DNA from: Escherichia phage phi92 | Length of the DNA stretch: 64,000 bases | Sequence record: NC_023693.1 | Strand: one strand, 5' to 3' | Shown here: in pieces, positions 1 through 64,000 of the stretch | Numbering within the stretch: the stretch's first letter is position 1 | How the letters are laid out: the number at the start of each line of letters is the position of its first letter | Translations under genes and position numbers: made by a program | The notes under the pieces: generated by a model | Seen by the model: the letters and a program-made list of their open reading frames with translations, nothing else | Databases searched by the model: none | What the model was told of the DNA's origin: nothing

Positions 1-137
1 AGCCTACTTTCTTAAAAGCGCAATAAATCAGAATTATCTTGATTTTTAGTCGGTTTTATAGTATAGAAAATATGTAAATGATAATCATTATCAGCTATCT
101 TCCACGGGTGGCACTATTTCACGCCAGATCATTTCAT

Positions 138-166
138 TTGACAAGGTGTATATAGATGTTTAGACT
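138..166 (+). promoter_or_regulatory. sigma70-like promoter (TTGACA-N17-TAGACT)
   Basis: TTGACA 138-143, 17 bp spacer, TAGACT 161-166; same architecture recurs about 10 times in the window. Confidence 0.35.
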
Positions 167-698
167 TGCCAAGCCATTGATTTACTTAGAATTTATCTGT
201 TTTGTTGTGAGTAGTACCTTTCTTGCTCAGAAAATAATCAAAAGTCTTATAAGTCATTGAATGATAATGCAAATGATAATTATTCTCATTGATATTTGAG
301 GGGGACGGTCGGCAGAAATCGGGGGGCGCTGAAAATCGCGTTAAGCACCTCTCGCAAGCGAGCAGTATTTTGCGGCAAGTTATTGATATTATTGACTTTA
401 CGCTTATGAAAAGGGGGGTGTGTCGAAATAAATCGGGTATACCGGAAAATTTTTGTGGCATAGATATTTATTTGTCTATATTATGTACAAAGGGGGTGTG
501 TTAAAAATATTAGGTATATATAGAATAATTGATAGGGAAATCCTATACTAATTCCTTCATTATTGCAGTGGGTGAAAGACAGAATTGAAGATGCAAATAA
601 TGCTTGCATTGAATAAAAATGTCTGTATAGTGGTTTGCATACCGCGCACGACGCGTTTCCATTTTCAATAAAATGTTAGCATTATGGGGAGGTAGAAA

Positions 699-1160
699 AT
701 GAGACAACTATCTATACTGGAAGCACATGTGCAATGTGTTGCAGATTATGTCAAAGAACACTCAAGTTTGTTGGATGTAACCTGTGCAGTGCAAAATGAT
801 GTAGGTATTGTCTGTGTGCGACATATCTTATCTGAAACTCGTTATGAAGTATTTCGTGCCAAGTTGTTTGGATGTGATCAAGTGCATGTAAACTTCTTGG
901 ATTCCAATTTTCGTTATGCTTTAGAAAATATTGATGATTATCTTCCTTGCTCTCCGACCGGATATGTGATGATAGCAGCAAATGAAGTAACACCAAACAA
1001 CAGTGAGCGGGAAACTTTGTTACGGAAGAAAATACGCCAACTGCAAGTGTTGAATGAACTGAAAGAAGAGATTGAAAAAGAACTGAAAGAAGATTTTGGT
1101 ATGCTTCCAAAAGACGCTTTGAAATGGTATGATGAACTAGGAGAGGAAAGTTATGAATAA
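699..1160 (+). CDS. hypothetical early protein (paralog of 6912-7163 product)
   Basis: 153 aa ORF; GGGGAGG SD 7 nt upstream; shares HxSLL..V....G...V.H.LS.T.Y.VF block with the 6912-7163 protein. Confidence 0.6.
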   Translation: MRQLSILEAHVQCVADYVKEHSSLLDVTCAVQNDVGIVCVRHILSETRYEVFRAKLFGCDQVHVNFLDSNFRYALENIDDYLPCSPTGYVMIAANEVTPNNSERETLLRKKIRQLQVLNELKEEIEKELKEDFGMLPKDALKWYDELGEESYE

Positions 1161-1329
1161 AGAAACTACTGTGTACTTAGTAACAAAGAATACCCCAGGC
1201 TGGAGCCAATGCAGCACTGTCCCTTACAAGATCTGTGCAACATTAGAACTAGCACAACGTGCAGAAGCAGAAGTGAATGCCATGCAATACAGCTATGGTG
1301 AAATCATTCCTTTTACTCTTGAACAATAA
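1153..1329 (+). CDS. small hypothetical protein (58 aa)
   Basis: ATG overlaps upstream stop (ATGAATAA), AGGAAAG SD; below the ORF-track length cutoff. Confidence 0.3.
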   Translation: MNKETTVYLVTKNTPGWSQCSTVPYKICATLELAQRAEAEVNAMQYSYGEIIPFTLEQ

Positions 1330-1340
1330 GGAGTTGTGTA

Positions 1341-1793
1341 ATGTTTGAAATTGGTAAAGTGTATCGTTTTAAGAACCCATCTTATATCCGTAAGTTTGCT
1401 AACGTGTCTGAGTGCAATAGCAGGATTGCTTCTTTTTTAGGTGATTCCTATTTTCGTGTATTAGATGTGGATGATTGGTATGGTGTCACTGCTTTGCAAT
1501 CCTTAGCAGGAGAACAAGAAATTATCGCTCAAAATGAAGGAGACTTTCTTCAGTGTTACACGTTGCTTGCAAAAAGTGAGTTTGAGTATTTTGTAGAAGT
1601 CTTAGAGGAAGCACCAAAAAGTAAACACGAAGAGAAATACTTGCTTGTAGTGGATGGAGTTCCAATCATGGAAACCATCTCCCGTGAGGAAGTTGAAAAA
1701 GAGGCGAAACGTTACAAGCTGGATCGTACACAGAGTGTAGTTGAAGTCTATTCTCTTGTTGGTGTTGCAGATATTAGTGTGAACATCGTATAA
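1341..1793 (+). CDS. hypothetical early protein
   Basis: 150 aa ORF, AAGGAG SD upstream. Confidence 0.6.
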   Translation: MFEIGKVYRFKNPSYIRKFANVSECNSRIASFLGDSYFRVLDVDDWYGVTALQSLAGEQEIIAQNEGDFLQCYTLLAKSEFEYFVEVLEEAPKSKHEEKYLLVVDGVPIMETISREEVEKEAKRYKLDRTQSVVEVYSLVGVADISVNIV

Positions 1794-1796
1794 TAT

Positions 1797-2009
1797 ATGT
1801 GTAATGACAGATACATTCTTCGTGTATCTGATAAGTCTCCTATGTTTGACTGGCGGGGCTGGTGGTTACTAGCTCCGATGCAAGGTCTGATAGACGTGGA
1901 AAAGGAGGCTTATGTGTATACAAAAGAAGAGATAGAAGATAGTCTTTATTTGACAGATAGCATTAAGAGTGGTATCTTTGAGTGTAAATTGAAAGGAGAG
2001 GAAGAATGA
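1797..2009 (+). CDS. hypothetical protein
   Basis: 70 aa ORF in same-strand array; weak SD, start uncertain. Confidence 0.4.
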   Translation: MCNDRYILRVSDKSPMFDWRGWWLLAPMQGLIDVEKEAYVYTKEEIEDSLYLTDSIKSGIFECKLKGEEE

Positions 2010-2305
2010 CTGTTACAGAAAAACTGCGCTGTATTGCAAAGCAAAGTGGAGAAGGTTTATGGTTTCCTATTGAGGAAATTATTCAGGACTGTTATGATCA
2101 GGCTAAGACTGGCAAATACTCCAAAGCATTTAAACCGTCTGTTTTCGGTTTGGATGACTATCCAAAAAATGAACAAGCAAAGAAACGACAAGTTGATTTG
2201 ATTGATCTTGCTATGGAAGCACTACGAGAGCATGGGCTTAGTAAGGTGTATGCTTTAAACACCAAAGAGGGCTTTGTAGATTCAGTGATCGTAGACTGGT
2301 ATTAA
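2006..2305 (+). CDS. hypothetical protein
   Basis: 99 aa ORF, GAAAGGAGAGG SD, start overlaps upstream stop. Confidence 0.55.
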   Translation: MTVTEKLRCIAKQSGEGLWFPIEEIIQDCYDQAKTGKYSKAFKPSVFGLDDYPKNEQAKKRQVDLIDLAMEALREHGLSKVYALNTKEGFVDSVIVDWY

Positions 2306-2314
2306 GGAGAAGTC

Positions 2315-2683
2315 ATGCAAGAGAATAGTAAAGTGTGTAGCATGAAAAGCAGCCCTTATTTGCTACAATTTTATGAGTGGTGGTTAGAACAAGAAGATAC
2401 AAACTTTAGCAAAAAGCATTATGGTCTTTGCACGTGTCTTGTAGACTTCTTATACAATATTGCTTGGATAAAAGATGTTGAGAGTGTATCAAAGCTCCAA
2501 TCCTCTGTACGAGAGGAAATGAAGGAACAGTTTAAGAAAGCGGGTTTGAACCATTTACATCCGTTTAATACGGATTTCTCGCACTACTTTACGGAAACAG
2601 AGCTAGGCATTGCACACCTTAATAAAGAACGTGTACAATGGGTGATTGATCGTATTCGTGATATGGAGGAATACAATGGTTAA
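2315..2683 (+). CDS. hypothetical protein (paralog of 3307-3891 product)
   Basis: 122 aa; AAGGAGAAG SD; shares LLQFY..W, LHPFN and HLNxxRxxWV blocks with the 3307-3891 protein. Confidence 0.6.
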   Translation: MQENSKVCSMKSSPYLLQFYEWWLEQEDTNFSKKHYGLCTCLVDFLYNIAWIKDVESVSKLQSSVREEMKEQFKKAGLNHLHPFNTDFSHYFTETELGIAHLNKERVQWVIDRIRDMEEYNG

Positions 2684-2894
2684 GTTTAAAACTTTCTGTG
2701 CAATCTCTGTTTGTCTTATTCTTGCATACGTGTTATTCTCTGGTATCATTCGTTTAGGTGAGTATATGGCAAGAGAAGCTCGTGAAAGTGAAGCTAAAAA
2801 AGAACAGTGTATTGTGTTCAAGCATCAAAGAGATGCTGAAAAGTTTCTCGCACTTGATTGCAATCGTTATGTATCTTATCAAATGTATGAGTAA
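2676..2894 (+). CDS. small membrane protein (paralog of 7387-7611 product)
   Basis: 72 aa from ATG 2676 (GGAGG SD); N-terminal hydrophobic helix; KEQCIVFKHQRDAEKFL block matches KEKCIILKHNKQAEDFL at 7387-7611. Confidence 0.55.
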   Translation: MVKFKTFCAISVCLILAYVLFSGIIRLGEYMAREARESEAKKEQCIVFKHQRDAEKFLALDCNRYVSYQMYE

Positions 2895-2903
2895 GGAGGA
2901 TTT

Positions 2904-3128
2904 ATGGTAAAACGTCTGGAATGGGATGCGTGTACTGCTCACGCTTGTCACTGTGATATTGTTGAAGATCCTAATGGAGAGATGGTGTATTATGAGGATT
3001 ACGAAGCATTGCACAATGCTGTGATTGCTTTACTGGATGATATTAGCTCACGCTATCCAGGACAACAGTTTACGTGTCCACATATCCAACTATTAGCCAA
3101 ACTTACGGAGTATCCAAGTGTTTCATAA
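2904..3128 (+). CDS. hypothetical Cys-rich protein (paralog of 8272-8535 product)
   Basis: 74 aa; AAGGAGG SD; CDIVEDPNGEMVYYEDYEAL matches CDIVPDPEGDYVLLADYNKL in the 8272-8535 protein. Confidence 0.55.
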   Translation: MVKRLEWDACTAHACHCDIVEDPNGEMVYYEDYEALHNAVIALLDDISSRYPGQQFTCPHIQLLAKLTEYPSVS

Positions 3129-3306
3129 TATGGGTGTCCCTGAACAACTCCTCTTTATTGTAGGATTAGTAGGCTTACTGGCGGCTGGCGCTAAAGCCGC
3201 TTCTCACACGCATCACATAATGTTAAGATTTCTATTCCTACTCCCTTCTATCCTCGTACTATTAGTCATACTGATCGATAACATTTTGCACAATTAAGGA
3301 GAGGTT

Positions 3307-3891
3307 ATGAGTAAAGTTATACCAAGCAGTTATGAATTATTGCAGTTTTATGTATATTACTTAGACTGGGTTAATAGATCGAATGTTAAAGACAATGCGA
3401 TGTTTAGTAAAAACATCTGTTTAACAGAAAGTATCTTCCGTTACTGGCACACAGGTAGAAAGTGTACACACAGTGAAGCTATGCGCATTGTAGGAGAATA
3501 TCTGGAGCAATTGCAAAAAGCAGAGCTACCTGTCCTTCACCCATTCAATGAATCTAAAGAAGAATTAGAACAAGAGTGTAGAGAAGGTAAGTGCCATTTG
3601 AATGAAAAACGTATCGAATGGGTGAGGCAACGTTTAGCCGATGCAGGAAAGACTCCTAGTGACTCTGACTATACGTGGTATGATGTAGAGGGTTTAGTTC
3701 AAGGTTTTGAGGCTTGTGCTATAGATAATACCAACTTTGCCAAAGTTTTATGCGAGGCTTATGACCTGGCAGATAAAATCCGAAATCATGGATGGAAACA
3801 AGAGCATAAAGAATCATATGAACGCCTTGACAAGATTTTCAAACAGATCTATTCTAACCACAAGAAGATGTTCCAAATGGAGGATGTGTAA
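3307..3891 (+). CDS. hypothetical protein (paralog of 2315-2683 product)
   Basis: 194 aa, AAGGAGAGG SD. Confidence 0.6.
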   Translation: MSKVIPSSYELLQFYVYYLDWVNRSNVKDNAMFSKNICLTESIFRYWHTGRKCTHSEAMRIVGEYLEQLQKAELPVLHPFNESKEELEQECREGKCHLNEKRIEWVRQRLADAGKTPSDSDYTWYDVEGLVQGFEACAIDNTNFAKVLCEAYDLADKIRNHGWKQEHKESYERLDKIFKQIYSNHKKMFQMEDV

Positions 3892-4577
3892 TGAAAGAGA
3901 TTATGTTTGAAGGGCATCGTTACGAAGTTCCAGACAATGCAAATTTCATGGCTCGTGATATCACTGGAGATGTGTTCTGGTTTGAAGATGAACCTGTGTT
4001 TTCTTCGAACAAACACTGGTTTTCACAACAATCTTCTTCGGAAAATATGACTTTTGGTTATGTAGAACCTAAAGTGCGCTGCAAAGCAGCTTCTTCTTTG
4101 GTAAAAATTTCCCAAGATGATCAAGAAAATACTCAAGATGTTGTTAGTGCGCTACTGAAGTACATTGCAGAACTTGAGAAGAAAATTAAAGAAGCAGAAA
4201 CTAAGGTGAAAGCACGATCAGCCATCATTGAAGCTATGTCTGAACGTATCTTAGAGCTAGAAGATTTGTGTGGAGAGGCTTATCAAGTGGTCGGTGCACT
4301 GGCTTATGAAGCACAAATGTTTGAAACTTCAGAACAAGTTTCACATATGTTAGATAATTTAAGTGAATGTAAAATGATTCATGATGATGTATTGCCATTT
4401 TGTTGCAATGTTAACAAAACAGAGCAAACAGAAGATTCAGAAACAGTTTATGTTCCGCTGATGTGTGTTCCAGATCATCTAAAAGGTGTATTCTCTTGTA
4501 AATGGTCACTGTTGAGCGTTACTAATTGTGGTGAAAACTATTCTGCCAACATTGAATTGCTAAAACACGTTAAATAA
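3891..4577 (+). CDS. hypothetical protein
   Basis: 228 aa, ATGA start/stop overlap with upstream gene. Confidence 0.6.
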   Translation: MKEIMFEGHRYEVPDNANFMARDITGDVFWFEDEPVFSSNKHWFSQQSSSENMTFGYVEPKVRCKAASSLVKISQDDQENTQDVVSALLKYIAELEKKIKEAETKVKARSAIIEAMSERILELEDLCGEAYQVVGALAYEAQMFETSEQVSHMLDNLSECKMIHDDVLPFCCNVNKTEQTEDSETVYVPLMCVPDHLKGVFSCKWSLLSVTNCGENYSANIELLKHVK

Positions 4578-4587
4578 GGAGAGTAAT

Positions 4588-4992
4588 ATGTGGTCTGTTA
4601 AAATCAAATATAATGCGCAGTATTATGGTGGAAAGCCTTACGAAGTTGTTATTTGTGACTGTATCTCTAAAGAAGTTGCACAGCTTTGTGGCGCTGGGGT
4701 TAGTGAAGCTATGAACAAAATGCATAACTCGACTGTGCGTTACCTGGATCAAGATATTCCAGAAGATGTAAATGATTATGCTTACGAAGTTATTTACAGT
4801 GAAGGTAAGAAGCTCTCTATTGAAGATGCACTTAAAGCACTACCTGCTATGTGCAACCCGACACCAGAAGCAGTTAAAGAGATTTCACCAGAATCCAACC
4901 CCGATGAATATGCTGCTATGGTTGCTTCGGACATGTGGAATCTCTGTCGAGAAACTATGATTAAAAATCTGGTGGAAATGGCGCATGAGTAA
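4588..4992 (+). CDS. hypothetical protein
   Basis: 134 aa, AAGGAGAG SD. Confidence 0.55.
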   Translation: MWSVKIKYNAQYYGGKPYEVVICDCISKEVAQLCGAGVSEAMNKMHNSTVRYLDQDIPEDVNDYAYEVIYSEGKKLSIEDALKALPAMCNPTPEAVKEISPESNPDEYAAMVASDMWNLCRETMIKNLVEMAHE

Positions 4993-5203
4993 AACACACT
5001 TTATACATCCGTTTGATCCAAAGAACAAGGCGGTTATACACCGCCGTTGGACTGAAACGCGCATTACAAAATGTCCTGTGCCAGCAGCACAGGAATATAA
5101 CAAAACATATAAAGCAGAATTTGTGGAGTACACCTTTGTAAATAACAAAGGGAAGGAGGTTTATGTTCCAGAATACTGCCTTTGGATAAAATGGGAGGAA
5201 TAA
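4985..5203 (+). CDS. hypothetical protein
   Basis: 72 aa, overlaps upstream stop. Confidence 0.5.
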   Translation: MSKTHFIHPFDPKNKAVIHRRWTETRITKCPVPAAQEYNKTYKAEFVEYTFVNNKGKEVYVPEYCLWIKWEE

Positions 5204-5204
5204 T

Positions 5205-5370
5205 GCAAACATTTTTTATCGACAAGTTCAATAAAAGTATGAACACGTGGATGGCAACATTCACTATGCAATTTGCGTCATTTAAAGAAGCTCAAGAATG
5301 GTGCGATCAACACAAGGATTTTGATTTTTACTATCAAGTTAATGCAAACCTTTCTCCAGAGGATAAATAA
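5205..5370 (+). CDS. hypothetical protein
   Basis: ATG at 5205 preceded by GGGAGG; in frame with track ORF 5182-5370. Confidence 0.4.
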
Positions 5371-5371
5371 T

Positions 5372-5716
5372 ATGTTGGCTGATATTGAAATCCTTATGTA
5401 CCGACAAGGTATGATCAAAATGTGGCTAGATTCTTTTAGCAACATATACTGCACAGTACGATCAGCAGACGAGCGTAAAACGCTTATTTTATCTGCTATT
5501 GTTGATAAACAACGTTTCTTCAAAGAAATTTTGCAAACAGGCTTCTCCGATGCAGGAGTAGAGATTGCAACGCTTAGTCTTGGAGTGCTGTCTTACTTGG
5601 AATCCGTTGTTTTATATGTCTTCTCTTTAGAGGAAGACTTGCAATTCGAAGCATTAAAACTTATCTTAGATGCTGCAATTGACATAGAACAAAATCGAAT
5701 TGATTCTTTTGAATAA
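5372..5716 (+). CDS. hypothetical protein
   Basis: internal ATG of track ORF 5273-5716 chosen so it does not overlap upstream gene; GAGGA SD. Confidence 0.5.
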   Translation: MLADIEILMYRQGMIKMWLDSFSNIYCTVRSADERKTLILSAIVDKQRFFKEILQTGFSDAGVEIATLSLGVLSYLESVVLYVFSLEEDLQFEALKLILDAAIDIEQNRIDSFE

Positions 5717-5731
5717 AATAAGGAGAAAACT

Positions 5732-6190
5732 ATGAAAGAGGTTAAACATTATCCACATGGTCGTAGTTTTGTAGCTGTATGGCATGTTCCTGCTCGTAAT
5801 GAACTATTTTGTGCATCTTTTCATTACAAAGATGGACAATATTTCACCTATGACGAAACGATGGATGATTTTATCCCAGAGTGCGATCATGGGTATACAC
5901 CAATGTTCTTTAAACGTATGAAAGCTCGTTTCTTCGTTACAGATGTTGATGGTGAACCTACTTGGCACATCGAAGAAGATTGGCAAGATTCTGTGGATAT
6001 TAAAGAAGCCCCAGAATGGGCTACATTACTGGTACACGTCAAAACCCCTACTCTTGACGTTATGGCGTGGGTTAATCATGATGATACCCATTACCAATAC
6101 ATAAATGGTAGCACAGAGATTTCTGGTGAGATTATTGGTCGTTGGAAGCCTACAAATCAGGTTGCTATTGTCGGGTATAAGACAGTATAA
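5732..6190 (+). CDS. hypothetical protein
   Basis: 152 aa, AAGGAGAA SD. Confidence 0.6.
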   Translation: MKEVKHYPHGRSFVAVWHVPARNELFCASFHYKDGQYFTYDETMDDFIPECDHGYTPMFFKRMKARFFVTDVDGEPTWHIEEDWQDSVDIKEAPEWATLLVHVKTPTLDVMAWVNHDDTHYQYINGSTEISGEIIGRWKPTNQVAIVGYKTV

Positions 6191-6191
6191 T

Positions 6192-6386
6192 ATGAAAAAT
6201 AGTGTAGATTGGGATGATTTATCCGATTTTGAAAAATGGTTCTTAGGTAGTGGTTGTTATGCAGATGGGGATCTCGAAAGAGATCCTTCTGGAAACTACA
6301 CTATGCCATTAACCCAAGGTTTTTATGAGTGCTGGTGCGCAGCACAAAACAACGTACTGAATAAGGAGACAACACAATGCAATTAA
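6192..6386 (+). CDS. hypothetical protein
   Basis: internal ATG of track ORF 6105-6386, abuts upstream stop. Confidence 0.4.
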   Translation: MKNSVDWDDLSDFEKWFLGSGCYADGDLERDPSGNYTMPLTQGFYECWCAAQNNVLNKETTQCN

Positions 6387-6616
6387 ACATCGGACAACCC
6401 ATTTTTGATGCAGATACTGGTCAATATGCAGTGATTGTTGCTCGTATGAGCGGTGATGACCTTATTGTTTCAGAACTACTCGGATCAGATCCGCAACTGC
6501 GCGTAGTATGTGACCTATATCTTCGAGACGAAAGTGATCGCATTGCACTGAAAGAAGATGGTATGCTCTACTATACCTGGACTAGAGATCCTGGGGTAAC
6601 GGAGGTAGAGGTATAA
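6377..6616 (+). CDS. hypothetical protein
   Basis: 79 aa, AAGGAGA SD. Confidence 0.5.
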   Translation: MQLNIGQPIFDADTGQYAVIVARMSGDDLIVSELLGSDPQLRVVCDLYLRDESDRIALKEDGMLYYTWTRDPGVTEVEV

Positions 6617-6915
6617 TGGTAAGGAATAGGGGTTTACATAAAAGAAGACACCTTACTTACTGGCATCGTAAAGTACATGAACCTGTATCAAAGAAAGAAT
6701 GGCAATATCTGCCTTATGGGAAGGAGCGAAGAAAGTATCTGTTAGCTCACTTAAGGGTACATGGTTCTCTTCCTGTTAACAGTAAGTGGCAATTGCAAAC
6801 AGCTTATGACGAAGATATGAAATATCTGTTAAAGAGAGGCATTATTTGCCTTGTTAAGATAGGACGATGGAAATCTCGTCAATCTTATATCGTACTTAAA
6901 CAGGAGAAACGATGA
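6616..6915 (+). CDS. hypothetical basic protein
   Basis: 99 aa, GGAGG SD, Lys/Arg rich. Confidence 0.5.
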   Translation: MVRNRGLHKRRHLTYWHRKVHEPVSKKEWQYLPYGKERRKYLLAHLRVHGSLPVNSKWQLQTAYDEDMKYLLKRGIICLVKIGRWKSRQSYIVLKQEKR

Positions 6916-7163
6916 ATATCAAAGATGTTGTAGCATACGTAGAAGATGAAGTTAAAAACCATACAAGTTTACTGAAAGTAATGGTTGTGGTTAAAGATGG
7001 TATTGGACAAGTAAACGTACAACATGTCTTATCTGACACTGTATATAATGTGTTTGAATGTAAAGAAACACCTCATGGAGTACGTGTGGTTTATATTGAT
7101 AACAATTTCAAAGAATGTGTGAGACATACCTTAGAAAATGAACTAAGGATCACAATCTTATGA
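6912..7163 (+). CDS. hypothetical protein (paralog of 699-1160 product)
   Basis: 83 aa, AGGAGA SD; paralog block as for 699-1160. Confidence 0.55.
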   Translation: MNIKDVVAYVEDEVKNHTSLLKVMVVVKDGIGQVNVQHVLSDTVYNVFECKETPHGVRVVYIDNNFKECVRHTLENELRITIL

Positions 7164-7333
7164 GTTATTATGTTGTACCTTATGCCAATAAGTGGAGAGT
7201 AAGAGAAACTTGTTTTCTATTCTCCTGGTGGGCTACGTTCGGAGATGGTTGTGGAAATGATACAGGAAAGCCTGTAGAGTACGACACAAAAGAAGAATGT
7301 GAACAGTGGATAAAATTAACACAAAGATGTTGA
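7160..7333 (+). CDS. small Cys-rich hypothetical protein (57 aa)
   Basis: ATGA overlap with upstream stop; below ORF-track cutoff. Confidence 0.3.
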   Translation: MSYYVVPYANKWRVRETCFLFSWWATFGDGCGNDTGKPVEYDTKEECEQWIKLTQRC

Positions 7334-7358
7334 CACGATCTTAACTTCTTGTTAGTAT
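7330..7358 (+). promoter_or_regulatory. sigma70-like promoter (TTGACA-N17-TAGTAT)
   Basis: TTGACA 7330-7335, TAGTAT 7353-7358, upstream of 7387 gene. Confidence 0.4.
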
Positions 7359-7386
7359 CAATGTGTACTAACGATAAGGAGGGTTT

Positions 7387-7611
7387 ATGAAGTCTGTAAA
7401 CAAGTTGCAACAATTTTTGTTATCAACAGCAATCTCTTTGCTTTTGTTAATTGGTATTCTGTATGGTGAATCTAACTTGTACAATCTACATAATGATGTA
7501 GAACAGAACAAAGAGAAGTGCATCATTCTAAAACACAATAAACAAGCAGAAGATTTCTTAAAGAATAAGTGTTACAACTACATTGATTATGAGGAGACAA
7601 ACAATGATTAA
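7387..7611 (+). CDS. small membrane protein (paralog of 2676-2894 product)
   Basis: 74 aa, AAGGAGGG SD, N-terminal hydrophobic helix. Confidence 0.5.
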   Translation: MKSVNKLQQFLLSTAISLLLLIGILYGESNLYNLHNDVEQNKEKCIILKHNKQAEDFLKNKCYNYIDYEETNND

Positions 7612-7846
7612 AGAATTAGGTATGCGAGTATACAGTGAGTGGACTCCAAGCAATGGCCCAGGAGTTGTTGCAGCTAAATGTATCAATGGTCGTATTGAGT
7701 ACCTGGAAGGGTATGAAGATAATGAAGAGTTAGTAGACTATGCTAAATCTTTTATTGAAGATGATACAGACTTTATTGTATTATATGATACAGGAGAGTT
7801 AGAGTATGGATATGATGGAGATGGGGATATCTTTGAACTTCAATAA
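7604..7846 (+). CDS. hypothetical acidic protein
   Basis: ATG 7604 with GAGGAGA SD; in frame with track ORF 7583-7846. Confidence 0.5.
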   Translation: MIKELGMRVYSEWTPSNGPGVVAAKCINGRIEYLEGYEDNEELVDYAKSFIEDDTDFIVLYDTGELEYGYDGDGDIFELQ

Positions 7847-8053
7847 GAGTAGTAAGTAAGGTATAAAGAGTATATAGTTAGTTATAGAGTTAGTAACATT
7901 ACATATACTCTTTCCATGTATAACATGGAATATTCTCTACCTCGCTATCGCTCGGTATATAAGATTAGGGTAGCATGTTTTTTACGAAAAGTAAAACTGT
8001 TTATACCGATTGATAGCAGGTTTTTAATAGATTCTATCTATGAGGAGTAGAAA

Positions 8054-8272
8054 GTGTACAAATTATATAAAGGAAAAGATAAGTTTACGGGTAATACATC
8101 TGGTTTCTATGTAACACCACGTGGCGTTGCCGTATTTGATTGGATTCCTGGTACTCCAGATCGTGAAATGATCTCTCTTGTAAAACTGTCGGAACAAGAG
8201 TACACTTACGGTGACATTACAACATTCTATTCTCGTGCAGAAAATCCAAAACTGATCGCGGAGTGGGAATAA
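8054..8272 (+). CDS. hypothetical protein
   Basis: 72 aa, GTG start with GAGGAG SD. Confidence 0.5.
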   Translation: MYKLYKGKDKFTGNTSGFYVTPRGVAVFDWIPGTPDREMISLVKLSEQEYTYGDITTFYSRAENPKLIAEWE

Positions 8273-8535
8273 TGGTTACACGATATGGTTTAGAGGTGTA
8301 CAGCCAAGGTGCTGCTGGTCAATGTGATATTGTACCAGATCCAGAAGGAGACTATGTTCTTCTTGCTGATTACAACAAGCTAGAAGAAAGACTTCTGGCT
8401 GTGTATGCTAAAGAGAACAAAACAATCTGTCCTTATTGCAATGGAATGGGTTGGGTGGTTGCAGATGTTGGACAAATGTATGAATGTGTACCTTGTAAAA
8501 CCACAGGCTTTATTGAAAAGGATACTGACAAATGA
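8272..8535 (+). CDS. hypothetical Cys-rich protein (paralog of 2904-3128 product)
   Basis: ATG 8272 overlapping upstream stop; CPYC...CVPC motif. Confidence 0.5.
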   Translation: MVTRYGLEVYSQGAAGQCDIVPDPEGDYVLLADYNKLEERLLAVYAKENKTICPYCNGMGWVVADVGQMYECVPCKTTGFIEKDTDK

Positions 8536-8780
8536 CTGTAGCAGATAAAATGAGAGAACTGGCAGAAAACGCAGAACTTAACAAAGCAAAGGAGAGTTTA
8601 CAAAACATCTACGCGTATATTGAAAGAGCAGCTAAAGATGGAGACAGAGAAGCTGCTATATACACGCTTTATCCAACTTTTGTAAAAGTTAGCTTGGATG
8701 CTGAAGGTTTTTCAACTTTTATTGATACAGAAACATCTCATTATGATGAAAACTTTACTCGAATAGTTATTCGATGGTAA
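8532..8780 (+). CDS. hypothetical protein
   Basis: 82 aa, ATGA overlap. Confidence 0.5.
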   Translation: MTVADKMRELAENAELNKAKESLQNIYAYIERAAKDGDREAAIYTLYPTFVKVSLDAEGFSTFIDTETSHYDENFTRIVIRW

Positions 8781-8885
8781 ATTTCTGACATTTATGCGCC
8801 CTGGCTACCTGGGCGTAATAAATTCAGCTTATATTTGATCCGCGCCTTCGGCGCTTAGGCAAAGCCACGCCACATAGGAGAGTTT

Positions 8886-9296
8886 ATGTTCAAATGGTTA
8901 AAAGAGTTTCTAACATCTTTGGCAGAACCTAAGCAAGATGTTATTAAAAGCTCTATCACAGGAAAACCGCTTGTTATAGTTACAGGCGGCTTTGGTCATG
9001 GGTTTTCTCTTAAACAAACAGATATAGGTTTACAAGGGTGTCTGATTAGTTTTAGAATCACTCAATTAGGAGATAATAGACAAACAATCTTAGATCTTTT
9101 CAATGGGGAGTTTGATGATTATTTATCTAAGAGTGATAAAGAACGTCTGATCGAGCATATAAAACATCGCTATGAGCATGGTGGTTACTATTTAGAGACA
9201 AAACGTAATTCACAAGGTAATCTTGACATAGTTAGCACAGCGTGGGATAATGAATTTAAAACTAAACTTGGTAAACTTCTGGAGGAGTTATGGTAA
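8886..9296 (+). CDS. hypothetical protein
   Basis: 136 aa, AGGAGAG SD. Confidence 0.55.
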   Translation: MFKWLKEFLTSLAEPKQDVIKSSITGKPLVIVTGGFGHGFSLKQTDIGLQGCLISFRITQLGDNRQTILDLFNGEFDDYLSKSDKERLIEHIKHRYEHGGYYLETKRNSQGNLDIVSTAWDNEFKTKLGKLLEELW

Positions 9297-9472
9297 ATAT
9301 TAAAACAGGTGATATTGTACGTCTTGCCAGTGAAGAAATGTTAATGACTGTAATGGTATCTACTTATGATACTTGCGAAGTAGTGTGGTTTGATGTTAAT
9401 GAGCAACTACAGAAAGCTACATTTGATAAACGTATGCTTCGTAAAGTTGAAGAAGTGAAGGAGGAAGAATAA
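9290..9472 (+). CDS. hypothetical protein
   Basis: 60 aa ORF overlapping upstream stop. Confidence 0.45.
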   Translation: MVNIKTGDIVRLASEEMLMTVMVSTYDTCEVVWFDVNEQLQKATFDKRMLRKVEEVKEEE

Positions 9473-9473
9473 T

Positions 9474-9686
9474 ATGGGAATGTTGCTTCGTGTTTTTGTG
9501 TTTCTTATGTTCTGGATTATCGTTGGTAACGGTATTGTATTTTTGATTTTTCCTGAAGTAATGACAGGTAATGGAAATAAAGCAGTGCCTTACATTATGC
9601 TTATCGGTTACGGCATTGGTACACTTGGATTACTGTTTGCTGACTGGTTAGTCAATACTTTGTTCCTTAAGTACAGGAACAACTAA
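9474..9686 (+). CDS. small membrane protein
   Basis: 70 aa, AAGGAGGAAG SD, two hydrophobic segments. Confidence 0.5.
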   Translation: MGMLLRVFVFLMFWIIVGNGIVFLIFPEVMTGNGNKAVPYIMLIGYGIGTLGLLFADWLVNTLFLKYRNN

Positions 9687-9687
9687 T

Positions 9688-9960
9688 ATGTCGGAAAAAT
9701 TACCTAATGTTTTCTTTTGTTTTGTAGATTGTGTTACACAAGAAATTATAGTTGACGAAGAAGGTATGTTTACTTATTTTGCATCTGAAGAAGAGGCAAA
9801 ACTATCAGCTATGAAATGTATAAGCCAATTGTCAGTACCTGCTGTCAACAGGTTCGGTATTGCACAGGTGTATAAAACAGTAACAGAGTTTACACCAGAT
9901 CGAAAACTAACTTTTCTTAACGTTCACTTTGTTTGTAAGTTTAGTGAACTACGACATTAA
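9688..9960 (+). CDS. hypothetical protein
   Basis: 90 aa ORF. Confidence 0.5.
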   Translation: MSEKLPNVFFCFVDCVTQEIIVDEEGMFTYFASEEEAKLSAMKCISQLSVPAVNRFGIAQVYKTVTEFTPDRKLTFLNVHFVCKFSELRH

Positions 9961-9973
9961 ATCAGGAGTAAAA

Positions 9974-10573
9974 ATGAAAGAATATTGGAGTGGTGAGAAG
10001 GGCTTACTAAAGCCAGGAATGCTTTTACGAGTAAAGAACATGTTGATCACACAAGATTACATAATGCCTAATCCTGGAGCATTAGTAGAATTCCTTACTG
10101 CGCGAGATCAACCTGGGGTTGGTGAAATGTGGATTGTAACGTGGATATCTCTCGATGGTAAATTGCGCGTTGCTCCTATTGACCCAAAACACCTAGAATC
10201 TCCTTACGCCAGTATTGATCCTCGGATCATAGATTTGGCTAGAGTTTATAAAGCTCGGACTGGTGTAGAATTAAATGTGGAAATTTTAAATCAATGTATT
10301 GACTTCTTACCGGAAAAAGTGCATAATGCTCAACAAGAAGGTAACGGTTTAGAAGTTGTTCTTCTTAATGATGGGATGTTCTCTGGTTTGGCATCCGTAG
10401 ATTTTCCAATAACATTAAGATTGTTACCTGGAGAATATGTACTGGATGAAGATACTATTGCTATATCCTCTAAAATTTTAGAACTCATTCCAGGTGCAAG
10501 GTGTGTTGGTGATACATCTTCCTTGCTGTTTACTCTGAATGAAGAAGCCATTATAGTTAAAAAGGAGAAGTAA
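9974..10573 (+). CDS. hypothetical protein
   Basis: ATG 9974 with AGGAG SD; in frame with track ORF 9929-10573. Confidence 0.55.
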   Translation: MKEYWSGEKGLLKPGMLLRVKNMLITQDYIMPNPGALVEFLTARDQPGVGEMWIVTWISLDGKLRVAPIDPKHLESPYASIDPRIIDLARVYKARTGVELNVEILNQCIDFLPEKVHNAQQEGNGLEVVLLNDGMFSGLASVDFPITLRLLPGEYVLDEDTIAISSKILELIPGARCVGDTSSLLFTLNEEAIIVKKEK

Positions 10574-10728
10574 ATGATGACGTTTATTGTTGGTGTTGTT
10601 GTTGGTTATTTTGGTCACAAGTATCAGGATGTTATCATCGCTAAAGTTGACGAAGTAATCGAAAAATTTAAACACTAATTTTTAAAAGGCTGTACTGCTG
10701 TGCAGCCTATCTTTCAAAGGAGAGTAAA

Positions 10729-10902
10729 ATGTTCAAAGATACCCATTATAAATGTGTACATTGTGGTAAATCTTTTGGTGATCACAAAGCTAAAACATTC
10801 AATTGTCCACGAAAAGGGCGGGGTAGCTTTAAAGGTTTTAATCCATCCCACGTTTATTCTCCCAACTACGAGAAACCAGAAGAAGAAAAATTTGTAATCT
10901 GA
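10729..10902 (+). CDS. small zinc-ribbon-like protein (57 aa)
   Basis: AAGGAGAG SD then ATG; CxxC...C pattern (YKCVHCGK...FNCPRKG); preferred over SD-less track ORF 10700-10897. Confidence 0.4.
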   Translation: MFKDTHYKCVHCGKSFGDHKAKTFNCPRKGRGSFKGFNPSHVYSPNYEKPEEEKFVI

Positions 10903-10911
10903 GGAGGCAAT

Positions 10912-11199
10912 ATGGAACTAGTGCAAGAAGTTTATGAAAAACTGAAAGAAGAGAATCTTGATTGGCCTGAACATGCTCTTATTGTCGTCAAAGATACTAA
11001 TGGTGAAATAAAATTCTCAAGTGTAAGTGAAGATGATGTTGTTTTAAGTCCTACAGGATATTATATGAGAGGTGTTACGTGTCTATTCAACACCAAAGTG
11101 TATCCTGAAGTTAAACTTAGTTACGGTGAACCTGATCATCCAGAAATCGTTACACGTAATGAATATGAAAATTATTATTTTGCTCGTGAAAGCAAATAA
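10912..11199 (+). CDS. hypothetical protein
   Basis: 95 aa, GAGGAGG SD. Confidence 0.55.
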   Translation: MELVQEVYEKLKEENLDWPEHALIVVKDTNGEIKFSSVSEDDVVLSPTGYYMRGVTCLFNTKVYPEVKLSYGEPDHPEIVTRNEYENYYFARESK

Positions 11200-11207
11200 G
11201 GAAAACT

Positions 11208-11531
11208 ATGCAAAAAATAAACACTGGTTCTCGTCCTAAACAGAAGCAAACAAAAGCAAGGGTATCTTATATTGATAACTCTTGTTATAATTTCAAAAAT
11301 GTTAAAGAAGTCATCATTGATGAAAAAGAAGGTTTGATTCACATTTCATCTGAACGTTTGAAAGGTAGTGTTACTCTTCGTGAGAATGTATCTATACCTA
11401 TGAAAGTTGTGGCTACACTCTGTGTTGATAAACCAGATGTTGCTAACTATTATGTGTTCCGTGATAATCGTATTTCATTACATAATAAGATTTTTAAATC
11501 TTCACACGTTAAAACAAAACACCTTGTATAA
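11208..11531 (+). CDS. hypothetical protein
   Basis: 107 aa, AAGGAAA SD. Confidence 0.55.
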   Translation: MQKINTGSRPKQKQTKARVSYIDNSCYNFKNVKEVIIDEKEGLIHISSERLKGSVTLRENVSIPMKVVATLCVDKPDVANYYVFRDNRISLHNKIFKSSHVKTKHLV

Positions 11532-11536
11532 CACAT

Positions 11537-11560
11537 AAACCCGCTTCGGCGGGTTTTCTT
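11537..11560 (+). terminator. rho-independent terminator
   Basis: AAACCCGC-TTCG-GCGGGTTT hairpin followed by TTCTT. Confidence 0.5.
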
Positions 11561-11618
11561 GTATGTGTGTTCTTTATTTGTTATAAGTATTTTCTTAGCA
11601 TAAACAATAGGAGGTATT

Positions 11619-11840
11619 ATGTCTGTAGTTGTAGAAGGTAGTATTGGTTTCTTAGTAGATAACCCTCACCCTTTCGTGGTTAAGGTTCATATTCAAGAAA
11701 AGGTAAGCAACAATACGTGGTTGTGTTTGTTAGATAGTAAGATACACTCTTATACAGAGGTTTATCTTCACACTTGGCAAATTGGTACGATAACAGCAGA
11801 GGATGAATTGATAATTGAACTATATGAACGAGATCTATAG
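11619..11840 (+). CDS. hypothetical protein
   Basis: 73 aa, AGGAGG SD. Confidence 0.5.
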   Translation: MSVVVEGSIGFLVDNPHPFVVKVHIQEKVSNNTWLCLLDSKIHSYTEVYLHTWQIGTITAEDELIIELYERDL

Positions 11841-11914
11841 ATGACTTTACTAGAGAGTATCGTAGTGTTAATCATCTTTATCATTGTTGTCATAGGATAT
11901 TTTACAGAAGACTA

Positions 11915-11953
11915 AAATAAAGCCCCTAGAATCGCTTCTAGGGGCTTTTGTTT
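11915..11953. terminator. bidirectional rho-independent terminator at the plus/minus convergence point
   Basis: perfect 10 bp stem GCCCCTAGAA-tcgc-TTCTAGGGGC flanked by A-run upstream and TTTTGTTTG downstream. Confidence 0.6.
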
Positions 11954-12015
11954 GCATTAGATAGGGAAACGTATTACTAAAATAAAAAGTGCGTTAGAAT
12001 GCGTTACAGGAGGTT

Positions 12016-12273
12016 TTAGGAATGCATAAAATCTTCTTCAGGGCAGGTTGAGAGATAAGAGATGCACGTTGGGACAACAACAACATTATCTTTAAGGTTT
12101 GCAACCAAGCCTTTTGTAATTCCAGCCACTGCTCCGTTAATATCTGCTTGACGGATACCAAAACCTTGTTGTGCGGATAGATAACAAAATCCCTCACCTT
12201 TCTGTTGATTATTATTGAAGTAATAAACGTAGTGCATCATAAAATGGTCTTTAACGATTTGTTCTGTGGTCAT
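12016..12273 (-). CDS. hypothetical protein
   Basis: 85 aa, AGGAGA SD. Confidence 0.5.
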   Translation of the reverse strand: MTTEQIVKDHFMMHYVYYFNNNQQKGEGFCYLSAQQGFGIRQADINGAVAGITKGLVANLKDNVVVVPTCISYLSTCPEEDFMHS

Positions 12274-12285
12274 AATATTCTCCTA

Positions 12286-12310
12286 TAAGAAAAGGGGCTT
12301 TCGCCCCCTT
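12286..12310 (-). terminator. rho-independent terminator downstream of Sir2-like gene
   Basis: AAGGGGGCGAAAGCCCCTT hairpin then TTTTCTT on minus strand. Confidence 0.45.
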
Positions 12311-12317
12311 GGTTAAG

Positions 12318-13130
12318 TTATTTAGTCAAATGATCTTCTATCATTTTTATGAAAGCAGGATTGCTAAAAGCATCTGCGGCCTTTTCTCGATAAACAAAGA
12401 CTCCTCTATCTTCGTAAAGAAGAGTTTCTTCGTAATTAATTCCTGGGTTAACAACAATCATTTTTGTACCCATATTAAGTGCAGGGAATAATTCCCAATT
12501 AAAATTGATAACTTGGTTTGAACATCCTACTACAACAACCAAATCTTGCATGGTCAAAGTATCAAACAAGTGAGCCATATCTGCATACAAAGGTGCAGCC
12601 TCACCAAAAAATACAACATTAGGCTTCACCCAGTTGTAATCATCTATGTTTATACTGTTGTAACCAATATCTACCAGTGTTTTGTAATCCCCAGGATGCA
12701 TACGGTAAACTACTTCAGGAAGATATCCGTGCACGTGGATAACAGAATCCCTGTCTACACCTGCTCGCTCTAGTAGATCATCAACGTTTGTTGTCAAGTT
12801 TACTACTTGGTTAGGATATTCCTTAAACCACTTTGCTATTTGAATATGTGCAGCATTAGGTTGTACATCTTTAAGCTCAACACGTCTTTTGTTATAAAAT
12901 TCGTGTGTTTTGGCATACAAATCCATACCGTTTTCATCTACACCACCAACCACTGGAAGATCTGGTGATGTTCTCACACGATAACCTGCTTGGAAAGCTC
13001 CAATATCGCAGATCTCTTCTAAATCCCATTCTTCCCATAGGGCACGACCACTATCTGTGTCTGTTCGGAATGTTCGAATCCCACTATCTGCACTTAAACC
13101 AGCTCCACTAACAAAAATTACTCTTCGCAT
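12318..13130 (-). CDS. Sir2-family (sirtuin-like) NAD-dependent protein
   Basis: GAGLSADSGIRTFR NAD-binding motif, NAAH...TTNVDDL...HVHG catalytic-His block, VVFFGE, VVVGCS, VVNPG; no CxxC zinc ribbon seen; GAGGA SD. Confidence 0.75.
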   Translation of the reverse strand: MRRVIFVSGAGLSADSGIRTFRTDTDSGRALWEEWDLEEICDIGAFQAGYRVRTSPDLPVVGGVDENGMDLYAKTHEFYNKRRVELKDVQPNAAHIQIAKWFKEYPNQVVNLTTNVDDLLERAGVDRDSVIHVHGYLPEVVYRMHPGDYKTLVDIGYNSINIDDYNWVKPNVVFFGEAAPLYADMAHLFDTLTMQDLVVVVGCSNQVINFNWELFPALNMGTKMIVVNPGINYEETLLYEDRGVFVYREKAADAFSNPAFIKMIEDHLTK

Positions 13131-13687
13131 TCAATATCCTCTTCGTAATCATCATCCCAAGAAGATGCGTCGTAACGCTCTTCCTCTTCGAAATCCCAGT
13201 TAATTTCTACCCCAAAATCTAAAAACAATTTAACAATGTTTTCTGTAGAGTAGTATTTATCATAAGCATTAGCTAGTTCCCAATACTTATCACTCAATTT
13301 TTTATAAGTAGGATCATTATAGTCATAATCTACTTTATAACCATAGTCATACATCTCTTGTTCAGCTTTAAGCATAGCTTCTGGTGTAAGAAGATTAGGG
13401 AACGGACGATTTCTTTCTTTTAACTTAGAAGCGATCCAGTTTGCAACATTCGCCACTTCACCATCTCGATTATCACCTAAACAACTTGCATAATCTCCAT
13501 CTTCGTAAGTGCCTAAATCCCCACTTACTTCATGTACAATAGATGAATACGATCCACACGTTTCACAATCTGAAAAAGTGTCTACTGTTGTAATATCAAT
13601 AGATAAAACTGGTAAAGCCATAGCTTCTTTCACACAAGCCTCCTCATATAATAACATGTCATCAAAACCCATATATCCTCCAGACAA
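13118..13687 (-). CDS. hypothetical acidic protein
   Basis: 189 aa, very acidic C-terminus. Confidence 0.55.
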   Translation of the reverse strand: MSGGYMGFDDMLLYEEACVKEAMALPVLSIDITTVDTFSDCETCGSYSSIVHEVSGDLGTYEDGDYASCLGDNRDGEVANVANWIASKLKERNRPFPNLLTPEAMLKAEQEMYDYGYKVDYDYNDPTYKKLSDKYWELANAYDKYYSTENIVKLFLDFGVEINWDFEEEERYDASSWDDDYEEDIECEE

Positions 13688-13712
13688 ATAAAGCCCCTGC
13701 TTGGGGGCTTTG
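13686..13712 (-). terminator. rho-independent terminator
   Basis: AGCCCCCAAGCAGGGGCT hairpin then TTATTTG on minus strand. Confidence 0.4.
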
Positions 13713-13727
13713 GTTAAGTTTTACGGA

Positions 13728-14339
13728 TTATACCAGACTTTTAAGGTACTTGTCAAGGGCTTCTTGATCACCTTGACAAACATAGCAACGGAAGTCTTGA
13801 GCAGAAGGTTCTTTGTCCTCGTCCCAATCCCAATAGACAGTACCTTTATAGCGTGAGCCTGGGAACTCGAAGTATGCCACATGAGTAATATGGTGTGGGC
13901 CACCCCAAAACTCTGTAAAAGTAAATTGAGGATACGCTGCTTTAACTGTATTTTCAAACCAAGTTTTACGATCTAATGCTTCGTTTATAAAATAAGCATG
14001 GCGTTCCATTTCATCCCAATCTTTCCAAACGCATTTTTCATCCAGAGAGAAAACAAAATTTTCACTGTTAAACTCGTCTGTATCTGATTCCAAAATATCA
14101 TAGTCATGTGCACTAGGTATCCACCATCCAGCTTCTAATAGTGCTTTTGCAGGTACAAAACCTTTTTCAGCGTATTGGTCAAATTCTTTTACTCTACGTA
14201 CAGTGCAGTATTCATCTTCACCACCAATGTCCAATAGACAAGCGCCTCTGCGTCTTGCTGCAAGACCATGTGTATCAAAAACTACAACGCTACCTTCACC
14301 ATCTTCACGATCTACTTGATATGCAACTTTTTGAGTCAT
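13728..14339 (-). CDS. hypothetical protein
   Basis: 203 aa ORF. Confidence 0.55.
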   Translation of the reverse strand: MTQKVAYQVDREDGEGSVVVFDTHGLAARRRGACLLDIGGEDEYCTVRRVKEFDQYAEKGFVPAKALLEAGWWIPSAHDYDILESDTDEFNSENFVFSLDEKCVWKDWDEMERHAYFINEALDRKTWFENTVKAAYPQFTFTEFWGGPHHITHVAYFEFPGSRYKGTVYWDWDEDKEPSAQDFRCYVCQGDQEALDKYLKSLV

Positions 14340-14462
14340 ATTACCCCCAATGTATATGGGAAATTACCCAAAAGATAAATTCCCAAAAACACCAACCAAG
14401 AAAAGTTAATGGAATTATAAAAGCTATCAGAACAGTTTTCCAGCCTTTCCACAATGTTTCCA

Positions 14463-15452
14463 TTATTCCCCCATAGATTTAAGAATATGTGCAATGACAG
14501 GTATAGTCCAACCGTTGCCTAACATCTTATATGCTTGTGTGTTACTACTCACTTTAAAGTAATCGTCTGGAACACCTTGTAAGCGGCAACACTCTTTAAC
14601 CGTTAACTTTCTATAATGTACGCCTTCACTCAATTTTTCAAAAGCATCTAGATATCTTCCAGGTGGAATGTAGGCTAATAGTACGTCTTTAGGCACAGTC
14701 GTGAGGCAACGAGTTTTTTCACTGTTCTGAACTTCCAAACAATGTACCAAACGATCAGTTTTAGATGTACTACGTTTGCCATTTTCATTAATTCTACGCC
14801 CATATATTGCTGCTGGATAAAAAACCAGTTGTCTGCGACTCTTTTCAAAATACTGTTCTATATTACCACCTTTGGCATAATTTGCATCTATGCAATAAGC
14901 CTTATCTCTGTCTACAATACTATCATCTTCAATGATATCTTGCAACACTTCATTGGTAATATCCCAGGGTTTTATTTCCCAGTTGCACCAGTATAAACGT
15001 TGTCTATTCTGTGCCGTGAAATCTGCGGAGTTAATGAATACGGGATCAACACCTAAGTAACTTGTGATCACGTTTTCCCACTCCACTTTCATCTTAACGT
15101 TTTCAAGCATGAACTTAACATTAGGGTTAAACTTTTTAATATGTTCAAGAATCTCAACATATTCGAAGAATAGCTTAGATCGCGGATCTTGAAAGTTCAA
15201 ACCTTTACCAGAAGAAGAGAAGCCTTGACACGGACTACCACCTAACAAAAGATCAATTTCTCCCCACGGAATATCCCATTCTCTCCATTTTGTAACATCA
15301 CCTAACTGAATAATATCTGGAAAATTTGCTTGGCTTTCAGCTATGGCGAATTTGTCTAATTCTGAAGCATAATATGTATCTACTTCAATACCTGCACTTT
15401 TTAGCGCAAGCATTCCTCCTGACATACCATCAAAAAGACTTAAAACTTTCAT
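14463..15452 (-). CDS. DNA (cytosine-5)-methyltransferase
   Basis: motif I LSLFDGMSGG, motif IV GSPCQGFS, motif VI ENV, motif VIII QNRQR. Confidence 0.85.
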   Translation of the reverse strand: MKVLSLFDGMSGGMLALKSAGIEVDTYYASELDKFAIAESQANFPDIIQLGDVTKWREWDIPWGEIDLLLGGSPCQGFSSSGKGLNFQDPRSKLFFEYVEILEHIKKFNPNVKFMLENVKMKVEWENVITSYLGVDPVFINSADFTAQNRQRLYWCNWEIKPWDITNEVLQDIIEDDSIVDRDKAYCIDANYAKGGNIEQYFEKSRRQLVFYPAAIYGRRINENGKRSTSKTDRLVHCLEVQNSEKTRCLTTVPKDVLLAYIPPGRYLDAFEKLSEGVHYRKLTVKECCRLQGVPDDYFKVSSNTQAYKMLGNGWTIPVIAHILKSMGE

Positions 15453-15865
15453 TATTGCTTCTTCTCCTTAACACTAGCTGGTAATTCTGCCTTGAGGCAG
15501 AAGTTTAAACGGTAAGCCTCATTTTCATTTAAAAGTACAGATTCACACGATAACCAGAACAAGAGATCCTCAATACCAGGGCTGTTAAGCCAACAGTGCA
15601 GAAGAGAATGTTGTTCTATATCAATGTAATTTAGTAACAAGGCTTGTAAGGCGTAACTAGTTCCTGTCGTTTTTGCTTTTTCAAGGATGATATTGTGTTT
15701 ACTAACAACTTTCTTCCTAAGACCAAACCATTTATTAACAACAACAGTCTCCTCTTGTAGTTGTTTTCTTATTTTCTCACATTCTTTAACTACAATCTGC
15801 ATCTTATCCACTGCCGATTGAAGTTGTTCTTTTGTTGGGTTTACAAAATAATCACTATAATACAT
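15452..15865 (-). CDS. hypothetical protein
   Basis: 137 aa, start overlaps methyltransferase stop. Confidence 0.5.
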   Translation of the reverse strand: MYYSDYFVNPTKEQLQSAVDKMQIVVKECEKIRKQLQEETVVVNKWFGLRKKVVSKHNIILEKAKTTGTSYALQALLLNYIDIEQHSLLHCWLNSPGIEDLLFWLSCESVLLNENEAYRLNFCLKAELPASVKEKKQ

Positions 15866-15920
15866 GCTAATCTCCTCTTCTGTTTTTCTGTAGTTTATTC
15901 GAAAAAACTGGTGTTGTCAA

Positions 15921-15944
15921 CAAAAAACCCGCCGAAGCGGGTTT
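15921..15944 (-). terminator. rho-independent terminator
   Basis: ACCCGC-CGAA-GCGGGT hairpin then TTTTTTG on minus strand. Confidence 0.5.
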
Positions 15945-15947
15945 ATA

Positions 15948-16205
15948 TTATTCTACAGGAACTTCTTCACCAAGAGAGACTTCTAAACGGAATGCTTTAC
16001 TTTCAATACACTCACTACCTTTTAGAAAATCAAATTGCACTATAGACTGACTTAATAGAATAGATAGAATCACATCGCAATCTTCACTAGGGGCTAGATG
16101 TTTGTATTCTTCCTTCAAAGTAACATCATAAAAACATAAATCCCCTACTCCTAGTTCATCCCATCCTTCCCACGCATCTACAAAGTTAAACTCTAAACCT
16201 TTCAT
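15948..16205 (-). CDS. hypothetical acidic protein
   Basis: 85 aa. Confidence 0.5.
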   Translation of the reverse strand: MKGLEFNFVDAWEGWDELGVGDLCFYDVTLKEEYKHLAPSEDCDVILSILLSQSIVQFDFLKGSECIESKAFRLEVSLGEEVPVE

Positions 16206-16726
16206 ACAACCTCCTCGTAGTTGTTATTGTGTTTTACTGTCTCAACATACAATAAAGATTCCATCTGTAATACATTACCAGAAACAATAAACCCATAAGC
16301 CATTTCAGATGTGTCTATATCATATGCCCCGTCTTCCGGTTTAGCAAAGTGTAAAACTATTTCATCTGGGTTTTCTTCATCCCATAGTTTAGAAATTTTC
16401 CGAACCAGAATGTTAGCTAAAATAGTTGACATTCGGGATAAAGCTGTATCCTCATATCTTTTAAAACCTAGCCAATAGAGGTTAAGAATTTCTACTTCTT
16501 CTTGTGTTAAGTTTTTGTCTAAAGTAATCAGATCTGTAGAGCACGGCGTTTTTGTTGAACCTACTGTTACAAAACCTGGAGTATTATGAAAAACAATCTT
16601 AACTTTATCACGTATAAAGTTTAAACCTTGTGCCTCAACTATATATTGTATTGTAGGTACAATATCGTTTGTTACATCAATAAAACTATCTTTAATGACG
16701 CTTATATTATTTCTGGACAAGACCAT
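16202..16726 (-). CDS. hypothetical protein
   Basis: 174 aa. Confidence 0.55.
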   Translation of the reverse strand: MVLSRNNISVIKDSFIDVTNDIVPTIQYIVEAQGLNFIRDKVKIVFHNTPGFVTVGSTKTPCSTDLITLDKNLTQEEVEILNLYWLGFKRYEDTALSRMSTILANILVRKISKLWDEENPDEIVLHFAKPEDGAYDIDTSEMAYGFIVSGNVLQMESLLYVETVKHNNNYEEVV

Positions 16727-17285
16727 TCTCCTCTAAAATAGGCTTAATAAATTCGAAAATTTGTTTTTTACTTTTACCTCGAATATTAAAACAAGGAACA
16801 TTAAACTTTTTAGCCAACATCCAAGCTGTTCTTGTACCACCTAAAGGATCTCCATTTTTATCTGTATTTGCACAAGCTAAAAGAAAACAAGATGGTTTTG
16901 GATTCTCAAGATCTCTTCCAAGAACTTGGTGGATATTTCTTTGATGTAATTTTTTAGCACCTTGAGATAATCTGTCCCAAGCTGGATGCAATTCTTTTGC
17001 ATATTGCAAGGTTAGAGCATAGTTTACACTATCTGGTCTGTCAAGAACAATAACCTCTCCCTCTATTTCATTACCTTTAAACGAGAGCCAAGGGATGTAT
17101 ATTTCTTTCTTTGTATTGTTCCCACTATCATATACACCGCATTCAAATGCGGAATCTGCACCTTCTGCTTTACCAGATCGCAAAATGAACCATGTAGATA
17201 GCCATTTTGCAACAGATACCATAGTATCCCATTCTTCGTCTGTAATATCTCTGCTACCAACACCTGTGTAGAATAAATCGCTCAT
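16707..17285 (-). CDS. DprA/Smf-like (SLOG-type Rossmann) nucleotide-binding protein
   Basis: start set at internal ATG 17285 (AAGGAG SD); GVGSRDIT...SGKAEGADSAFECGV resembles DprA/SLOG glycine-rich signature. Confidence 0.4.
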   Translation of the reverse strand: MSDLFYTGVGSRDITDEEWDTMVSVAKWLSTWFILRSGKAEGADSAFECGVYDSGNNTKKEIYIPWLSFKGNEIEGEVIVLDRPDSVNYALTLQYAKELHPAWDRLSQGAKKLHQRNIHQVLGRDLENPKPSCFLLACANTDKNGDPLGGTRTAWMLAKKFNVPCFNIRGKSKKQIFEFIKPILEENGLVQK

Positions 17286-17295
17286 GGTTTTCTCC

Positions 17296-17616
17296 TTAAC
17301 AAGTAATATTGGGAGTAACAATTGGATTAACAATTGGAGTGATAGGGTACGTAAACCAAGGGCTTCCAATTTCCCAAGGACTATAAGGTCTACGAGGATC
17401 AAATGGAGGAGTTACTTCAGGCTTTTTCCAAATCTCCGCTAGTTGTTTCTTCCATTTATCCCTTGCTGTCTCATTATCTTCATCCAACTGTTCATCATTA
17501 TCTTTTATTTCTGGTTTTGGAAATAAAAGCTCTTTGACTAACTCAACATCTTCCGTCTCAATAGTAGTTTCTTTCGTAAGTTCTCCTACTGTTTCTTTAA
17601 TTGTGATTTTATACAT
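17296..17616 (-). CDS. hypothetical protein
   Basis: 106 aa. Confidence 0.5.
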   Translation of the reverse strand: MYKITIKETVGELTKETTIETEDVELVKELLFPKPEIKDNDEQLDEDNETARDKWKKQLAEIWKKPEVTPPFDPRRPYSPWEIGSPWFTYPITPIVNPIVTPNITC

Positions 17617-18362
17617 TAATCCTCCTCTAAAGTAGAATAAAATTGTAACGTATTTGAATCATCAAAATATGCAAAGGTTAAATTACCATTGAAGCAAGAT
17701 CCTGTGTCCATATATACCCTATTACTGCTAATCACAGGTTTAGGAACATAAGAATGCCCGTGAAATACATAATCTACTCCTGAAACCCTAGGAAGAAGAA
17801 TCCCTTCAAGTGCGCAATCTATCATATCACGATCCCACATTAAAGATTCTGTGAATCGAGATACTTGCTCTTTATTCATATTCAAACAAAATGGCAAAAC
17901 TTCTGTCACTGGTAAATGTTCCAAAACTGAAGGATACCCACCGTGAATAAAGCCTAGTTTCATATCACGATAATTGACAACAAGTACAACAGGTAAATCT
18001 TCTAGCATCAAAGCAAGAGCAGTTGCACCCTCTTCTCCACACTCGTCTAGAACTGTATGGCCTCCGTTCTGAAACCAACATTCGTAATATCGTCTATCAC
18101 CTTCTAGCAACCCTTTAATCATCATATCTTCATGATTTCCACGAATACCATAACGATTTAGCTTTCTGGTGAATTCAACAACACAACGAAAATTCTGCTT
18201 GCCGCGATCTGTAAGATCTCCTAAAGATACAACAACATCTTGATCTCGGATACCTAAAGTATTAACACCTTTCTGGTACAAATCAAAGCAACCATGTAAA
18301 TCACCAATAATAAACAGGTCTTGATCATCTTTTACACTAATTTCTTGATATACTAGCATCAA
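17616..18362 (-). CDS. Ser/Thr protein phosphatase (calcineurin-like metallophosphoesterase)
   Basis: GDLHG, GDLTDRG, GNHE metallophosphatase motifs. Confidence 0.75.
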   Translation of the reverse strand: MMLVYQEISVKDDQDLFIIGDLHGCFDLYQKGVNTLGIRDQDVVVSLGDLTDRGKQNFRCVVEFTRKLNRYGIRGNHEDMMIKGLLEGDRRYYECWFQNGGHTVLDECGEEGATALALMLEDLPVVLVVNYRDMKLGFIHGGYPSVLEHLPVTEVLPFCLNMNKEQVSRFTESLMWDRDMIDCALEGILLPRVSGVDYVFHGHSYVPKPVISSNRVYMDTGSCFNGNLTFAYFDDSNTLQFYSTLEED

Positions 18363-18685
18363 CTCTCCTCAAAATCCATAAGTATAAAGATATTAACTTT
18401 ACCTTCTATATTATGTTCTACAACAAGATCTGCAAATTCTTTGTAGGCTTTTTCTTCTATTTGTTCAATGTGAGACGCTACATCTTTGTATATAGCGTCA
18501 CCATCTACTTTAACAAGGAGGAATAGAGATCTTACTTCAATCTCTTTATTTTTACGGGGTAGAAAATCGACGGCTTCTTGTATACGCCAGCCGAGATACC
18601 CTGGAGTCCTTTGAATATCCTCCAAATGACTTTCTAAGATTTCCCTTCCTTTGTCTATTAAAGCCTGTTCTGTCGTTATTTTCAT
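18359..18685 (-). CDS. hypothetical protein
   Basis: 108 aa. Confidence 0.5.
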   Translation of the reverse strand: MKITTEQALIDKGREILESHLEDIQRTPGYLGWRIQEAVDFLPRKNKEIEVRSLFLLVKVDGDAIYKDVASHIEQIEEKAYKEFADLVVEHNIEGKVNIFILMDFEES

Positions 18686-18695
18686 CCCCTTCTCC

Positions 18696-19268
18696 TTAAT
18701 GTGTTAATGAAACTGCGTAACTAAACACAGGTTCAGATATTACATCGGCTACAGTAATAAAAACGTCTTCGTCTTGAGTTGTTTCTACACGACATACAGT
18801 TACACCATTCACCACGAATTCAACGCAATGTGGAATATCTTCACAAACGAAGGTAGTGTAAGTAACACCCAAAGCATCATACAAAGATTTAACAGTGTTT
18901 GCAAGTGCCGCAGTTTCTTCTTTTTCTGAGACAATGAATGCTGTAACAACAAGATTGTTTGCATAGTTTAGACTGTCCTCTATAGCCAATGATTTACAAG
19001 GTAGTAATGCAAAATATTTACCTGGTTTAATCAGACCTGCTTCCCATTGATTCAAAATTGCTTGGGATGGTTTAGTAATATAAAACAGATTTTCACTTGG
19101 GTTATCAATATTACTTCTGGCGATACAACGTGAAGGATTATTAATATCAAACACATGATCAAAATCTACACAAACTGGTAAACTGAAAGGTGTGAATTTT
19201 TTACCTAATAATCCTACTGCTGACAATATGTTTGCTGTGCTTATCTTCCCGTTAAAAGCTAAACGCAT
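18696..19268 (-). CDS. hypothetical protein
   Basis: 190 aa. Confidence 0.55.
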   Translation of the reverse strand: MRLAFNGKISTANILSAVGLLGKKFTPFSLPVCVDFDHVFDINNPSRCIARSNIDNPSENLFYITKPSQAILNQWEAGLIKPGKYFALLPCKSLAIEDSLNYANNLVVTAFIVSEKEETAALANTVKSLYDALGVTYTTFVCEDIPHCVEFVVNGVTVCRVETTQDEDVFITVADVISEPVFSYAVSLTH

Positions 19269-19279
19269 ATTTAACTCCT

Positions 19280-19483
19280 TTAACTAGCAACCGTAACTTC
19301 CGAACTTTCTTCTTTCGTACTGTCTACGATATGCCTGGTGGCAATATACGAGACTTGCCAGTTACCATCTGGTGTAGTCTCAATAAGTACCCTATCTACT
19401 TCGAGAAAATGCAAAAATTCAACCATCGCTCGCTTCGATAGGAATTGTTTTTTAACAGTCTCCTCAAAAGATTGAACTGCCAT
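19280..19483 (-). CDS. hypothetical protein
   Basis: 67 aa. Confidence 0.45.
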   Translation of the reverse strand: MAVQSFEETVKKQFLSKRAMVEFLHFLEVDRVLIETTPDGNWQVSYIATRHIVDSTKEESSEVTVAS

Positions 19484-19492
19484 GTTTCCTCC

Positions 19493-20155
19493 TTATTTAA
19501 TATTCAATTTTGCACAAAGACGTTGTACCGCTTTGGCATCGAACAAACTCCCACGAATAGTTCTCTTTCCTGATTCATTCAGATGTTTTGCAATCGTCAT
19601 ATATGGCGTTTTACAAGCTCTGTATGCAACTAAAGAATCTTTTAAAGAAAGCGCAAACTCTTTTGAGCGTTTTGCTTCTTCCGTTTTCGTATAATCTGTT
19701 CTTTTGTATTTAGGGTTTGCTGCACCAAGAAGCGTTCCCTTCGCTTTTGCTACTTTAAGGCTCTTCTTAACACGATCAGATATTGCACGAGCCTCTTCTT
19801 CTGCCAGAACTGCTAAAATATTTATTATCATATTTTCAGCGGAGGGCATAGTTGCTATTCGTACATTAATCATCTCTAACAAGGTTGCAACAGAAGCTGT
19901 GTTACGTCCAAGACGGTCAACCTTAGCAACAACAAGTGTAGCACCTGTTTCTTTGCAAAGATTAACAGCTTTTACAAGCTCTCTACGTTGCTTCCAATCG
20001 CCTTTACCCGAATAAAACTCTGCAAAGCTACCTACAATAGTATAATTTTCTTGTGAATCCAGGAAGCGTTGAATATCTGCTTCCTGTGACTCTATACCAT
20101 ACTGGTTGCCTTGTTGTTTCTTCTTAGAAAGTCGATGATATAGTACAAACTTCAT
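19493..20155 (-). CDS. serine recombinase (resolvase/invertase family)
   Basis: N-terminal YHRLS...Q, LVVAKVDRLGRN, ILAVLAEEEARAISDRVK...AKG blocks typical of resolvase catalytic domain; basic C-terminus. Confidence 0.6.
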   Translation of the reverse strand: MKFVLYHRLSKKKQQGNQYGIESQEADIQRFLDSQENYTIVGSFAEFYSGKGDWKQRRELVKAVNLCKETGATLVVAKVDRLGRNTASVATLLEMINVRIATMPSAENMIINILAVLAEEEARAISDRVKKSLKVAKAKGTLLGAANPKYKRTDYTKTEEAKRSKEFALSLKDSLVAYRACKTPYMTIAKHLNESGKRTIRGSLFDAKAVQRLCAKLNIK

Positions 20156-20212
20156 AATACCCTCCTGTTCTGTTACAGGAAGTATGCACTACCTTAATGT
20201 TAAAGTCAACAG

Positions 20213-20416
20213 TTAAGTAGTGGTAATATCATCCTCTTGAATACTAGGGTCAACTTCTGCAAAGATAGCCTCTACAGGAATTTCTTCACCTGCTATTCTA
20301 GAAAGAAGCACGGAACCAATAGCTTTTGCGTGTTCTTCGGATTCCGCATAAACATTAGTTCCTGTGTCTTTTTTCTTAGTTTCGTTAAAATATACCAGAT
20401 AGTAATTGTATGCCAT
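20213..20416 (-). CDS. hypothetical protein
   Basis: 67 aa. Confidence 0.4.
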   Translation of the reverse strand: MAYNYYLVYFNETKKKDTGTNVYAESEEHAKAIGSVLLSRIAGEEIPVEAIFAEVDPSIQEDDITTT

Positions 20417-20667
20417 TATTCATCCCAATCGCCGTTACGAGCACTTTCAAGAACCTTGACAACTTCTGCATACTCTACAGCTAAACCAGCACATACTTCA
20501 GCTTGTTTTGCAATTGCTTGTTTAAAGAACATAGCGATTGCAACACTCTGTGTTGTGTGAATGTTATCTGCTTTAGTTGATACATGAAGATCAAAATCTT
20601 CTTCATCAAAGGTGAGTTCCATAGTAACAATAAATTTCTCGGTCATAAAAATGCTCCTCTTAAACAA
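20416..20667 (-). CDS. hypothetical protein
   Basis: 83 aa. Confidence 0.45.
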   Translation of the reverse strand: MFKRSIFMTEKFIVTMELTFDEEDFDLHVSTKADNIHTTQSVAIAMFFKQAIAKQAEVCAGLAVEYAEVVKVLESARNGDWDE

Positions 20668-21169
20668 AATAGAAAGGTTGAGTTAAACCCAGCCTGTTTT
20701 TTGGGTCGTAGACGTACCAAGCATATGCTGTCTTATCAGTACCACCTGCAACAAAAGATGGTCGTTCAGAAAGAACAATCAAATTTGTTGGTGGATTCTG
20801 TTTATGGAATTCCCTTCGTTTAATAGACTCTAGGAACCCAAGACGCAACAAGTATATGCAAACGTCTGCTTCTTTTAAGCTCTTTTGCAAGAACTCAAGT
20901 GCAAGTCTGAATGGTGGATTTGTGATTATAATATCCGGCTTAGTATGCCATTCGTGGTTAAAATAATCCTTCCCTTCTTCTAACTCACAATATTCTGATC
21001 CTTCTGGAAAATGTTGATAAATTGCAGCAGCAGCACCTTTACACGGTTCTGCAAAAATAAAACCTTCTTCTTTAAGGTTATTAAAATCTATTACACTAAA
21101 TAATGCATTTATACATTTTTGTGGAGTAGGATAGTAATCAGTTGGTGGACGATCATACTTATTTGCCAC
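20660..21169 (-). CDS. DNA N6-adenine methyltransferase (phage Dam-like)
   Basis: DYYPTP and IITNPPF (motif IV) in a 169 aa protein. Confidence 0.65.
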   Translation of the reverse strand: MANKYDRPPTDYYPTPQKCINALFSVIDFNNLKEEGFIFAEPCKGAAAAIYQHFPEGSEYCELEEGKDYFNHEWHTKPDIIITNPPFRLALEFLQKSLKEADVCIYLLRLGFLESIKRREFHKQNPPTNLIVLSERPSFVAGGTDKTAYAWYVYDPKNRLGLTQPFYFV

Positions 21170-21587
21170 TACTTAAAATCTCCTCTTTTGTGATTTCAGG
21201 GTCTTCTTCAAAAACCATAATATCTCTTAAGAACGTTAATTCTTCCATAGATACTGGTATTGTATCTTCTTCTGTTTTTCGTTTACATAAATCGTCAAGA
21301 AAGTTTTTAAAGTTTTCTGACAAATCGTAAAATTTCAACAGTTGATAATCACAGGAGGAGATCCTATCCAGTTCTAACATTCTTTCTAAGATATTTTCTG
21401 TGTTGCCATACAGCACACGAACTTCTCCGAAAGGGTTGACTGAATATTGTGAAGTTCTGAACCATCCCTTTTTAGATACAGTGTAACGCTGTTCTGCTAA
21501 ACTTTCAATAAAATTTTTAGCTCTTTTACAGTTTTGTTCTAAAGAGTAGTAGGCTTTTTCTACAAAGGTTACAGGTACTGGTAACAT
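21159..21587 (-). CDS. hypothetical protein
   Basis: 142 aa. Confidence 0.5.
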   Translation of the reverse strand: MLPVPVTFVEKAYYSLEQNCKRAKNFIESLAEQRYTVSKKGWFRTSQYSVNPFGEVRVLYGNTENILERMLELDRISSCDYQLLKFYDLSENFKNFLDDLCKRKTEEDTIPVSMEELTFLRDIMVFEEDPEITKEEILSSGK

Positions 21588-21627
21588 ATCTCCTCCTAAT
21601 AACCCCCTTGCGGGGGTTTATACTAGA

Positions 21628-22281
21628 TTAATTATCAGAGGACACTTTATCAAGTTTTTCAGAGACTGTCAATACTTTTTCTTGTGATTCTTTCATTTCT
21701 GCTAAAATACTTTCAGCTTCATCACTATCAGGATCACCAGTCAACAGCATACTAATTAGTTGCTCCTTGCTGAAGTTCAGAATATCTTCCGCTGTTAACT
21801 CCAGTTGTTCTTCGATCTCTTCGATAAAAGTTTCACCGCCTGAAAAAGCATCTCGCAGTTTTGCAACTTCCATCGCTTCTTCTGGGGTTGCCCCAGCGTC
21901 TAAAGCTGCTAAAGCAAAATCTGCCCCACTACCAACAGCATAATAATCTTCAGTTAAAGGATATGCTCGCGTTGGATTGTTACCCTCGTGCATATAAATT
22001 TTACCATCTGGGTGAACAACTAATGCCACAAACTCTTCATCTTCTTTATCAGGATTTGACTGGATCACCAAACCTGGGATTGTCTCTTGTGCTGCTTGGC
22101 ATTGTAAGTTTTGTTCGAACCAAGAAAAGAAAGTCAGGATAGAAGACAGACGTCCTGCACCACCAACAAGGTAATCCCCAATTTTACGCACTTTCTTGAA
22201 ATTTAAAGTGTCTACTCGATTACCTACTGTTACTTTACCGTCAGACAGAATTTTGTTACGTGTTGCAATAATTGTTGTCAT
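21628..22281 (-). CDS. HslV/proteasome-like Ntn-hydrolase peptidase
   Basis: N-terminal MTTIIATRN (Thr nucleophile after Met), KKVRKIGDYLVGGAG and YAVGSGADFALAA align to HslV blocks. Confidence 0.55.
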   Translation of the reverse strand: MTTIIATRNKILSDGKVTVGNRVDTLNFKKVRKIGDYLVGGAGRLSSILTFFSWFEQNLQCQAAQETIPGLVIQSNPDKEDEEFVALVVHPDGKIYMHEGNNPTRAYPLTEDYYAVGSGADFALAALDAGATPEEAMEVAKLRDAFSGGETFIEEIEEQLELTAEDILNFSKEQLISMLLTGDPDSDEAESILAEMKESQEKVLTVSEKLDKVSSDN

Positions 22282-22772
22282 TGTACTTCCTCCTGTAGTG
22301 TTTTAAGGACTGCTTTACCACCGCTTACATATTTACGGAGGTAATCAATAGCTCTTAGTGTTTCTTTATCCACAAGAATTTTATTAGTTCTTGTTAGTGG
22401 ATGATTTAGTAAATCACTGCAATTTCTTACTAACATAGATTTCTTGTGAAAGATACTGCTAAGAAAAAGAAGTTTAGAATCTTCTTCATCAATCAGGAGT
22501 AATTCTGAATTAGACCCAGCTATATTTATTATACACTCAAACAAGCCTTCTTGACTATCAGATAATTCCTGGTAATATTTAGTTAGCCAATCCTCTCCTT
22601 TTAACCAACTAAAAAACATCTGAACTTTTTGCAAAGTTGTCATGTTCTCTAAACGAAGAGATATTTCTTTTTCAATCTTGTCAATATAAATCTGTCTAAA
22701 CTCATTCGGCTTAACTAAGCCAGCTTGATAGCATTCATCAATACCATTGCGATCAATCTCAATTAGCGTCAT
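22278..22772 (-). CDS. hypothetical protein
   Basis: 164 aa. Confidence 0.5.
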   Translation of the reverse strand: MTLIEIDRNGIDECYQAGLVKPNEFRQIYIDKIEKEISLRLENMTTLQKVQMFFSWLKGEDWLTKYYQELSDSQEGLFECIINIAGSNSELLLIDEEDSKLLFLSSIFHKKSMLVRNCSDLLNHPLTRTNKILVDKETLRAIDYLRKYVSGGKAVLKTLQEEVQ

Positions 22773-22808
22773 TTAACCTCCATAATAGGCATCCTTGCCT
22801 TGTAATTA

Positions 22809-23561
22809 TTAATATACTTCCGTGATGAACTGAGACAAACGGGAACGTTGGTTATCAGCAGTTGTCATTTCAACATAACCAATAAAATCTACAATAGCTT
22901 CCCTTTCTCCTTCTTCGTTAATAGGAACAACACGATCTAACAAATCACCTAACCCGTTAGCTCTTCGTTTAATTGCATATGTTTGATTAACATCGCCCAT
23001 AATGACAATACGTGTATTAAGACCTGCTCGCTCAAGGAGAAGTTTTACTGTGTTTGGTGACATAAGTTGAACTTCATCAATAAGAATAATGCTGTTATCC
23101 CACGTAGCACCTAGTGCATAGTTTGGAATATTAAGTTCAATTTTGCCACTTGCAATATCGTTTTCCAATTTATTTGCAGTCATAAACTGTTGGAAAATTC
23201 TTTTAGTTGATTCGTAGTGTGCTGCTAGTTTATCAGTCTTATCTCCAGATAAGAAACCAATTTGATCATCACCTACTTCTGTCGGGTTTTTAAGGAAAAT
23301 CAACTTTCTGAAATCACCAGCTTTAAGCATTTGCAATGCTTTCCACAGTGCTGTTGTCGTTTTTCCTGTTCCTGCTGGGGCATTAACAATGGTTAAATCA
23401 TTCCAAACCATGCTTCTTACAATAGCTTCTTGATTCCCAACAGGGGTAAATTCATCAAGACGGTAATCATCATTTCCTACTGCTTTAGCCGCATAACGAC
23501 TGGCACGTTTGTCATCATTGGCTGCTGATTGACGACGAGCCTTTGCGGTTTTATTTCCCAT
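22809..23561 (-). CDS. phoH: PhoH-like ATPase
   Basis: Walker A VNAPAGTGKTT and PhoH-like overall layout. Confidence 0.8.
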   Translation of the reverse strand: MGNKTAKARRQSAANDDKRASRYAAKAVGNDDYRLDEFTPVGNQEAIVRSMVWNDLTIVNAPAGTGKTTTALWKALQMLKAGDFRKLIFLKNPTEVGDDQIGFLSGDKTDKLAAHYESTKRIFQQFMTANKLENDIASGKIELNIPNYALGATWDNSIILIDEVQLMSPNTVKLLLERAGLNTRIVIMGDVNQTYAIKRRANGLGDLLDRVVPINEEGEREAIVDFIGYVEMTTADNQRSRLSQFITEVY

Positions 23562-23569
23562 GTTTGCAC

Positions 23570-23598
23570 TCCTTATAAAAGGGGCTTTCGCCCCTTTG
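23570..23598 (-). terminator. rho-independent terminator
   Basis: AAAGGGGCGAAAGCCCCTTT hairpin then TTTTATAAGG on minus strand. Confidence 0.5.
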
Positions 23599-23599
23599 T

Positions 23600-24100
23600 T
23601 TAGTTATAAGCGTCTAATGTTCCAGTTTTAAGCACCTGAATTACACGCTCTGCGCGATTAGGCGTTTGGCGATACCATTTACTTTTACGTAAATTTATAG
23701 AGGCTTGAGTATAATATGAATTACTCACTAAAGTCAAGCTATTTTTGAAAGATTCTGCACCTTTCAATCCCATTTGAAATACCATATTAATAATAGCCAT
23801 TTTACGATTAGGACTTACTTTATCGTAAATAGGAGATAATATGGTACTTGAATGGATTTGTTGTATCGCTTTCTTTACGTCACTTTCAAAGATTCTTCTA
23901 GCTTCCGCTTCAGTAATAACTCCATTGGTTTTTCTACCTACTAAGTTATCAAGAATGCGTATAGCTTCTGCTTTATCTTTGAGTTTTGTCAGAAGGTGTC
24001 CAATACCAACTGTCCAATACCCTTCGGTATCAGGATATACAGTTAGCTTTAGTCCTTCATCAAAACGTAACATATCAAACACATCAACTACTTTAGCCAT
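23600..24100 (-). CDS. endolysin, T4-type lysozyme (GH24)
   Basis: FDMLRFDEGLKLTVYPDTEGYWTVGIGHLL matches T4 lysozyme N-terminus including catalytic Glu/Asp/Thr spacing. Confidence 0.85.
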   Translation of the reverse strand: MAKVVDVFDMLRFDEGLKLTVYPDTEGYWTVGIGHLLTKLKDKAEAIRILDNLVGRKTNGVITEAEARRIFESDVKKAIQQIHSSTILSPIYDKVSPNRKMAIINMVFQMGLKGAESFKNSLTLVSNSYYTQASINLRKSKWYRQTPNRAERVIQVLKTGTLDAYN

Positions 24101-24260
24101 GTTTTCCTTATATTAGTCGCCCTCCCCATGATCTAGCTCTTGAAACAGTAGGTGTTCAGGAGACATTTCACGTTTAGGCTTCGTCTTTTTAGTTTGGGAC
24201 TTAAGCTCTGTTGCCAAAGCACGAGAAAAGATCTTACGTTTCTGTTTACCTTTCATATTG

Positions 24261-24527
24261 TTACTCCGCAATCTGAGCCATGAATTCACGTAGTTCAGAA
24301 AAACCTCCTACGTGGGTTAGCTGTTCACCATCTTCCACAAAAATCTGAGGAAATGTGCGTGGTAGAACACCTGTTTTCTCTAAAACCAGATTCTGAATCT
24401 GATCTAAAGAATAGTCTTCATCTAAGGTAAGGTATTTAAAATCCTGTTCACGCTGTTCTAGTAGAATCTTAGCGTTAGTGCAGAAAGGACAATTTGGTTT
24501 ACCGTAGATAATAAAATTCATTTTCAC
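24261..24527 (-). CDS. glutaredoxin (NrdH/Grx-like)
   Basis: CPFC active site near N-terminus, 88 aa. Confidence 0.75.
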   Translation of the reverse strand: MKMNFIIYGKPNCPFCTNAKILLEQREQDFKYLTLDEDYSLDQIQNLVLEKTGVLPRTFPQIFVEDGEQLTHVGGFSELREFMAQIAE

Positions 24528-25354
24528 TCCTTGTTTAAAAGTATAGTTAAAGTTCTTACAATACCGCTATCAACACTTCGCGGATTTAAAGTAGGATCTG
24601 TTTTTAAATAAGATGTTGCTGGTCTGACTGCTTTGGAATTATAGGTTGAAGCAGATACAGGATTAACTGTAACAGACAAATCTATAACAAGAAATATCTT
24701 TCGTGCAAAATCATACCAAGAAATATAATCTGCACCTGCATAGTGTACAATTTTACTATTTACACCATCTTTTACAAGTTTAAAAATTGTTTCTGCAAGA
24801 TCAGGTGCATAAGTAGGACATGATAAATGATCACATACTACATTAAATTCTTTTTGACCACCGTTGTAGCGTTCCAACATAGTTTTCAAAAAGTTATGTC
24901 CAAATTCACTATAAACAGAAGCTGTTCTGATAATAAGTGCTGTAGGACAAACTGCTTGTACTAAAGTTTCACCTAATTGTTTACTGTAACCGTAGGTGTT
25001 CAAGGGGTTTGTTTTACTCTCTTCTGTGCCAGCAACATGTCCATCAAAAACATAGTCTGTTGAAATATGTACAAACTGTATCAGTAAATCATTACATGCT
25101 TTGGCAATGTTTGTTGCACCGTATGCATTAACATTTATACAGGTGTTAACATCTTCTTCAGCTTTATCTACTGCCGTGTAAGCCGCACAATTCACAACAA
25201 CATCAGGCACATGCTGTACAAGACTATTCATAACATCTTTAAAGTTGGTAATGTCTATATCACTTGCTTCAATCAAAACAACATCTTCTGGTGCAACTTT
25301 TGCCAAAGATTGTCCTAATTGACCTTTTGAACCAAAGACTAAAAATTTTGTCAA
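24524..25354 (-). CDS. rmlD: dTDP-4-dehydrorhamnose reductase
   Basis: N-terminal Rossmann FGSKGQLGQ and RmlD-like length; last gene of rml operon order. Confidence 0.75.
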   Translation of the reverse strand: MTKFLVFGSKGQLGQSLAKVAPEDVVLIEASDIDITNFKDVMNSLVQHVPDVVVNCAAYTAVDKAEEDVNTCINVNAYGATNIAKACNDLLIQFVHISTDYVFDGHVAGTEESKTNPLNTYGYSKQLGETLVQAVCPTALIIRTASVYSEFGHNFLKTMLERYNGGQKEFNVVCDHLSCPTYAPDLAETIFKLVKDGVNSKIVHYAGADYISWYDFARKIFLVIDLSVTVNPVSASTYNSKAVRPATSYLKTDPTLNPRSVDSGIVRTLTILLNKE

Positions 25355-25905
25355 AATATGATCTCCTTTAGTGTTTTGGCTTCCTGATCTTTTTGTGACA
25401 AGATAGGTTTAAAATTAATATCATTAAAGATTAAATCAAAACCCCAATCTATATTGATATCTGGATCATTCCACGCAAGACTACACTCTGAAGTCGGATC
25501 GTAATATTCTGTACATTTGTATTCAAAATCAGCAATATCACTAATCACAACAAAGCCATGAGCGAAACCAGGAGGAATCCAAAATTGTGTTTTATTCTTT
25601 TCAGATAAGAGAACACCTACCCATTCTCCAAATGTTGGACTACCAACCCTAATATCTACAGCAACATCATAAACTTCACCACGAACACAGCGTACCAACT
25701 TCCCTTGTGGGTTTTTCTTTTGAAAATGAAGCCCACGTAGAACTCCTCGGATAGAACGTGAATGGTTATCTTGGACAAAGTTTTGTTTACCTATGTATTG
25801 ATCATATAAAGCCTGATTAAAACTTTCTAAGAAAAAGCCACGTTCATCTCCGTAAACGTCAGGTTGAATGATCAACAAATCTTCGATTTTTGTTGCTTGA
25901 ATCAT
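25351..25905 (-). CDS. rmlC: dTDP-4-dehydrorhamnose 3,5-epimerase
   Basis: RGLHFQ cupin signature, 184 aa. Confidence 0.8.
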   Translation of the reverse strand: MIQATKIEDLLIIQPDVYGDERGFFLESFNQALYDQYIGKQNFVQDNHSRSIRGVLRGLHFQKKNPQGKLVRCVRGEVYDVAVDIRVGSPTFGEWVGVLLSEKNKTQFWIPPGFAHGFVVISDIADFEYKCTEYYDPTSECSLAWNDPDINIDWGFDLIFNDINFKPILSQKDQEAKTLKEIIF

Positions 25906-25917
25906 TTAATTCCCCTT

Positions 25918-26787
25918 TTATTTTAATTTAAGTAAATACTTACCGTAGTCTGTTTTACTTAAAACCTCTCCAGAACTTTTTACAGAGTCTAAAGTAATCC
26001 ATTCATTTTTAAAAGCAATCTCTTCCAGGCATGCAACCTTCATACCTTGTTGCTTCTCTATTGCATGAACAAATTGAGATGCTTCCATAAGACTTTCATG
26101 TGTTCCTGTATCCAGCCAAGTGAAACCTCTTCCTAGTTTACAGACACGTAAAGTCTTTTCTTTCCAGTACATCTCATTTATATCCGTAATCTCTAACTCC
26201 CCTCTAGCAGAAGGTTTAACGCTCTTAGCTTTCTGTATAACAGAATTATCGTAAAAGTACAAGCCTGTGATTGCGTAGTTGCTTTTTGGTGTTTTTGGTT
26301 TTTCTTCAATACTCACCACTGTACCTTCAGAATCAAACTCAACAACACCAAATCTTTCAGGATCATTTACGTGATACCCAAAGATATTAGCTCCACCATT
26401 CTTTTCAATATGTTCTTTAGCAGAATCTAAAATGCTACCAAAACTCTGACCAAAGAATAAATTATCACCTAGCACAAGTGCTACAGAATCTTCACCAATA
26501 AAGTTCTCACCAATAATAAACGCTTCTGCTAAACCTTTTGGGCTATCCTGTATTGCATACTGTAGGGAAATACCAAAAGAAGAACCATCACCTAGAAGAT
26601 TTACAAAATTAATTTGATCTTCTGGTGTTGTAATTATTAGTATTTCCCTAATTCCAGAAAGCATTAGGACAGAGAGTGGATAATAAATCATAGGTTTATC
26701 GTAAATTGGTAATAGTTGTTTACTAACCCCTTTAGTAACTGGGTAAAGCCTTGTTCCACTACCACCTGCTAAGATAATACCTTTCAT
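25918..26787 (-). CDS. rmlA: glucose-1-phosphate thymidylyltransferase
   Basis: [18 protein letters not shown] nucleotidyltransferase signature, 289 aa. Confidence 0.85.
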
Positions 26788-26795
26788 ACTCCTCC

Positions 26796-27785
26796 TTAAA
26801 CTTTATTTTCCCACCACTCTTTGTTATCTACATACCAATCAATGGTTGAATAAAGTTTTTCTTCAAATGTGCCTTTAGCTTTCCACCCTAATTCCTTTTC
26901 AATCTTATAAGGATTCACTTCATATCTTAAATCATGCCCAGGCCTATCTGTAACCATCTCAATGAGGCTACAAGCATCTGTTTCAGATGGATATACCGCA
27001 TCCATATAATCACAAATCATATAGATTACATCAATATTAGTTCTAGGGTTTCTGCTCCCAATATTATATGTCTCTCCAGATTTGCCTTTAGTTACTACTA
27101 GGTGTAATGCCTCTGCGTGATCGTCAACGTATAACCAGTCTCTTACTTGAAGACCATTACCATAAACAGGGATTGGTTTATGCATTAAGATATTTGTTAT
27201 CGTTTTAGGTATTAGTTTTTCTGGATGATGATATGCTCCAAAATTATTTGAACAATTTGTTATAACTGTCGGAATACCATAAGTACGATGCCACGCTCTT
27301 ACCAAATGATCGCTTGCAGCTTTAGATGCAGCATATGGACTACTTGGTTTATAAGGATTCTGTTCTGTAAACGGATAATCTCCTTCTTCCAGATCACCAT
27401 ACACTTCATCTGTTGAAATATGATGGAACATTTTAAGATTTGATTTATCTCCCATTAAACGAACAGCTTCTAGAAGATTAAATGTCCCAACAATATTTGA
27501 ATTTATAAAAACACTCGGTGATGCTATTGAATTATCTACGTGACTCTCTGCTGCAAGATGCATTATATAATCTGGATTAACATCTGCCACAATCTTAGCA
27601 GTTAACTGCGCATTTGTCAAGTCAACACGACAAAACTTTACATTAGGTGTTTCTGATAAATTCCTAGGGTCTGAAGCGTAACCCCATTTATCTATAACGT
27701 AAATATCATTCTTAGTATTTTTAGCTAGGAAACGAACTACCGCACTTCCAATAAAGCCTAAACCACCTGTTACTAAGTATTTCAT
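26796..27785 (-). CDS. rmlB: dTDP-glucose 4,6-dehydratase
   Basis: [12 protein letters not shown]-binding motif, SDR-type YxxxK region, 329 aa. Confidence 0.85.
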
Positions 27786-27979
27786 TTAGTCTCCTTCCAA
27801 TTATTCCCTTCAGTAAAAATAATACCTTCATAAAACAACCATCTGGAACCTTTTTCAACAGGAACAGGAAGCTCTTCTTCAGTAAAGTTATAAACCTCTC
27901 TAGCATCTTCTAAAAGTGATGCAAATGTTTTTGGACTTACTGTTACGCGAGGAGCATTGATCAGTTGATCTAGCATCAT
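27782..27979 (-). CDS. hypothetical protein
   Basis: internal ATG 27979 with AAGGAGG SD; avoids overlap with next gene. Confidence 0.4.
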   Translation of the reverse strand: MMLDQLINAPRVTVSPKTFASLLEDAREVYNFTEEELPVPVEKGSRWLFYEGIIFTEGNNWKETK

Positions 27980-27992
27980 TCTACTATCCTCC

Positions 27993-28319
27993 TTACCAAA
28001 CGTGTTGAGAAATAATAGTTTCCGTTTCAATGTTATATTTTTCAAGAAGTTGTGCATAGGCTTCTTTTGCATTTTTATTTAGTTGCTCAAGATCTACAGC
28101 TACACTTCCTTCGTCACCTTCTAAATAAATGCCATATATGCAATAAGATTCATCAGCGTCATAGAAAGGAGAGATACGACTTAAATCAAGACCTTCTTGT
28201 AAGAACCAGTTAAAGTCTCCATCAAATTCTTCTTCAATTCTAGGATCTTCTCCTACAGCTTCTTCCCATTTATTAAAAGGTGCGCCCTGTAACATACGCC
28301 ATTCAATATTAGTCCCCAT
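27993..28319 (-). CDS. hypothetical protein
   Basis: 108 aa. Confidence 0.5.
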   Translation of the reverse strand: MGTNIEWRMLQGAPFNKWEEAVGEDPRIEEEFDGDFNWFLQEGLDLSRISPFYDADESYCIYGIYLEGDEGSVAVDLEQLNKNAKEAYAQLLEKYNIETETIISQHVW

Positions 28320-28449
28320 TATCTTCCTCTTCTTCTTCAGTATGAACGAAACCTAAACCGTTACAATTCCAACAAGGAATAAATTGTTCCATACTAACAA
28401 TAAAATTCCCAGTACCACCGCAGATAGGACAAATACTTACATCATCCAT
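28309..28449 (-). CDS. small zinc-ribbon protein (46 aa)
   Basis: CPICGG...CWNCNG double CxxC, acidic tail; below ORF-track cutoff. Confidence 0.3.
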   Translation of the reverse strand: MDDVSICPICGGTGNFIVSMEQFIPCWNCNGLGFVHTEEEEEDNGD

Positions 28450-28451
28450 TA

Positions 28452-28658
28452 TTAAAGCTCCTCAATCTTTTCTAACATCTGTTTTAACTCATTCTCTGTT
28501 AACAGAATTTCTGTGATACCATCATAAGTTTCTACCATCAGAGTAAAACATTTCTCTCCATCTGAACACACAAAAGCACCACCTTCATCTTCTGTTAAGT
28601 CAGAATTAATATCTACATCAACAAAATCAATCATCTTTTTCTCCTTTGATAATTTCAA
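28452..28658 (-). CDS. hypothetical protein
   Basis: 68 aa. Confidence 0.45.
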   Translation of the reverse strand: MKLSKEKKMIDFVDVDINSDLTEDEGGAFVCSDGEKCFTLMVETYDGITEILLTENELKQMLEKIEEL

Positions 28659-28845
28659 ACTTGGCTACACCATTAACTATAATGTGACCGCAAGACATAA
28701 CTCCTAGCCAATGATCACCATTCTTTTTTAAACGTTTACCGTAAACATCACAGAAACCATTCTGTAATTCGGAAGCCTCATAAGAGGCTCCCTTTTCGAA
28801 AACGTCTTTGAAGTCAGAAATTAATCCAACACAAAGTAGTTTCAT
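28627..28845 (-). CDS. hypothetical protein
   Basis: 72 aa; start may be internal. Confidence 0.4.
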   Translation of the reverse strand: MKLLCVGLISDFKDVFEKGASYEASELQNGFCDVYGKRLKKNGDHWLGVMSCGHIIVNGVAKFEIIKGEKDD

Positions 28846-29930
28846 TAAAAGTCTAACTCCTCGTCATCACTTACATCTTTATTTGCTGAATTCAGTTTGT
28901 AAGCTGTAATTTGGATCTCCTGTGCTGCTGCTTGAATTTGATCTGGATTTAACCAAACATCCATCCAAGGCAGTGGACTTTTCTTCGGTGCACGGAATTT
29001 GTGTTTCATTTTCAGTCTGCGATAGATAGGCGCAGCATTGAAGTAAACCCAAAGTTTGAACAGCTCTGCGTTACCACCAACAATAATCCTTCCTTCACTA
29101 AACAGATAGTCACACCAATCTTCCTCTTGTCCAACTACCGTGTCAAGAATTTCTGTCAGAACGTCGATATTATCTTCGTATACTTTTCTCCAGACAGGAT
29201 CTTTCAGCAGTGCATCAATAATAGCATAATCCATTTTAACGTGCAATAGTTCATCCAACATAATTTTTTGAATGAGTTTAGCTGCACCTACAAACAGTTG
29301 CTGCTCTGCTAAGGCAAATGTTGCAGCAAAAGATGATATGAATTGAATGCCTTCCAGACCGATAAGTGCAATCATTCCTTTCAGAATCAGTAGACGAAGG
29401 TTATCATCCTTCTCAATCAGACCTAGAGCATATTTATGCCCTGCCTCTGCCAGATCACTCATTATCTCTTCAACTATACCCATCCTCTGGAAGATTCTTT
29501 CGTTCTCCATAATCTGATCGATAACTTCATTTGGATTAGGGATACACTGACGAATAATTTCAGAATATGTCAAAGCGTGTAAAACTTCCATTTCTGATTG
29601 CTTCATCATCATTGCACATGCTTCGTTGTTGCTTAAAAATGGTGCAAACAAAGTGATGATTGATTTAGCAAGTGAATCATTTTCCCATTGGAAAGATAGG
29701 TTTTTGATCATAACATCATAGTTGCTTTTAGAACAAGCTACGAAATCTTTTCGTGTCTGATCTAAGTTTACTTCGTTTTCATCCCAGTCTTGCTGTTTTT
29801 GTAGTTTGTACAGACGATGCATTTCTGGGTATGTTACATTAATAGAATCAAAAATACCTAACTGTTCTCCCAAAAATACAGGGTAGAAACCTTCTTTGTA
29901 AGTGTCGTTGTATAAGTTAATTGCTGCCAT
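28845..29930 (-). CDS. nrdB: ribonucleotide reductase small subunit
   Basis: di-iron/tyrosyl-radical R2 blocks (EACAMMMKQSEMEVLHALTYSE; GLEGIQFISSFAATFA). Confidence 0.85.
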   Translation of the reverse strand: MAAINLYNDTYKEGFYPVFLGEQLGIFDSINVTYPEMHRLYKLQKQQDWDENEVNLDQTRKDFVACSKSNYDVMIKNLSFQWENDSLAKSIITLFAPFLSNNEACAMMMKQSEMEVLHALTYSEIIRQCIPNPNEVIDQIMENERIFQRMGIVEEIMSDLAEAGHKYALGLIEKDDNLRLLILKGMIALIGLEGIQFISSFAATFALAEQQLFVGAAKLIQKIMLDELLHVKMDYAIIDALLKDPVWRKVYEDNIDVLTEILDTVVGQEEDWCDYLFSEGRIIVGGNAELFKLWVYFNAAPIYRRLKMKHKFRAPKKSPLPWMDVWLNPDQIQAAAQEIQITAYKLNSANKDVSDDEELDF

Positions 29931-29931
29931 T

Positions 29932-29960
29932 TAAAAATTCTCCTCAATAAAAAGGGGCCG
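29932..29960 (-). terminator. rho-independent terminator
   Basis: AAGGGGTTTCGGCCCCTT hairpin then TTTTATTG on minus strand. Confidence 0.5.
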
Positions 29961-29974
29961 AAACCCCTTGATGT

Positions 29975-30631
29975 TTAGCCTTGGAACACTGTTTTTGTTT
30001 CTGCCAAGTGATAGTATAAATCTGCCTTGTTTATAAGAGTGTTGTATACCTCTTGACAAAAATGTTCTTCCTCTTTGTAACGATTCGCTGTTTCCCTGAT
30101 CGACTTGGCTTTATCTTTTAACCAAGCGAAGTGTGCCTCTTCCTCTGTAGCGAAATAGCCTAAATGCTTGCTTTTGCTTCCAGAAGTTTTGGCATAAATC
30201 TTGCCATCTTTCCTAATATGCGCTCCGAGTAAGTATTTCCTTTTATGTCTCTTGGCATAACTTAAAAGTGTATTGATATAGGGAGGAACAAACCTACAAT
30301 ATTCAGGACAATAGACAGTATTTCCCTCAAGAACAAGATCTTTGTCTAAAACAAAACCTTCGACATTGTGTTCTTGATACCAATTATCAAAATTTGAAAA
30401 AGTAAACCAAGCATCACAGACGGTAACATCTTTATACCCTGGTCTAATATCTTCCATCTTATATGCACGATGAAACATGCCTTTCCAAGCTGCATAGGAA
30501 GGGTCTATGAATGTGTTAACCCTTTTCCCGTTGACAACGCCACCTTCCCACAATCTACGTTCAACATCCACAATCAAGGGGATTTCTCCCCTCTCTGTGA
30601 GAACAGTAACTTTACGTTTACCCTTCTTCAC
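29975..30631 (-). CDS. putative homing endonuclease with AP2-type DNA-binding domain
   Basis: HLGYFATEEEAHFAW AP2-like block; free-standing ORF between nrdA and nrdB. Confidence 0.5.
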   Translation of the reverse strand: MKKGKRKVTVLTERGEIPLIVDVERRLWEGGVVNGKRVNTFIDPSYAAWKGMFHRAYKMEDIRPGYKDVTVCDAWFTFSNFDNWYQEHNVEGFVLDKDLVLEGNTVYCPEYCRFVPPYINTLLSYAKRHKRKYLLGAHIRKDGKIYAKTSGSKSKHLGYFATEEEAHFAWLKDKAKSIRETANRYKEEEHFCQEVYNTLINKADLYYHLAETKTVFQG

Positions 30632-30639
30632 CTGTCCTC

Positions 30640-32904
30640 CTACATTTTACAGGCGCTACACCCCTCGTCTTCAGAATCTTCTTGAGCGAGTGAGGATGCC
30701 GATTTTGTTCTGCTATTTAGATAGTACAAAGATTTACCACCAAGTTTTGCAAACTGAAGAATATATTGCATTTCTGATTTAATGGATAAACGACCACCTT
30801 CCATCTTAGAATAGTCAATCCACTTATCACATGATGCACCTTGATCTAAGAATTTAGTCAACAGTCCATATGCTTCAGCCATATCTTTATCTGGTGTATC
30901 CCAAGCCGATTGGTAAATATCTTTTAGTTTATCGTAGTCTGGCACAATAAACAGAACATTACCCTTTTGGCTTTGTTTATAAACTATAGTATCACGTACA
31001 GGATACACAGAGTTAGTCGTATTACTTACAAGACTACTGGACTCATTTGGAGCAATAGCTGCTAATACGCTATTTCGGATACCACCTTGTGCAATGATAT
31101 CTTGTCGTAAACCTTCCCAATCCATTTTAAGTTTAAAATTGCCAATATCGTCTACAGCTTTAGCGTAGGTATCAATAGGCAACCATCCTTCAGGCCATTT
31201 GGTTTTATGCATCCATTCTGCATTACCTTTCTCTTTTGCCAAACGAAGAGAAGCTCTTGCTAACCAGTAATAATGCCTTTCTGCTAATTCGTGAATTAGT
31301 TTTTTGCCGTAAGGATCTGAATAAGTAACAAAATTACTTGCCAGATAATGTGCAAGGTTTGTAATACCTACACCGATAGACCTACGTGCTTTAGCAGTGA
31401 TTTCGTTATGTTTAAACGGATACTGCATTGTTTCAATAACATTATCAATAGTTAGAACGGTATAGTATGCAACATCTTCATATTCTTCTGGTGTAACACG
31501 ACCAGCTACAATAGAAGACAGGAAGCATAATGCCAATTCTTGATCTTCTGTATTCTCACCTGTGAAAAGATCAGTCATATTGTGAAATGCTTTCGTAGGT
31601 AAGAAAATTTCTTGGCACAAGTTTGACTGATAAATAACATCCTTAAACGGGGTATGTTTATTAGCATTATCCGCAAAGAACATATAAATACGTCCTGTCT
31701 CTGCTCTTTGTGTAATAATTTCTGCCAGAAGATCTCGTGCTTTTACAAACTTTTTCTTAATTCGTTTGCGACTAACTTTTTCATATACTTCTTCAAACTC
31801 TTCCTCGCTTTTATAAAGCGCATCATAGAGTTCTGGTGCTTCGTCATAACTAACTAGCATCCAATCTTTACCTTTTGCTGCACGGCGCAGGAAAGCATTG
31901 TTTACTACGATAGAGTAATCAAGTTTATCTACTCGTTTTTCACTAACAGTAGTTGGGTTTTTCAAACGTACCAGATCTTCAAAATCAGGTTCTAGTATTG
32001 TAAACGTTACTGTTGCACTTCCACCACGACTTGCTTGTTTTGATGCTCCAACACTTGTCTCCATCCATTTCAGATATGGTAAAAGACCACCGTGAACGAT
32101 ACGGTTGTTCTTAACACCTTGTCCTGTGGCACGGGTTTGAAGGTTAACACCAATACCTGCATTATTCAATGTATATTCATGCGCAAGATAGTTAGCAATT
32201 GCTAAAGATTCTGCTGTATCGTCTGCTCTAAACAGACAACAAGAAGCACTACCTTTAATCTTAGTACGCAAAGTTGTTAAATAAGGCGATGGTAAATTAA
32301 TCTTAAGATCACTTACGTAGGTATATAGACGTTTAATGTCTTCTACTCTGCGATCTTTTGGTTGGATTTCCATTACCTTCATTGCTACACCAATGAATAA
32401 AAACTGTGGTGATTCAAAAACAACATCATTGATCGCATCTTTCACAAGATACTTATCAACCATCTGGCGCAGTACGGAATAACCATAAGTTAGGTTTTTA
32501 TCGTGATTGACAATTTTACCAATCTCAATAATTTCTTCTTCTGTATAATCCATTTTTCCCCAATAGCCTTTACTTACAGACATATTGTAGAAATCCAGGA
32601 GGGAGGGGATATTGTGATATCCCCCATGAGCCTGTTTATAAATCATACCAAGAAGTAACCGACCTGCCATATCACTATATGCCTGATCTTTCTTATCAAT
32701 ACATGCTGCTATCATAGCTTTATGTAAATCACGAGTAGGCACACCGTCGTAACAACGTTTAACAGCTTCGAGTTCAATTTCAGACCAATTTAATTTACCA
32801 GCAGCAAACTCTGACCATTTACGAAGTTTTTCTGGATTAAATTCTTCTTTCTTGCCGTTTGTTTTTGTTACATAACGGATAGATTTGCTTAGATACTGAG
32901 TCAC
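30640..32904 (-). CDS. nrdA: ribonucleotide reductase large subunit (class Ia)
   Basis: 754 aa; SNLCQEIFLP active-site Cys block, N-terminal ATP-cone-like region. Confidence 0.9.
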   Translation of the reverse strand: MTQYLSKSIRYVTKTNGKKEEFNPEKLRKWSEFAAGKLNWSEIELEAVKRCYDGVPTRDLHKAMIAACIDKKDQAYSDMAGRLLLGMIYKQAHGGYHNIPSLLDFYNMSVSKGYWGKMDYTEEEIIEIGKIVNHDKNLTYGYSVLRQMVDKYLVKDAINDVVFESPQFLFIGVAMKVMEIQPKDRRVEDIKRLYTYVSDLKINLPSPYLTTLRTKIKGSASCCLFRADDTAESLAIANYLAHEYTLNNAGIGVNLQTRATGQGVKNNRIVHGGLLPYLKWMETSVGASKQASRGGSATVTFTILEPDFEDLVRLKNPTTVSEKRVDKLDYSIVVNNAFLRRAAKGKDWMLVSYDEAPELYDALYKSEEEFEEVYEKVSRKRIKKKFVKARDLLAEIITQRAETGRIYMFFADNANKHTPFKDVIYQSNLCQEIFLPTKAFHNMTDLFTGENTEDQELALCFLSSIVAGRVTPEEYEDVAYYTVLTIDNVIETMQYPFKHNEITAKARRSIGVGITNLAHYLASNFVTYSDPYGKKLIHELAERHYYWLARASLRLAKEKGNAEWMHKTKWPEGWLPIDTYAKAVDDIGNFKLKMDWEGLRQDIIAQGGIRNSVLAAIAPNESSSLVSNTTNSVYPVRDTIVYKQSQKGNVLFIVPDYDKLKDIYQSAWDTPDKDMAEAYGLLTKFLDQGASCDKWIDYSKMEGGRLSIKSEMQYILQFAKLGGKSLYYLNSRTKSASSLAQEDSEDEGCSACKM

Positions 32905-32915
32905 TTCCTCTCCTA

Positions 32916-33176
32916 TTAATTATGCATATTTAGAACATCTACATCATAACCGCCACGCATCTCATTATATAAGCCATTTGCGTATAGAAAACCTTCAAAA
33001 TGATCTATACCTTCAAAACCTTTTGCCTTTGCTTTGCGGTCTGCTTCTTGTCTTTTTGGAGATAATCTTTTAGATGTATCAAGGATAACTGTTACATTGC
33101 AACCTAATGTTTCATCAAAATAGACTTCAATTTCACAGCCTTCATATTTATTACTTTCTGTCATTTGGCCTCTCAA
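32916..33176 (-). CDS. hypothetical protein
   Basis: 86 aa. Confidence 0.5.
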   Translation of the reverse strand: MRGQMTESNKYEGCEIEVYFDETLGCNVTVILDTSKRLSPKRQEADRKAKAKGFEGIDHFEGFLYANGLYNEMRGGYDVDVLNMHN

Positions 33177-33587
33177 TTAGAATTCAGAATCATCATCTCG
33201 TGATGGATCATGTTCATTTCCGAAGTCTTCCATTTTGATATGAGAGCTACCCCAACCTGTAAAATCTTCTTCTCCAAAGTGCAAAATATCTACACCTTGA
33301 TAGATTCGCTTATATTTATAGTCCTGTCGAACTGGGAAAGTATACAATGTAGTATTTGCAAACACCACACGTCGATTGTTGTTACTACGAATATTAACAC
33401 CACGTTCTACTGTATAATGTCCATCGGTAGACATACCAAGCATTACTAATGCTGCTCGCAATGTAGTGTTATGATACTCGTGAGGAATTTTTCCTCCGTG
33501 TTTTTTAGCCATTTCTTTCCAGATCGGTGTAGCCTTAATGGTAGACATACTTACGGTCGCCCAAATGGTTGTATTAATTAGTGACAT
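33177..33587 (-). CDS. hypothetical protein
   Basis: 136 aa. Confidence 0.5.
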   Translation of the reverse strand: MSLINTTIWATVSMSTIKATPIWKEMAKKHGGKIPHEYHNTTLRAALVMLGMSTDGHYTVERGVNIRSNNNRRVVFANTTLYTFPVRQDYKYKRIYQGVDILHFGEEDFTGWGSSHIKMEDFGNEHDPSRDDDSEF

Positions 33588-33685
33588 AAATTCTCCTTCT
33601 CTCTTTTTAAGGAGAGCTACGCTCTCCTAACGTTAGCCTATACTACACGAATCTCAATTAAAAGTCAACTATAATTTTAAGTTGA

Positions 33686-34657
33686 TCACCATTTTGTATG
33701 GTTAGTCAAAAGTTGACGATGTTGAATCCAACCACAGAAGTTTCCACTCCACAAACGATGTTTACGATCCATATGTGTAATACCTTCTTCCCAAGAGGTA
33801 GGGAACGGAGGAATATTAATACCACCTTTCTGTTGTTTTAATCCTGACAAATCCATTTCTTTCATTGGCGTTGCCTGGTGTTCAAACGGAGATGCATGTA
33901 CCTTTTGTCCAGACAGCAAACGAGAATAGATATCCAATGCTTTATCTTTGGTATCATTCAATTTACGATAACTTACCTGAGCGCAACAAGAAGCTGAAAT
34001 AGCTTTTGCTTCATCTTCTGTCAACATTTTCTCGTTGGAGAAGGTTTCACCCAAGAAATAACGGATCATACCAGTTTCTGGATCTCGATCACGATTAACG
34101 TAAGGTGTATGCCATTCCCCTGGGAAAAGAAGATATGGTTCAGAAGATTCATACAGTTTTTTAATTTCTTTAGCAAGAGCCTCAATAGTAGGATCTGCAT
34201 CAGCATCTACGCGCAACCACAAGAAGTTTTCTAGCTCTGTAGTGGTTACTACAGTCTTCATACGCTGGAATGGTTCTAGTAGGCGGTTTGCAACCTGTTT
34301 ATGATAACCAGCAAGGGCAAACTCTTCTGCAAAACGTGCAGCACTTAGCGCAGCCAAGTCCCACCATTCTTTTGCAGTGTAACCTGCATCAATCAGGGCA
34401 TCGTGATCTGTGCCTTTATCTTGCATACCTGGTTGGTTAGCACCAAAACGATAAGGACGTGCTGGAGATTGCCGTACCATTTCAATTAGAGTTTTAACAG
34501 GGATAGCTCGACTTGATGCGGCATTACGAGAAAACAAACGATGCGTCATCAATTCAGAGTGAATGATTCGAGGATATTCAAGTTCAAAGGTAACAATATC
34601 CTTACCTTCAGATGTTTGAGAGTGTGCAATAATTTTTGCTGAAATAGAGTTTGTCAT
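33686..34657 (-). CDS. ThyX-like flavin-dependent thymidylate synthase (tentative)
   Basis: HRLFSRNAASSR resembles ThyX RHRx7S signature; no ThyA PCH motif; longer than typical ThyX. Confidence 0.4.
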   Translation of the reverse strand: MTNSISAKIIAHSQTSEGKDIVTFELEYPRIIHSELMTHRLFSRNAASSRAIPVKTLIEMVRQSPARPYRFGANQPGMQDKGTDHDALIDAGYTAKEWWDLAALSAARFAEEFALAGYHKQVANRLLEPFQRMKTVVTTTELENFLWLRVDADADPTIEALAKEIKKLYESSEPYLLFPGEWHTPYVNRDRDPETGMIRYFLGETFSNEKMLTEDEAKAISASCCAQVSYRKLNDTKDKALDIYSRLLSGQKVHASPFEHQATPMKEMDLSGLKQQKGGINIPPFPTSWEEGITHMDRKHRLWSGNFCGWIQHRQLLTNHTKW

Positions 34658-34666
34658 TATTTCTCC

Positions 34667-35257
34667 TTAAGGTAGTAAAATACTTTCAATTTCTTCCCAC
34701 TGATTATCTAAACCAGTGATAATTACATTAGGAAGTTTCTTTAACTCTTCCAAGTATGGATCTTCGTAAATAGTGTTGAAATATATTTTCAACGTTTCAT
34801 CTGGAAATAGGACAAGATTTTCAGCCCTATCGTCAATAGTTACGTCGCAAGGTAATAAGTATTTTTCTTTTGTTGCGAAAAAGCCATTACCAGATGTTCT
34901 ACTAAAGTCCACTTTATCTAAAGATCGTGTTACGTGTCTATATTTAGAACTAAGGTGTCCACCCTTAGTGTGGCTTGCTATAGATATATTAGCGCCATTT
35001 GCAATTATACGATGAACAACATCTGTACTATTAGGTACTACTCCCATAGTATCATATAGATGTTGGTTATCCCAAAAAGAGTAAGGATCTACACCAAATT
35101 GCTTTTTAAAATCAGGAAAATATTTCGTAATATCATAATGCACAGTCTTTTGTGTCTTATCAAACTTGATATTAGATCTACTTACCGCATTTAACCAACT
35201 CAACCATTCTATATCGGCAGGAGCTATTACTAAATCCCAATCACATACTAGACGCAT
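34667..35257 (-). CDS. HAD-family 5'(3')-deoxyribonucleotidase-like protein (tentative)
   Basis: start at internal ATG 35257 (AGGAGA SD); CDWDLVIA (DxD-like) and VTIDDRAENL blocks. Confidence 0.4.
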   Translation of the reverse strand: MRLVCDWDLVIAPADIEWLSWLNAVSRSNIKFDKTQKTVHYDITKYFPDFKKQFGVDPYSFWDNQHLYDTMGVVPNSTDVVHRIIANGANISIASHTKGGHLSSKYRHVTRSLDKVDFSRTSGNGFFATKEKYLLPCDVTIDDRAENLVLFPDETLKIYFNTIYEDPYLEELKKLPNVIITGLDNQWEEIESILLP

Positions 35258-35804
35258 TATTTCTCCTGTTATAACATTTTCTACACATTGTTTCGTAAAT
35301 GTCTTCTCCTCCAATAACAATCTGTTCTTTAGAGTCGATAAGTCTAGCATTGAAAATAGCTTTTCTTCCACATTTACAAATGCTTTTCAATTCTGTAATT
35401 GAATCTGCTATGGCTAATAACCGTTCAGAACCTTCAAACAATTCTGTAGCAAAATCTGTTTTAAGCCCATAACAGAATACAGGAATATCGTAATTATCTA
35501 CCACATCTCCAAGAATGTCAACCATATCTTTAGTTAGGAATTGTGATTCGTCAACAAATACTGCATCTACTGGATTTTCTTTAAGCTGTGTATAAATTTC
35601 CAGCATATCTTCTTTTGTTTTAACTGGTTTTGCTTCCTCTTTAATACCTATCCTAGAAGCAATAGCACAACCAGATCTGGTATCTAAAGCTGAAGTTAAA
35701 AGAAGAACTTTCATATTTCTTTCTTTATAGTTCCAAGCTGTTTGTAGCAGGTGTGTGCTTTTACCACTGTTCATCGGACTGTATCGGAAATAAAGTTTAG
35801 CCAT
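35241..35804 (-). CDS. tdk: thymidine kinase
   Basis: P-loop MNSGKST and C-terminal zinc ribbon CxxC...CxxC typical of Tdk. Confidence 0.85.
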   Translation of the reverse strand: MAKLYFRYSPMNSGKSTHLLQTAWNYKERNMKVLLLTSALDTRSGCAIASRIGIKEEAKPVKTKEDMLEIYTQLKENPVDAVFVDESQFLTKDMVDILGDVVDNYDIPVFCYGLKTDFATELFEGSERLLAIADSITELKSICKCGRKAIFNARLIDSKEQIVIGGEDIYETMCRKCYNRRNNASSM

Positions 35805-35849
35805 ATTTTCTCCTCTAACGCTCCCATTTGTGGGAGCGATAATACTTTA

Positions 35850-36425
35850 TTATTTCTCTTCGTCAAGAAGAATTTTTACTATTTGTTTTCTTCGCTTACT
35901 TACTGTACTTTCTGGTGAAATTCCGCGCTTCGTTAGCCAATTTTTATCCTTTTTAGACTGGCATAAAGCTATCGCTTCCTTCTCCGCTTTTGCTTCCCTG
36001 AATGTCATATCGTGCTTGTCAGCGTAAGCCAGGATAGCGTTACACTGCTTACAAACTACACGCAGGTCGTCTTCTGTTACGTACAATAGGCGTAAAACAA
36101 AACTTGGGATATCTTCATAACAGGTTAATGTACCTGCTGCATTAATATGGTCTACTTGAAAGTCTTTCATACCTCCTGTATGTCCACACAATTCACACTT
36201 ACAATTCCAAACCTGTTTCGGTTTGCCTGTTTTCTTATCTAAAACTATATTTCCATCTTTATCCAACCTATCAGCTTTAAACCGTACAGATTGAATCTTT
36301 TTTATCTTATTCGGGTGTCTCACCCATGCTTTCCTTAAGCAACCCCTTAAATATGTATAAAAGGCTGCTTGAGTTTTCCAAGGTGTTCCATCTCCCCAAA
36401 TAACTTTAGGTTCTTTATTTTCCAA
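35850..36425 (-). CDS. HNH endonuclease (homing-type)
   Basis: CELCGHTGG...VDHINAAG...CKQCN HNH motif. Confidence 0.7.
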   Translation of the reverse strand: MENKEPKVIWGDGTPWKTQAAFYTYLRGCLRKAWVRHPNKIKKIQSVRFKADRLDKDGNIVLDKKTGKPKQVWNCKCELCGHTGGMKDFQVDHINAAGTLTCYEDIPSFVLRLLYVTEDDLRVVCKQCNAILAYADKHDMTFREAKAEKEAIALCQSKKDKNWLTKRGISPESTVSKRRKQIVKILLDEEK

Positions 36426-36609
36426 TAGTGCTCACCTTTTTAGCTACATAATCTCCTGGTGGAATGTTATATTTAAAGAAAAGCATACGGTCTAAACCAG
36501 CTTTACACATGTTTTCTGGGATTGTGATTGTATATAGGAGTTTATCTCCACGCTTATTGTATATTTTATATACTTCACCCTCTCCGTATTGTTTACCGTG
36601 AGAAGCCAT
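36415..36609 (-). CDS. hypothetical protein
   Basis: 64 aa. Confidence 0.4.
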   Translation of the reverse strand: MASHGKQYGEGEVYKIYNKRGDKLLYTITIPENMCKAGLDRMLFFKYNIPPGDYVAKKVSTIGK

Positions 36610-36994
36610 CTACACTCTCCTTCAATGCTTCAATAGCATCTGCTGCTTCAATATACTTACCTTTGTACATTGCTTTTAAAGCCTTACGAACAAGATCATC
36701 GTCTGTGTATAAATCAATTAGCTGATTAGCTAACTCAATTTTTACAGGATTTTTTAAGTTAGGGTAGGCTTCATACAACATATTGTAATACTTATCACTT
36801 AATTCTTTTTCAATATGAATAACGTGAATCGCTTTGTTTAGGTTGATCACACGATCACCTTTGTTTCGACAAGCATACTTAGCTAACTTAGTGAAACAAG
36901 GAGTTGCACCAATTAGATATGCAAGTTCCAAAGGTTGCATACGCATACGTTTGTAGTGATCACCATCAATTTGAATATCCAGTGCTGTAGTCAT
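36593..36994 (-). CDS. hypothetical protein
   Basis: 133 aa. Confidence 0.5.
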   Translation of the reverse strand: MTTALDIQIDGDHYKRMRMQPLELAYLIGATPCFTKLAKYACRNKGDRVINLNKAIHVIHIEKELSDKYYNMLYEAYPNLKNPVKIELANQLIDLYTDDDLVRKALKAMYKGKYIEAADAIEALKESVDGFSR

Positions 36995-37000
36995 AAATCC

Positions 37001-37033
37001 TCCAAAAATAAAGGGGCTTTCGCCCCTTTTTAT
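37001..37033. terminator. rho-independent terminator (hairpin with T-runs on both sides)
   Basis: AAAGGGGCTTTCGCCCCTTT flanked by A-run and TTTTTATT. Confidence 0.5.
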
Positions 37034-37995
37034 TAAATTCCAATAACAGTGTTTACACGCTTCTCTTTGCTACGCAAATTAACACGTCCACGAGACAGGC
37101 TATTACATGATGTGCATCTTAGCACTTGGAATGTACTAACCGCTGTTGTGTAAACCTTACCAGGAACAAATTCAAGGTGCTCTTTACCGCAACGAGGACA
37201 ACGAAGTTTTTCATCGTCATAGAATGCAGATACGTTAGGATGTTGTGGAATCCATGCACGAAGTTTGATGTAAAGATCTCTAAGAGAAACAACATCACCA
37301 TCGTTGTATGTTTGCATACGGAAGAAGGCATGTCTATCTCCTTCACAACATGCTTTCCACAAAGGAAAACCTTCATTATCAAGTTTAAAGTTTTCTGTAT
37401 CAAAATACAAACACATTTCTTTAAGCGCATTAGAAGGTAGTGCAAACTGCTTCTTAGCTGCCTTGAGTGTATCAATTACAACATAATGTGATGGTGGCTC
37501 CATACCGTGAAAAGCAAAACGTTGGTTAATATAAGCCTTATCAAACTTAATACCGTTGTGCGCGATCACAATATCTGCATCGTCAAGCAAGTGCCAGAGA
37601 TCTTGACATAATTCCCAATCATCTGTATGATCTATGTCAAACAAAGGGTAATTGCTAAGGTTCTTACCTTCTACTTCCCCTGTTTCTAAATCAGCAGATG
37701 AATAGGAAAGCAAGTAACCTCGACGAATAACTTGTTCAGGTGCAATAAAGGCTTTGAAACGTGAGAAGCTATACACAATCTCCGGTGCTGTCTCTACGTC
37801 AATAATTTTAATTACTGGCCCACCTTTATCTTGCGGAGCACCGCGATGTGGTGAATTTACACGAGCTAAGTAATCATTTACTGTGCTCTTCTTAGTAGAA
37901 CTTCCCAACACCTCTTGTGCAATCTTACGCGAAGAATAACCTTGTGCTTTCATAGATACAATCAAGGCTTTCTGTTCGTCTGTTAATTTACTCAA
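37033..37995 (-). CDS. DnaQ/RNase-H-fold 3'-5' exonuclease with C-terminal zinc ribbon
   Basis: IIDVETAP (Exo I-like), IAHNGIKFDKAYI (Exo II-like), CPRCGK...CTSCN. Confidence 0.55.
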   Translation of the reverse strand: MSKLTDEQKALIVSMKAQGYSSRKIAQEVLGSSTKKSTVNDYLARVNSPHRGAPQDKGGPVIKIIDVETAPEIVYSFSRFKAFIAPEQVIRRGYLLSYSSADLETGEVEGKNLSNYPLFDIDHTDDWELCQDLWHLLDDADIVIAHNGIKFDKAYINQRFAFHGMEPPSHYVVIDTLKAAKKQFALPSNALKEMCLYFDTENFKLDNEGFPLWKACCEGDRHAFFRMQTYNDGDVVSLRDLYIKLRAWIPQHPNVSAFYDDEKLRCPRCGKEHLEFVPGKVYTTAVSTFQVLRCTSCNSLSRGRVNLRSKEKRVNTVIGI

Positions 37996-39026
37996 TGTTC
38001 CTCCTGCTCTGAAATATATGCTTGTAGCATACTTTCAAAAGTTGTTTCATCATTCGCCCAACGTTTCATATATACCAACTGAAAAATTGTCTCTATCCAT
38101 TCATCAGTTGTCATTTCTACTTCTTCACCATCCCAAGAAGTAAATTTAACGCCATCTGGGAACCATTCATAATACTGATCTTTAACTGTCTGAAAAAGTT
38201 CAGCCTGTGTTTTACATTTGGAAATAAGATTAAAGCAAGTAATATCTCCAAATTTAACATCGAAGTCTTGGTAAGGTCGAATACTATCTGTCTTATCACC
38301 CATTAGCATTTGATAAGCTAACCAGTAACTACCCCAACCCTTAACTTCTTTTTTCTTACCTTTTTCTACGATCCAGATATCACCGATAGATTCATCAATC
38401 AGAATAACACAAGGATTTTTATAAACACCATCCTCTTTATAAAAGTTAAAGAGTAAACTTGGTGTATGTAAGCTATCTTTGTCGATAGATGCTACAATAT
38501 GAGAAAACTTACCAGTTTCCTTGTAGGCTTTATACCCTGCATATCCATAGATTTCTAAAGCATCATCTGCCTCAATACCAGTAACAACGTCACCGTTATG
38601 TTTTTCAACTAGATAATCTTTAGTATCTGATAATTGGATTGGTCTTAAATCTGATCGTTCTGATTTATATTCTTTTGGCATTTTGAAAGAATGCCGGAAG
38701 GTTTTTCCTACCCCGATGACACCGCAATACTTTTGAAGTTTTAGGTGATCCACCATCTGGGTTATTTTTGTCTTTGCAGCTTGAAACGTAAAAGAAATAT
38801 TCTCTGGGACTATTTGAACATCTTTTATTTCAAAATCTTCCTTGGAGAACAACTTCTTACCAGCAGCTTCGCGTTGCGCGTTAAGTGCTCCTAACCATCC
38901 TCCAATGTTTTTTGAAGATTTACCCCAAAAATCTGTTCTTGTTTCAAACTCTTTTACATTACCGGAAGCCTTGTGTACAGCGTGGATTTTTCTTTGTTCT
39001 AAAGCTGAAGACGCTTGGAACGCCAC
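37992..39026 (-). CDS. 5'-3' exonuclease / flap endonuclease family (T4 RNase H / T5 D15-like)
   Basis: TGIEADDALEIYGY and LMGDKTDSIRP match FEN blocks GYEADD and GDxSDNIPG. Confidence 0.55.
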   Translation of the reverse strand: MAFQASSALEQRKIHAVHKASGNVKEFETRTDFWGKSSKNIGGWLGALNAQREAAGKKLFSKEDFEIKDVQIVPENISFTFQAAKTKITQMVDHLKLQKYCGVIGVGKTFRHSFKMPKEYKSERSDLRPIQLSDTKDYLVEKHNGDVVTGIEADDALEIYGYAGYKAYKETGKFSHIVASIDKDSLHTPSLLFNFYKEDGVYKNPCVILIDESIGDIWIVEKGKKKEVKGWGSYWLAYQMLMGDKTDSIRPYQDFDVKFGDITCFNLISKCKTQAELFQTVKDQYYEWFPDGVKFTSWDGEEVEMTTDEWIETIFQLVYMKRWANDETTFESMLQAYISEQEEH

Positions 39027-39118
39027 TTGATCGTAGTCTATTGCAAGAATTGTGTTCTCGTCAACATATTTGTGCAGGTCTTCCGGTTGGATTAAAATGT
39101 AACCGCTAATATTACCTC

Positions 39119-39331
39119 CTATTCGTCATCTGAACTCTCTGTTGAGAATGTTCGTGTGTAGGGACACTGACGACTTGCAGAAACCTCTATAACCTTGTCG
39201 TACATACCGTTAGAGTAAAAACAGTATTTTGTACTTCCAGAAACTTGTTCTCCAGAATTAATTAAAGTTATTTGACCAGCATAAGAATAAGAACTGATTA
39301 CTAAAAGTAAACCGACAAGAAGTTTTTTCAT
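39119..39331 (-). CDS. small secreted protein
   Basis: N-terminal signal peptide MKKLLVGLLLVISSYSYA. Confidence 0.5.
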   Translation of the reverse strand: MKKLLVGLLLVISSYSYAGQITLINSGEQVSGSTKYCFYSNGMYDKVIEVSASRQCPYTRTFSTESSDDE

Positions 39332-39406
39332 TGGTGTGTCTCCTTAAAAGCCCACCTAACTAAGTAGGTAGGCATATTAACACATATTAAATTAGTAAGT
39401 CAAGTG

Positions 39407-40291
39407 TTATTTTTGAATAGTTGACTTAATAAGGTCTTGCATAATACCCCGGATTTCATTAAAGCACAGAAGGACAGATGCTTCAAAAGATCCTTCTTCA
39501 TCGTTAAAGTATTTAGGGAATTTAATACCACTCAACTTAAATTCTTTATCAACAATAAAGTTAACGAAACCGTCATATTCCAGGCCAATGGCAACAACGT
39601 GTTTACCATCTTCCATAAGTTCTACTGCACGAGATTCATAAAGGGACTCTTTACTCCATACAACCACACCTTCAGAATCTTCAAGTTTAATATAATTACC
39701 AAGGGTCAGTCGTTCAGCCTCATGTTCTTCTAAGATGGTATCAAAACCTTTAATAATGGCTTCTTCGTGTACACTAAACGGCAGGACTGGGAAAGTACCC
39801 AACACCTCACGAAGAAACACAGCAATATCTTCACTAATTTTCTTAGTACCATTAAGAACGTAGGTAATACTGTTTTCAGTGTCTACAACAACATAGTTAT
39901 AGAAATCATCTGCCTCTGTTTCTGGGAGCAGAGAAAACACGATATCAGCCTCAATTGCTTTTTTACTTTCTTTGTCCAAGAAGAACTCTTTAGTAGGATT
40001 TGCAGCAATAAACTCTTGTTCCATCTCTTGGAGTTTTTCATTAAGAATGCGTTTAACTTTTTTCTTGTTAACTTTCTTAACAGATTGCCCTACTTTAATA
40101 ACCTCTAAACCAGAGAACACTTTTACATAGGAACCATCGTCTTCAAAACGAACAAGACCAATGGTATGTGCTTGTTGACCCTGTGCCACAACAAAATCCA
40201 GCGGTTTATCTGTTACTGTGTTCAGTGCGGAAATAGACAGACCATCACCAGAAATCAGGGTTACGCAAGATTTGAAATTTTTAGCAAACAT
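39407..40291 (-). CDS. hypothetical protein
   Basis: 294 aa. Confidence 0.55.
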   Translation of the reverse strand: MFAKNFKSCVTLISGDGLSISALNTVTDKPLDFVVAQGQQAHTIGLVRFEDDGSYVKVFSGLEVIKVGQSVKKVNKKKVKRILNEKLQEMEQEFIAANPTKEFFLDKESKKAIEADIVFSLLPETEADDFYNYVVVDTENSITYVLNGTKKISEDIAVFLREVLGTFPVLPFSVHEEAIIKGFDTILEEHEAERLTLGNYIKLEDSEGVVVWSKESLYESRAVELMEDGKHVVAIGLEYDGFVNFIVDKEFKLSGIKFPKYFNDEEGSFEASVLLCFNEIRGIMQDLIKSTIQK

Positions 40292-40301
40292 AGTTTTCTC
40301 C

Positions 40302-40580
40302 TCAAATAATAACTACAAAATATTTTACACCATCATATTCGACAATATGATCAGGATATTTAAATCCTTTATAAGATTTACCAAACAGACTAACAGCTTC
40401 ATTAGCTTTGTTTTGCGGATTACTCAGCCACTGTTCTTCTGTGTAAAACTTAAACTCTGTTCTCTTACCTTCTTTTTCTAAACCAACAATTTCCTGTGTG
40501 ATATCTTCAATACCTGCATTCTTCAAGGATTTGATTACCTGACGCAAACCGTGTTTAAAGATATCTTCTGCTGTTAACAT
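40302..40580 (-). CDS. hypothetical protein
   Basis: 92 aa, GGAGG SD. Confidence 0.5.
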   Translation of the reverse strand: MLTAEDIFKHGLRQVIKSLKNAGIEDITQEIVGLEKEGKRTEFKFYTEEQWLSNPQNKANEAVSLFGKSYKGFKYPDHIVEYDGVKYFVVII

Positions 40581-40593
40581 AATACCTCCAATA

Positions 40594-40620
40594 AGCCCCC
40601 GAAGGGGCTTTATTTCTTAA
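40594..40620 (+). terminator. hairpin with plus-strand T-tract (antisense to surrounding genes)
   Basis: AAGCCCCCGAAGGGGCTT then TATTTCTT on plus strand; no T-tract on minus strand. Confidence 0.3.
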
Positions 40621-41339
40621 GCAATGATTGCTGCGATATTAGGTTTAACAAAGGTAGATGGTTTCATAATTTTACCTTTGTCATCAAAGAATACGTACAC
40701 CTTTTGAACTTCGTTATATACAGCATGTACCCCAGTATAAGAACCTTCTGCACGATCTTTGCTTCGCATCTCGATAGCATCGCACTCTTTTTCAAGAGCT
40801 TCAATAATATCCTTAGTTTCCCAAATAGCCAGGAGTTGCTTCTTGGTAGGATACTTGGACTCATTACTATTCAACACTTCACGCATAACCTTCTTCTCGT
40901 TATAAACAGAACGCACCAAAGTATCTCGTGCCATACGTGTAAGTGTAAGAGACATTAGGGCAAATTGCAAGTCATTTTCTACCATTTTATCAAATTCAAT
41001 GATAACATCGTAGATGTTTTCTGCCAGAACATCTCCTGTCGGCATTTCCAGAGCTTTATCAACACCTTCTTTACCAAAGAACATAAATGCCAGGTAGGAT
41101 GCTACCACAAAAATATCTGCTGCTGCATCAAGTAATTCAACGTGATCATTTTCCTGTGCTGCTGCTTGGAACTCTTTTAGTTCTTCGCGTACAAAAGAAA
41201 GTTGAGCTTCAAACATCTCTTGAGTAAATTCTGGAGTTACTCCACCGCGTGCCTTAGCATTCCAAGCAACAATTTGATCGGCAGCTTTGATAAAGAAGCT
41301 ATTGTCCACTTTTACTTGTTTGAAAAAATTCTCGATCAT
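40617..41339 (-). CDS. MazG-like all-alpha NTP pyrophosphohydrolase (tentative)
   Basis: EMFEAQLSFVREELKEF....ELLDAAADI resembles MazG/HisE helical metal-binding motif. Confidence 0.4.
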   Translation of the reverse strand: MIENFFKQVKVDNSFFIKAADQIVAWNAKARGGVTPEFTQEMFEAQLSFVREELKEFQAAAQENDHVELLDAAADIFVVASYLAFMFFGKEGVDKALEMPTGDVLAENIYDVIIEFDKMVENDLQFALMSLTLTRMARDTLVRSVYNEKKVMREVLNSNESKYPTKKQLLAIWETKDIIEALEKECDAIEMRSKDRAEGSYTGVHAVYNEVQKVYVFFDDKGKIMKPSTFVKPNIAAIIA

Positions 41340-41348
41340 TGTTTCTCC

Positions 41349-41555
41349 TTATTTAAAATATTGTTCTAACAAAACACTAATGCGAACTACCGATTCGCCC
41401 ATATACGCCCCAGCACAGAGGAAAACAACAAATCTACAAAAATTGCAGTACCATTTGTCCACCGGAAACGAGGCTAACATTATAATTGCAATAGCAATTA
41501 ACATCATAAGAACTGTTACTAATACCATATTATCTCTTACTCTGCTGGTTCCCAA
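41349..41555 (-). CDS. small membrane protein
   Basis: 68 aa, hydrophobic. Confidence 0.4.
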   Translation of the reverse strand: MGTSRVRDNMVLVTVLMMLIAIAIIMLASFPVDKWYCNFCRFVVFLCAGAYMGESVVRISVLLEQYFK

Positions 41556-42700
41556 GTACCTGGAATCATCTTACGTAAACGGACACCTGTTGGTTTTGTA
41601 GGTATTCCACCATCGGAAAATTCTTCGTACTCTATTTCAACAAATTGACCAATAAGTGTCAAAGCATTTTCTTCTTTACGATAGTTAATGGTTTCATCTG
41701 AATCCTTACGCATCAGGAATTCGACTACTTTACCATTTTCCATCTCACCTGTCAATACCCCGTCACCATTTTTATCACGTTTTGCACTTACCACTTTAAC
41801 TTCAAGCGTCTGACGTGGTTTACGTTTAATAACATCATAAGAACGTTTATCAAACTCGTAAACACCTTGTGCGTTACGATACACCACACCTTCCGCTTTC
41901 TCACGTAGAGCTTTTGCATAGAAAGCATCAAACTGCTCTTGGTTTTCAATGTACTCTGTATGTACTACACAAATAAGTTCATCTAAACCTTTATCTTCAA
42001 CAACGTCTTTTAGAGCAGCCAAAACTTCAACCCTCTTCTCAAATGGTACAGATGGCACAGGAACATCATATACATAGTATTTAAGAAGCGGAGTGTTAGC
42101 ATTATGCTTTTTCCACGCACTATTAATTTGTTGAAGGCTAAGGACACCCAAACCAGCAAAAACTTCACCGTCAAGAGGATGACCAACTACTTCTTTAATG
42201 AAGGTTGGAATTTCTTTCCAGTGAGGTGGAAGTTTATATACTTCCCCAGCTTTAGATAAACATTCACCTTGCATGTTAATCATTGAACGTAGACCATTCA
42301 ATTTATATTGTGCATAACCTGGGAACAAAACACGATCAGCATAATCTTTATAATCCTGACATTTCATGGGTGTGGAAGGAACATGGTTTTCAGCTTCCTC
42401 TTTTGTTTTATAATACCCATTCTTAAGTTGTTTTGTCCATTTGGCAAGAGCTTCTATTTCAGCTTGTTCTTCTGCTGTTGTTTCATTTGAGCGACCAATA
42501 TTTTTAGGTTCTGCTGTGTAAGATTTGCTAGTAATCTTTCCACCTAATTGACCATGAGCAACAGTTACAACACTACCTTCGGTATAGACTGACCACTGTT
42601 TAATTTTACCTGTAGAAGTTTTACCATACAATGTAGGATTAGTTTGTTTCATCTTTAACCTCCAGTTGCGAAAGAACCCATTTAGCCATTTCAATTTCAC
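41537..42700 (-). CDS. ATP-dependent DNA ligase
   Basis: motif I KLNGLR (KxDG-type), DGEVF, EGVVYR, DVIKRK nucleotidyltransferase motifs; true start may be internal. Confidence 0.7.
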   Translation of the reverse strand: MKLKWLNGFFRNWRLKMKQTNPTLYGKTSTGKIKQWSVYTEGSVVTVAHGQLGGKITSKSYTAEPKNIGRSNETTAEEQAEIEALAKWTKQLKNGYYKTKEEAENHVPSTPMKCQDYKDYADRVLFPGYAQYKLNGLRSMINMQGECLSKAGEVYKLPPHWKEIPTFIKEVVGHPLDGEVFAGLGVLSLQQINSAWKKHNANTPLLKYYVYDVPVPSVPFEKRVEVLAALKDVVEDKGLDELICVVHTEYIENQEQFDAFYAKALREKAEGVVYRNAQGVYEFDKRSYDVIKRKPRQTLEVKVVSAKRDKNGDGVLTGEMENGKVVEFLMRKDSDETINYRKEENALTLIGQFVEIEYEEFSDGGIPTKPTGVRLRKMIPGTWEPAE

Positions 42701-42842
42701 CGTGTAGTCTGCCTAGTTCATAGGCATCATCAATATTACCACCAGTGTAATCATCCACCATAAAGTAAGGATCTTCACTACTGTTAGGCGCGTTTGCAAT
42801 TCTCGTTAGTTCTTCAATAAATGTCATAGTTAACCTTACCAA
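42639..42842 (-). CDS. hypothetical protein
   Basis: 67 aa. Confidence 0.4.
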   Translation of the reverse strand: MVRLTMTFIEELTRIANAPNSSEDPYFMVDDYTGGNIDDAYELGRLHGEIEMAKWVLSQLEVKDETN

Positions 42843-43060
42843 TTATACACAAGAGTTTGAATTTCTTCCATCAAATCTTCAAGATCTGTATCAACATATT
42901 CAGAAGATGTTGCCATAAAGTATGTAATCATTGTGAACCCTTCCGAAGAAAGGGCATCAAGGATATCATTAAACATATCTTCCATTTCAGTATTCTCACC
43001 AAATGAAAATAACATTTGTTGATCTTCGCTTACACCTTTAACATAGATAGCTGTGCTCAT
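42836..43060 (-). CDS. hypothetical acidic protein
   Basis: 74 aa. Confidence 0.45.
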   Translation of the reverse strand: MSTAIYVKGVSEDQQMLFSFGENTEMEDMFNDILDALSSEGFTMITYFMATSSEYVDTDLEDLMEEIQTLVYNW

Positions 43061-43063
43061 ATA

Positions 43064-43384
43064 TTAATCCTTAAGACGTTCATTTAAATCTGCAATAACA
43101 TCACCTAAATCTTCACATTCCAGTGTTAACTCTGAAACTTGTCCACTCAAATAACAAACTTCTTCATTTAGATCTGAAATAATGTTTTCTAATGAATCTA
43201 CTTGGTCATCATATGAACGTTTTGTTTCTTCAAGTTCTTCCGTAAGATCATTAATCAAACGGAGCAAAGATAAGATATAACCGTCTCCTGTCTCGTTCCT
43301 CCACTCACTTCCGTAGCGATAAATAATAATTTCACCATTATCGACTACTGTAAAATACTTACCTTCACCAGAATAAATTTCCAT
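43064..43384 (-). CDS. hypothetical coiled-coil protein
   Basis: 106 aa. Confidence 0.5.
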   Translation of the reverse strand: MEIYSGEGKYFTVVDNGEIIIYRYGSEWRNETGDGYILSLLRLINDLTEELEETKRSYDDQVDSLENIISDLNEEVCYLSGQVSELTLECEDLGDVIADLNERLKD

Positions 43385-43393
43385 AAACTCTCC

Positions 43394-43798
43394 TTATTGT
43401 AGCTTAAGTGAACTGCGAAGACGTTCCTCTTGCTGATCACGAATATGTTGTGGAACCTCATGAATTGAATCGTTACCGTGCCTATTCTCCACAACTAAAG
43501 AAATAACTTGATAACCAAACTCTTCAGCAAGAGTTAAATAGGGTTTAAGTTCTTTTTCTGTAGTAGAGGTATTAGAAACAATAATCTTTTCAACACCATA
43601 CTGCATATATTTTTGTACTTTGACACGACACCATTGGTGTGCTTTATGGATATTCTCTTGTTTCCACTCATACACACCATCTTCAGTGTAGTGGTATTGA
43701 TCTGCCTCACAAATAGGCCAATGATTTTCAGAGATAATTTCTGCTACTGTAGATTTACCTGCACCTGAAACACCACGTAAAATGATAAGTTGTTTCAT
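43394..43798 (-). CDS. P-loop kinase (polynucleotide kinase-like)
   Basis: Walker A GVSGAGKST at N-terminus, 134 aa; resembles kinase domain of T4 Pnk. Confidence 0.6.
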   Translation of the reverse strand: MKQLIILRGVSGAGKSTVAEIISENHWPICEADQYHYTEDGVYEWKQENIHKAHQWCRVKVQKYMQYGVEKIIVSNTSTTEKELKPYLTLAEEFGYQVISLVVENRHGNDSIHEVPQHIRDQQEERLRSSLKLQ

Positions 43799-44731
43799 TT
43801 AGCCTCCAAAGAAGTTTTCTATTTCTTTACGTCGCTCTTGTGGATCTAAAGCAGCCCATTGAGTCTTAGTAAAGTTGTTTCGAAGCCATTCTAGCAAAGT
43901 ATAATATTCTTCGTCAACAATTTGTTTAGCATTGTTTGGGTTGTCCCAAATCATATCCCACTTCTTATTGCCACCACGCATAAGGAATTTTTTAGCAAGA
44001 TAGTATGGTGACTTAATCTTTAACAGTAAGTTAAACGGGTAGTTTGTTTCACGAACAACAAACCCTTCGTGTTTACAATGTTTAGACATTTCAACAACAT
44101 CTGAAAATTTAATCATCGGATAAACTTCAGGACGTTTAAATTTTGTAACAGATGCAATCCCATCAAGAACACCTTCAGGTAACATGAAACTTGTCCCATC
44201 AAGATTTTGAATTCTTGCTCCAATTAAGTATGCGCCTGGTTCTTCTTCGACAATATGTGGGTCAGAAGGATCACAGATTTCAAAAAGAAAAGTTGCTTTT
44301 GCACTTTCTGTCCACTTAATGAAATACTCTATGTCGTCACACTCGGAAACAATACGGTTCTTTGCCATAATTGCGAAATCTGATTCTAGGCTCCCTGTTG
44401 TTGATACAACAAGTTTCCCTTTGTACACACCTACAGATGCCACAAAACCGTTTACTTTACGGACAGCATCTACAATTTCGTCTGCTGGAAGATCTGTACC
44501 ATTTTCAAAACGATTAAAGATTTTAGTAAAAGGCCAAATAACAACATTGTCTTCTGAGTCAACAACCAACCCACGACAATCTAAAAGTCGTTTGTCAACG
44601 TTCCACAAGTTATCCCAGAATACATTGTTTTTGTATTTAAGTACAGCAAGACCAGCATACTCTCCAGATTTAACTTCTTTTTTATGCACTAAACCTTTTG
44701 CAATCAGGTCATCACAATTGAACTTAGCCAC
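43799..44731 (-). CDS. ligase-family nucleotidyltransferase (RNA-ligase-like)
   Basis: motif I VRKVNGF (Kx[ND]G), motif IV EGFVVRE, motif V LLLKIK; second ligase besides the DNA ligase at 41537-42700. Confidence 0.55.
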   Translation of the reverse strand: MAKFNCDDLIAKGLVHKKEVKSGEYAGLAVLKYKNNVFWDNLWNVDKRLLDCRGLVVDSEDNVVIWPFTKIFNRFENGTDLPADEIVDAVRKVNGFVASVGVYKGKLVVSTTGSLESDFAIMAKNRIVSECDDIEYFIKWTESAKATFLFEICDPSDPHIVEEEPGAYLIGARIQNLDGTSFMLPEGVLDGIASVTKFKRPEVYPMIKFSDVVEMSKHCKHEGFVVRETNYPFNLLLKIKSPYYLAKKFLMRGGNKKWDMIWDNPNNAKQIVDEEYYTLLEWLRNNFTKTQWAALDPQERRKEIENFFGG

Positions 44732-44732
44732 C

Positions 44733-45284
44733 TTAATCTCCTTTGATTATCTTATGATGATCTACAACAATAATATCACGCTTATCCATAATAGAGATGA
44801 TTTCGTCAAAATGCAAGATTTTCCCGTGTGCATCCCAACCAACATCCAACATTTTCCCATACAAATGATCAGGGAATGATCCGTGAGAGTGTCCGTGTAG
44901 CATGATTGATCCATGCCCTTGTTTATTCCAGGCAGCCATAGGGTAATGACTTAAGACGAAGAACAGCTTCTGATATTTCACTTCGTCATAATACAAAACT
45001 TCTCCATACTCTGCAAGCACTTTTCTGTGTTTGCTGTAATCATGGTTCCCAACACAGTAAGTAATATCCCCTTGGAGACGGGAAGCAATCTTACGGGTAT
45101 CTTCTTCAGTCCCGAAACAGAAGTCCCCAAGATGGTACATCTTTACTCCTGGTGTTGTGGCACATTTATTCCATGCTTCGATCAGTGCTTCTGTCATATG
45201 CTCCATATCTTCCCACGGACGATATTCAGGAGCAAACTCTCGGATACGTTTGTGCATAAAATGCAAATCACTTGTAATAAACAT
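44733..45284 (-). CDS. metallophosphoesterase (calcineurin-like phosphoesterase)
   Basis: SDLHF, GDF, GNHD, HGHSH motifs. Confidence 0.75.
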   Translation of the reverse strand: MFITSDLHFMHKRIREFAPEYRPWEDMEHMTEALIEAWNKCATTPGVKMYHLGDFCFGTEEDTRKIASRLQGDITYCVGNHDYSKHRKVLAEYGEVLYYDEVKYQKLFFVLSHYPMAAWNKQGHGSIMLHGHSHGSFPDHLYGKMLDVGWDAHGKILHFDEIISIMDKRDIIVVDHHKIIKGD

Positions 45285-45646
45285 TAGTATAATCCCTCGC
45301 TGAATAGTTCACTGTTGTGACCATTTCTTTCGTAGTTAATTTGTTTGGCGTTATCTGCAATGATATAAGCATCTTTGCGACTCCACCAGTTATAATACTG
45401 ATCAATAAACCCTTGATTATCAGGTAAGCAAAACAGTTTATCGATCAATCCTGCATCTTTTAAAACATTAAGTTGTGCAGATAGTACAGGATTTGCATGC
45501 CTAACACAAGGAATAATTAACTCTTCGCCATTGTTAAGAATATACTTATTCGCAGCGCATACTATAACACGTTGAGCATAGTGATCCTCACCAATCCAAG
45601 TAAGAGGTTGGTAACAAATATCATGTTGATTAGTAGCGCACATCAA
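45284..45646 (-). CDS. hypothetical protein
   Basis: 120 aa. Confidence 0.5.
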   Translation of the reverse strand: MMCATNQHDICYQPLTWIGEDHYAQRVIVCAANKYILNNGEELIIPCVRHANPVLSAQLNVLKDAGLIDKLFCLPDNQGFIDQYYNWWSRKDAYIIADNAKQINYERNGHNSELFSEGLY

Positions 45647-45801
45647 TTTTCTCCGTACTCTTTTAATCTATCAGCGAAAAAACTGTAATCAGGAAGTAAA
45701 AGATCATTACTCATATCGTTACAGTTTTCTTCCTCTTTATAGATAAAACGCCCTTCATCCTCTTCTTGCTCTGACCAAACTGAGTAATGCATAATACCTA
45801 C

Positions 45802-46143
45802 TTAATAATTAACACGTTTAATTTCAACACCATAGGATGAAATAAAATTTTCCTTAGCTAACATATATTTACCAGCAGCAGAAGGATTTGATGTATGAAC
45901 ATAGATAGTTTTAAGAGCATCCCATTCACCCGCGTACAACATACATTCTACGTCTAAGAACGCATGATATCCTTCTTGATCTTCTCCAAGATCATTATCG
46001 AAGTGTATCTCTGAGATATTATTGAAATTATCTTCATCTGAAACAAAAGATAACCAATCCTCAAAAGATTTTAACCAAATGGCATCCTCATAACCATAAT
46101 CTTTAGGATCTCTTAAATCGTCTAACCAAAGAATTTTAGCCAC
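45802..46143 (-). CDS. hypothetical protein
   Basis: 113 aa. Confidence 0.5.
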   Translation of the reverse strand: MAKILWLDDLRDPKDYGYEDAIWLKSFEDWLSFVSDEDNFNNISEIHFDNDLGEDQEGYHAFLDVECMLYAGEWDALKTIYVHTSNPSAAGKYMLAKENFISSYGVEIKRVNY

Positions 46144-46337
46144 TATCTACCCCCTTCCTGTTTCTCTTCTTTCCAAGTTTTACCATTATCTACCAACTTC
46201 TTAGAAACAGCAAATCTTTCTCCATTGATATAAAACAAATAAAGAATAAAGGATTTTCCTATAGTTACAGTATCTGCTACTTCTACACGCTTTACACCTT
46301 GCATGTATTTGGCTTTACCTGAATAAATAAGAAACAT
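46143..46337 (-). CDS. hypothetical protein
   Basis: 64 aa. Confidence 0.45.
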   Translation of the reverse strand: MFLIYSGKAKYMQGVKRVEVADTVTIGKSFILYLFYINGERFAVSKKLVDNGKTWKEEKQEGGR

Positions 46338-46615
46338 TACTTATTCCTTTTGTTGTTGATCACATCTAAAGCTGTGTAAGGTTTGTTTGTACCGCTGTAT
46401 TCAAGAATAATTGGTACATATTCATAGACCAACTCAAAAGTACCATACACAGAATCTGCAACTGAAATAAGCATTTCAGTGCCTTCGTCGTTCTTAATTA
46501 ATGAAAATCTTGCCCCTGGTTTATTGAGCACTTCATATTTCTTACCTGCTGTCAGCAAACCTGAATACCATTCATTTTGCACAACAGACAAACACTTCAG
46601 ATAAGTTTTTCTCAT
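46337..46615 (-). CDS. hypothetical protein
   Basis: 92 aa. Confidence 0.5.
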   Translation of the reverse strand: MRKTYLKCLSVVQNEWYSGLLTAGKKYEVLNKPGARFSLIKNDEGTEMLISVADSVYGTFELVYEYVPIILEYSGTNKPYTALDVINNKRNK

Positions 46616-46953
46616 TTCTTTTTGCTCCTTCTTTTAGGCTTCTCGTATAAACCTAACACAGCCGATTCTTTTGCACAAATAGGAACTGACTTCATTCCTC
46701 GTTTTTTAGCTTCTGGTAGATTCAAAACCCACCAGCCAAACCAGTACAATTCATCTTCTGTGAAAGGATCTGCCATAGGATCTGCATCACGTGCTTCAAA
46801 TTTAGCAAGAGCTTCTTCTATCTTTTCTATTGGAGTATCAAAGACAAAAGCCTCTGTGTCAAATTTTTGTTTCTTAGGAGCGGCTTTTGCCGCCCCATCT
46901 TTAGATGCGCGCTTTGTTACGGATCGCTTCTTCGGTGTTTTCGCCATCAACAA
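46612..46953 (-). CDS. hypothetical protein with basic Lys-rich N-terminus
   Basis: 113 aa. Confidence 0.5.
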   Translation of the reverse strand: MLMAKTPKKRSVTKRASKDGAAKAAPKKQKFDTEAFVFDTPIEKIEEALAKFEARDADPMADPFTEDELYWFGWWVLNLPEAKKRGMKSVPICAKESAVLGLYEKPKRRSKKK

Positions 46954-47140
46954 CCTCCATGCGGTGTAAGAAATCTTGCTGGAATCGCCAATACTGTTGA
47001 CCAGTCCTTACATCTTCGTAGATCACAACAGGATCAAATACTTTAGATACACCCGCTGGTTTAGGAAAGCCAACTACACGATATAAACCGCCTTTGCTAA
47101 TACAAGAATATGTTACATCAGTTAAAATTTCTTTTTTCAT
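46901..47140 (-). CDS. hypothetical protein
   Basis: 79 aa. Confidence 0.45.
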   Translation of the reverse strand: MKKEILTDVTYSCISKGGLYRVVGFPKPAGVSKVFDPVVIYEDVRTGQQYWRFQQDFLHRMEVVDGENTEEAIRNKARI

Positions 47141-47334
47141 TTCTTAATAAACTCCAATACAGGTACGTGATCAGCAGTTAAAGTTACACAATTGTAACTT
47201 ACCTTTTCAACTTCAGAGAATGCTTCAACCCAAAGCAAGAAATTCTCTTTAGCTTCTTCATAATTCAATGTTGACTTAACAACATGGAACTCACCAAGAA
47301 TTACTCTATAGATTGTTTGCATAGTTTGATTCAT
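47137..47334 (-). CDS. hypothetical protein
   Basis: 65 aa. Confidence 0.45.
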   Translation of the reverse strand: MNQTMQTIYRVILGEFHVVKSTLNYEEAKENFLLWVEAFSEVEKVSYNCVTLTADHVPVLEFIKK

Positions 47335-47400
47335 TTATTTTTCCTTTGTTTAAAATGTGTTAAACAATCGCAAATGCTTGTGACGCACTTTGTGATTCCA

Positions 47401-47769
47401 CTAATTAATGTCAGCACTATGATTGTTGAAAGTATAGGATACTCCATCGCCCAAGTCAACATGAATCTCAACTCCTAACTGTCTTTCTAATGGTAAACGT
47501 TTTGAGAATTGATAATTACAAAGTTTACAGTCTAAGTCAAGCAATTCATGTTTGCTTAAACCTGCAACGATAACTTTGCTTCCCGCTGTCCACTCAATAC
47601 CTTCAAAGTTATCTCTTCTTTTCAAAATGTCAAGTAAGAAGATGATTTGTTGCCATTCCGTAGACAAGTCTTCTTCATAGAACGCAGAACAAAAAGTTTT
47701 ATCATCGTAGAAAGCATACATTATGCCTCCATCTATTGTTTCACTTCTAACGTAACGTGTGACCCTCAT
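47401..47769 (-). CDS. hypothetical protein (first gene of minus-strand block)
   Basis: 122 aa, GGAGGA SD. Confidence 0.5.
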   Translation of the reverse strand: MRVTRYVRSETIDGGIMYAFYDDKTFCSAFYEEDLSTEWQQIIFLLDILKRRDNFEGIEWTAGSKVIVAGLSKHELLDLDCKLCNYQFSKRLPLERQLGVEIHVDLGDGVSYTFNNHSADIN

Positions 47770-47900
47770 TATTTCCTCCTGTACGGCTCTGTAACGAGCT
47801 AATAGCCTCTAAGATATGCAATCACCTTACCTCACAGTAAAACTCGTTACAATCGTTTTTAGGAGGTTTAGGTTGTACTTAAAAATAATCTAAAAAGGTG

Positions 47901-47929
47901 TTGACAAACGCAAAAAAGTATGCTACCCT
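47901..47929 (+). promoter_or_regulatory. sigma70-like promoter (TTGACA-N17-TACCCT)
   Basis: TTGACA 47901-47906; weak -10. Confidence 0.3.
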
Positions 47930-48110
47930 AACCCCCGAAAAACGCCGAGCGCAGCGAGGGGGTGTTATCTAATCTTGTGATACATGATCTAACAGACAAC
48001 TGAGTAGTCTACATATAGCACTATGTTATGTCTATAATACTAACATACATACTCTATACTAACAATAGATTCTTTATTAATTTTATTATTAATTAAATAA
48101 TAAATATCTA

Positions 48111-48139
48111 TTGACTTTAGATCTATCTGTATGTAGAGT
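48111..48139 (+). promoter_or_regulatory. sigma70-like promoter (TTGACT-N17-TAGAGT)
   Basis: in AT-rich divergent region, about 40 nt upstream of the 48179 start. Confidence 0.45.
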
Positions 48140-48178
48140 AGAGAACATAAAGTCCTAACTCAACTAAGGAGATAAACA

Positions 48179-49072
48179 ATGAAAGTTAGTATTCTACATG
48201 GTGTTGGCTGTTATGTTACTGATGTAGACGTTAAAGTCTTTACATTCTCTGGTGGAGAACAACATGTTCAACTAGACACGAATCTATCAGGTTTCAATCA
48301 TGCTACAGACAGAATCTTACTCTCTTTAGAAGTAAGATCTGCTAAAGACTTGATGACTTTGGTTATGACTAAGAATGCATTGGACAATATGCTATATCAT
48401 AAACCATATTGTGTTGATTTGCTCATGTTGTATGTGCCATATGCACGACAAGACAGAGTGTGTGAACCTGGGGAAGCATTCGGAGTTAAAGCATTTGCTT
48501 CTATAATTAATTCATTAAATTTCTCACGTGTTATCGTTGCTGATCCACATAGTGATGTTACTCCAGCGGTGTTTGACAGACTCTGTGTAATACCTCAAGA
48601 AGAAATTGCTTACGAAACTTTAAAGTGGAAGTTACGTATGGAGAATTTTGCTCTTGTTAGTCCTGATGGTGGTGCTCTTAAGAAAATATTTAAATTATCT
48701 AAGAAAATGTCTTTAGATGTGTTCTGTGCAGAGAAGGTTAGAGATACTGCAACAGGTGCTATTGTTCGTACAGACATTTCTGTACAGGATTTCAATAAGC
48801 GTAACCTGATGATCGTAGATGATATCTGTGACGGCGGTAGAACTTTTATTGAATTGGCTAAAGTGCTACGTGCTCGTAACGCAGGTAAGATTGAGTTATA
48901 TGTTACACACGGTATCTTTTCTAAAGGTCTTAAAGAGTTAAGTGAGCACTTTGACTGCATTCATTCTCTTAATGTGTGGGAAGATAACATCCAAGAAGAT
49001 TCCGGTGTTCTTGTTAAGAATCAGTCAGATTTGCAACAACAAATTGTATCTCCATACGTGTGGAATTTTTAA
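48179..49072 (+). CDS. ribose-phosphate pyrophosphokinase (PRPP synthetase) family protein; candidate ADP-ribose pyrophosphate synthetase (Adps-like)
   Basis: VSPDGGALKK and PRPP-binding-type IVDDICDGGRT motifs; AAGGAG SD. Confidence 0.8.
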   Translation: MKVSILHGVGCYVTDVDVKVFTFSGGEQHVQLDTNLSGFNHATDRILLSLEVRSAKDLMTLVMTKNALDNMLYHKPYCVDLLMLYVPYARQDRVCEPGEAFGVKAFASIINSLNFSRVIVADPHSDVTPAVFDRLCVIPQEEIAYETLKWKLRMENFALVSPDGGALKKIFKLSKKMSLDVFCAEKVRDTATGAIVRTDISVQDFNKRNLMIVDDICDGGRTFIELAKVLRARNAGKIELYVTHGIFSKGLKELSEHFDCIHSLNVWEDNIQEDSGVLVKNQSDLQQQIVSPYVWNF

Positions 49073-49081
49073 ATAATAAGT

Positions 49082-49110
49082 GTTGACAATAGGGAGTATG
49101 CTTAGTAAGA
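49082..49110 (+). promoter_or_regulatory. sigma70-like promoter (TTGACA-N17-TAAGAT)
   Basis: between the PRPP-synthetase-like and NAMPT-like genes. Confidence 0.45.
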
Positions 49111-49143
49111 TACTCCCACACTAACAAACAAGGAGACATAACT

Positions 49144-50877
49144 ATGAATATTTTTGCACCTTTTGCTACTGATTGGTATAAACCTGGTCACAAGCAGATG
49201 TACAACCAAAATACAAAACTCATTTTCTCTAATTTAACTCCTCGTAATGATAAAAACTTTGCACACTATGCAGATCGTGAAGCACGTGGTGTGATTGTTT
49301 TAGGTATTCGTCGAGCAGTCACTGATGCTCTTGTAACTATGTGGGATAGCTTCTTTAAAATGTCTCGTAGTGCAGCAGTAAATAAATTTTATCGTATGTC
49401 TAAAAATGCATTAGGTGCTTCTGCTCCTTCTGCTGAATGTTGGGAAGAATTGCACGATTTAGGTTATCTTCCGCTAGAAGTTCGATCTCTGCCAGAAGGT
49501 GTTTTGTGTCCTATTGGTGTTCCTGTGTTTACTGTGCATAATACTTTAGAAAAATTCTTTTGGTTAACTAACTATGTGGAAACACTATTGTCAGATGAAA
49601 CTTGGAAGACAATGACTAATGCCACAGCAGCTTTTCAGTATAAGCGTATCGCTATGGCGTATGCGATGGCAACGTGTGATAACATTGATCACGTTAATTT
49701 CCAGTGTCATGACTTTAGCCTACGTGGTTTAAGCAATATCGAAGATGGTTATAAGAGTGGTATCGCTCATTTGGCATCTTTCACAGGAACAGATAACATT
49801 CTGGCTATTGAGACTGTGCATGATTATTATGGTATTGATTATGATCAGTTTGTTGCAGGTTCTATTCCGGCAACAGAACATTCAGTAGCAACGACTAACA
49901 TTGGAGCTATTGTTGAAGATCTGAAGAAACATTTCCCACATCTTAAAGATGATGTTGATGGGCTTCGTTATGTAGCAGAGAAAGAGTTTCTTCGCCGCTA
50001 TATTGAAGAAATTGTTCCAGAAGGTTTTTGTTCATATGTAGCAGATTCTTATGATTACTGGGCTGTCTTGACTCGCATTCTGGTAGAATTGAAAGAGTCC
50101 ATTATGTCACGAAATGGTCGTCTTGTTATTCGTCCAGATTCAGGAGATCCGGTTAAAGTTGTTGCAGGATACAATGTTGAATCTTTTGCTAACTATGAAG
50201 ACCTTTTAAATAATGGTATTGCTACAGCCACTGAAGTAGTTCATTTGGCTGATGTTAATAAGTATTACAATGTTCTTCAGGATTGCAGTGTTGCTGATTG
50301 TATTGATGAAACTTATGAGATTCCTTATTGTGAAGCAGTAGGTTCTATTCAAATCCTTTGGGAAGTGTTTGGTGGTACTATCAACCGAAAAGGCTACAAG
50401 GTTCTTGATCAGCACATCGGTATGATTTATGGTGATTCTATTACTGTTGAACGAGAATACGAGATCTTACGCCGACTGAAGAAGAAAGGTTTTGCAGCTT
50501 CCAATATTGTATTTGGTGTTGGTAGTTATACTTATCAGTTCAATACACGAGATACTTTTGGTTTTGCTGTTAAAGCAACAGGTAGTATCATCGGTGAACA
50601 CGAAATTTTGGTAAGTAAGGAGCCTAAAACTGATCCTGGTAAACGCTCTGCAAAAGGTTTTATTAAGGTTGTTAAGGATACAAATGGTAAACTTTCTCTT
50701 GTGGATAATCTTTCTTTTAAAGATATCCAAGATGAAGACAATGAGTTAAAAGTTATCTTCAGGGATGGTACGGTTATTACACCACAAGTAGAAGGACGTG
50801 ATGAAACATTTACTGATATCCGCAACCGTGTTGATGTAGAGGTTCTTCGTACTATGGGAACCATCCAGGTTGACTAA
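49144..50877 (+). CDS. nicotinamide phosphoribosyltransferase (NAMPT) family protein; candidate nicotinamide ADP-ribose transferase (Namat-like)
   Basis: N-terminal TDWYKPGH (DSYKxxH-like), RPDSGD, FGVGSYTYQFNTRDTFGFAVKAT blocks of NAMPT family; AAGGAGA SD. Confidence 0.8.
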   Translation: MNIFAPFATDWYKPGHKQMYNQNTKLIFSNLTPRNDKNFAHYADREARGVIVLGIRRAVTDALVTMWDSFFKMSRSAAVNKFYRMSKNALGASAPSAECWEELHDLGYLPLEVRSLPEGVLCPIGVPVFTVHNTLEKFFWLTNYVETLLSDETWKTMTNATAAFQYKRIAMAYAMATCDNIDHVNFQCHDFSLRGLSNIEDGYKSGIAHLASFTGTDNILAIETVHDYYGIDYDQFVAGSIPATEHSVATTNIGAIVEDLKKHFPHLKDDVDGLRYVAEKEFLRRYIEEIVPEGFCSYVADSYDYWAVLTRILVELKESIMSRNGRLVIRPDSGDPVKVVAGYNVESFANYEDLLNNGIATATEVVHLADVNKYYNVLQDCSVADCIDETYEIPYCEAVGSIQILWEVFGGTINRKGYKVLDQHIGMIYGDSITVEREYEILRRLKKKGFAASNIVFGVGSYTYQFNTRDTFGFAVKATGSIIGEHEILVSKEPKTDPGKRSAKGFIKVVKDTNGKLSLVDNLSFKDIQDEDNELKVIFRDGTVITPQVEGRDETFTDIRNRVDVEVLRTMGTIQVD

Positions 50878-50948
50878 ATAAAAACTTCGTGATAAGATTA
50901 AGGTAAGGAGAGCCTGCAACTGCCCTGGATGGGCTTCACGAAGGATTT

Positions 50949-51170
50949 ATGAAACAACATAATTTTTATTTTCGTTGCCGAGCCTGTAACAGACACTTGA
51001 CTAATCACTCCCGTAGAGACAGGAATGGTAATATTCAAGAGTCGGATCTATGCTCGATTTGTACAAGTTTGGCATTCGACGACAGTCCCGAAAGGGTTTA
51101 TCAACATCAAAGTGTAACTGATCTTCTTCTAAATTACACAGCACCAGAGGAGGAATTAGATTTAACATAA
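50949..51170 (+). CDS. small zinc-ribbon protein
   Basis: CRACNRH...CSIC, 73 aa. Confidence 0.45.
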   Translation: MKQHNFYFRCRACNRHLTNHSRRDRNGNIQESDLCSICTSLAFDDSPERVYQHQSVTDLLLNYTAPEEELDLT

Positions 51171-51183
51171 TTAAGGAAACAGT

Positions 51184-51294
51184 ATGTCTACAGAAATTAT
51201 TTTTGGCTTATCTGTTTTTATTGCTATTGTATCTTTTGTATGCGGTTATACACTAGGTTACAGATCAAGAAAAAATATTGTAAAAACTAGTTGA
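51184..51294 (+). CDS. small membrane peptide (36 aa)
   Basis: AAGGAAA SD; single hydrophobic helix. Confidence 0.3.
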   Translation: MSTEIIFGLSVFIAIVSFVCGYTLGYRSRKNIVKTS

Positions 51295-51320
51295 CAACAT
51301 AGCTAGTTATTTGCTAAGAT
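51291..51320 (+). promoter_or_regulatory. sigma70-like promoter (TTGACA-N18-TAAGAT)
   Basis: upstream of 51351 gene. Confidence 0.45.
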
Positions 51321-51350
51321 AAGCACAAGTTAAACAAAAAGGAGAAAACT

Positions 51351-51617
51351 ATGACAGAAAAGACTTATGGTAAAGAATTGATTGAGAAGCACGTATTGAT
51401 TGATAATAAAGGTGGAGCAATCTTTATTTTTGAACCTGAATCAGTTCTTACTGAAAACGAAAATGGTAGCGTTAGCCTTAAAACAGAAAGTTTGGTAATT
51501 GACTTCCTTGCTCTTCTGGATGAAATGGGGCTTCCTCACGAAGAAGAAGCAGCTATTGCTTTGATTGCAGTTCTTCTGGAGAAACGCGAAGCTGGTGAAA
51601 TGACCCAGTATGCTTAA
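51351..51617 (+). CDS. hypothetical protein
   Basis: 88 aa, AAGGAGAA SD. Confidence 0.5.
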   Translation: MTEKTYGKELIEKHVLIDNKGGAIFIFEPESVLTENENGSVSLKTESLVIDFLALLDEMGLPHEEEAAIALIAVLLEKREAGEMTQYA

Positions 51618-51624
51618 TATTCAA

Positions 51625-51700
51625 GGTTCCATAGCTCACTGACGAGAGCGCACACCTCATAAGTGTCGAGGGCAGGGATTGTAACCCTGGGGAACCACCA
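51625..51700 (+). tRNA. tRNA-Met/Ile2-like (anticodon CAT), non-canonical T-loop
   Basis: manual fold: acceptor GGTTCC/GGAACC, D-stem GCTC/GAGC, anticodon loop CTCATAA, T-stem CAGGG/CCCTG with loop ATTGTAA, CCA encoded. Confidence 0.5.
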
Positions 51701-51731
51701 TTTAAAAGGAGGTGCTATGCATCTCCTATAT

Positions 51732-51817
51732 GCAAGTGTGGTGGAATTGGTGATACACATTGTGCTTAAAACGCAACGCTTAAATGCTTGAGGGTTCGAA
51801 TCCCTCCACTTGCACCA
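51732..51817 (+). tRNA. tRNA-Leu (anticodon TAA)
   Basis: manual fold: acceptor GCAAGTG/CACTTGC, anticodon stem TTGTG/CGCAA, loop CTTAAAA, long variable arm, T-arm GAGGG-TTCGAAT-CCCTC, CCA. Confidence 0.7.
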
Positions 51818-51833
51818 ACACCTAAAAAATATC

Positions 51834-51862
51834 TTGACATTTACTTAGTTTTTTGTTATAGT
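51834..51862 (+). promoter_or_regulatory. sigma70-like promoter (TTGACA-N17-TATAGT)
   Basis: immediately upstream of tRNA-like element at 51874. Confidence 0.45.
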
Positions 51863-51873
51863 TACTATGAAAA

Positions 51874-51955
51874 CGGGGTGTATCTCACCTGACTTCTAAT
51901 CAGGCGTTAACCGAGTAATTGGAGTATGCAGGTTCGAATCCTGTCACCCCGGCCA
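51874..51955 (+). tRNA. tRNA-like element, identity unresolved (candidate anticodon loop CTTCTAA)
   Basis: acceptor CGGGGTG/CACCCCG, T-arm GCAGG-TTCGAAT-CCTGT, CCA; perfect hairpin CCTGA-CTTCTAA-TCAGG but no D-arm found by eye. Confidence 0.4.
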
Positions 51956-51973
51956 AAAAGTTTTAAAAACTAC

Positions 51974-52002
51974 TTGACAAGCAAGATAGTTTTATGTTAG
52001 AT
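51974..52002 (+). promoter_or_regulatory. sigma70-like promoter (TTGACA-N17-TTAGAT)
   Basis: upstream of tRNA-Ser at 52019. Confidence 0.4.
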
Positions 52003-52018
52003 TTAAAGTATGATAACT

Positions 52019-52108
52019 GGAAGGTAGGGCGCAGCGGTGCGCAACCAGGTTTGAACCCTGGCCCATTGTAGCGATACGGTGATGGTTCGACTCCATTATC
52101 TTCCTCCA
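52019..52108 (+). tRNA. tRNA-Ser (anticodon TGA)
   Basis: manual fold: acceptor GGAAGGT/ATCTTCC, anticodon stem CCAGG/CCTGG loop TTTGAAC, long variable arm, T-loop TTCGACT, CCA. Confidence 0.65.
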
Positions 52109-52114
52109 AATTCA

Positions 52115-52279
52115 ATGAGTGATTTTATGAATTATAAAACTATTGGACAGGTTGTTACCGGAGTTAAGATTGTAAATAATAAAGTTGTTTATGAGTATTC
52201 TAATCTTCAACAATCTGAAGATGGTAAGAATATTCGTATGGTAAAAACAGAACAAAAAGATTCCGGTTGTTTTGAATAA
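52115..52279 (+). CDS. small hypothetical protein inside tRNA cluster
   Basis: ORF between tRNAs; start uncertain (ATG 52115 or 52127); weak SD. Confidence 0.3.
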   Translation: MSDFMNYKTIGQVVTGVKIVNNKVVYEYSNLQQSEDGKNIRMVKTEQKDSGCFE

Positions 52280-52287
52280 TTAAAAAC

Positions 52288-52373
52288 GGTAGATTGGTGA
52301 AATGGTAGCCACAACAGTTTGCTAAACTGTCGTCGGAAACGGCGTGTAGGTTCAAGTCCTACATCTACCGCCA
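52288..52373 (+). tRNA. tRNA-Ser (anticodon GCT)
   Basis: manual fold: acceptor GGTAGAT/ATCTACC, anticodon stem ACAGT/ACTGT loop TTGCTAA, long variable arm, T-arm GTAGG-TTCAAGT-CCTAC, CCA. Confidence 0.7.
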
Positions 52374-52507
52374 AGTTATCTTTAATGTAGCTTGTAATCT
52401 TACTTTAGCAGAGTAAACTTTCGGCAGATGGTGGCAGCCATTTTACCGATACCCCAATACTTCATAGCTAAGTGCCGCAAACACTGGCTATTTTAAAGAT
52501 AATTTAT

Positions 52508-52583
52508 ACATCGTTAGCTTAGTTGGTAGAGCAAGGGTCTTTTAACTCCAAGGTCGAAGGTTCGAATCCTTCACGATGTACCA
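52508..52583 (+). tRNA. tRNA-Lys-like (anticodon TTT), weak anticodon stem
   Basis: perfect acceptor ACATCGT/ACGATGT, D-arm GCTTAGTTGGTAGAGC, loop CTTTTAA, T-arm GAAGG-TTCGAAT-CCTTC, CCA; anticodon stem only about 3 bp. Confidence 0.55.
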
Positions 52584-52588
52584 AACAT

Positions 52589-52675
52589 GTAGGTATCGCA
52601 TAGCGGCAATTGCTGGAGACTGTAAATCTCTTGCCCTTCGGGGCTTCGTTGGTTCGAGTCCAACTACCTGCACCA
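52589..52675 (+). tRNA. tRNA-Tyr (anticodon GTA)
   Basis: manual fold: acceptor GTAGGTA/TACCTGC, anticodon stem GGAGA/TCTCT loop CTGTAAA, long variable arm, T-loop TTCGAGT, CCA. Confidence 0.65.
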
Positions 52676-52682
52676 AATTAAA

Positions 52683-52767
52683 GATGGATTGGCCTAGTGG
52701 TTGGGCGACGGACTGTTAATCCGTGAACGAAAGTTCTAGCAAGGTTCAAATCCTTGATCCATCGCCA
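52683..52767 (+). tRNA. tRNA with Asn anticodon (GTT) on a class-II (long variable arm) body
   Basis: manual fold: acceptor GATGGAT/ATCCATC, 3 bp D-stem, anticodon stem ACGGA/TCCGT loop CTGTTAA, variable arm hairpin GAAC-GAAA-GTTC, T-arm CAAGG-TTCAAAT-CCTTG, discriminator G, CCA. Confidence 0.55.
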
Positions 52768-52772
52768 TATAG

Positions 52773-52840
52773 TGCTTGTAGAGTTAATAGAAACCTCTAG
52801 AATTTTCTAGAATTGTAGGTATCAAATCCTACCAAGCAAA
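52773..52840 (+). tRNA. degenerate tRNA-like remnant (possible pseudo-tRNA)
   Basis: T-arm-like GTAGG-TATCAAAT-CCTAC with 8 nt loop, no CCA, overlapping TCTAGA inverted repeats instead of a clean anticodon arm. Confidence 0.2.
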
Positions 52841-52846
52841 TATTTT

Positions 52847-52921
52847 GCTCCTATCGTATAACGGCTATTACGGTTGCCTTGTAAGCAACTTATCAGGGTT
52901 CGAGTCCTTGTGGGAGCACCA
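52847..52921 (+). tRNA. tRNA-Thr (anticodon TGT)
   Basis: manual fold: acceptor GCTCCTA/TGGGAGC, anticodon stem GTTGC/GCAAC loop CTTGTAA, T-loop TTCGAGT, CCA. Confidence 0.7.
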
Positions 52922-52943
52922 ATTTAACTCTAAAGGAGTGTAT

Positions 52944-53267
52944 GTGACAGAAAAAGAGTTAGAGAAATATTTTAATATCAATGTTTTCGATGGTTTTGAT
53001 GATATTGAAGATGTTGAAAGATATTATGAAGTAGAGTTAGATAAGGATAACATTGTAATTCTTTCTGCCACTTATGATTGTGCATATTATGAAGGTGAAT
53101 CTCACGTTTATTTCTATGATATGAAAACATCTTTGTTTTATGAAGTACACGCATATCATTGTTCTTGTTATGGCTTAGAAGGTCAGTGGGAACCTGAAGA
53201 AATAGGTGATTTGGACTTTACTATTGCATATCTAAACAGACGTGGTGCATCTACTATTTTAAAATAA
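52944..53267 (+). CDS. hypothetical protein inside tRNA cluster
   Basis: GTG start after AAAGGAG SD; in frame with track ORF 52845-53267, whose 5' part overlaps tRNA-Thr. Confidence 0.45.
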   Translation: MTEKELEKYFNINVFDGFDDIEDVERYYEVELDKDNIVILSATYDCAYYEGESHVYFYDMKTSLFYEVHAYHCSCYGLEGQWEPEEIGDLDFTIAYLNRRGASTILK

Positions 53268-53281
53268 ATATTAAAAGCCTC

Positions 53282-53311
53282 TTGACAAAGGGGCTAATAA
53301 TATGTTAGAGT
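53282..53311 (+). promoter_or_regulatory. sigma70-like promoter (TTGACA-N18-TAGAGT)
   Basis: upstream of tRNA-Gly. Confidence 0.45.
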
Positions 53312-53322
53312 AATATTGTTAA

Positions 53323-53397
53323 GCGGGTATAGTGTTAATGGTAGCATATGAGGTTTCCACCCTCCAGGTGCAGGTTCAAGTCCTGTTACTCGCTCCA
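53323..53397 (+). tRNA. tRNA-Gly (anticodon TCC)
   Basis: manual fold: acceptor GCGGGTA/TACTCGC, anticodon loop TTTCCAC, T-arm GCAGG-TTCAAGT-CCTGT, CCA. Confidence 0.6.
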
Positions 53398-53828
53398 AGA
53401 TTATTTAAATGGAATCGCTAGAGAAAATTTCTCTTTTCGCTCATGGTTTTCTCCTTCAAACTCTAGCGGTTCTTTTTAAGTGATTTTTTAGTTTATTGGA
53501 GATTCACTGCCTTAGTGTGAGCTAAAATCGAGGAGCCATCGAACTGTCTGATTAATGATTTGCGAATCATTATAGTTTTAAGACCCCGGCAGTTTTATGG
53601 TGTACCTCTTGAATGTGAATGATGACGGGTTTATGGTTATCCTGGTCGTTAAATATCCAAAAACCTATGTTCCCCTTGAGGGCTTGCGCAGGCAATGCCA
53701 ATAAGTCCTGCATTTTCATTTAAAAGAGAATTTATAATGGAAAAAGATGAACTTAAGTATGCTAAGCCTCTGGCTTCTGCTGCACGAAAAGCAGTTCGTC
53801 ACTTTGTGGTAACACTGAAGTAATTTAT

Positions 53829-53903
53829 TGGAGATTGGCCTAGTGGGAAGGCAACGGCCTTTGAAGTCGTGATGACTAGGTTCGATTCCTAGATCTCCAG
53901 CCA
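53829..53903 (+). tRNA. tRNA-Gln (anticodon TTG)
   Basis: manual fold: acceptor TGGAGAT/ATCTCCA, anticodon stem ACGGC/GTCGT loop CTTTGAA, T-arm CTAGG-TTCGATT-CCTAG, CCA. Confidence 0.65.
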
Positions 53904-53910
53904 AGATTTA

Positions 53911-53986
53911 CAGTGCGTAGCGCAGTTGGTAGCGTGGGAGCCTTGGACGCTTCAGGTCGCAGGTTCGAGTCCTGCCGCACTGACCA
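53911..53986 (+). tRNA. tRNA-Pro (anticodon TGG)
   Basis: manual fold: acceptor CAGTGCG/CGCACTG, anticodon loop CTTGGAC, T-arm GCAGG-TTCGAGT-CCTGC, CCA. Confidence 0.65.
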
Positions 53987-53991
53987 AATTT

Positions 53992-54066
53992 GCAGAGATA
54001 GCTGAGACGGATTAGTGCTACCCTGAAAAGGTAGAAAGGATGGATCGTTACCATCTCTCTGCACCA
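53992..54066 (+). tRNA. tRNA-Phe (anticodon GAA), atypical T-loop
   Basis: manual fold: perfect acceptor GCAGAGA/TCTCTGC, anticodon stem CTACC/GGTAG loop CTGAAAA, T-arm GATGG-ATCGTTA-CCATC, CCA. Confidence 0.6.
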
Positions 54067-54143
54067 AATAACACCATCCAAGGAGAATACTTGGTTAACT
54101 GTCAATAGCACATTGAGGCTTCTTACAGTGGTGTACTTATTAT

Positions 54144-54228
54144 GGCTAAGTGGTGGAATGGTATACACGATACGCTTAGAACGTATTGCCCCAAGGGATT
54201 GTGAGTTCGAGTCTCACCTTAGCTACCA
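54144..54228 (+). tRNA. tRNA-Leu (anticodon TAG)
   Basis: manual fold: acceptor GGCTAAG/CTTAGCT, anticodon stem ATACG/CGTAT loop CTTAGAA, long variable arm, T-arm GTGAG-TTCGAGT-CTCAC, CCA. Confidence 0.7.
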
Positions 54229-54243
54229 AATTATTACAAGTTT

Positions 54244-54322
54244 CGCGGGATAGAGGAGTCTGGTCGTCCTCGCCAGTTTCATATGCTGGAGATCGTAGGT
54301 TCAAATCCTACTCCCGTTACCA
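54244..54322 (+). tRNA. tRNA-Met (anticodon CAT), initiator-like
   Basis: 5' CGCGGGA with unpaired position 1-72 (as in bacterial tRNA-fMet), anticodon stem CCAGT/GCTGG loop TTCATAT, T-arm GTAGG-TTCAAAT-CCTAC, CCA. Confidence 0.6.
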
Positions 54323-54387
54323 ACAAATACCTCCCTTCTGGTGTAATGATTAAATTACATTGACACTTCAAGGAACTCATAGCCGGG

Positions 54388-54463
54388 TAGATTTAAAAGA
54401 GTATGGTACTCAATATGGCTCCAAACCATAGATCAGGGGGTTCGATTCCTCACCTTGCTGCCA
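54388..54463 (+). tRNA. tRNA-Trp-like (anticodon CCA), acceptor stem not resolved
   Basis: perfect anticodon arm TATGG-CTCCAAA-CCATA, D-stem GAGT/ACTC, T-loop TTCGATT, 3' CCA; 5' acceptor strand does not pair well by eye. Confidence 0.4.
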
Positions 54464-54468
54464 ATTAT

Positions 54469-54544
54469 TGTGGTATCGTACAGATGGTTAGTACACTCGA
54501 CCGATAATCGAGAAACAACGGTTCGACTCCGTTTACCACGACCA
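54469..54544 (+). tRNA. tRNA-Ile (anticodon GAT)
   Basis: manual fold: acceptor TGTGGTA/TACCACG, anticodon stem CTCGA/TCGAG loop CCGATAA, T-arm AACGG-TTCGACT-CCGTT, CCA. Confidence 0.65.
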
Positions 54545-54656
54545 AACTCCGTGCCAGCGGTGTCTTCGAAGAACAAGCCTAGTTCCTTCTGAGATGGAGG
54601 GGTGCGACTCCTTAACGCACAATATACTACTACTAAATACTTATCAGGAGATATCA

Positions 54657-54925
54657 TGTATACTTTAAAAGTAATTCGCAAGTTTCCTCAAGAAGAGGAA
54701 GTAAGAATTTATAACACTGTACCATTCGTAGTAAATGAAGAAGAATTCTTTTATTGCTTAGAAGATGAAGTAATTATTCAATATCATTGGGAAGGTTACG
54801 ACAGACAAGATGGTGTTGTAGCTTCTGTGCTTGCTGGTGATAGAGTGTTATTCATTCACAAAACTGAATCAGCATATTTAATGAATGATAAAGGACAAAC
54901 TGTTAAAGTAATTAACAGACCATAA
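54657..54925 (+). CDS. hypothetical protein
   Basis: ATG 54657 with AGGAGA SD; in frame with track ORF 54602-54925. Confidence 0.5.
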
Positions 54926-54936
54926 AGAATTTTATA

Positions 54937-54964
54937 AAAGCCTCCTTTTTGGAGGTTTTTTATT
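54937..54964 (+). terminator. rho-independent terminator
   Basis: AAAAGCCTCC-TTTTT-GGAGGTTTTT then T-run. Confidence 0.6.
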
Positions 54965-55031
54965 ATCTATAAAATAAAGATCTTTACAAAACGTATAAAA
55001 TATGTTATCCTTAAGTAAGGAGGTGCATATT

Positions 55032-55322
55032 ATGCCTAAATTGAAAAGAGGTCGAGGTAGACCTACAGCCGAAATGCAACAGATTTATGCTATGGATGCT
55101 GCACAGGCGCAAGTAAAAGAAATTTTTGCTGGTCGTTATTTAGATGCTATGCGTTACATTGCAGATCTTGTTGTGGATGAAAAGGCTTCTGCTAATATTA
55201 AGTTGACTGCTTCTAAGATCATCAAAGAACAAGTAGAAGAATGGCTGGAAGAACATTATGAATCTATGGAAGAAGAAGATATTCTTCCAGAAAATTCTCC
55301 CCCTCAAAAAATCGTTATCTAA
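55032..55322 (+). CDS. small AT-hook-like basic protein (possible DNA-binding regulator)
   Basis: ATG 55032 after AAGGAGG SD; N-terminal KRGRGRPT. Confidence 0.45.
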   Translation: MPKLKRGRGRPTAEMQQIYAMDAAQAQVKEIFAGRYLDAMRYIADLVVDEKASANIKLTASKIIKEQVEEWLEEHYESMEEEDILPENSPPQKIVI

Positions 55323-55368
55323 TTCTCCTCTCTTGGGAACTTTGTTCCCCCTCTCCTTGTTAATTAAC

Positions 55369-55400
55369 ACCCCTTTCCGAAAGGTTAGGGGGTTTTTTAT
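55369..55400 (+). terminator. rho-independent terminator
   Basis: CCCCT...AGGGGG hairpin followed by TTTTTTATTTT. Confidence 0.6.
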
Positions 55401-55460
55401 TTTATACCTATTGCTTTTATATATGTTTTTATGATATGATTAATACAGGAGGACTATAAA

Positions 55461-55634
55461 ATGAGAAACTATGTAGCTAAACACGATTTCAATAGGGCTT
55501 CTTATCACAGAGATAAGAAGAACAGTTATTCGCGTAAATGGGATCTGGAGGAAGAGTTAGACTATGATTACAGAAGAACAATGGAAGGAGATTTTGGAGA
55601 ATGCACAACCGATGGTAGTGAAGAAGATAGTTAA
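55461..55634 (+). CDS. small hypothetical protein (57 aa)
   Basis: AGGAGG SD 8 nt upstream; below ORF-track cutoff. Confidence 0.3.
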   Translation: MRNYVAKHDFNRASYHRDKKNSYSRKWDLEEELDYDYRRTMEGDFGECTTDGSEEDS

Positions 55635-55669
55635 TAATTCACCAAATCTGCCTAAAGTAAAATTTAAAG

Positions 55670-56101
55670 ATGATGATACTGACTATGTTAATAAACCTAC
55701 TGAAGAATAAATGGGTTAGGTATTTTGTTCTTATTATAGCACTGTTTGGTGGTTTGTATGTTGGTTTAAACAAATTACACGATGACGTGTATGCACAAGG
55801 CTACAACGCAGGTATTGCTAAACAAGAACAAATATTACAACAAAACCAAATTAAAGCAAAACAGCAGTTCGATATCTTACAAGCAAAAGCAGATTCAGAA
55901 AGATCTAAATTGAATGAAAAAATTCATTCATTAACGAAACAAAGAAATGATCTTCTTACACAACTGGATAAGAAGAGTAATAACATAACACAAGAGAGAA
56001 TAGATTATGCGAAAACATCTTCTGGCGCTATGTCTTGTTTTAGCCCTAATGATGACGGGTTGCGCATCATCAACAACAGCTTCCCAGCCTCTATTGATTG
56101 A
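55670..56101 (+). CDS. i-spanin-like protein (inner-membrane spanin, Rz-like)
   Basis: N-terminal TM segment VRYFVLIIALFGGLYVGL then Gln/Lys-rich coiled-coil; next gene embedded in its 3' end. Confidence 0.5.
   Translation: MMILTMLINLLKNKWVRYFVLIIALFGGLYVGLNKLHDDVYAQGYNAGIAKQEQILQQNQIKAKQQFDILQAKADSERSKLNEKIHSLTKQRNDLLTQLDKKSNNITQERIDYAKTSSGAMSCFSPNDDGLRIINNSFPASID

Positions 56102-64000: not shown

Follow-up and report, generated by a model that had tools for sequence, protein, structure and literature searches.

Phages of the phi92 and phAPEC8 types have broad host ranges and are candidates for therapy. The stretch of DNA analyzed here (64,000 nucleotides of Escherichia phage phi92, NC_023693.1; hereafter the window) opens with 698 nucleotides that contain short repeats and runs of G, and the question is what this end of the chromosome does. 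The reading that we favor, and regard as reasonably probable, is that positions 1-698 form the left end of the virion chromosome: a direct terminal repeat (DTR) that would serve as a control region, with a promoter (P1), an IHF-like site, two clusters of Fur operators and a border element, followed by the leader of the early operon.

The terminal repeat and the untranslated leader

Positions 1-1200 matched 127 phage records by megablast. The best matches were Escherichia phages Antha (98.5%), VEcB (98.3%) and PHB05 (97.3%), all of them Justusliebigvirus, and judged by its sequence the window is a Justusliebigvirus genome (phi92-like, Stephanstirmvirinae). The match began at record base 1 in 5 records, those of VEcB, PHB05, W22, PD114 and Salmonella phage UAB_1. 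The UAB_1 record is annotated with a left DTR at 1-343 and a right DTR at 147427-147769. Positions 1-343 of the window aligned base for base with both copies, colinearly and at ~97% identity, with the same first and last base; the alignment ended at base 343 (...AAAATCGCGTTA). Short DTRs were reported in the UAB_1 paper (PMC11350853), a 342-bp DTR was determined by PhageTerm for BME3 of the same genus (PMC12210895), and all Stephanstirmvirinae genomes are stated to end in DTRs (PMC12695924). The record of the Phapecoctavirus Schickermooser begins at the base homologous to base 1 of the window. The window, the left part of a ~147-kb genome, had no second copy of 1-343. By homology, the short DTR of the virion chromosome has its left copy at positions 1-343. 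An earlier note on this DNA, made from its letters and ORFs, had considered that the region might be the edge of a terminal repeat; it is a terminal repeat, and 1-343 constitute all of it rather than an edge.

The DTR itself was already known for the genus. It resembles those of UAB_1 (343 bp) and BME3 (342 bp) in sequence, in its boundary bases and in its place before rightward early genes, with no structural difference; the published accounts give length and sequence, but not the Fur boxes, promoter or border motif. In the open-access literature we found no earlier account of Fur operator clusters within the DTR, of their conservation across the subfamily, of a parallel at lambda cos, or of a border module held in common with chromosomal islands.

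The left terminus (1-16, plus strand) reads AGC...TCTTAAA and is preceded by TGTTG in records that span the junction. Both TGTTG/AGC (the slash marks the boundary of the repeat) and TCTTAAA were invariant in 6 phages from 3 lineages. Records with other start points continue for 0.8-1.6 kb to the left of base 1, and this DNA is also nearly gene-free, so that a gene-free stretch of ~1.5 kb lies at the concatemer junction of the subfamily.

From the repeat to the first early gene runs an untranslated leader (344-698, plus strand) that has several promoter-like sites and neither a conserved ORF nor an Rfam family. The two longest ORFs in 1-698 are one at 186-461 on the minus strand (91 aa) and one at 289-504 on the plus strand (71 aa). 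Among relatives that are 88-98% identical across the region, the G-runs at 321, 413 and 492 differ in length by 1 nt, and these differences put both ORFs out of frame in close relatives. We therefore rejected the small ORFs as genes and agree with the earlier note that the first ~700 bp have no convincing ORF. An Rfam scan of 1-1200 at a permissive threshold returned a single chance snoRNA match (E = 0.61) and no known RNA family. The note had also called the region AT-rich. It is slightly richer in AT than the window, but only marginally, with GC fractions of 0.344 (1-343) and 0.355 (344-698) versus 0.371. The small-ORF annotations in the Antha, AMO3598 and SD2 records are mutually inconsistent.

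In the ORF scan, the early ORFs all ran rightward, from 699 to ~12 kb. Their products are small and have no assigned function, a pattern typical for early genes. The first early ORF, of 153 aa (plus strand, 686-1160 with its Shine-Dalgarno sequence GGGGAGG; the ORF starts at 699), matched phrog_14944 (unknown function) and no Pfam family. A cluster of 15 tRNAs was observed at 51.6-54.5 kb.

Fur operator clusters and promoter-like sites

The repeated ATGATAAT units that had drawn attention to this region are present, although at corrected coordinates: 78-85, 261-268 and 273-280, which are 3 of the 4 copies in 64 kb. The 4 copies are no more than expected (5.2), but the probability that 3 of them would fall within 203 bp by chance is ~4e-5. 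The earlier note overlooked that these units are halves of Fur-box palindromes. Based on the match to consensus, the units belong to two E. coli Fur operator clusters. Fur sites were scored by counting mismatches and by the bit score published for the nohA site, which has the identical core. Cluster A (73-93, no strand assigned) combines a perfect 7-1-7 box, 79-93 (TGATAATCATTATCA), with a second site that overlaps it (73-87). Positions 74-92 (GTAAATGATAATCATTATC) match 17 of 19 bases of GATAATGATAATCATTATC, a consensus of the GATAATGATAATCATTATCATTATC type, which is expected 0.03 times per 64 kb, and box A matches the 7-1-7 unit TGATAATnATTATCA at 14 of 14 bases. Cluster B (262-288, no strand assigned) consists of a box with 1 mismatch at 274-288 (TGATAATTATTCTCA) and sites at 268-282 and 262-276; box B scores 15 of 19 against GATAATGATAATCATTATC and 13 of 14 against TGATAATnATTATCA, and no block of the repeat is more deeply conserved than the one in which this cluster lies (TAAGTCATTGAATGATAATGCAAATGATAATTATTCTCATTGATATTTGAGG). 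By chance, 64 kb should contain 0.002 perfect 7-1-7 boxes and 0.07 boxes with at most 1 mismatch; 79-93 and 274-288 were the only boxes with at most 1 mismatch in the whole window. The weaker sites overlap the main boxes in exact 6-bp phase (73/79 and 262/268/274). Overlapping sites in 6-bp phase are a hallmark of Fur clusters (PMC2189734).

The boxes were also conserved. A five-lineage footprint left just eight conserved islands in 1-698, and two of these are the box cores (81-89 and 272-280). Genomes of Justusliebigvirus, Phapecoctavirus, phiWec181 and Klebsiella phage KP2025 each carry 3 or 4 boxes despite diverged flanks. Phapecoctavirus and phiWec181 have three each in the same gene-free region, and KP2025 has three, with box A displaced by ~25 nt yet retained. 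In Justusliebigvirus, two additional boxes 58 bp apart lie ~760-830 bp to the left of the repeat and overlap promoter-like sites. Between lineages, the variants TGAGAAT and ATTCTCA were found.

The 15-mer TGATAATCATTATCA is also found 233 bp upstream of nohA in the Qin prophage of K-12. The nohA site (22.3 bits, Chen et al.) was gel-shifted by purified Fur as an oligonucleotide, and Fur titration had picked out a fragment with this site in vivo (PMC2189734). Because the core is identical, binding of Fur to box A is very likely. We rejected a phage-encoded Fur, since a tblastn search of 50,697 phage records with E. coli Fur found no homologue in any phage of the group. Capture from a host promoter was also rejected, as the parts with the Fur boxes had no host homologue among 5,426 E. 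coli genomes searched by BLAST. No report of Fur boxes in these phages was found in the open-access literature.

Promoters were searched for with a simple sigma70 weight matrix and six aligned relatives. Positions 1-1500 contained 8 promoter-like sites versus 5.6 ± 2.5 by chance. The number is not above chance, and only conservation of position was therefore counted as evidence for a promoter. P1 (138-166, plus strand), the sigma70-like promoter that the earlier note had pointed out, reads TTGACA-17-TAGACT, a 10 of 12 match, and ends in the same column in 5 of 6 relatives; it is probably the first early promoter used by host RNA polymerase. A putative IHF site, matching the consensus (AATCAATGGCTTG; 170-182, minus strand), follows inside the conserved block 166-182. 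P2 (257-286, plus strand; TTGAAT-18-TATTCT) has its spacer and -10 covered by Fur cluster B. It would be a weak promoter by itself (8.9 bits in PaulScherrer and phiWec181); its TTGAAT is invariant in 6 phages, and its -10 is absent in SD2. Three promoter-like sites lie in the leader, all on the plus strand: P3 (455-482; GTGGCA-16-TATATT), confined to Justusliebigvirus; P4 (498-526; GTGTTA-17-TAGAAT), in the same column in PaulScherrer, SD2 and phiWec181; and P5 (604-631; TTGCAT-16-TATAGT), at 8.1 bits and in a homologous column in PaulScherrer and SD2. Exact matches to the IHF consensus WATCAANNNNTTR numbered 7 in the 64 kb, with 2 of them, including the one at 170-182, in 1-698. A promoter with conserved position, further promoter-like sites and sequence matches to operators of a host regulator agree with the note's suggestion of a regulatory region.

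The leader also holds two G-rich motifs on the plus strand. The GGGGGTGTGT motif that had been noted twice is exact at 414-423 and 492-501 and occurs nowhere else in the window, each copy being inside a ~35-nt repeat (411-428 / 489-506). The first G-rich copy (411-448; AAGGGGGGTGTGTCGAAATAAATCGGGTATACCGGAAAAT, repeat family D5) is present in Justusliebigvirus and KP2025 and altered in Phapecoctavirus. The second (489-536) doubles as P4 and is followed by a conserved ATAATTGATAGG; 513-521 and 525-536 are conserved islands in the five-lineage footprint. Copy 2 supplies GTGTTA as a "-35" located 17 nt before TAGAAT, and copy 1 stands at equal spacing to GAAAAT. The two GGGGGTGTGT motifs may best be read, tentatively, as parts of tandem leader promoters. 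The further G-runs seen before were confirmed: runs of five or more G number 9 in the 64 kb, and 4 of these fall at 300-304, 321-326, 413-418 and 492-496. A G-quadruplex was considered and rejected on spacing, as the four runs are 16-86 nt apart and would be too distant for the canonical type.

We propose the following course of events. The repeat would be the first DNA that host RNA polymerase can reach after ejection, and the polymerase would start at P1 and the weaker promoters and transcribe rightward into the early genes. Fe2+-Fur, abundant in E. coli, would sit on both operator clusters: cluster B over the P2 spacer and -10 and ~100 nt into the P1 transcript, and cluster A ~85 bp upstream of P1, overlapping a leftward promoter-like site. 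With both clusters occupied, the first transcription from the chromosome end would be damped in iron-replete cells and released in iron-starved cells. Late in infection, the border element would guide terminase to make the ends of the repeat.

Classical promoter occlusion by Fur is not clearly set up here. Cluster A spans the -35 of the leftward promoter-like site, cluster B spans the spacer and -10 of P2, and neither spans P1, the strongest promoter; P2 would be a weak promoter, without its -10 in SD2. Since these phages form plaques readily on laboratory media replete in iron, Fur cannot block infection strongly. Among E. coli Fur clusters, 83% overlap a sigma70 promoter (PMC2189734). Should Fur control the first promoter region, the efficiency of infection would depend on iron, which is scarce in the gut, urine and infected tissue, and such control would therefore bear on efficacy in vivo.

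Other phage genomes offer partial likenesses. The T7-type left end has a terminal repeat and then the tandem early promoters A1-A3. The arrangement here is similar in having a short DTR at the early-gene end and tandem host-type promoters nearby, but the T7 promoters are outside the repeat, whereas here the best promoter and the operators are predicted to be inside it; we know of no host repressor sites at the T7 left end. Lytic cyanophages use Pho boxes and NtcA sites to tie their own transcription to a host nutrient sensor. Those sites belong to other regulators and another nutrient, and they precede auxiliary metabolic genes rather than marking a chromosome end. The stx1 gene is a Fur-regulated gene carried by a phage. 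A Fur box upstream of sitABCD in lambdoid phages likewise places a host Fur operator inside a phage genome (PMC6969025). Both differ from the present case in that the phages are temperate and the box controls prophage cargo, whereas here the phage is virulent and the DTR boxes are upstream of early genes.

The right border and its copies in E. coli islands

The right-border module (287-348, plus strand) consists of CATTGATATTTG, the G-runs at 300-304 and 321-326, and TCGCGTTA/AGCAC, with the repeat ending after 343. The border element is bipartite (TGATATTTG and GCGTTAAGC), with ~40 nt between TGATATTTG and GCGTTA/AGC. The border TGATATTTG...GCGTTA/AGC was invariant among six phages, and its two parts, 287-298 (CATTGATATTTG) and 336-348 (TCGCGTTA/AGCAC), are conserved islands invariant in 6 phages. 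As the left border is TGTTG/AGC, both cuts would fall within GTTR/AGC. The heptamer GTTRAGC alone was rejected as a specific cleavage motif because it is too short, with 10 copies in 64 kb; the information sits only in its extended conserved context. No special secondary structure or hairpin beyond shuffled controls was found in the module (z = +1.67). We propose that 287-348 is the recognition and cleavage site of terminase. The suggestion of a packaging-proximal region, also made in the earlier note, fits this border, with its invariant element that is found in chromosomal islands as well. The invariant motif provides a concrete handle on DTR packaging in the subfamily.

Copies of the border were found by BLAST in complete E. 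coli genomes. Positions 318-363 matched 451 of 5,426 genomes at ~96% identity and positions 286-400 matched 517, so that ~9% carry the border. The matches were limited to 46-78 bp of the border module and lay within two types of small integrative island. The thrW island (~13 kb, at tRNA-Thr) encodes an integrase and an O-like replication initiator, the latter with five iterons (TTCTGTGGGGGTGTCTAACA x5), and carries a weakly capsid-like gene, a tape-measure-like gene and a Dit-like gene. The thiM island (~8.8 kb) is inserted into the thiM TPP riboswitch and encodes an integrase and a serine recombinase, along with HTH genes and cargo, for example GmrSD. In an alignment of 3 phages and 3 islands, TGATATTTG, ~40-41 nt and GCGTT(A/G)AGC were retained while the flanks differed. 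In thiM islands, convergent genes flank the module with their 3' ends, which favors a cis-acting DNA site rather than a promoter. No motif like the left border was found in the islands. Islands of the thiM type carry the border without any Fur box, and the thrW island has a single weak box 3.9 kb from it.

Among 50,697 phage records, the thrW island matched Stephanstirmvirinae alone. Its Dit-like protein shares 53% identity with the product of the gene directly after the tape measure of phage ukendt, its 613-aa protein is related to the ukendt tape measure (E = 1e-20), and the N-terminal domain of its Rep is 99% identical to part of gp053 of the Phapecoctavirus Mt1B1_P17. The islands have an integrase, a replication module of their own, incomplete virion genes and a putative helper-type packaging signal, which are features by which satellites are recognized. 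From this gene content, they look like satellites that copied the packaging signal of a helper phage, and this supports the reading of 287-348 as a terminase site. It also suggests that the packaging signal is separable from the Fur boxes, as the islands copy the border without them.

Small integrative satellites with one virulent helper group are known in PICMI of Vibrio (PMC10803314) and the PLE of ICP1, which the E. coli islands resemble in having an integrase, a replication initiator with iterons, and defense or tail-gene cargo. Unlike PICMI and PLE, the E. coli islands would have a DTR myovirus as helper, and the thrW type holds helper-like tape-measure and baseplate genes. No report of satellites of Stephanstirmvirinae was found in the open-access literature. 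The presence of the border in ~9% of E. coli genomes points to possible satellites of virulent coliphages, which have hardly been described from this species; some of them carry defense genes such as GmrSD. In IMG/VR, the thiM-type island was absent. All 12 matches of the thrW type had isolate-genome-style UViG identifiers (numeric taxon-OID prefixes), and we took them as prophage calls, not virome copies.

Fur boxes at phage chromosome ends and other readings of the region

The 15-mer of box A (TGATAATCATTATCA) is identical to lambda 48452-48466, which lies 36 bp from the right end and 6 nt from cosQ. The same 15-mer makes up the "nohA" and "nohB" sites of the Qin and DLP12 prophages and, as here, is <100 bp from an end or packaging site. 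At least 120 IMG/VR contigs contain the 18-mer AAATGATAATCATTATCA. Among the 120 IMG/VR loci listed, the 18-mer was within 600 bp of a contig end in 32, and the order box, cosQ-like element, cosN-like element was found in 20, with at least 4 diverged cos variants. Lambda cos differs from the present locus in having 12-nt cohesive ends versus a 343-bp repeat and one box versus two phased clusters, and the phages are unrelated. Two unrelated packaging systems thus appear to keep a Fur operator of top predicted strength beside the virion DNA end. No report of Fur at cos was found in the open-access literature.

With the same operator beside lambda cos, Fur may be linked to phage DNA ends more generally. 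We raise, tentatively, the possibility that selection has repeatedly kept strong Fur operators at phage ends, where Fur would be a host factor, and that the border is a packaging signal copied by satellites. Roles that come to mind are iron-gated first transcription, end protection and terminase action.

A narrower form of this idea is that the boxes act at chromosome ends, with Fur as an architectural or protective host factor like IHF at lambda cos. Fur might help terminase to form or recognize the repeat, or it might shield or organize the end that enters first. Both boxes are inside the repeat, which puts a strong box within 55-93 bp of either virion end, and an IHF-consensus site is within the repeat as well. 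Neither Fur cluster is on P1. The lambda box and the 20 IMG/VR loci with the box-cosQ-cosN order also speak for it, and because equally strong boxes adjoin lambda-type cos ends, an end or packaging role is hinted at rather than control of early genes. The islands argue against it: they use the border without a box (thiM) or with a weak one 3.9 kb away (thrW), so this use of the border needs no boxes. The two further boxes ~760-830 bp outside the repeat are on promoter-like sites, which also counts against an end role. To our knowledge, Fur has no known role in packaging, and none was found in the open-access literature. We consider an end role possible but rather unlikely as the main function of the boxes, and favor the control region described above.

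A second reading is that the region is, or also is, a replication origin in which the G-rich GGGGGTGTGT motifs are iterons for an initiator, and this is compatible with the control region. In its favor, the subfamily as a whole retains the gene-free ~1.5-kb stretch, and the motif is repeated, with a core similar to the iterons of the thrW island, whose Rep domain has its near-identical counterpart in Phapecoctavirus. However, the resemblance spans only 8 nt, and there are just two copies, poorly conserved in KP2025 and Phapecoctavirus. DnaA boxes were not enriched (2 in 698 bp versus 102 in 64 kb), and no Rep or initiator homologue was found in the window. The motifs are spaced equally to -10-like hexamers, as promoter elements would be. 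An origin would be expected to show an iteron array, DnaA boxes or an unwinding element beside an initiator gene, a combination that was not found here. We regard an origin at this place as unlikely.

The boxes could also act as a sponge, in which 4-6 strong boxes per genome in hundreds of replicating genomes titrate Fur, so that host iron uptake is derepressed and iron is supplied to iron-dependent phage functions. Several boxes per genome are of high affinity as judged by sequence. Multicopy plasmids titrate Fur in just that manner in the Fur titration assay, which recovered a fragment with this core (PMC2189734), and the group encodes ribonucleotide reductases (class III is mentioned; PMC12210895). 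In contrast, the boxes are fixed beside promoters and ends where the location of a sponge would be free, and Fur is very abundant. Host gene expression may also stop before the copy number of the phage genome rises. Titration of Fur therefore strikes us as quite improbable.

Another candidate is a phage protein (a repressor, the small terminase subunit or a replication initiator) that binds the palindromes, with the resemblance to Fur boxes being coincidental. The repeated unit does reach slightly past the box (ATGCAAATGATAAT is common to A and B), and none of the early genes has an assigned function. This extension, however, lies inside the 19-21 bp site of Fur itself, and the match is exact and phased by 6 bp. 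The lineage variants TGAGAAT and ATTCTCA are of the kind found in natural Fur sites, the same core binds Fur elsewhere (nohA), and the group had no Fur-like gene. We consider a coincidental resemblance highly improbable, and the operators are better explained as sites for host Fur.

Finally, chance repeats in low-complexity AT-rich DNA, for which the slight excess of AT and the expected total of ATGATAAT might be cited, are refuted to near certainty by the clustering of the units, by consensus matches expected 0.002-0.07 times, and by the finding that the elements are conserved islands across genera.

Chromosomal islands carrying the repeat-border module

Among 5,426 complete genomes of E. coli, 451-517 had the right-border element of the 343-bp direct terminal repeat (the DTR-border module; window 286-363). 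Its positions are L011:11973-12046, in the E. coli locus with the thrW island, and L134:10005-10061 and L135:10001-10057. The chromosomal copies were found inside small integrative islands, which are of two types: approximately 13 kb at thrW, and approximately 8.8 kb in the thiM TPP riboswitch. Gene content of the islands consisted of an integrase, Rep with iterons, and either defence (GmrSD) or helper-like tail genes. These islands are probably undescribed satellites of Stephanstirmvirinae, the subfamily that holds Justusliebigvirus and Phapecoctavirus. The Phapecoctavirus Mt1B1_P17 encodes a protein with two winged-helix domains, gp053 (L132:1828-2814), and the N-terminal domain of this protein shared 99% identity across 105 aa with the island replication initiator (L011:9238-9807). 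This degree of sequence identity indicates a recent exchange between phage and island. The thrW island was also observed to have its own box A-like sequence, ATGCAAATGATTTTCATTATCA (L011:8139-8162), box A being a Fur box inside the phage repeat. Of the 19 positions in the Fur consensus, 15 agree with this sequence, which is located approximately 960 bp upstream of the structural-like operon of the island.

Fur boxes at other genome ends

A perfect Fur box identical to that of the phage is present in lambda at 48452-48466 (L150:953-967), 36 bp from the right cohesive end and adjoining cosQ, and another identical box is located upstream of nohA in the Qin prophage (L149:4094-4108). Many cos-type contigs from IMG/VR (loci L012-L131) had the order box, cosQ-like element, and cosN-like element. 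No description of a function for a Fur box beside cos was found in the open-access literature.

Near their right genome end, relatives have two more Fur-like boxes, TGATAATCATTCTTA, separated by 58 bp (L003:3140-3212 and the equivalents in L002, L004, L005, and L006). In junction-spanning records, these boxes are approximately 760-830 bp to the left of base 1 of the window. A palindrome, TTATGCA...TGCATAA, is located between them, and TTAACT-17-TAAAAT, a good promoter-like site that reads rightward, has a -35 overlapping the second box.

Right-end gene-free region and untranslated leader

A gene-free region at the right end, outside the window (alignment A2 columns ~330-830; for example, L003:3240-3990), has a stretch of approximately 400 bp nearly without G on the plus strand. 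The same region contains a hairpin, GCCTATGCCGGACACATAGGC, and also a perfect palindrome, GCTTGCAAnnnTTGCAAGC. Conservation of these three features extends beyond the E. coli phages to Klebsiella phage KP2025. An origin or a structured RNA may account for the region.

Two of the 7 exact IHF-consensus matches in the 64 kb were in the first 698 bp, both on the minus strand, at 170-182 (inside a block conserved across lineages) and 376-388. The G-runs at 321-326, 413-418, and 492-496 differed in length by one base from those of the close relatives UAB_1, PaulScherrer, SD2, and Antha, reflecting either true homopolymer variation or sequencing error. The end of the leader (window ~563-698) was mosaic compared to L001, L002, and L003, and many relatives had 0.4-1 kb of extra DNA with 1-3 added small genes in the interval from ~565 to this phage's first gene. 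The leader constitutes a hotspot of gene gain and loss.

Additional observations

Four records named 'Campylobacter phage' (A145, A110a, A150, and C3; MG065645, MG065689, MG065639, and MG065656) were approximately 97% identical to the phi92-like E. coli phage group and are probably mislabelled or contaminants. Within the cluster of 15 tRNAs, ARAGORN gave one tRNA (window 52508-52583) an undetermined two-base anticodon (tt); this tRNA may have an unusual anticodon loop. GC content rose to 0.42-0.46 in window 62001-64000, compared to approximately 0.37 elsewhere.

Follow-up and report, generated by a model that had tools for sequence, protein, structure and literature searches.

The left end of this coliphage genome carries small genes whose translations resemble one another in pairs, which raises the question of whether they descend from an ancient segmental duplication of one early cassette, as the first-pass annotation proposed, or reached their present arrangement by different routes. 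The window analysed here covers the left-hand 64 kb of a phi92-like phage of the genus Justusliebigvirus, 98.3% identical to PaulScherrer/Bas60. Its plus strand contains, from 699 to 11840, an array of about 37 small, co-oriented and presumably early accessory genes, delimited through the ORF list, the PaulScherrer annotation and a GC-skew strand switch, and closed by a bidirectional terminator found by terminator search at 11919-11948. Nearly all of these genes are annotated as 'hypothetical' in PaulScherrer, and those with enough substitutions show pN/pS values of ~0.03-0.4. Early expression of the array genes is plausible; a sigma-70 scan yielded 50 sites against 44.7 +/- 5.7 in shuffled sequences, i.e. 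no enrichment. Naming the paired families A to D, the gene order A, 1341-homolog, 2006-homolog, B, C, D is common to the window, phAPEC8 and ESCO5. The literature search returned neither an account of these paralogs nor a transcriptome.

The four pairs are true homologs, as blastp, shuffle tests and reciprocal PHROG cross-matches agree. All eight coordinates coincide with annotated CDSs of the near-identical PaulScherrer, and the motifs originally quoted for the pairs are all found in the translations. An all-versus-all blastp over the 128 window ORFs places A (699/6912; E 1.7e-10, 44% identity, 71 aa), B (2315/3307; E 8e-10, 31%, 114 aa), C (2676/7387; E 5e-7, 45%, 31 aa) and D (2904/8272; E 1.4e-4, 41%, 32 aa) at ranks 1, 2, 4 and 5 among all ORF pairs. 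The protein-level pairwise alignments suggested as a check (Smith-Waterman against 2000 shuffles) give z values of 18, 16, 15 and 9 and Gumbel p values of 3e-11, 6e-10, 1.5e-9 and 4e-6 for A, B, C and D, respectively, and out of 666 array-gene pairs these four alone pass the Bonferroni correction. The eight genes match their PHROG families at E 1e-25 to 1e-139. The two members of each pair are placed in separate PHROG families (A in 14944 and 27423; B in phrog_2510, 27059 and 6418, with pVOG VOG7392 alongside; C in 15662 and 23204; D in 23083, 22955 and 23941), all labelled 'unknown function', and none of the families drew a meaningful match in sequence searches of Pfam, NCBIfam and PDB. The pairs are short, and D, the weakest, has only ~32 residues in common, its similarity being confined to the N-terminal 32-45 residues, as would suit chance matches between short, compositionally biased segments. 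However, none of the 2000 shuffles attains the observed score in any pair, the independent PHROG profiles cross-match reciprocally for every pair, and all copies are conserved across phages. Chance similarity, which would have undone the original proposal, is thus of practically negligible probability.

The count of pairs also appears complete within the searches made. HMMs of A and B run against the pooled array proteins of four phages revealed no further members, and PHROG scans of 20 additional array genes no further pairs. Three candidates were discarded: outra_172, equal in length to the longer A protein, shows no homology to A; the pair 2006-2305/8532-8780, two genes that carry the annotation 'putative transcription factor' and whose products begin with MTV..K.R, has no significant similarity by blastp or shuffle test; and the 7160/7916 pair (p 9e-5) narrowly misses the Bonferroni threshold and was taken as chance.

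The two A genes differ in history. A1 (699-1160, plus strand; 153 aa, phrog_14944 at E 1e-96) is modelled by AF2 (pLDDT 78.5) with an alpha/beta domain at its N-terminus (residues 1-80), a disordered linker and a helical C-terminal tail, and shares 92% amino acid identity with phAPEC8_0023. Together with 62 bp upstream it forms a plus-strand cassette (637-1164) that in blastn is 93.9% identical at the nucleotide level to Phapecoctavirus phAPEC8, while the flanking genes reach at most 74% nucleotide identity between the genera or are undetectable. The cassette is absent from phage outra, about three quarters of the genus members lack A1, and SD2 has a different allele. Hence, A1 is an exchangeable allele, recently swapped between genera, in an ancestral slot that heads a block syntenic with Phapecoctavirus. 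Immediately upstream, blastn identifies on the plus strand (566-641) a remnant of a deleted B-family gene, consisting of its 3' terminal part and intergenic DNA; two B-family gene ends, phAPEC8 7674-7749 and outra 3203-3278, match it at 94.7% and 87% identity, respectively. A2 (6912-7163, plus strand; 83 aa, phrog_27423) consists solely of the N-terminal A domain, falls outside the whole set of A1 alleles in the tree and occurs at full length in Justusliebigvirus only; it is a truncated, long-diverged paralog fixed in that genus.

The C genes encode small peptides. C1 (2676-2894, plus strand; 72 aa, phrog_15662) is predicted to cross the membrane once or to be held there by a signal anchor, carries a conserved motif with two Cys residues at its C-terminus, and is 44% identical to the sole Phapecoctavirus copy. 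Its diverged paralog C2 (7387-7611, plus strand; 74 aa, phrog_23204), preceded by a predicted sigma-70-like site at 7330-7358, is confined to Justusliebigvirus among 50,697 phage records; the genus thus has its own, diverged second copy of this small membrane-anchored peptide.

Family D is modular. D1 (2904-3128, plus strand; 74 aa, phrog_23083 and phrog_23941) combines a Cys/His-rich N-terminal module with a C-terminal part also present in a 151-aa Phapecoctavirus protein, and its two halves occur apart in Wifcevirus and Kagunavirus phages. In D2 (8272-8535, plus strand; 87 aa) a D-type N-module (~8272-8424), found in Justusliebigvirus only, precedes a CxxC..CxxC zinc ribbon (~8425-8535). The N-part matches D1 (shuffle p 4e-6) and the C-part the phAPEC8 zinc-ribbon gene at 21119-21316 (p 1e-14), so that D2 is a chimera of a D-type N-terminal module and a resident zinc-ribbon gene. 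The neighbouring gene between C2 and D2 (8054-8272, plus strand), placed by protein clusters and synteny, has a Phapecoctavirus homolog that adjoins the zinc-ribbon gene; this adjacency is therefore ancestral, and the D module joined by a separate grafting step. A third small zinc-ribbon ORF related to the D2 C-terminus lies on the minus strand at 28309-28449 (46 aa; blastp E 1.7e-4, shuffle p 1e-6). The D1/D2 resemblance extends to a DNA repeat of 38 nt (79% identical), which shared residues and AT-rich codon use explain, and which hence gives no evidence of recency. Assigning D1 as a Lar-like restriction alleviation protein (phrog_3592/PF14354) was rejected, the match spanning no more than positions 4-50 of the 182 (E 8.7e-4), with no Pfam match at E<=1. 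Likewise, a link to Ksap2 (the KpAvs2 trigger, Bas60_220) was rejected, its one tblastn match in the window being a 9-residue CDIVEDxNG string in common with D1 (E 0.41).

Family B is of another scale. B1 (2315-2683, plus strand; 122 aa, phrog_2510 at E 1e-25) consists of one all-alpha B domain with six helices in the AF2 model (pLDDT 90), whereas B2 (3307-3891, plus strand; 194 aa, phrog_27059 and phrog_2510) adds to its B domain (~3307-3663) a C-terminal domain (~3664-3891) that Phapecoctavirus encodes as a gene of its own; this part matches phAPEC8 14331-14558 (p 1e-8). A HMMER profile scan (E<=1e-3) recovers the ~105-aa domain in 1919 clusters at 50% identity, compared with the single cluster given by a word-indexed protein search with B1. 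Membership is borne out by full-length profile matches and the conserved L-FY, GLC, PFN and H-N--R--WV motifs, and three outra B genes already carry the label pVOG VOG7392. Structural relatives of the domain exist in many unrelated phages, and no sequence relative was found in Pfam, NCBIfam or PDB. Copy numbers vary, with at least seven in phAPEC8, four in outra, two in this window and two to four in Justusliebigvirus, and cassette exchange between genera is also visible for a left-end B gene. The tree is star-like, B1 and B2 being among its most distant members (29% identity), and their divergence is older than the split of the two genera. As a side observation, the near-invariant Cys39, His101, Asn103 and Arg106 of the domain adjoin the conserved PFN loop in sequence; B2 lacks the Cys and has Thr40 in its place.

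Whether one event can account for this arrangement depends mainly on A, C and D. Their order is indeed present twice on the plus strand, at offsets of 6.2, 4.7 and 5.4 kb (about 6 kb in the first-pass annotation). The order by itself has p 0.066, and order plus compactness p 0.003, a combination chosen post hoc. The second copies, A2, C2 and the N-module of D2, keep this collinear order inside a 1.6-kb stretch and are restricted to Justusliebigvirus. This pattern is consistent with some duplication within the lineage or earlier, and could reflect one ancient duplication of an A-C-D cassette disrupted later, its other pairs erased by loss, insertion and divergence; the similar divergence of the three pairs (30-45% identity) points the same way. 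Against this, only three of the ~8 genes per block have partners, no others emerging by blastp, shuffle test or PHROG, and the second block is interrupted by the resident 8054-8272 gene, which parts C2 from D2, and by the zinc-ribbon half of the chimeric D2, both adjacent in Phapecoctavirus too. Moreover, A1 is a recent exchange missing from most of the genus, and B1 and B2 are members of an old and large multigene family. Apparent ages may differ as well, within the limits of such short sequences: the D2 N-module is nearer to D1 than to Phapecoctavirus D (p 4e-6 versus 0.0025), whereas A2 and C2 fall outside the inter-genus orthologs. Taken together, the data argue weakly for one segmental duplication, which we regard as somewhat unlikely; from the first-pass annotation a real and old paralogy is retained, and the copying of a single cassette is not.

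The second copies might instead be xenologs, acquired by recombination with a diverged, unsampled relative. Inter-genus exchange is seen directly for A1 and the left-end B gene, and the paralogs have diverged further than inter-genus orthologs. However, no donor lineage emerged: among 5.8 billion proteins searched, A and D are confined to Stephanstirmvirinae, and C2 stays within its genus in the phage records searched, which makes this origin unlikely.

The reading that we find rather probable is that of a plastic accessory array in which four true homologies arose by different processes and whose products would be early, non-essential proteins of takeover, exclusion or counter-defence. B1 and B2 are two old members of a very large all-alpha family that is multi-copy in this phage subfamily; the A1 allele was swapped between genera, and A2 is a truncated paralog retained in Justusliebigvirus; C2 is a diverged copy of a C1-type peptide, specific to the genus; and the grafting of a D-type N-module onto a resident zinc-ribbon gene produced D2. 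An old B family, a swapped A1, a copied C2 and a joined D2 show that recurrent small duplications, shuffling of domains, exchange of cassettes and deletion shape the array.

As to function, the putative role in host takeover, exclusion or counter-defence is plausible from the variability, genomic position and small size of the genes. The products, presumably non-essential and made early in infection, would probably bind host or competitor-phage components, acting in takeover, superinfection exclusion or counter-defence, and duplicates that were kept may have diverged towards different targets. Efficient anti-restriction by the array is argued against by the reported unusual sensitivity of phi92-like phages to restriction-modification systems (PMC8594841). 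PaulScherrer labels A1 and D2 'putative DNA-binding protein', which together with the D2 zinc ribbon might indicate phage transcription regulators or DNA-binding proteins, a role that we judge very unlikely. More specific schemes, quite unlikely when taken jointly, are that A, C and D form a functionally linked early module of three parts, in which A would be the soluble alpha/beta protein, C a membrane peptide facing the periplasm and D an adaptor rich in Cys, or that B is a new ligand-binding or catalytic counter-defence family. In the former case Justusliebigvirus would keep two diverged versions, e.g. two exclusion or counter-defence specificities; in the latter, copy number would grow in an arms race.

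The array displays the routes by which the accessory genes of a therapeutically used phage group diversify: a multigene family of old standing, the swapping of alleles between genera and the grafting of domains. The range of hosts lysed by phi92-like phages is very broad (PMC8594841). For host-range or defence-evasion genetics in the BASEL phage Bas60, it would be reasonable to start with the variable A1 slot and the differences in B copy number, and B itself is a very large phage domain family with a confident all-alpha predicted fold, no Pfam entry and no solved relative.

Compared with known systems, the pattern is ordinary plasticity for a large virulent phage and not surprising. T4-like and other large lytic phages carry hyperplastic regions, or plastic peripheries, of small co-oriented accessory genes, mostly of unknown function. 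Like this array, such regions are polymorphic for gene presence or absence, contain paralogs and exchange cassettes among related phages; in contrast to T4-like phages, the array belongs to another lineage (Stephanstirmvirinae) and to other gene families. A likeness to the lambdoid 'ea'/Ead-Ea22-type genes beside xis/int is seen in one B-family member, a domain of a 306-aa prophage protein encoded directly upstream of xis/int, and in the D N-module that heads a 199-aa coiled-coil/repeat protein in a Wifcevirus; unlike those genes, each domain in the window forms a small gene by itself, the phage is a virulent myophage, and no Pfam family links them. The D2 C-terminus, with CPYCNGMG ... CVPCKTTG, recalls DnaJ-type zinc fingers and anti-TRAP through weak PF00684, PF15777 and NCBIfam RtpA matches, but these score far under the curated cut-offs (16 bits against a 32.7-bit gathering threshold for the DnaJ CXXCXGXG zinc finger, PF00684, which was rejected), and D2 has a single zinc-ribbon unit without a J domain. 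Finally, in the poxvirus 'genomic accordion' host-interaction genes are amplified and then diverge. Duplication followed by divergence is common to both, but the copies in this array are dispersed, partly chimeric and, at 30-45% identity, old rather than recent tandem amplifications.

The four paralog pairs proposed by the first-pass annotation, A (699-1160 and 6912-7163), B (2315-2683 and 3307-3891), C (2676-2894 and 7387-7611) and D (2904-3128 and 8272-8535), are real. In an all-versus-all blastp of the 128 window ORFs they take ranks 1, 2, 4 and 5 (E 1.7e-10, 8e-10, 5e-7 and 1.4e-4, respectively), the third rank going to RmlD/RmlB (24524-25354 and 26796-27785, minus strand, E 2e-8), which is an ordinary relationship between two dTDP-rhamnose pathway enzymes of SDR fold. 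Smith-Waterman scores of the four pairs lie above all 2000 shuffles (z 9 to 18), and independent PHROG profiles yield reciprocal cross-hits for each of them. The possibility that the alignments were below significance was checked by shuffling, and among 666 pairs of array genes A-D are the only ones to pass Bonferroni correction. Compared with other Justusliebigvirus genomes, A2, B1, B2, C2, D1 and D2 (1 and 2 denoting the left and right copies) show pN/pS of ~0.03-0.4, hence six or more of the eight are kept under purifying selection, substitutions in C1 and A1 being too few for this judgement.

All eight genes lie in an accessory array of ~37 small genes on the plus strand (699-11840), delimited from GC skew and ORF lists and closed by a bidirectional terminator (11919-11948), beyond which genes for replication and nucleotide metabolism form a long block on the minus strand. 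Megablast of 600-8600 matches 123 phage records, best Escherichia phage PaulScherrer (Bas60, Justusliebigvirus, Stephanstirmvirinae; 98.3% identity, 100% of the query), whose CDS annotation reproduces all eight coordinates under labels that are nearly all 'hypothetical'. The 'Campylobacter phage' records A150, C3, A110a and B15 match these E. coli phage genes at 88-99% identity, and their host labels are probably wrong. Window 1-698 forms the end of a noncoding region, ~1.5-1.75 kb long, lying before the array in both this genus and the related Phapecoctavirus (counterparts at outra locus 768-2518 and phAPEC8 5512-7022; outra is 97% identical to window 1-565), and no Rfam family matches it. 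Two GC-rich hairpins occupy the intergenic gap 8781-8885, 5' of gene 8886-9296, and the phAPEC8 annotation places hairpin-like 'PHIRE promoters' before several array genes. Genes 1341-1793, whose N-terminus matches a GoF-like PHROG (E 3e-6), and 8054-8272 are single-copy here, each corresponding to a tandem pair of paralogs in Phapecoctavirus (phAPEC8 8909/9368 and 20669/20898). Elsewhere in the window, 15 tRNA genes cluster at 51625-54544 (plus strand), one of which (52508-52583) has no anticodon assignable by ARAGORN.

Family A, for which a search of 5.8 billion proteins gave members in this phage subfamily only, is an exchangeable cassette plus a fixed truncated paralog. A1 with 62 bp upstream (637-1164) shares 93.9% nucleotide identity with phAPEC8 8393-8920, all other array genes being at most 74% identical between genera or undetectable. 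In most Justusliebigvirus genomes similarity to the window begins only at ~1141-1153; outra carries four other genes at the A1 position, two of them of family B, and window 566-641 is the remnant 3' end of a B gene like those. A further A1 allele is found in SD2, and A1 and A2 occur together in only 12-13 of ~54 genus records. Since the order in phAPEC8 and ESCO5 (A, 1341-homologs, the homolog of the gene starting at 2006, B, C, D1-homolog) is that of window 699-3128, the A1 slot is ancestral. A2 comprises the N-terminal domain only and shares 31-38% identity with each A1 allele, against 47-92% for these among themselves, and therefore branches outside all of them. The A1 C-terminal tail EEIEKELKEDFGMLPKDALKW (~1040-1160) is identical across alleles whose N-domains are only ~50% identical; it recombines independently of the N-domain and may be a conserved binding peptide.

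Similarity between D1 and D2 is confined to the N-terminal 32-45 residues. The D2 C-terminus is a CxxC..CxxC ribbon highly similar to a separate 65-aa phAPEC8 protein (p 1e-14) with an unrelated N-terminus. The Phapecoctavirus ribbon gene comes after the 8054-8272 homologs, as D2 does after 8054-8272; hence this adjacency is ancestral and a D-type module was grafted onto a resident zinc-ribbon gene. The D2 N-module is closer to D1 (p 4e-6) than to Phapecoctavirus D (p 0.0025). The module also moves independently: D1 residues 1-37 begin a 199-aa coiled-coil/repeat protein of a Wifcevirus, and residues 25-70 are present in a Kagunavirus. Of family C, Phapecoctavirus has a single copy, to which C1 is 44% identical, and C2 is found in Justusliebigvirus only, with a sigma-70-like site just 5' of it. 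C1 and C2 are ~73 aa long and combine a single hydrophobic segment with a C-terminal motif in which two Cys are conserved; we infer a disulfide-bonded domain facing the periplasm.

The first-pass reading of an ancient segmental duplication is supported only in part. A single event, disrupted later, would account for A2, C2 and the D2 N-module being collinear with A1, C1 and D1, genus-specific and within 1.6 kb, the A-C-D order having p 0.066, or 0.003 with compactness added post hoc. However, the blocks contain no further gene pairs, the second is interrupted by a resident gene, D2 is chimeric, the apparent ages of the duplicates are unequal and A1 is a recently swapped allele missing from most genus members, making a single duplication unlikely. 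We conclude that the region evolved via several small events; for the accessory array of a phage, such plasticity is ordinary.

Family B is old and very large. Pooled arrays of the window, outra, phAPEC8 and ESCO5 give one 20-member cluster (two copies in the window, four in outra, at least seven in phAPEC8) with a star-like tree, B1 and B2 being among its most distant members (29% identity). The C-terminal 75 residues of B2 resemble a separate phAPEC8 gene directly 3' of a B gene (p 1e-8); hence B2 is a fusion, or Phapecoctavirus underwent fission, and the B1/B2 split is older than both genera. Among 1.84 billion representative proteins the B profile matches 1919 clusters at E<=1e-3, of which 1005 reach E<=1e-10. 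Some of the matching proteins have two or three B domains in tandem, and one member is part of a larger prophage protein (306 aa) encoded directly 5' of xis/int. Pfam and NCBIfam give no hit for the window proteins or for ten diverse family members, and the PDB contains no sequence relative. Foldseek against viral models finds uncharacterised phage proteins, often several per genome, from phages of Pectobacterium, Rhizobium, Burkholderia, Delftia, Achromobacter, Klebsiella and Pseudomonas. Nearly invariant are L16, F19, Y20, G37-L38-C39, Q72-F73, P83-F84, N103, R106, W109 and V110, E68, N85 and H101 being conserved in 75-89% of sequences; the family's Cys position is Thr in B2. This large uncharacterised domain family without a Pfam entry is a modest by-product of the analysis.

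A sigma-70 scan shows no enrichment, with single good sites at 138-166 and 7330-7358, and a literature search found no transcriptome of this phage group. To judge from where the genes lie, how small and variable they are, and the occurrence of related domains in a prophage setting, the A-D products are most likely early-made accessory proteins that bind host or rival-phage components. Ksap2, the known KpAvs2 trigger of Bas60 (PMC11564622), is distinct from the A-D genes and absent from the window: the 111-aa protein (Bas60_220) is encoded in the PaulScherrer nrdB-nrdA interval, and an unrelated 218-aa ORF (29975-30631, minus strand) holds that position here, hence this phage lacks Ksap2. The Ksap2 C-terminal CDIVEDLNG resembles the D1 motif CDIVEDPNG (2952-2978) over 9 residues, which is not significant (E 0.41). 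Finally, unusual sensitivity to restriction-modification systems is reported for phi92-like phages (PMC8594841), and this speaks against a strong anti-restriction effect of the array.

Follow-up and report, generated by a model that had tools for sequence, protein, structure and literature searches.

What does a virulent phage do with a sirtuin of its own? Escherichia phage phi92 encodes one on the minus strand of the window analysed here, the whole stretch of 64,000 nucleotides. A first-pass annotation had described the protein as an intact Sir2 enzyme that lacks the zinc ribbon and has its own terminator. The question reaches beyond a single phage. A zinc-less sirtuin is encoded in about 2% of the phage genomes sequenced so far, and the carriers include groups that are used as models or are relevant to therapy: T5-like, rV5/phi92-like, KVP40-like and jumbo phages. 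If the protein is a deacylase, it would give a virus a direct handle on the host acyl-lysine proteome, where the host sirtuin restricts phages. If it serves in RNA repair, sirtuin chemistry would be extended to nucleic acids. On either reading it is a consumer of NAD+ within phages that also fight NAD+-depleting immunity.

Identity and distribution of the phage sirtuin

The CDS (12318..13130, minus strand) starts with an ATG that is preceded by GAGGA, and encodes a single-domain protein of 270 aa that ORF, profile and fold evidence mark as a class III-derived, zinc-less viral sirtuin. It scores above the threshold of Pfam SIR2 (PF02146; E 2.8e-22, 80 bits, cut-off 24) and matches the PHROG 2162 profile over aa 1-269 (E 3.3e-104). 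The CobB-type models of NCBIfam all stay far under their cut-offs, the best being a subfamily model at 104.8 vs 243 bits, with the CobB equivalog model at 84.5 vs 320 bits. Among solved structures searched by sequence E. coli CobB is the best match (E 6e-18), followed by Sir2Af2, Sir2Tm and SIRT5. CobB is also the top Foldseek match of an AF2 model with a pLDDT of 91.4 (E 7e-18, TM 0.85 on target). Sir2Af1, Sir2Af2 and SIRT5 are again among the best matches, and no defence Sir2 occurs among the best 50. The strong profile matches, the conservation along the whole length and the confidently predicted fold rule out a chance ORF or pseudogene, and the assignment to the Sir2 family, as distinct from a mechanism, is virtually certain. 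In both sequence and predicted structure the protein lies nearest to CobB and SIRT5, which are class III deacylases, and not to the defence NADases.

The zinc-less phage sirtuin is an already annotated and widespread family, and is not a discovery. A tblastn search found a Sir2 homologue in 990 of the 50,697 phage records, among them T5-like, rV5-like and KVP40-like phages and jumbo phages. An annotated GenBank product of phage SD2 is 100% identical to the phi92 protein, and the Sir2 proteins of other members of Justusliebigvirus (phi92-like phages) are 96-99% identical. The best 120 database relatives are single-domain proteins of 240-299 aa, and those that lie on long contigs or are named belong to phages. 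The earlier picture of an intact zinc-less Sir2 in a virulent phage with an NAD+ pair holds, and it has to be placed within a family that already has 990 carrier records and a PHROG.

Two functions have been put forward for this family. A modelling study of a KVP40-like homologue, published in 2016, favoured a deacetylase (PMC5107563). For the viral sirtuin clade with rV5 as its prototype, Iyer, Burroughs and Aravind predicted in 2022 a KptA/Tpt1-like role in RNA repair (PMC9503650). The first-pass annotation did not mention this alternative, and the gene neighbourhoods of other lineages partly back RNA repair. In the literature on the function of the phage members we found in-silico proposals only, and no biochemical or genetic test. 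Our literature search found no reported sirtuin-gene data for the PhageMaP phage Bas63, and the sirtuin is absent from the main text of the HIDEN-SEQ study of Bas54 (Vequintavirinae).

Conserved residues and the zinc module

All the NAD+-binding and catalytic motifs that had been named at the outset are found in this ORF (coordinates in this section are on the minus strand). Alignment with the family and CobB places the NAD+-binding motif GAGLSADSGIRTFR at aa 9-22 (13065..13106), where G9, A10, G11, S16, G17, F21 and R22 are invariant or nearly so. HVHG (aa 132-135, 12726..12737) contains the catalytic His134, which is invariant and aligns with the His of HMHG in CobB. TTNVDD (aa 113-118, 12777..12794) corresponds to TQNIDN of CobB and contains the invariant N115 and a nearly invariant D117; the conservation of the catalytic His and Asn, proposed earlier as a check by alignment with CobB, is confirmed. 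VVNPG (aa 226-230, 12441..12455) hosts the invariant N228, and in sirtuins the equivalent Asn binds the adenosine ribose. When CobB and 64 phage homologues are compared, no change is seen in the GAG loop, S16, F21, R22, N115, H134, F175, E177, G202 and N228. It is well supported by these alignments that the phage-specific clade descends from enzymes of the CobB/SIRT5 type (class III), with an apparently intact catalytic set.

The positions that face the substrate are a mixture of the familiar and the altered. FYNKRR (aa 78-83, 12882..12899) aligns with AFYNARR of CobB; F78, Y79, R82 and R83 are invariant in 65 sequences, and Y79 and R82 are the counterparts of the class III Tyr/Arg pair for acidic acyl groups, by which SIRT5 and CobB hold succinyl-lysine at its carboxylate. 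V172, F175 and E177 are invariant in VVFFGE (aa 172-177, 12600..12617), the acyl-lysine/peptide-binding FGE motif, and the acyl-lysine tunnel positions V172, F175 and V207 keep hydrophobic residues. The nearly universal Gln of TQNID, which contacts the nicotinamide ribose, has given way to Thr114 in 90% or more of the phage clade; we found no literature on the corresponding SIRT5 mutation Q140L. GTSGHVYPAAG of CobB is replaced by GCSNQVINFNW (aa 202-212, 12495..12527), a clade-specific and highly conserved stretch on the substrate-binding side. A 22-aa insertion in the helical small domain (aa 50-71, 12918..12983; pLDDT of the model ~88-90) occurs only in phi92-like phages and a few other lineages, and is absent from rV5-like, T5-like and KVP40-like phages and from CobB. 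The proteins of the family are acidic, with a median pI of 5.0 and a net charge of -13, and just two conserved basic residues, R2 and K223, are new to the viral clade.

The reported lack of a CxxC...CxxC zinc module is borne out. The protein has two cysteines, C41 and C203, and no CxxC pairs. The segment equivalent to the zinc ribbon in the alignment with CobB (aa 136-168, 33 aa; 12627..12725) has no cysteine here and 0-1 in all 64 aligned phage homologues, against four in CobB, and is still modelled by AF2 as three beta-strands. Alignment and model together give good support to the view that the viral clade lost the four zinc-binding cysteines and kept the beta-strand module that they normally hold. 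The absence of the zinc site in Vibrio phage homologues was published in 2016 (PMC5107563).

The transcription unit and the genes around it

On the evidence of the sequence, Sir2 is not a solitary unit; it is apparently coupled to an upstream ORF, behind a predicted sigma-70 promoter. This promoter, a consensus TTGACA-N18-TATAAT with a TG extension (13727..13756, minus strand), stands alone in the 64-kb window as a 12/12 match and is kept as TATA(A/G)T in relatives that are ~70% identical. Between it and the upstream ORF, folding predicts a hairpin (13690..13711, minus) that may either close the upstream unit or serve as a stem-loop at the 5′ end. The upstream ORF encodes an acidic protein of 184 aa (phrog_9509; 13118..13672, minus). 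An overlap of 13 nt between its 3′ end and the start of Sir2 suggests translational coupling; the ORF is restricted to the phi92-type Sir2 lineage and so is not a general Sir2 partner. Further upstream lies the gene for a 203-aa protein (phrog_8514; 13728..14339, minus), which directly precedes Sir2 in three Sir2 lineages and gave a confident model with no informative fold match.

The claim of an own terminator needs some qualification. Directly 3′ of the Sir2 stop codon there is an intrinsic-terminator-like hairpin with a GNRA loop and a U-run (12283..12310, minus; AAGGGGGC-GAAA-GCCCCUU, then UUUUCUUAU, at 12310..12292; -13.7 kcal/mol), and it is kept in three Sir2 lineages with compensatory stem changes. 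However, an ORF of 85 aa (phrog_15991; 12016..12273, minus) begins 19 nt past the hairpin and is the last gene of the leftward unit, and a stronger, bidirectional terminator (11919..11948, -22.1 kcal/mol) stands where the rightward and leftward units converge.

Is there a partner gene that travels with Sir2? BLASTP found no immediate neighbour shared across four Sir2 lineages, and ORF clustering of 84 loci from 24 Sir2 lineages found neighbourhoods conserved within phage groups only, so that no general partner gene emerged from these loci. Phosphoesterases do recur near Sir2 in several lineages, and in phi92 a calcineurin-like metallophosphoesterase (17616..18362, minus) lies 4.5 kb upstream. 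A DprA/SLOG-like gene is found 3.6 kb from Sir2, as a separate gene.

The linkage to RNA-repair genes differs between phage groups. The rV5-like order is RNA ligase, cREC, Sir2 and a MazG-like gene, with a kinase and a phosphoesterase divergent next door. Lineages 1, 8, 12 and 21 have an RNA ligase and a kinase within 1.5 kb of Sir2. On the jumbo-phage contigs L073 and L074 the genes for Rnl1, an arginase-family protein and a Sir2 only 33-35% identical follow one another on one strand; on L074 a metallophosphoesterase stands between the arginase-family protein and Sir2, abutting the latter. In T5-like phages a gene 0.3 kb downstream of Sir2 encodes a HAD_SAK_2 'RNA repair' phosphatase. These phages are the largest carrier group, and at tblastn sensitivity they lack the Rnl1-type ligase (16 Salmonella records with the ligase, vs 289 with Sir2). 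In the phi92 window the RNA ligase, cREC, kinase, MazG and HAD phosphatase genes are 27-33 kb from Sir2. The RNA-repair cluster itself, which adjoins Sir2 in rV5-like phages, is ~31 kb away here (43394..46134, minus) and consists of a kinase (134 aa, AAA_33; 43394..43798), an Rnl1-type RNA ligase (43799..44731), a phosphoesterase (44733..45284) and cREC (45814..46134). Its kinase has no fused 3′-phosphatase domain.

The candidate NAD+ rebuilding module noted earlier is present as well. About 36 kb from Sir2, domain matches identify a NARP1-like pair of adjacent plus-strand genes, one Prs-like (Adps candidate, Pribosyltran/Pribosyl_synth; 48179..49072) and one Nampt-like (Namat candidate, NAPRTase; 49144..50877). 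The NARP1 pathway has been described elsewhere (bioRxiv 10.1101/2024.02.11.579819). Host and genus counts from three tblastn searches suggest that T5-like carriers have neither NAD+ salvage nor an Rnl1 ligase, and such counts argue against an obligate coupling of Sir2 to either one as a universal rule.

Candidate functions and known systems

We agree with the first-pass annotation that the substrate is not readable from the sequence. Our preferred reading, held tentatively, is that the phage Sir2 is an early-expressed NAD+-dependent protein-lysine deacylase. The host RNA polymerase would transcribe the gene early, from the sigma-70 promoter of its unit and along with the ORF for the small acidic upstream protein. 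The enzyme would then bind NAD+ and an acylated lysine in a protein of the host or the phage, the acyl group being probably acetyl or an acidic one such as succinyl or malonyl, and would release nicotinamide, O-acyl-ADP-ribose and free lysine. The changes in its loops on the substrate side, with Thr in place of the TQNID Gln and VINFNW in place of VYPAAG, may give it a target range unlike that of host CobB. Each turnover would spend one NAD+, which the NARP1-like pair could in principle recover after de-esterification of the O-acyl-ADP-ribose. Such a deacylase is supported by the closeness of CobB and SIRT5 in sequence and in the AF2/Foldseek comparison, by the invariant Tyr79 and Arg82 as the putative class III pair and by the hydrophobic residues kept at the tunnel positions. 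The predicted promoter and the conserved terminator-like hairpin flanking the unit are consistent with early expression. On the other hand, the near-universal Gln is lost, the VYP peptide-binding strand is replaced, the NCBIfam CobB-type scores are far under their cut-offs and the neighbourhoods in other lineages (RNA ligase/cREC, HAD_SAK_2, Rnl1, metallophosphoesterase) point to RNA-end or phosphate chemistry. Host CobB restricts T4 and lambda-vir and is no help to these phages (PMC4271551). Since the host has a CobB, and this restricts phages, an extra plain CobB is not obviously useful to a phage.

Could the enzyme instead act on RNA, in the manner of Tpt1/KptA? We consider this main rival doubtful, even though it is the published prediction for the same viral clade and its rV5 prototype (PMC9503650), whose gene order is confirmed in the present analysis. 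The enzyme would transfer ADP-ribose from NAD+ to the 2′-phosphate at a repaired tRNA or RNA junction; attack by the ribose 2′′-OH would then free the RNA 2′-OH and ADP-ribose 1′′,2′′-cyclic phosphate, while the neighbouring cyclic-phosphate and phosphatase enzymes would heal RNA ends or clear the by-product. The two-step chemistry of sirtuins does parallel that of Tpt1. The RNA ligase and kinase near Sir2 in lineages 1, 8, 12 and 21, the second and distant linkage on the jumbo contigs and the HAD_SAK_2 gene of T5-like phages all fit such a role, and a route through a 2′-phosphate intermediate is conceivable because the phi92 kinase lacks a fused 3′-phosphatase domain. Yet the phi92 gene stands ~31 kb from the ligase, kinase and cREC cluster, the T5-like carriers lack an Rnl1-type ligase at tblastn sensitivity, and for cREC and HAD_SAK_2, too, the function has only been predicted from their context. 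An acidic family with R2 and K223 as its only new conserved basic residues is ill suited to binding RNA, which we count in favour of a deacylase, and there is no variation in the hydrophobic tunnel residues or in the peptide-binding FGE motif. To our knowledge no sirtuin acts on nucleic acid. Going further by analogy, and a little less probably, the zinc-less viral clade might be the first phosphate-acceptor sirtuin and not a deacylase, ADP-ribosylating a 2′-phosphate and leaving the by-product to cREC, HAD or metallophosphoesterase enzymes. In large lytic phages these recurrently linked enzymes would convert ADP-ribose cyclic phosphate to ADP-ribose and NARP1 would return this to NAD+, closing an NAD+-neutral loop.

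Mono-ADP-ribosylation of some protein of host or phage, or of a small molecule, in the service of host takeover, seems improbable to us. SirTM, SIRT4 and SIRT6 are capable of this reaction. Its first step, the displacement of nicotinamide, needs only residues that are conserved in the phage Sir2, and the loss of the TQNID Gln together with the remodelled loops could bias the enzyme to transfer over deacylation. Phages also commonly ADP-ribosylate host proteins (PMC9503650). The closest relatives are however deacylases and not of the SirTM type, the protein keeps its catalytic His together with the class III Tyr/Arg pair, as a deacylase should, and no Macro match was found in ten flanking proteins, nor is one annotated in the curated PaulScherrer record. 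The option of an NAD+-depleting effector of the ThsA, DSR or SIR2-HerA kind, used in conflict between phage and host or between phages, had been raised in the first-pass annotation and is now very improbable. The Sir2 fold and NAD+ consumption would suit it, and the NARP1-like pair could shield the phage from its own NAD+ depletion. But the nearest relatives are the deacylases CobB, Sir2Af1, Sir2Af2 and SIRT5, and the 50 best structural matches include no defence Sir2. A PADLOC scan for a defence-type Sir2 gave no significant match, only a partial one to PDC-S65, an uncharacterised candidate (13.8 bits, E 0.0066). The protein is a single domain with no sensor, HerA, SLOG or pAgo partner in the adjacent genes (phrog_9509, phrog_8514, phrog_15991), and its carriers are virulent phages that need NAD+, many of which (T5-like) appear to lack NAD+ salvage genes.

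How does the phage Sir2 compare with known systems? With ThsA, DSR1/DSR2, SIR2-HerA/Nezha and SPARSA it has in common the Sir2 fold, the catalytic Asn and His and the absence of a zinc ribbon, which defence Sir2 NADases likewise lack. It differs in having no partner or sensor domains and in belonging to a virulent phage, not a host defence island. SirTM has a macrodomain partner in its operon, unlike the phage Sir2, which has none among the scanned or annotated adjacent genes. Tpt1/KptA is not a sirtuin, whereas all the matches that the phage protein has in Pfam, NCBIfam, the PDB sequences and Foldseek are sirtuins, with Tpt1/KptA absent from them. The likeness is a proposed functional analogy that would rest on NAD+-dependent two-step chemistry and on the nearness of Sir2 to genes for RNA ligase and healing enzymes, a linkage that rV5-like and jumbo phages show and the phi92 window does not.

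CobB and SIRT5 are class III deacylases with deacetylase, desuccinylase and lipoamidase activities. They share with the phage Sir2 the Rossmann core, GAGxS..FR, N115, D117, H134, FGE, N228 and the Tyr/Arg pair. At ~27% identity to CobB, the phage protein differs in its missing zinc cysteines, the change of Gln to Thr in TQNID and of VYPAAG to VINFNW, an extra 4 aa within the cofactor loop and the lack of the N-terminal extension of CobB-L. The closest likeness is to PHROG 2162 ('Sir2, NAD-dependent deacetylase'), which covers the annotated Sir2/CobB proteins of SD2, PaulScherrer (bas60_0185), phiWec187, T5-like phages, rV5-like phages and KVP40/phiSt2. The phi92 protein carries its insertion at aa 50-71 unlike the rV5-like, T5-like and KVP40-like members, and is flanked by the acidic 184-aa ORF and phrog_8514 where others have RNA ligase/cREC or HAD_SAK_2. 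It has in common with the family the absence of zinc cysteines, the Thr in place of the TQNID Gln and the GCSNQVINFNW stretch.

Sir2-family assignment and the missing zinc ligands

The Sir2 gene of phi92 occupies 12318..13130 on the minus strand and encodes a protein of 270 aa, with its ATG seven bases past a GAGGA Shine-Dalgarno sequence. All of the sirtuin motifs quoted in a first-pass annotation are found in the translation, i.e. the NAD+-binding motif GAGLSADSGIRTFR (aa 9-22), HVHG (aa 132-135), VVFFGE (aa 172-177) and VVNPG (aa 226-230). Pfam SIR2 (PF02146) reaches 80 bits, where the cut-off is 24, and PHROG 2162, 'Sir2 (NAD-dependent deacetylase)', matches the entire protein (E 3.3e-104). 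The NCBIfam CobB-type models all score far under their curated cut-offs (the best 104.8 vs 243 bits). We regard the Sir2-family assignment as secure, with very little room for doubt.

The same annotation had described a Sir2-family protein that is intact yet lacks a CxxC...CxxC zinc module, and this is confirmed. The protein has just two cysteines (C41 and C203) and zero CxxC pairs; the zinc-ribbon stretch of E. coli CobB, with four cysteines, aligns with aa 136-168, which hold none. Throughout 64 aligned phage homologues this segment has 0-1 cysteines, so the loss extends to the family as a whole. The AlphaFold2 model (mean pLDDT 91.4, pTM 0.88) nevertheless has three beta-strands in this segment (135-143, 151-154 and 167-172), so the module is retained although its metal ligands are gone. 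Absence of the zinc site was reported in 2016 for Sir2/CobB of the Vibrio phages phiSt2, phiGrn1 and KVP40, with T5, SPC35, GAP32 and My1 named as further carriers (PMC5107563).

The gene is a member of an already known and annotated phage family. By megablast the window shares 99.5% identity with Escherichia phage phiWec187 and 99.1% with PaulScherrer (Bas60), both Justusliebigvirus (Stephanstirmvirinae) of the phi92-like group of virulent myoviruses. In their records the gene already goes by cobB, 'sirtuin family protein' or 'Sir2 NAD-dependent deacetylase', and phage SD2 encodes a protein with 100% identity. Using tblastn, homologues were found in 990 of 50,697 phage records: phi92-like (95-100% identity), T5-like Demerecviridae (50-60%), rV5-like Vequintavirinae (47-48%), Vibrio KVP40/nt-1-like (36-39%) and jumbo phages (29-38%). 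In a large protein database the best 120 relatives are without exception single-domain and 240-299 aa long, and the named ones and those on long contigs are phage.

Some labels in public records are wrong or doubtful. The homologue is mislabelled 'nicotinamide-nucleotide adenylyltransferase' in a Klebsiella phage and 'tail assembly protein' in Pectobacterium phage DU_PP_V. Several 'Campylobacter phage' records with C. jejuni as host (MG065689.1, MG065662.1 and others) match phi92-like or rV5-like phages of E. coli with at least 90% identity in this region, with the Sir2 protein at 98.5% identity in A110a; these host labels look doubtful.

Transcription unit and cargo of the window

On the minus strand, a hairpin with a GNRA loop and a U-run follows Sir2 (12310..12292, -13.7 kcal/mol). 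Its stem carries compensatory changes between Sir2 lineages (GGGGC/GCCCC vs GGAGCC/GGCTCC) and the U-run is kept, which argues that this predicted terminator functions. The first-pass annotation had given the gene its own terminator; the conserved hairpin stands, but the unit continues, with an 85-aa ORF (12273..12016, minus) beginning 19 nt on. A strong bidirectional terminator of two converging gene blocks lies at 11919-11948 (-22.1 kcal/mol).

Upstream, the last codons of an acidic 184-aa ORF (13672..13118, minus) enclose the Sir2 start in a 13-nt overlap; among 24 Sir2 lineages this ORF is confined to one. Ahead of it is the promoter TTGACA-N18-TATAAT with a TG extension (13756..13727, minus), the sole 12/12 sigma-70 match on either strand of the 64-kb window, and a hairpin lies between the two (13711..13690, minus). 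The unit would thus be transcribed early by host polymerase. Relatives whose Sir2 is about 70% identical keep the -10 element as TATA(A/G)T. Part of the promoter lies over the end of the preceding gene, including its stop codon, and constraint on that protein may explain some of the conservation. That gene (13728-14339, minus) encodes the 203-aa phrog_8514 protein, whose AlphaFold2 model is confident (pLDDT 90.3) although none of its structural matches is informative. A database of 5.8 billion proteins holds only about 23 sequence clusters for it, and the members on long contigs resemble phi92-type phages.

The candidate NAD+ rebuilding module noticed earlier is present, as a Prs-like gene (48179..49072, plus; Pribosyltran/Pribosyl_synth) adjoining a Nampt-like gene (49144..50877, plus; NAPRTase). 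These appear to be the gene pair described as NARP1, with putative ADPR-specific activity. NARP1 (Adps and Namat) remakes NAD+ from ADP-ribose and nicotinamide, defeating NAD+-depleting defence (bioRxiv 10.1101/2024.02.11.579819). Directly after the pair come 15 tRNA genes (51625-54544, plus); for the one at 52508-52583 ARAGORN gives a two-base anticodon, and the PaulScherrer record has tRNA-Lys at the corresponding place. RNA-repair genes are also present, for a kinase (43394..43798), Rnl1-type ligase (43799..44731), phosphoesterase (44733..45284), cREC (45814..46134) and MazG-like protein (40617..41339).

Other cargo includes four consecutive genes (24524-27785, minus) annotated in close relatives as a complete dTDP-L-rhamnose pathway (RmlA/B/C/D-like), which is unusual in a virulent phage. 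A serine recombinase (19493-20155, minus; Pfam Resolvase, E 8e-22) is also found within this virulent myovirus, and its block includes genes for a DprA/SLOG-like protein at 16707-17402 and a Dcm-like C5 methyltransferase at 14463-15452.

Sir2 neighbourhoods across phages

ORFs from 80 IMG/VR loci, each with flanks of 10 kb, were clustered with those of the window and of three GenBank loci, giving 24 Sir2 lineages at 65% identity; no neighbour common to all 24 was found. The rV5-like lineages (1, 8, 12 and 21) have an RNA ligase and a kinase no more than 1.5 kb from Sir2, and in RudolfGeigy the order is RNA ligase, cREC, Sir2, MazG-like. A second, distant linkage of Sir2 with RNA ligase is found in two jumbo-phage loci (Sir2 33-35% identical to that of phi92), L073:7582-10708 and L074:7026-10738 on contigs of 608 kb and 266 kb, respectively, where an Rnl1-type ligase, an arginase-family protein and Sir2 share one strand; in L074 a calcineurin-like metallophosphoesterase abuts the Sir2 start. 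A separate lineage directly links NAD+ salvage with a sirtuin: at L071:8057-10705 a NAMPT gene (NAMPT_N and NAPRTase) lies 466 bp upstream on the same strand.

The phi92-like lineages (2, 4 and 9, including the window) have phrog_8514 immediately upstream of Sir2, a DprA/SLOG-like gene at a distance of 2.7-3.6 kb, a calcineurin-like phosphoesterase at 3.7-4.5 kb and the RNA-repair genes at about 31 kb. T5-like phages have a HAD_SAK_2 phosphatase 0.3 kb downstream, which in phage slur09 (NC_028840.1; L005:7142-7648) is itself mislabelled 'Sir2 (NAD-dependent deacetylase)'. The Rnl1-type ligase occurs in 755 phage records, of which 16 are from Salmonella phages, vs 289 Salmonella-phage records with Sir2. 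T5-like carriers therefore appear to be without this ligase, and the counts oppose an obligate Sir2-Rnl1 coupling. T5-like genomes were also absent from the spread of Nampt-like search matches.

What the enzyme may do

We lean, tentatively, towards an NAD+-dependent lysine deacylase whose target range has diverged. The nearest structures are all deacylases: by sequence CobB (E 6e-18), then Sir2Af2, Sir2Tm and SIRT5; in a Foldseek search of the model CobB (E 7e-18, TM 0.85 on target), then Sir2Af1, Sir2Af2, SIRT5 and SIRT2. The catalytic set is full and the FGE and tunnel residues are present. S16, F21, R22, F78, Y79, R82, R83, P91, N92, H95, N115, H134, G135, F175, E177, D196, G202 and N228 are invariant in the 64 phage sequences and CobB; the catalytic His and Asn (H134 and N115), singled out for checking in the first-pass annotation, are among them. 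Y79 and R82 are counterparts of the class III Tyr/Arg pair, which in those sirtuins holds succinyl- or malonyl-lysine by its distal carboxylate. The family is also acidic (median pI 5.0, median net charge -13), and the only conserved basic residues new relative to CobB are R2 and K223.

In a proposal by Iyer, Burroughs and Aravind, the majority of viral sirtuins would be a distinct clade working like KptA/Tpt1 in RNA repair, with rV5 a prototype (PMC9503650). The two-step sirtuin reaction formally parallels Tpt1, and the Sir2 context in other lineages indicates phosphate or RNA-end chemistry; however, given the distant repair genes of the phi92-like group and the apparent ligase-free T5-like carriers, we rate such a role as less likely for this protein. 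An ADP-ribosyltransferase acting on a protein or small molecule is improbable. The first-pass interpretation holds in part, as the Sir2 enzyme set is there, but its NAD+-consuming effector is very improbable: the PADLOC scan gave nothing meaningful (top match 13.8 bits, E 0.0066) and defence-type Sir2 is absent from the top 50 Foldseek matches.

We found no literature on experiments with any phage member of this family. Because T4 and lambda-vir are restricted by the CobB of the host (PMC4271551), it is improbable that the phage gene is simply a second CobB. The deacylase that we favour would be a diverged one. A short cofactor-loop insertion (FRTDTxSG) is conserved and clade-specific, while one of 22 aa (aa 50-71) is restricted to the phi92-like group and a small number of further lineages. 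CobB shares the catalytic set and the Tyr/Arg pair, whereas the phage clade differs from it in the TQNID Gln, which is Thr114 in at least 90% of the clade, in the conserved, clade-specific GCSNQVINFNW that replaces GTSGHVYPAAG on the substrate side, and in the zinc cysteines.

Follow-up and report, generated by a model that had tools for sequence, protein, structure and literature searches.

Two methyltransferase genes in the phi92 window

Within the window, the 64,000-nucleotide stretch of the Escherichia phage phi92 genome (NC_023693.1) that was analysed, two minus-strand open reading frames (ORFs) encode methyltransferases of different chemistry. A preliminary description had proposed both at these coordinates, and the ORFs, their catalytic motifs and their family and structure matches bear the proposal out, with signals far stronger than chance would give. 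The window is 98–99% identical to Justusliebigvirus (phi92-like) phages such as Nernie, EmilieFrey and Paula (EmilieFrey is 98.8% identical in this region), and the records of these three phages already annotate both genes. The pair is an ordinary case and already known, since dozens of near-identical genomes carry these annotations; a third methyltransferase is encoded elsewhere in the genome of near-identical phages that carry both genes. Approximately 5.2 kb comprising 12 unrelated ORFs separates the two genes and, therefore, the span 14463–21169 is not one functional unit. The features of the two loci are collected in Table 1.

Table 1. Genes and signals at the two methyltransferase loci, in window coordinates
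Feature	Coordinates	Strand	Remarks
Terminator-like hairpin	13690..13711	-	AAAGCCCCCAAGCAGGGGCTTT, then T-rich sequence; closes the C5 unit behind the 203-aa ORF
203-aa ORF	13728..14339	-	Last gene of the C5 unit; best-placed partner nuclease candidate
40-aa ORF	14341..14463	-	Directly downstream of the C5 gene, overlapping start
C5-cytosine DNA methyltransferase (predicted)	14463..15452	-	329 aa; ORF, PF00145, TIGR00675 and motif positions
137-aa ORF	15452..15865	-	Immediately upstream of the C5 gene; phrog_16551 (function unknown)
Sigma-70-like promoter (candidate)	15892..15920	-	TTGACA, 17 nt, TAAACT; scan and sequence
Terminator-like hairpin	15925..15944	-	G+C-rich, then T-run; closes the upstream unit; scan and sequence read
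83-aa ORF	20416..20667	-	Downstream of the small enzyme, 8-nt overlap; phrog_14731 (function unknown)
Amino-methyltransferase, gamma-class-like (probable)	20660..21169	-	169 aa, compact
142-aa ORF	21159..21587	-	Upstream of the small enzyme, 11-nt overlap; phrog_15078 (function unknown)

The C5-cytosine methyltransferase

Judged by its sequence, the 329-residue protein is a conventional C5-cytosine DNA methyltransferase. All landmarks of the ten-motif series are found in canonical order: motif I (FDGMSG, residues 7–12), motif IV (PCQ, 74–76), motif VI (ENV, 117–119), motif VIII (QNRQR, 148–152), motif IX (RKLTVKECCRLQGVP, 281–295) and motif X (GNG, 312–314). Residues 1–328 align to positions 1–323 of the 324-position Pfam model PF00145 (E 3.1e-44, 152.2 bits against a cut-off of 22 bits), and the NCBIfam model TIGR00675 scores 142.7 bits, exceeding its cut-off of 100.65 bits. 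The PDB sequence matches are to the catalytic domain of DNMT3A/B, to M.HhaI and to M.HaeIII (E about 1e-23), with which the phage protein shares a full-length match and the same motifs in the same order. Phage homologues of 40–52% identity are found in Vibrio phages including ICP1, in jumbo coliphages and in Bacteroides phages. The gene, which begins with ATG and is preceded by a Shine-Dalgarno sequence (AAGGAG) 11 nt upstream, is intact at ≥95% identity in 53 phage records, and a dN/dS of about 0.03–0.1 against close relatives indicates purifying selection.

The enzyme had been called Dcm-type, a term that stands for a generic C5 enzyme but not for the Dcm subfamily. E. coli Dcm shares the superfamily and the chemistry; however, the CCWGG model NF007772 reaches only 28.8 bits against a cut-off of 710, and over the C-terminal 46 residues only, and a Dcm orthologue was rejected. 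In catalysis, Cys75 (PCQ motif) would be the nucleophile that attacks C6 of the flipped-out cytosine and Glu117 (ENV motif) would protonate N3, with S-adenosylmethionine as the methyl donor. The variable region of ~128 residues between motifs VIII and IX (about residues 153–280) would set the short target. In a PDB sequence search this region aligned to no solved enzyme, a difference, together with the missing partner nuclease, from the characterized prokaryotic C5 methyltransferases. The earlier view that target specificity cannot be read from the sequence holds, as our own attempts gave no motif, and a literature search found no methylome paper for the phi92-like group.

A proposed transcription unit for the C5 gene

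The stop codon of the 137-aa ORF overlaps the C5 start codon by one base and, therefore, both are co-transcribed. We propose a four-gene unit in which the 137-aa ORF, the methyltransferase, the 40-aa ORF and the 203-aa ORF would be transcribed together, with hairpins at both ends and a promoter in front. Our scan found 16 terminator-like sites, an excess over the 6.2 expected from shuffled sequence. For promoter-like sites the region shows no such excess (44, with 41.8 in shuffles), and the sigma-70-like promoter is therefore called from its position only: it follows a hairpin directly and lies 27 nt ahead of the 137-aa ORF. The whole four-gene unit is probably transcribed from it. The 40-aa ORF has no PHROG match and is an annotated CDS in EmilieFrey and Nernie, and the 137-aa ORF has no Pfam or PADLOC match.

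In phage phAPEC8 both genes flanking the C5 gene are kept, and the slot between them holds a different methyltransferase of 227 residues. It is preceded there by gp193, the counterpart of the 137-aa ORF (25% identity, same PHROG).

The small methyltransferase

The 169-residue protein is most probably a minimal gamma-class-like amino-methyltransferase core that makes N6-methyladenine in DNA, the DNA substrate being inferred. Its gene begins with GTG and has the Shine-Dalgarno sequence GAGGAG. The motifs follow the gamma-class order X, I, IV, with YPTP at residues 13–16 (X), EPCKG at 41–45 (I), E62 (II), D68-Y69 (III) and NPPF at 84–87 (IV, of the form (N/D)PP(Y/F)), followed by a motif VIII-like R136-P-S-F. 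On the strength of YPTP, EPCKG and NPPF, the N6-adenine-type catalytic core proposed for this gene is upheld as probable. The accompanying label "Dam-like" is wrong. Neither PF05869/TIGR01712 nor the E. coli/T4-type Dam models match, hhalign gives a probability of 2% against a phage Dam of the TIGR01712 family, and membership of either Dam family was rejected. The protein does resemble the T1-type phage Dam enzymes in being of similar size (~165–180 residues), phage-borne and marked by an N-terminal xTP followed by (N/D)PP(Y/F); T1-type enzymes often adjoin a C5 enzyme, as on a Photobacterium plasmid, a further likeness to phi92.

No Pfam or NCBIfam model matches the protein at E up to 0.01 and no PDB sequence does, yet it matches phrog_799 with an E of 1.7e-56. 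The family is large, about 13,800 clusters at 50% identity for which there is no Pfam or NCBIfam model, and consists of stand-alone proteins of ~160–220 residues with invariant YPTP, EPCKG and NPPF motifs, the motif residues being invariant across 41 diverse homologues. Members are found in 493 phage records spanning Stephanstirmvirinae, Vequintavirinae and Seunavirus-like phages, and a dN/dS of 0.067 points to purifying selection. In the family profile, EPCKG and NPPF line up with DPACGTG and NPPF of PacII and type I HsdM; in the PDB the profile reaches an E of only 0.012, against StySJI HsdM. Distant members give sub-threshold matches to the Dam, Eco57I, EcoRI-methylase and N6_Mtase models. 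The AlphaFold model (pLDDT 90) matches a gamma-class catalytic domain, with M.TaqI, MmeI and HsdM and, equally well, METTL5, an rRNA m6A enzyme, among its matches. In contrast to M.TaqI, MmeI, M.BseCI and HsdM, the phi92 protein is a bare core that falls below all curated Pfam and NCBIfam thresholds: the whole 169 residues are a Rossmann core, and a separate target-recognition domain, a specificity subunit or a conserved partner gene is absent. Because it has no separate recognition domain, the enzyme would read its target through the β6–β7 loop (about residues 133–148), a putative recognition loop that holds an inserted zinc ribbon in some homologues.

The best structural matches of the small enzyme are METTL5 and PH1948, and the protein may not be a DNA methyltransferase at all: it could methylate rRNA or tRNA at N6 of adenine, in the manner of these enzymes, or protein glutamine, as HemK/Mtq2 does, with its DNA label merely inherited. 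We consider this quite unlikely. METTL5 and PH1948 (18S rRNA m6A) share only 17–18% sequence identity with it, and METTL5 acts on rRNA with TRMT112 (PDB title), whereas the phage enzyme shows no sign of such a partner or of a link to RNA. A motif I of the form DxGxGxG is typical of RNA methyltransferases; the EPCKG of the small enzyme, aligned by profile to DPACGTG of gamma-class DNA enzymes, is nearer to the DNA enzymes than to METTL5 or PH1948. DNA enzymes also align over 150–160 residues against about 140, and both the overwhelmingly phage- or mobile-element-borne distribution of the family and the zinc ribbon in the recognition loop of some members speak for DNA.

Neither gene has a recognizable partner nuclease

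That no restriction nuclease is recognizable beside either gene, as initially noted, is confirmed by HMM scans of the neighbours, by a structure model and by synteny. None of the nine neighbouring ORFs scanned gave a nuclease or defence HMM match, and the model of the 203-aa protein, the sole neighbour modelled, has no nuclease fold. This model, and the conservation of the 203-aa ORF beside a different methyltransferase in phAPEC8, speak against it as the partner nuclease. Around the small enzyme, the 142-aa ORF has no Pfam or PADLOC match; it recurs in phAPEC8 (46% identity) and is absent beside the small-enzyme homologue in Vequintavirus CarlMeissner and in Aeromonas phage 4L372XY, and is not a conserved partner. 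The 83-aa ORF, likewise without a Pfam or PADLOC match, is 38% identical to phAPEC8 gp178. More widely, the neighbours of the small enzyme vary among Vequintavirus, the Aeromonas phage and metagenomic contigs.

Restriction nucleases diverge too fast for reliable HMM detection, and a cryptic restriction-modification pair, in which the 137-, 203-, 142- or 83-aa ORF is an unrecognized nuclease, deserves consideration on that account. The 137-aa family lies always directly upstream of whichever methyltransferase occupies the slot, and between phi92 and phAPEC8 it is more diverged (25% identity) than the other flank (67%). Such a pair is nonetheless very improbable given the results of the HMM scans and of the 203-aa model, the retention of the 203-aa protein beside an unrelated methyltransferase and the changing neighbours of the small enzyme outside its subfamily. 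The smallest type II nucleases known are, moreover, longer than the products of the 137-, 142- and 83-aa ORFs.

Solitary methyltransferases and restriction

We read the two genes as solitary ("orphan") methyltransferases of a lytic Justusliebigvirus (phi92-like) E. coli myovirus, and put the probability of this explanation as a whole, taken jointly, at roughly 0.6. Like the orphan phage methyltransferases, the phi92 pair is solitary, lies in a lytic phage genome and is without a cognate nuclease; the methyltransferases of Justusliebigvirus BME3 have likewise been read as orphan, and PMC12210895 cites Murphy et al. 2013 for the class. The pair differs from the class in that the expected restriction resistance is seen in none of the systems tested for the genus.

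The preliminary description had taken the two enzymes for anti-restriction orphans. Their solitary state without a partner nuclease agrees with this, but protection does not, as EcoRI, EcoRV, EcoP1I and BREX block near-identical phages completely. EmilieFrey forms no plaques on EcoRI, EcoRV or EcoP1I hosts, phages that are 98–99% identical here plate on EcoKI with an efficiency of about 0.1, and in the judgement of the BASEL authors phages of this group "lack any effective protection" against restriction. Phages Pau and PATM are reduced by 7–8 log by the GCTAAT BREX system; they are insensitive to BrxU, a result that is uninformative for sparse m5C. Both enzymes would methylate replicating phage DNA, and any protection would be at best narrow in spectrum, confined to nucleases whose sites overlap the motifs of the enzymes, rather than a general anti-restriction activity. 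Their activity in vivo, the timing of their expression and any protective role are inferred, and they may protect against enzymes beyond those tried. The genome also shows extreme palindrome avoidance: 22 of the 64 palindromic hexamers are missing from a genome of 148 kb, and methylation is therefore less needed.

Phages that carry both genes show no resistance to any of the type II and type III systems tried or to BREX, and most of the G+C-containing hexamer palindromes are already gone from the genome. Both facts would suit active DNA methyltransferases with a role other than defence against host restriction, such as labelling the phage's own DNA as self, so that phage-encoded nucleases active on host DNA spare it, setting the time of replication, packaging or transcription, or opposing some defence other than classical restriction. 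The small enzyme is, moreover, conserved over long evolutionary distances under strong purifying selection, a pattern closer to that of a core function than to that of a gene in an arms race. We regard a non-defensive role for the pair as unlikely all the same: direct evidence for a regulatory or self-marking role is absent, the C5 gene occupies a variable slot into which it was swapped in this lineage alone, as is typical of cargo for defence or counter-defence, and the sensitivity data stop at six restriction systems and a single BREX system. Restriction sensitivity, and the fact that no phenotype is linked to either gene, would equally fit inactive relics kept by hitch-hiking. Complete catalytic motifs, good Shine-Dalgarno sequences for both genes, dN/dS well below 1 and genes that are whole across dozens of isolates make this extremely improbable.

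The 169-residue protein represents a very large, model-less family of catalytic cores free of a recognition domain. It is conceivable, if doubtful, that it is no conventional sequence-specific anti-restriction DNA methyltransferase and acts instead on RNA or in a conserved, non-defensive part of phage DNA metabolism. Either role would explain the full restriction sensitivity of its carriers.

Results

Both methyltransferase ORFs named in the preliminary description were found at their positions on the minus strand (see table). At least 20 genomes of Escherichia phages, all from the genus Justusliebigvirus (phi92-like, Stephanstirmvirinae), align with region 14000-22000 along its entire length at 98.4-99.1% identity; among them are Nernie, EmilieFrey (BASEL Bas61), Paula and vB_Eco_PATM. 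Both genes are ordinary and have been annotated before in dozens of these near-identical genomes: the EmilieFrey record lists a 'Dcm-like C5 cytosine methyltransferase' and a 'putative N6 adenine methyltransferase', the Nernie record labels both ORFs 'DNA methyltransferase', and methyltransferases of the phi92-like group come up in both Olsen et al. and the BME3 paper.

Features of the window discussed in the text
Feature	Position	Strand	Match or location
Sir2-family protein	12318-13130	-	
ORF with a synthetase name in some records	13118-13687	-	
Terminator-like hairpin	13711-13690	-	Bounds C5 unit
Perfect sigma-70 consensus (TTGACA, 18 nt, TATAAT, upstream TG)	13727-13756	-	Inside last codons of 203-aa ORF
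203-aa ORF	13728-14339	-	C5 unit
40-aa ORF	14341-14463	-	C5 unit
C5 methyltransferase, 329 aa	14463-15452	-	C5 unit
137-aa ORF	15452-15865	-	C5 unit
Promoter-like site TTGACA-17-TAAACT	15892-15920		Ahead of C5 unit
Terminator-like hairpin	15944-15925	-	Bounds C5 unit
ORF with a synthetase name in some records	18696-19268	-	
Serine recombinase / DNA invertase	19493-20155	-	Pfam Resolvase, E 8.4e-22
Small methyltransferase, 169 aa	20660-21169	-	
142-aa ORF	21159-21587	-	Upstream of small methyltransferase
RmlD, RmlC, RmlA and RmlB homologues	24524-27785	-	DNA-metabolism region
Nicotinamide/nicotinate phosphoribosyltransferase	48179-49072	+	
PRPP-synthetase-like protein	49144-50877	+	
163-aa ORF	60180-60671	+	Between portal gene and 371-aa ORF labelled 'hypothetical protein'

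The larger enzyme aligns with Pfam PF00145 along the whole length (E 3.1e-44), scores above the cut-off of NCBIfam TIGR00675 and carries motifs I, IV, VI, VIII, IX and X starting at residues 7, 74, 117, 148, 281 and 312, respectively. With 28.8 bits where the cut-off is 710, it is no orthologue of E. coli Dcm, so that its description as 'Dcm-type' is right as to C5 chemistry and loose as a family name. The DNMT3A/B catalytic domains, M.HhaI and M.HaeIII are its nearest solved sequence relatives (PDB, E about 1e-23); these alignments comprise the catalytic motifs only and skip the recognition region between motifs VIII and IX, and thus do not yield a target. In 53 phage records the gene is found with at least 95% identity, and the next-closest matches, in Vibrio phages, ICP1 and jumbo coliphages, are at most 52% identical, a gap consistent with the gene having been acquired at the base of the genus. 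Relative to EmilieFrey or Nernie it has accumulated 12 or 9 synonymous and 5 or 1 non-synonymous changes.

Together with the 137-, 40- and 203-aa ORFs, the C5 gene makes up a compact unit, preceded by a promoter-like site and bounded by terminator-like hairpins. At its downstream end, the sigma-70 consensus is found directly upstream of a hairpin, an odd promoter-then-terminator order before the next gene. Some records give the names 'histidyl tRNA synthetase' or 'putative aminoacyl-tRNA synthetase' to two ORFs of the region, for which Pfam returned no match (18696-19268, E up to 1; 13118-13687, E up to 0.01), and these names therefore look unsupported.

In phAPEC8, a Phapecoctavirus, the segment syntenic to 13728-15865 (L003, 18485-20209) retains the flanks: gp195 is 67% identical to the 203-aa downstream ORF, and gp193 is 25% identical to the 137-aa ORF and belongs to the same PHROG (phrog_16551). 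Between them is a different, 227-aa C5-like enzyme (phrog_757) with FDGSG, PPC and ENP motifs and no Pfam match. The methyltransferase has thus been swapped at a syntenic slot, a 329-aa PF00145 enzyme in Justusliebigvirus and the 227-aa enzyme in Phapecoctavirus, and an upstream phrog_16551 ORF of 131-137 aa accompanies either one. The serine recombinase encoded between the two phi92 methyltransferases is without a counterpart in the syntenic phAPEC8 locus and may be an inserted gene.

Scans of nine neighbouring ORFs against PHROGs, PADLOC and Pfam gave no match to a model for nucleases or defence. A tblastn search of plasmids for a homologue beside a named restriction nuclease gave two hits only, and the better of these, on a Photobacterium plasmid, places the C5 enzyme next to a phage N6A methyltransferase, again with no nuclease. 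Homologues of the small enzyme also occur on metagenomic contigs, which are phage-like and hold them among unrelated phage genes, with no nuclease. The 142-aa ORF was tried as a partner that might give the small enzyme its specificity and was rejected, as it is missing beside the homologues in Vequintavirus CarlMeissner and Aeromonas phage 4L372XY. The earlier suggestion that neither gene has an adjacent nuclease partner thus agrees with the neighbour scans, with the conservation of the C5 gene's flanks around a different methyltransferase in phAPEC8 and with the changing neighbours of the small enzyme, which together support a probable orphan status for both enzymes.

The small enzyme, with YPTP at residue 13, EPCKG at 41 and NPPF at 84, has no match among Pfam, NCBIfam or PDB sequences, and its sole PHROG match is phrog_799 (E 1.7e-56). 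Its family of stand-alone proteins, about 160-220 aa in length, is very large: a word-indexed search gave 237 matches, and 13,843 cluster representatives scored E 0.001 or lower. Across 41 aligned diverse members T15, E41, P42, N84, P85, P86, R136, P137, F139, D145 and D155 are invariant, and some of the 41 have a Cys-rich insertion between RPSF and GTD. Weak profile alignments (E 0.012-0.021) match the family's motifs X, I and IV with those of PacII and of type I HsdM, and distant relatives give sub-threshold matches to the Dam, Eco57I, EcoRI-methylase and N6_Mtase models. An N6-adenine-type catalytic core is well supported; membership of the phage Dam family, and with it the previous label 'Dam-like', is not, since profile comparison with a genuine TIGR01712 member returned a probability of 2%.

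The AlphaFold model of the small enzyme is confident (pLDDT 90.2, pTM 0.87) and consists of the catalytic core and nothing more. DNA is its likely substrate, given the enzyme's occurrence in phages, the resemblance of its motif I to that of DNA enzymes and a longer structural alignment to the latter. Target recognition would fall to the beta6-beta7 loop, where model confidence is lowest and where insertions occur. Comparison with the phAPEC8 gene gave a dN of 0.123, a dS of 1.84 and a dN/dS of 0.067, and 493 phage records carry the enzyme, with identities of about 86% for Phapecoctavirus and about 47% for Vequintavirinae.

A third genuine methyltransferase of the genus, of 243 aa, lies outside the window near the DNA polymerase gene (Nernie PP925835.1, 137468-138199; L012, 15469-16200) and matches Pfam PF01555 N6_N4_Mtase (E 1.9e-30), which gives the phage three methyltransferases, not two. 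PHROG-based records also label the 163-aa ORF 'DNA methyltransferase' (phrog_1530; Nernie CDS0027). In Pfam this ORF hits Peptidase_S78_2 (XkdF prohead protease, E 2.6e-11), and among PHROGs it matches those of head-maturation proteases; judged by these matches it is likely a prohead protease gene, and its label an annotation error that inflates counts for the genus. The third enzyme and the mislabelled protease together explain the 'four CDSs, three classes' of methyltransferase in the BME3 paper.

Palindromic sites are avoided to an extreme degree. Absent are 24 of the 64 palindromic hexamers in the 64-kb window and 22 of 64 in a complete 148-kb genome of the genus (OZ035770.1; L013-L015; about 391 sites expected from base composition), among them AAGCTT, GGATCC, GGTACC, CAGCTG, CCATGG and AGTACT, while only 34 of 4032 non-palindromic hexamers are absent in 122 kb. 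GGWCC is found once (48 expected) and GGCC at 0.4 times the expected frequency. As to possible target motifs, GCGC, GATC, CGCG, ACGT and TGCA are not avoided, and avoidance of GTAC and CCGG is weaker than in a Phapecoctavirus, yet AGTACT, GGTACC, AGCGCT and GGCGCC, which contain such tetramers, are absent. Given this conflict, site statistics provide no coherent target prediction.

Discussion

An anti-restriction role had been proposed for the two enzymes and is not borne out wherever it has been tested, as EcoRI, EcoRV, EcoP1I and BREX all block near-identical phages. In the BASEL raw data EmilieFrey formed 2.7e7 pfu on the vector control, 3e6 on EcoKI and zero plaques on EcoRI, EcoRV and EcoP1I hosts, and JohannJBalmer behaved in the same way. 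Picton et al. found Pau and PATM among five BREX-sensitive phages, cut about seven to eight logs by the GCTAAT system. The window contains 15 GAATTC, 25 GATATC, 47 AGACC and 25 GCTAAT sites, and the observed sensitivity indicates that no phage enzyme fully methylates the protective adenines in those motifs, which also excludes that the small enzyme methylates adenines exhaustively and without specificity. Pau and PATM did not group with the phages sensitive to BrxU, an enzyme directed at modified cytosine; we do not read this as evidence against m5C, as sparse, site-specific m5C need not trigger BrxU. Our literature search found no methylomes for phages of the phi92- or rV5-like type, and no restriction digests of their DNA.

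The published phenotypes thus argue against broad protection by the methyltransferases, which may protect against other nucleases. The phi92-like group is among the most restriction-sensitive coliphages tested. The main passive defence of this phage against type II enzymes looks to be site avoidance, not methylation, and the retention of GAATTC and GATATC matches the published EcoRI and EcoRV sensitivity.

The Sir2-family, phosphoribosyltransferase and PRPP-synthetase-like genes of the window form an NAD-related set, which could counter NAD-depleting host defences. The Rml homologues, with strong Pfam matches, make up a complete dTDP-rhamnose pathway, in the literature a possible route to DNA glycosylation, yet one without restriction resistance.

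For annotation, the small enzyme is not a Dam. More generally, phage methyltransferase genes alone do not foretell restriction resistance, and mapped target motifs would help to foresee the hosts that these phages, broad in host range and candidates for therapy, are able to escape.
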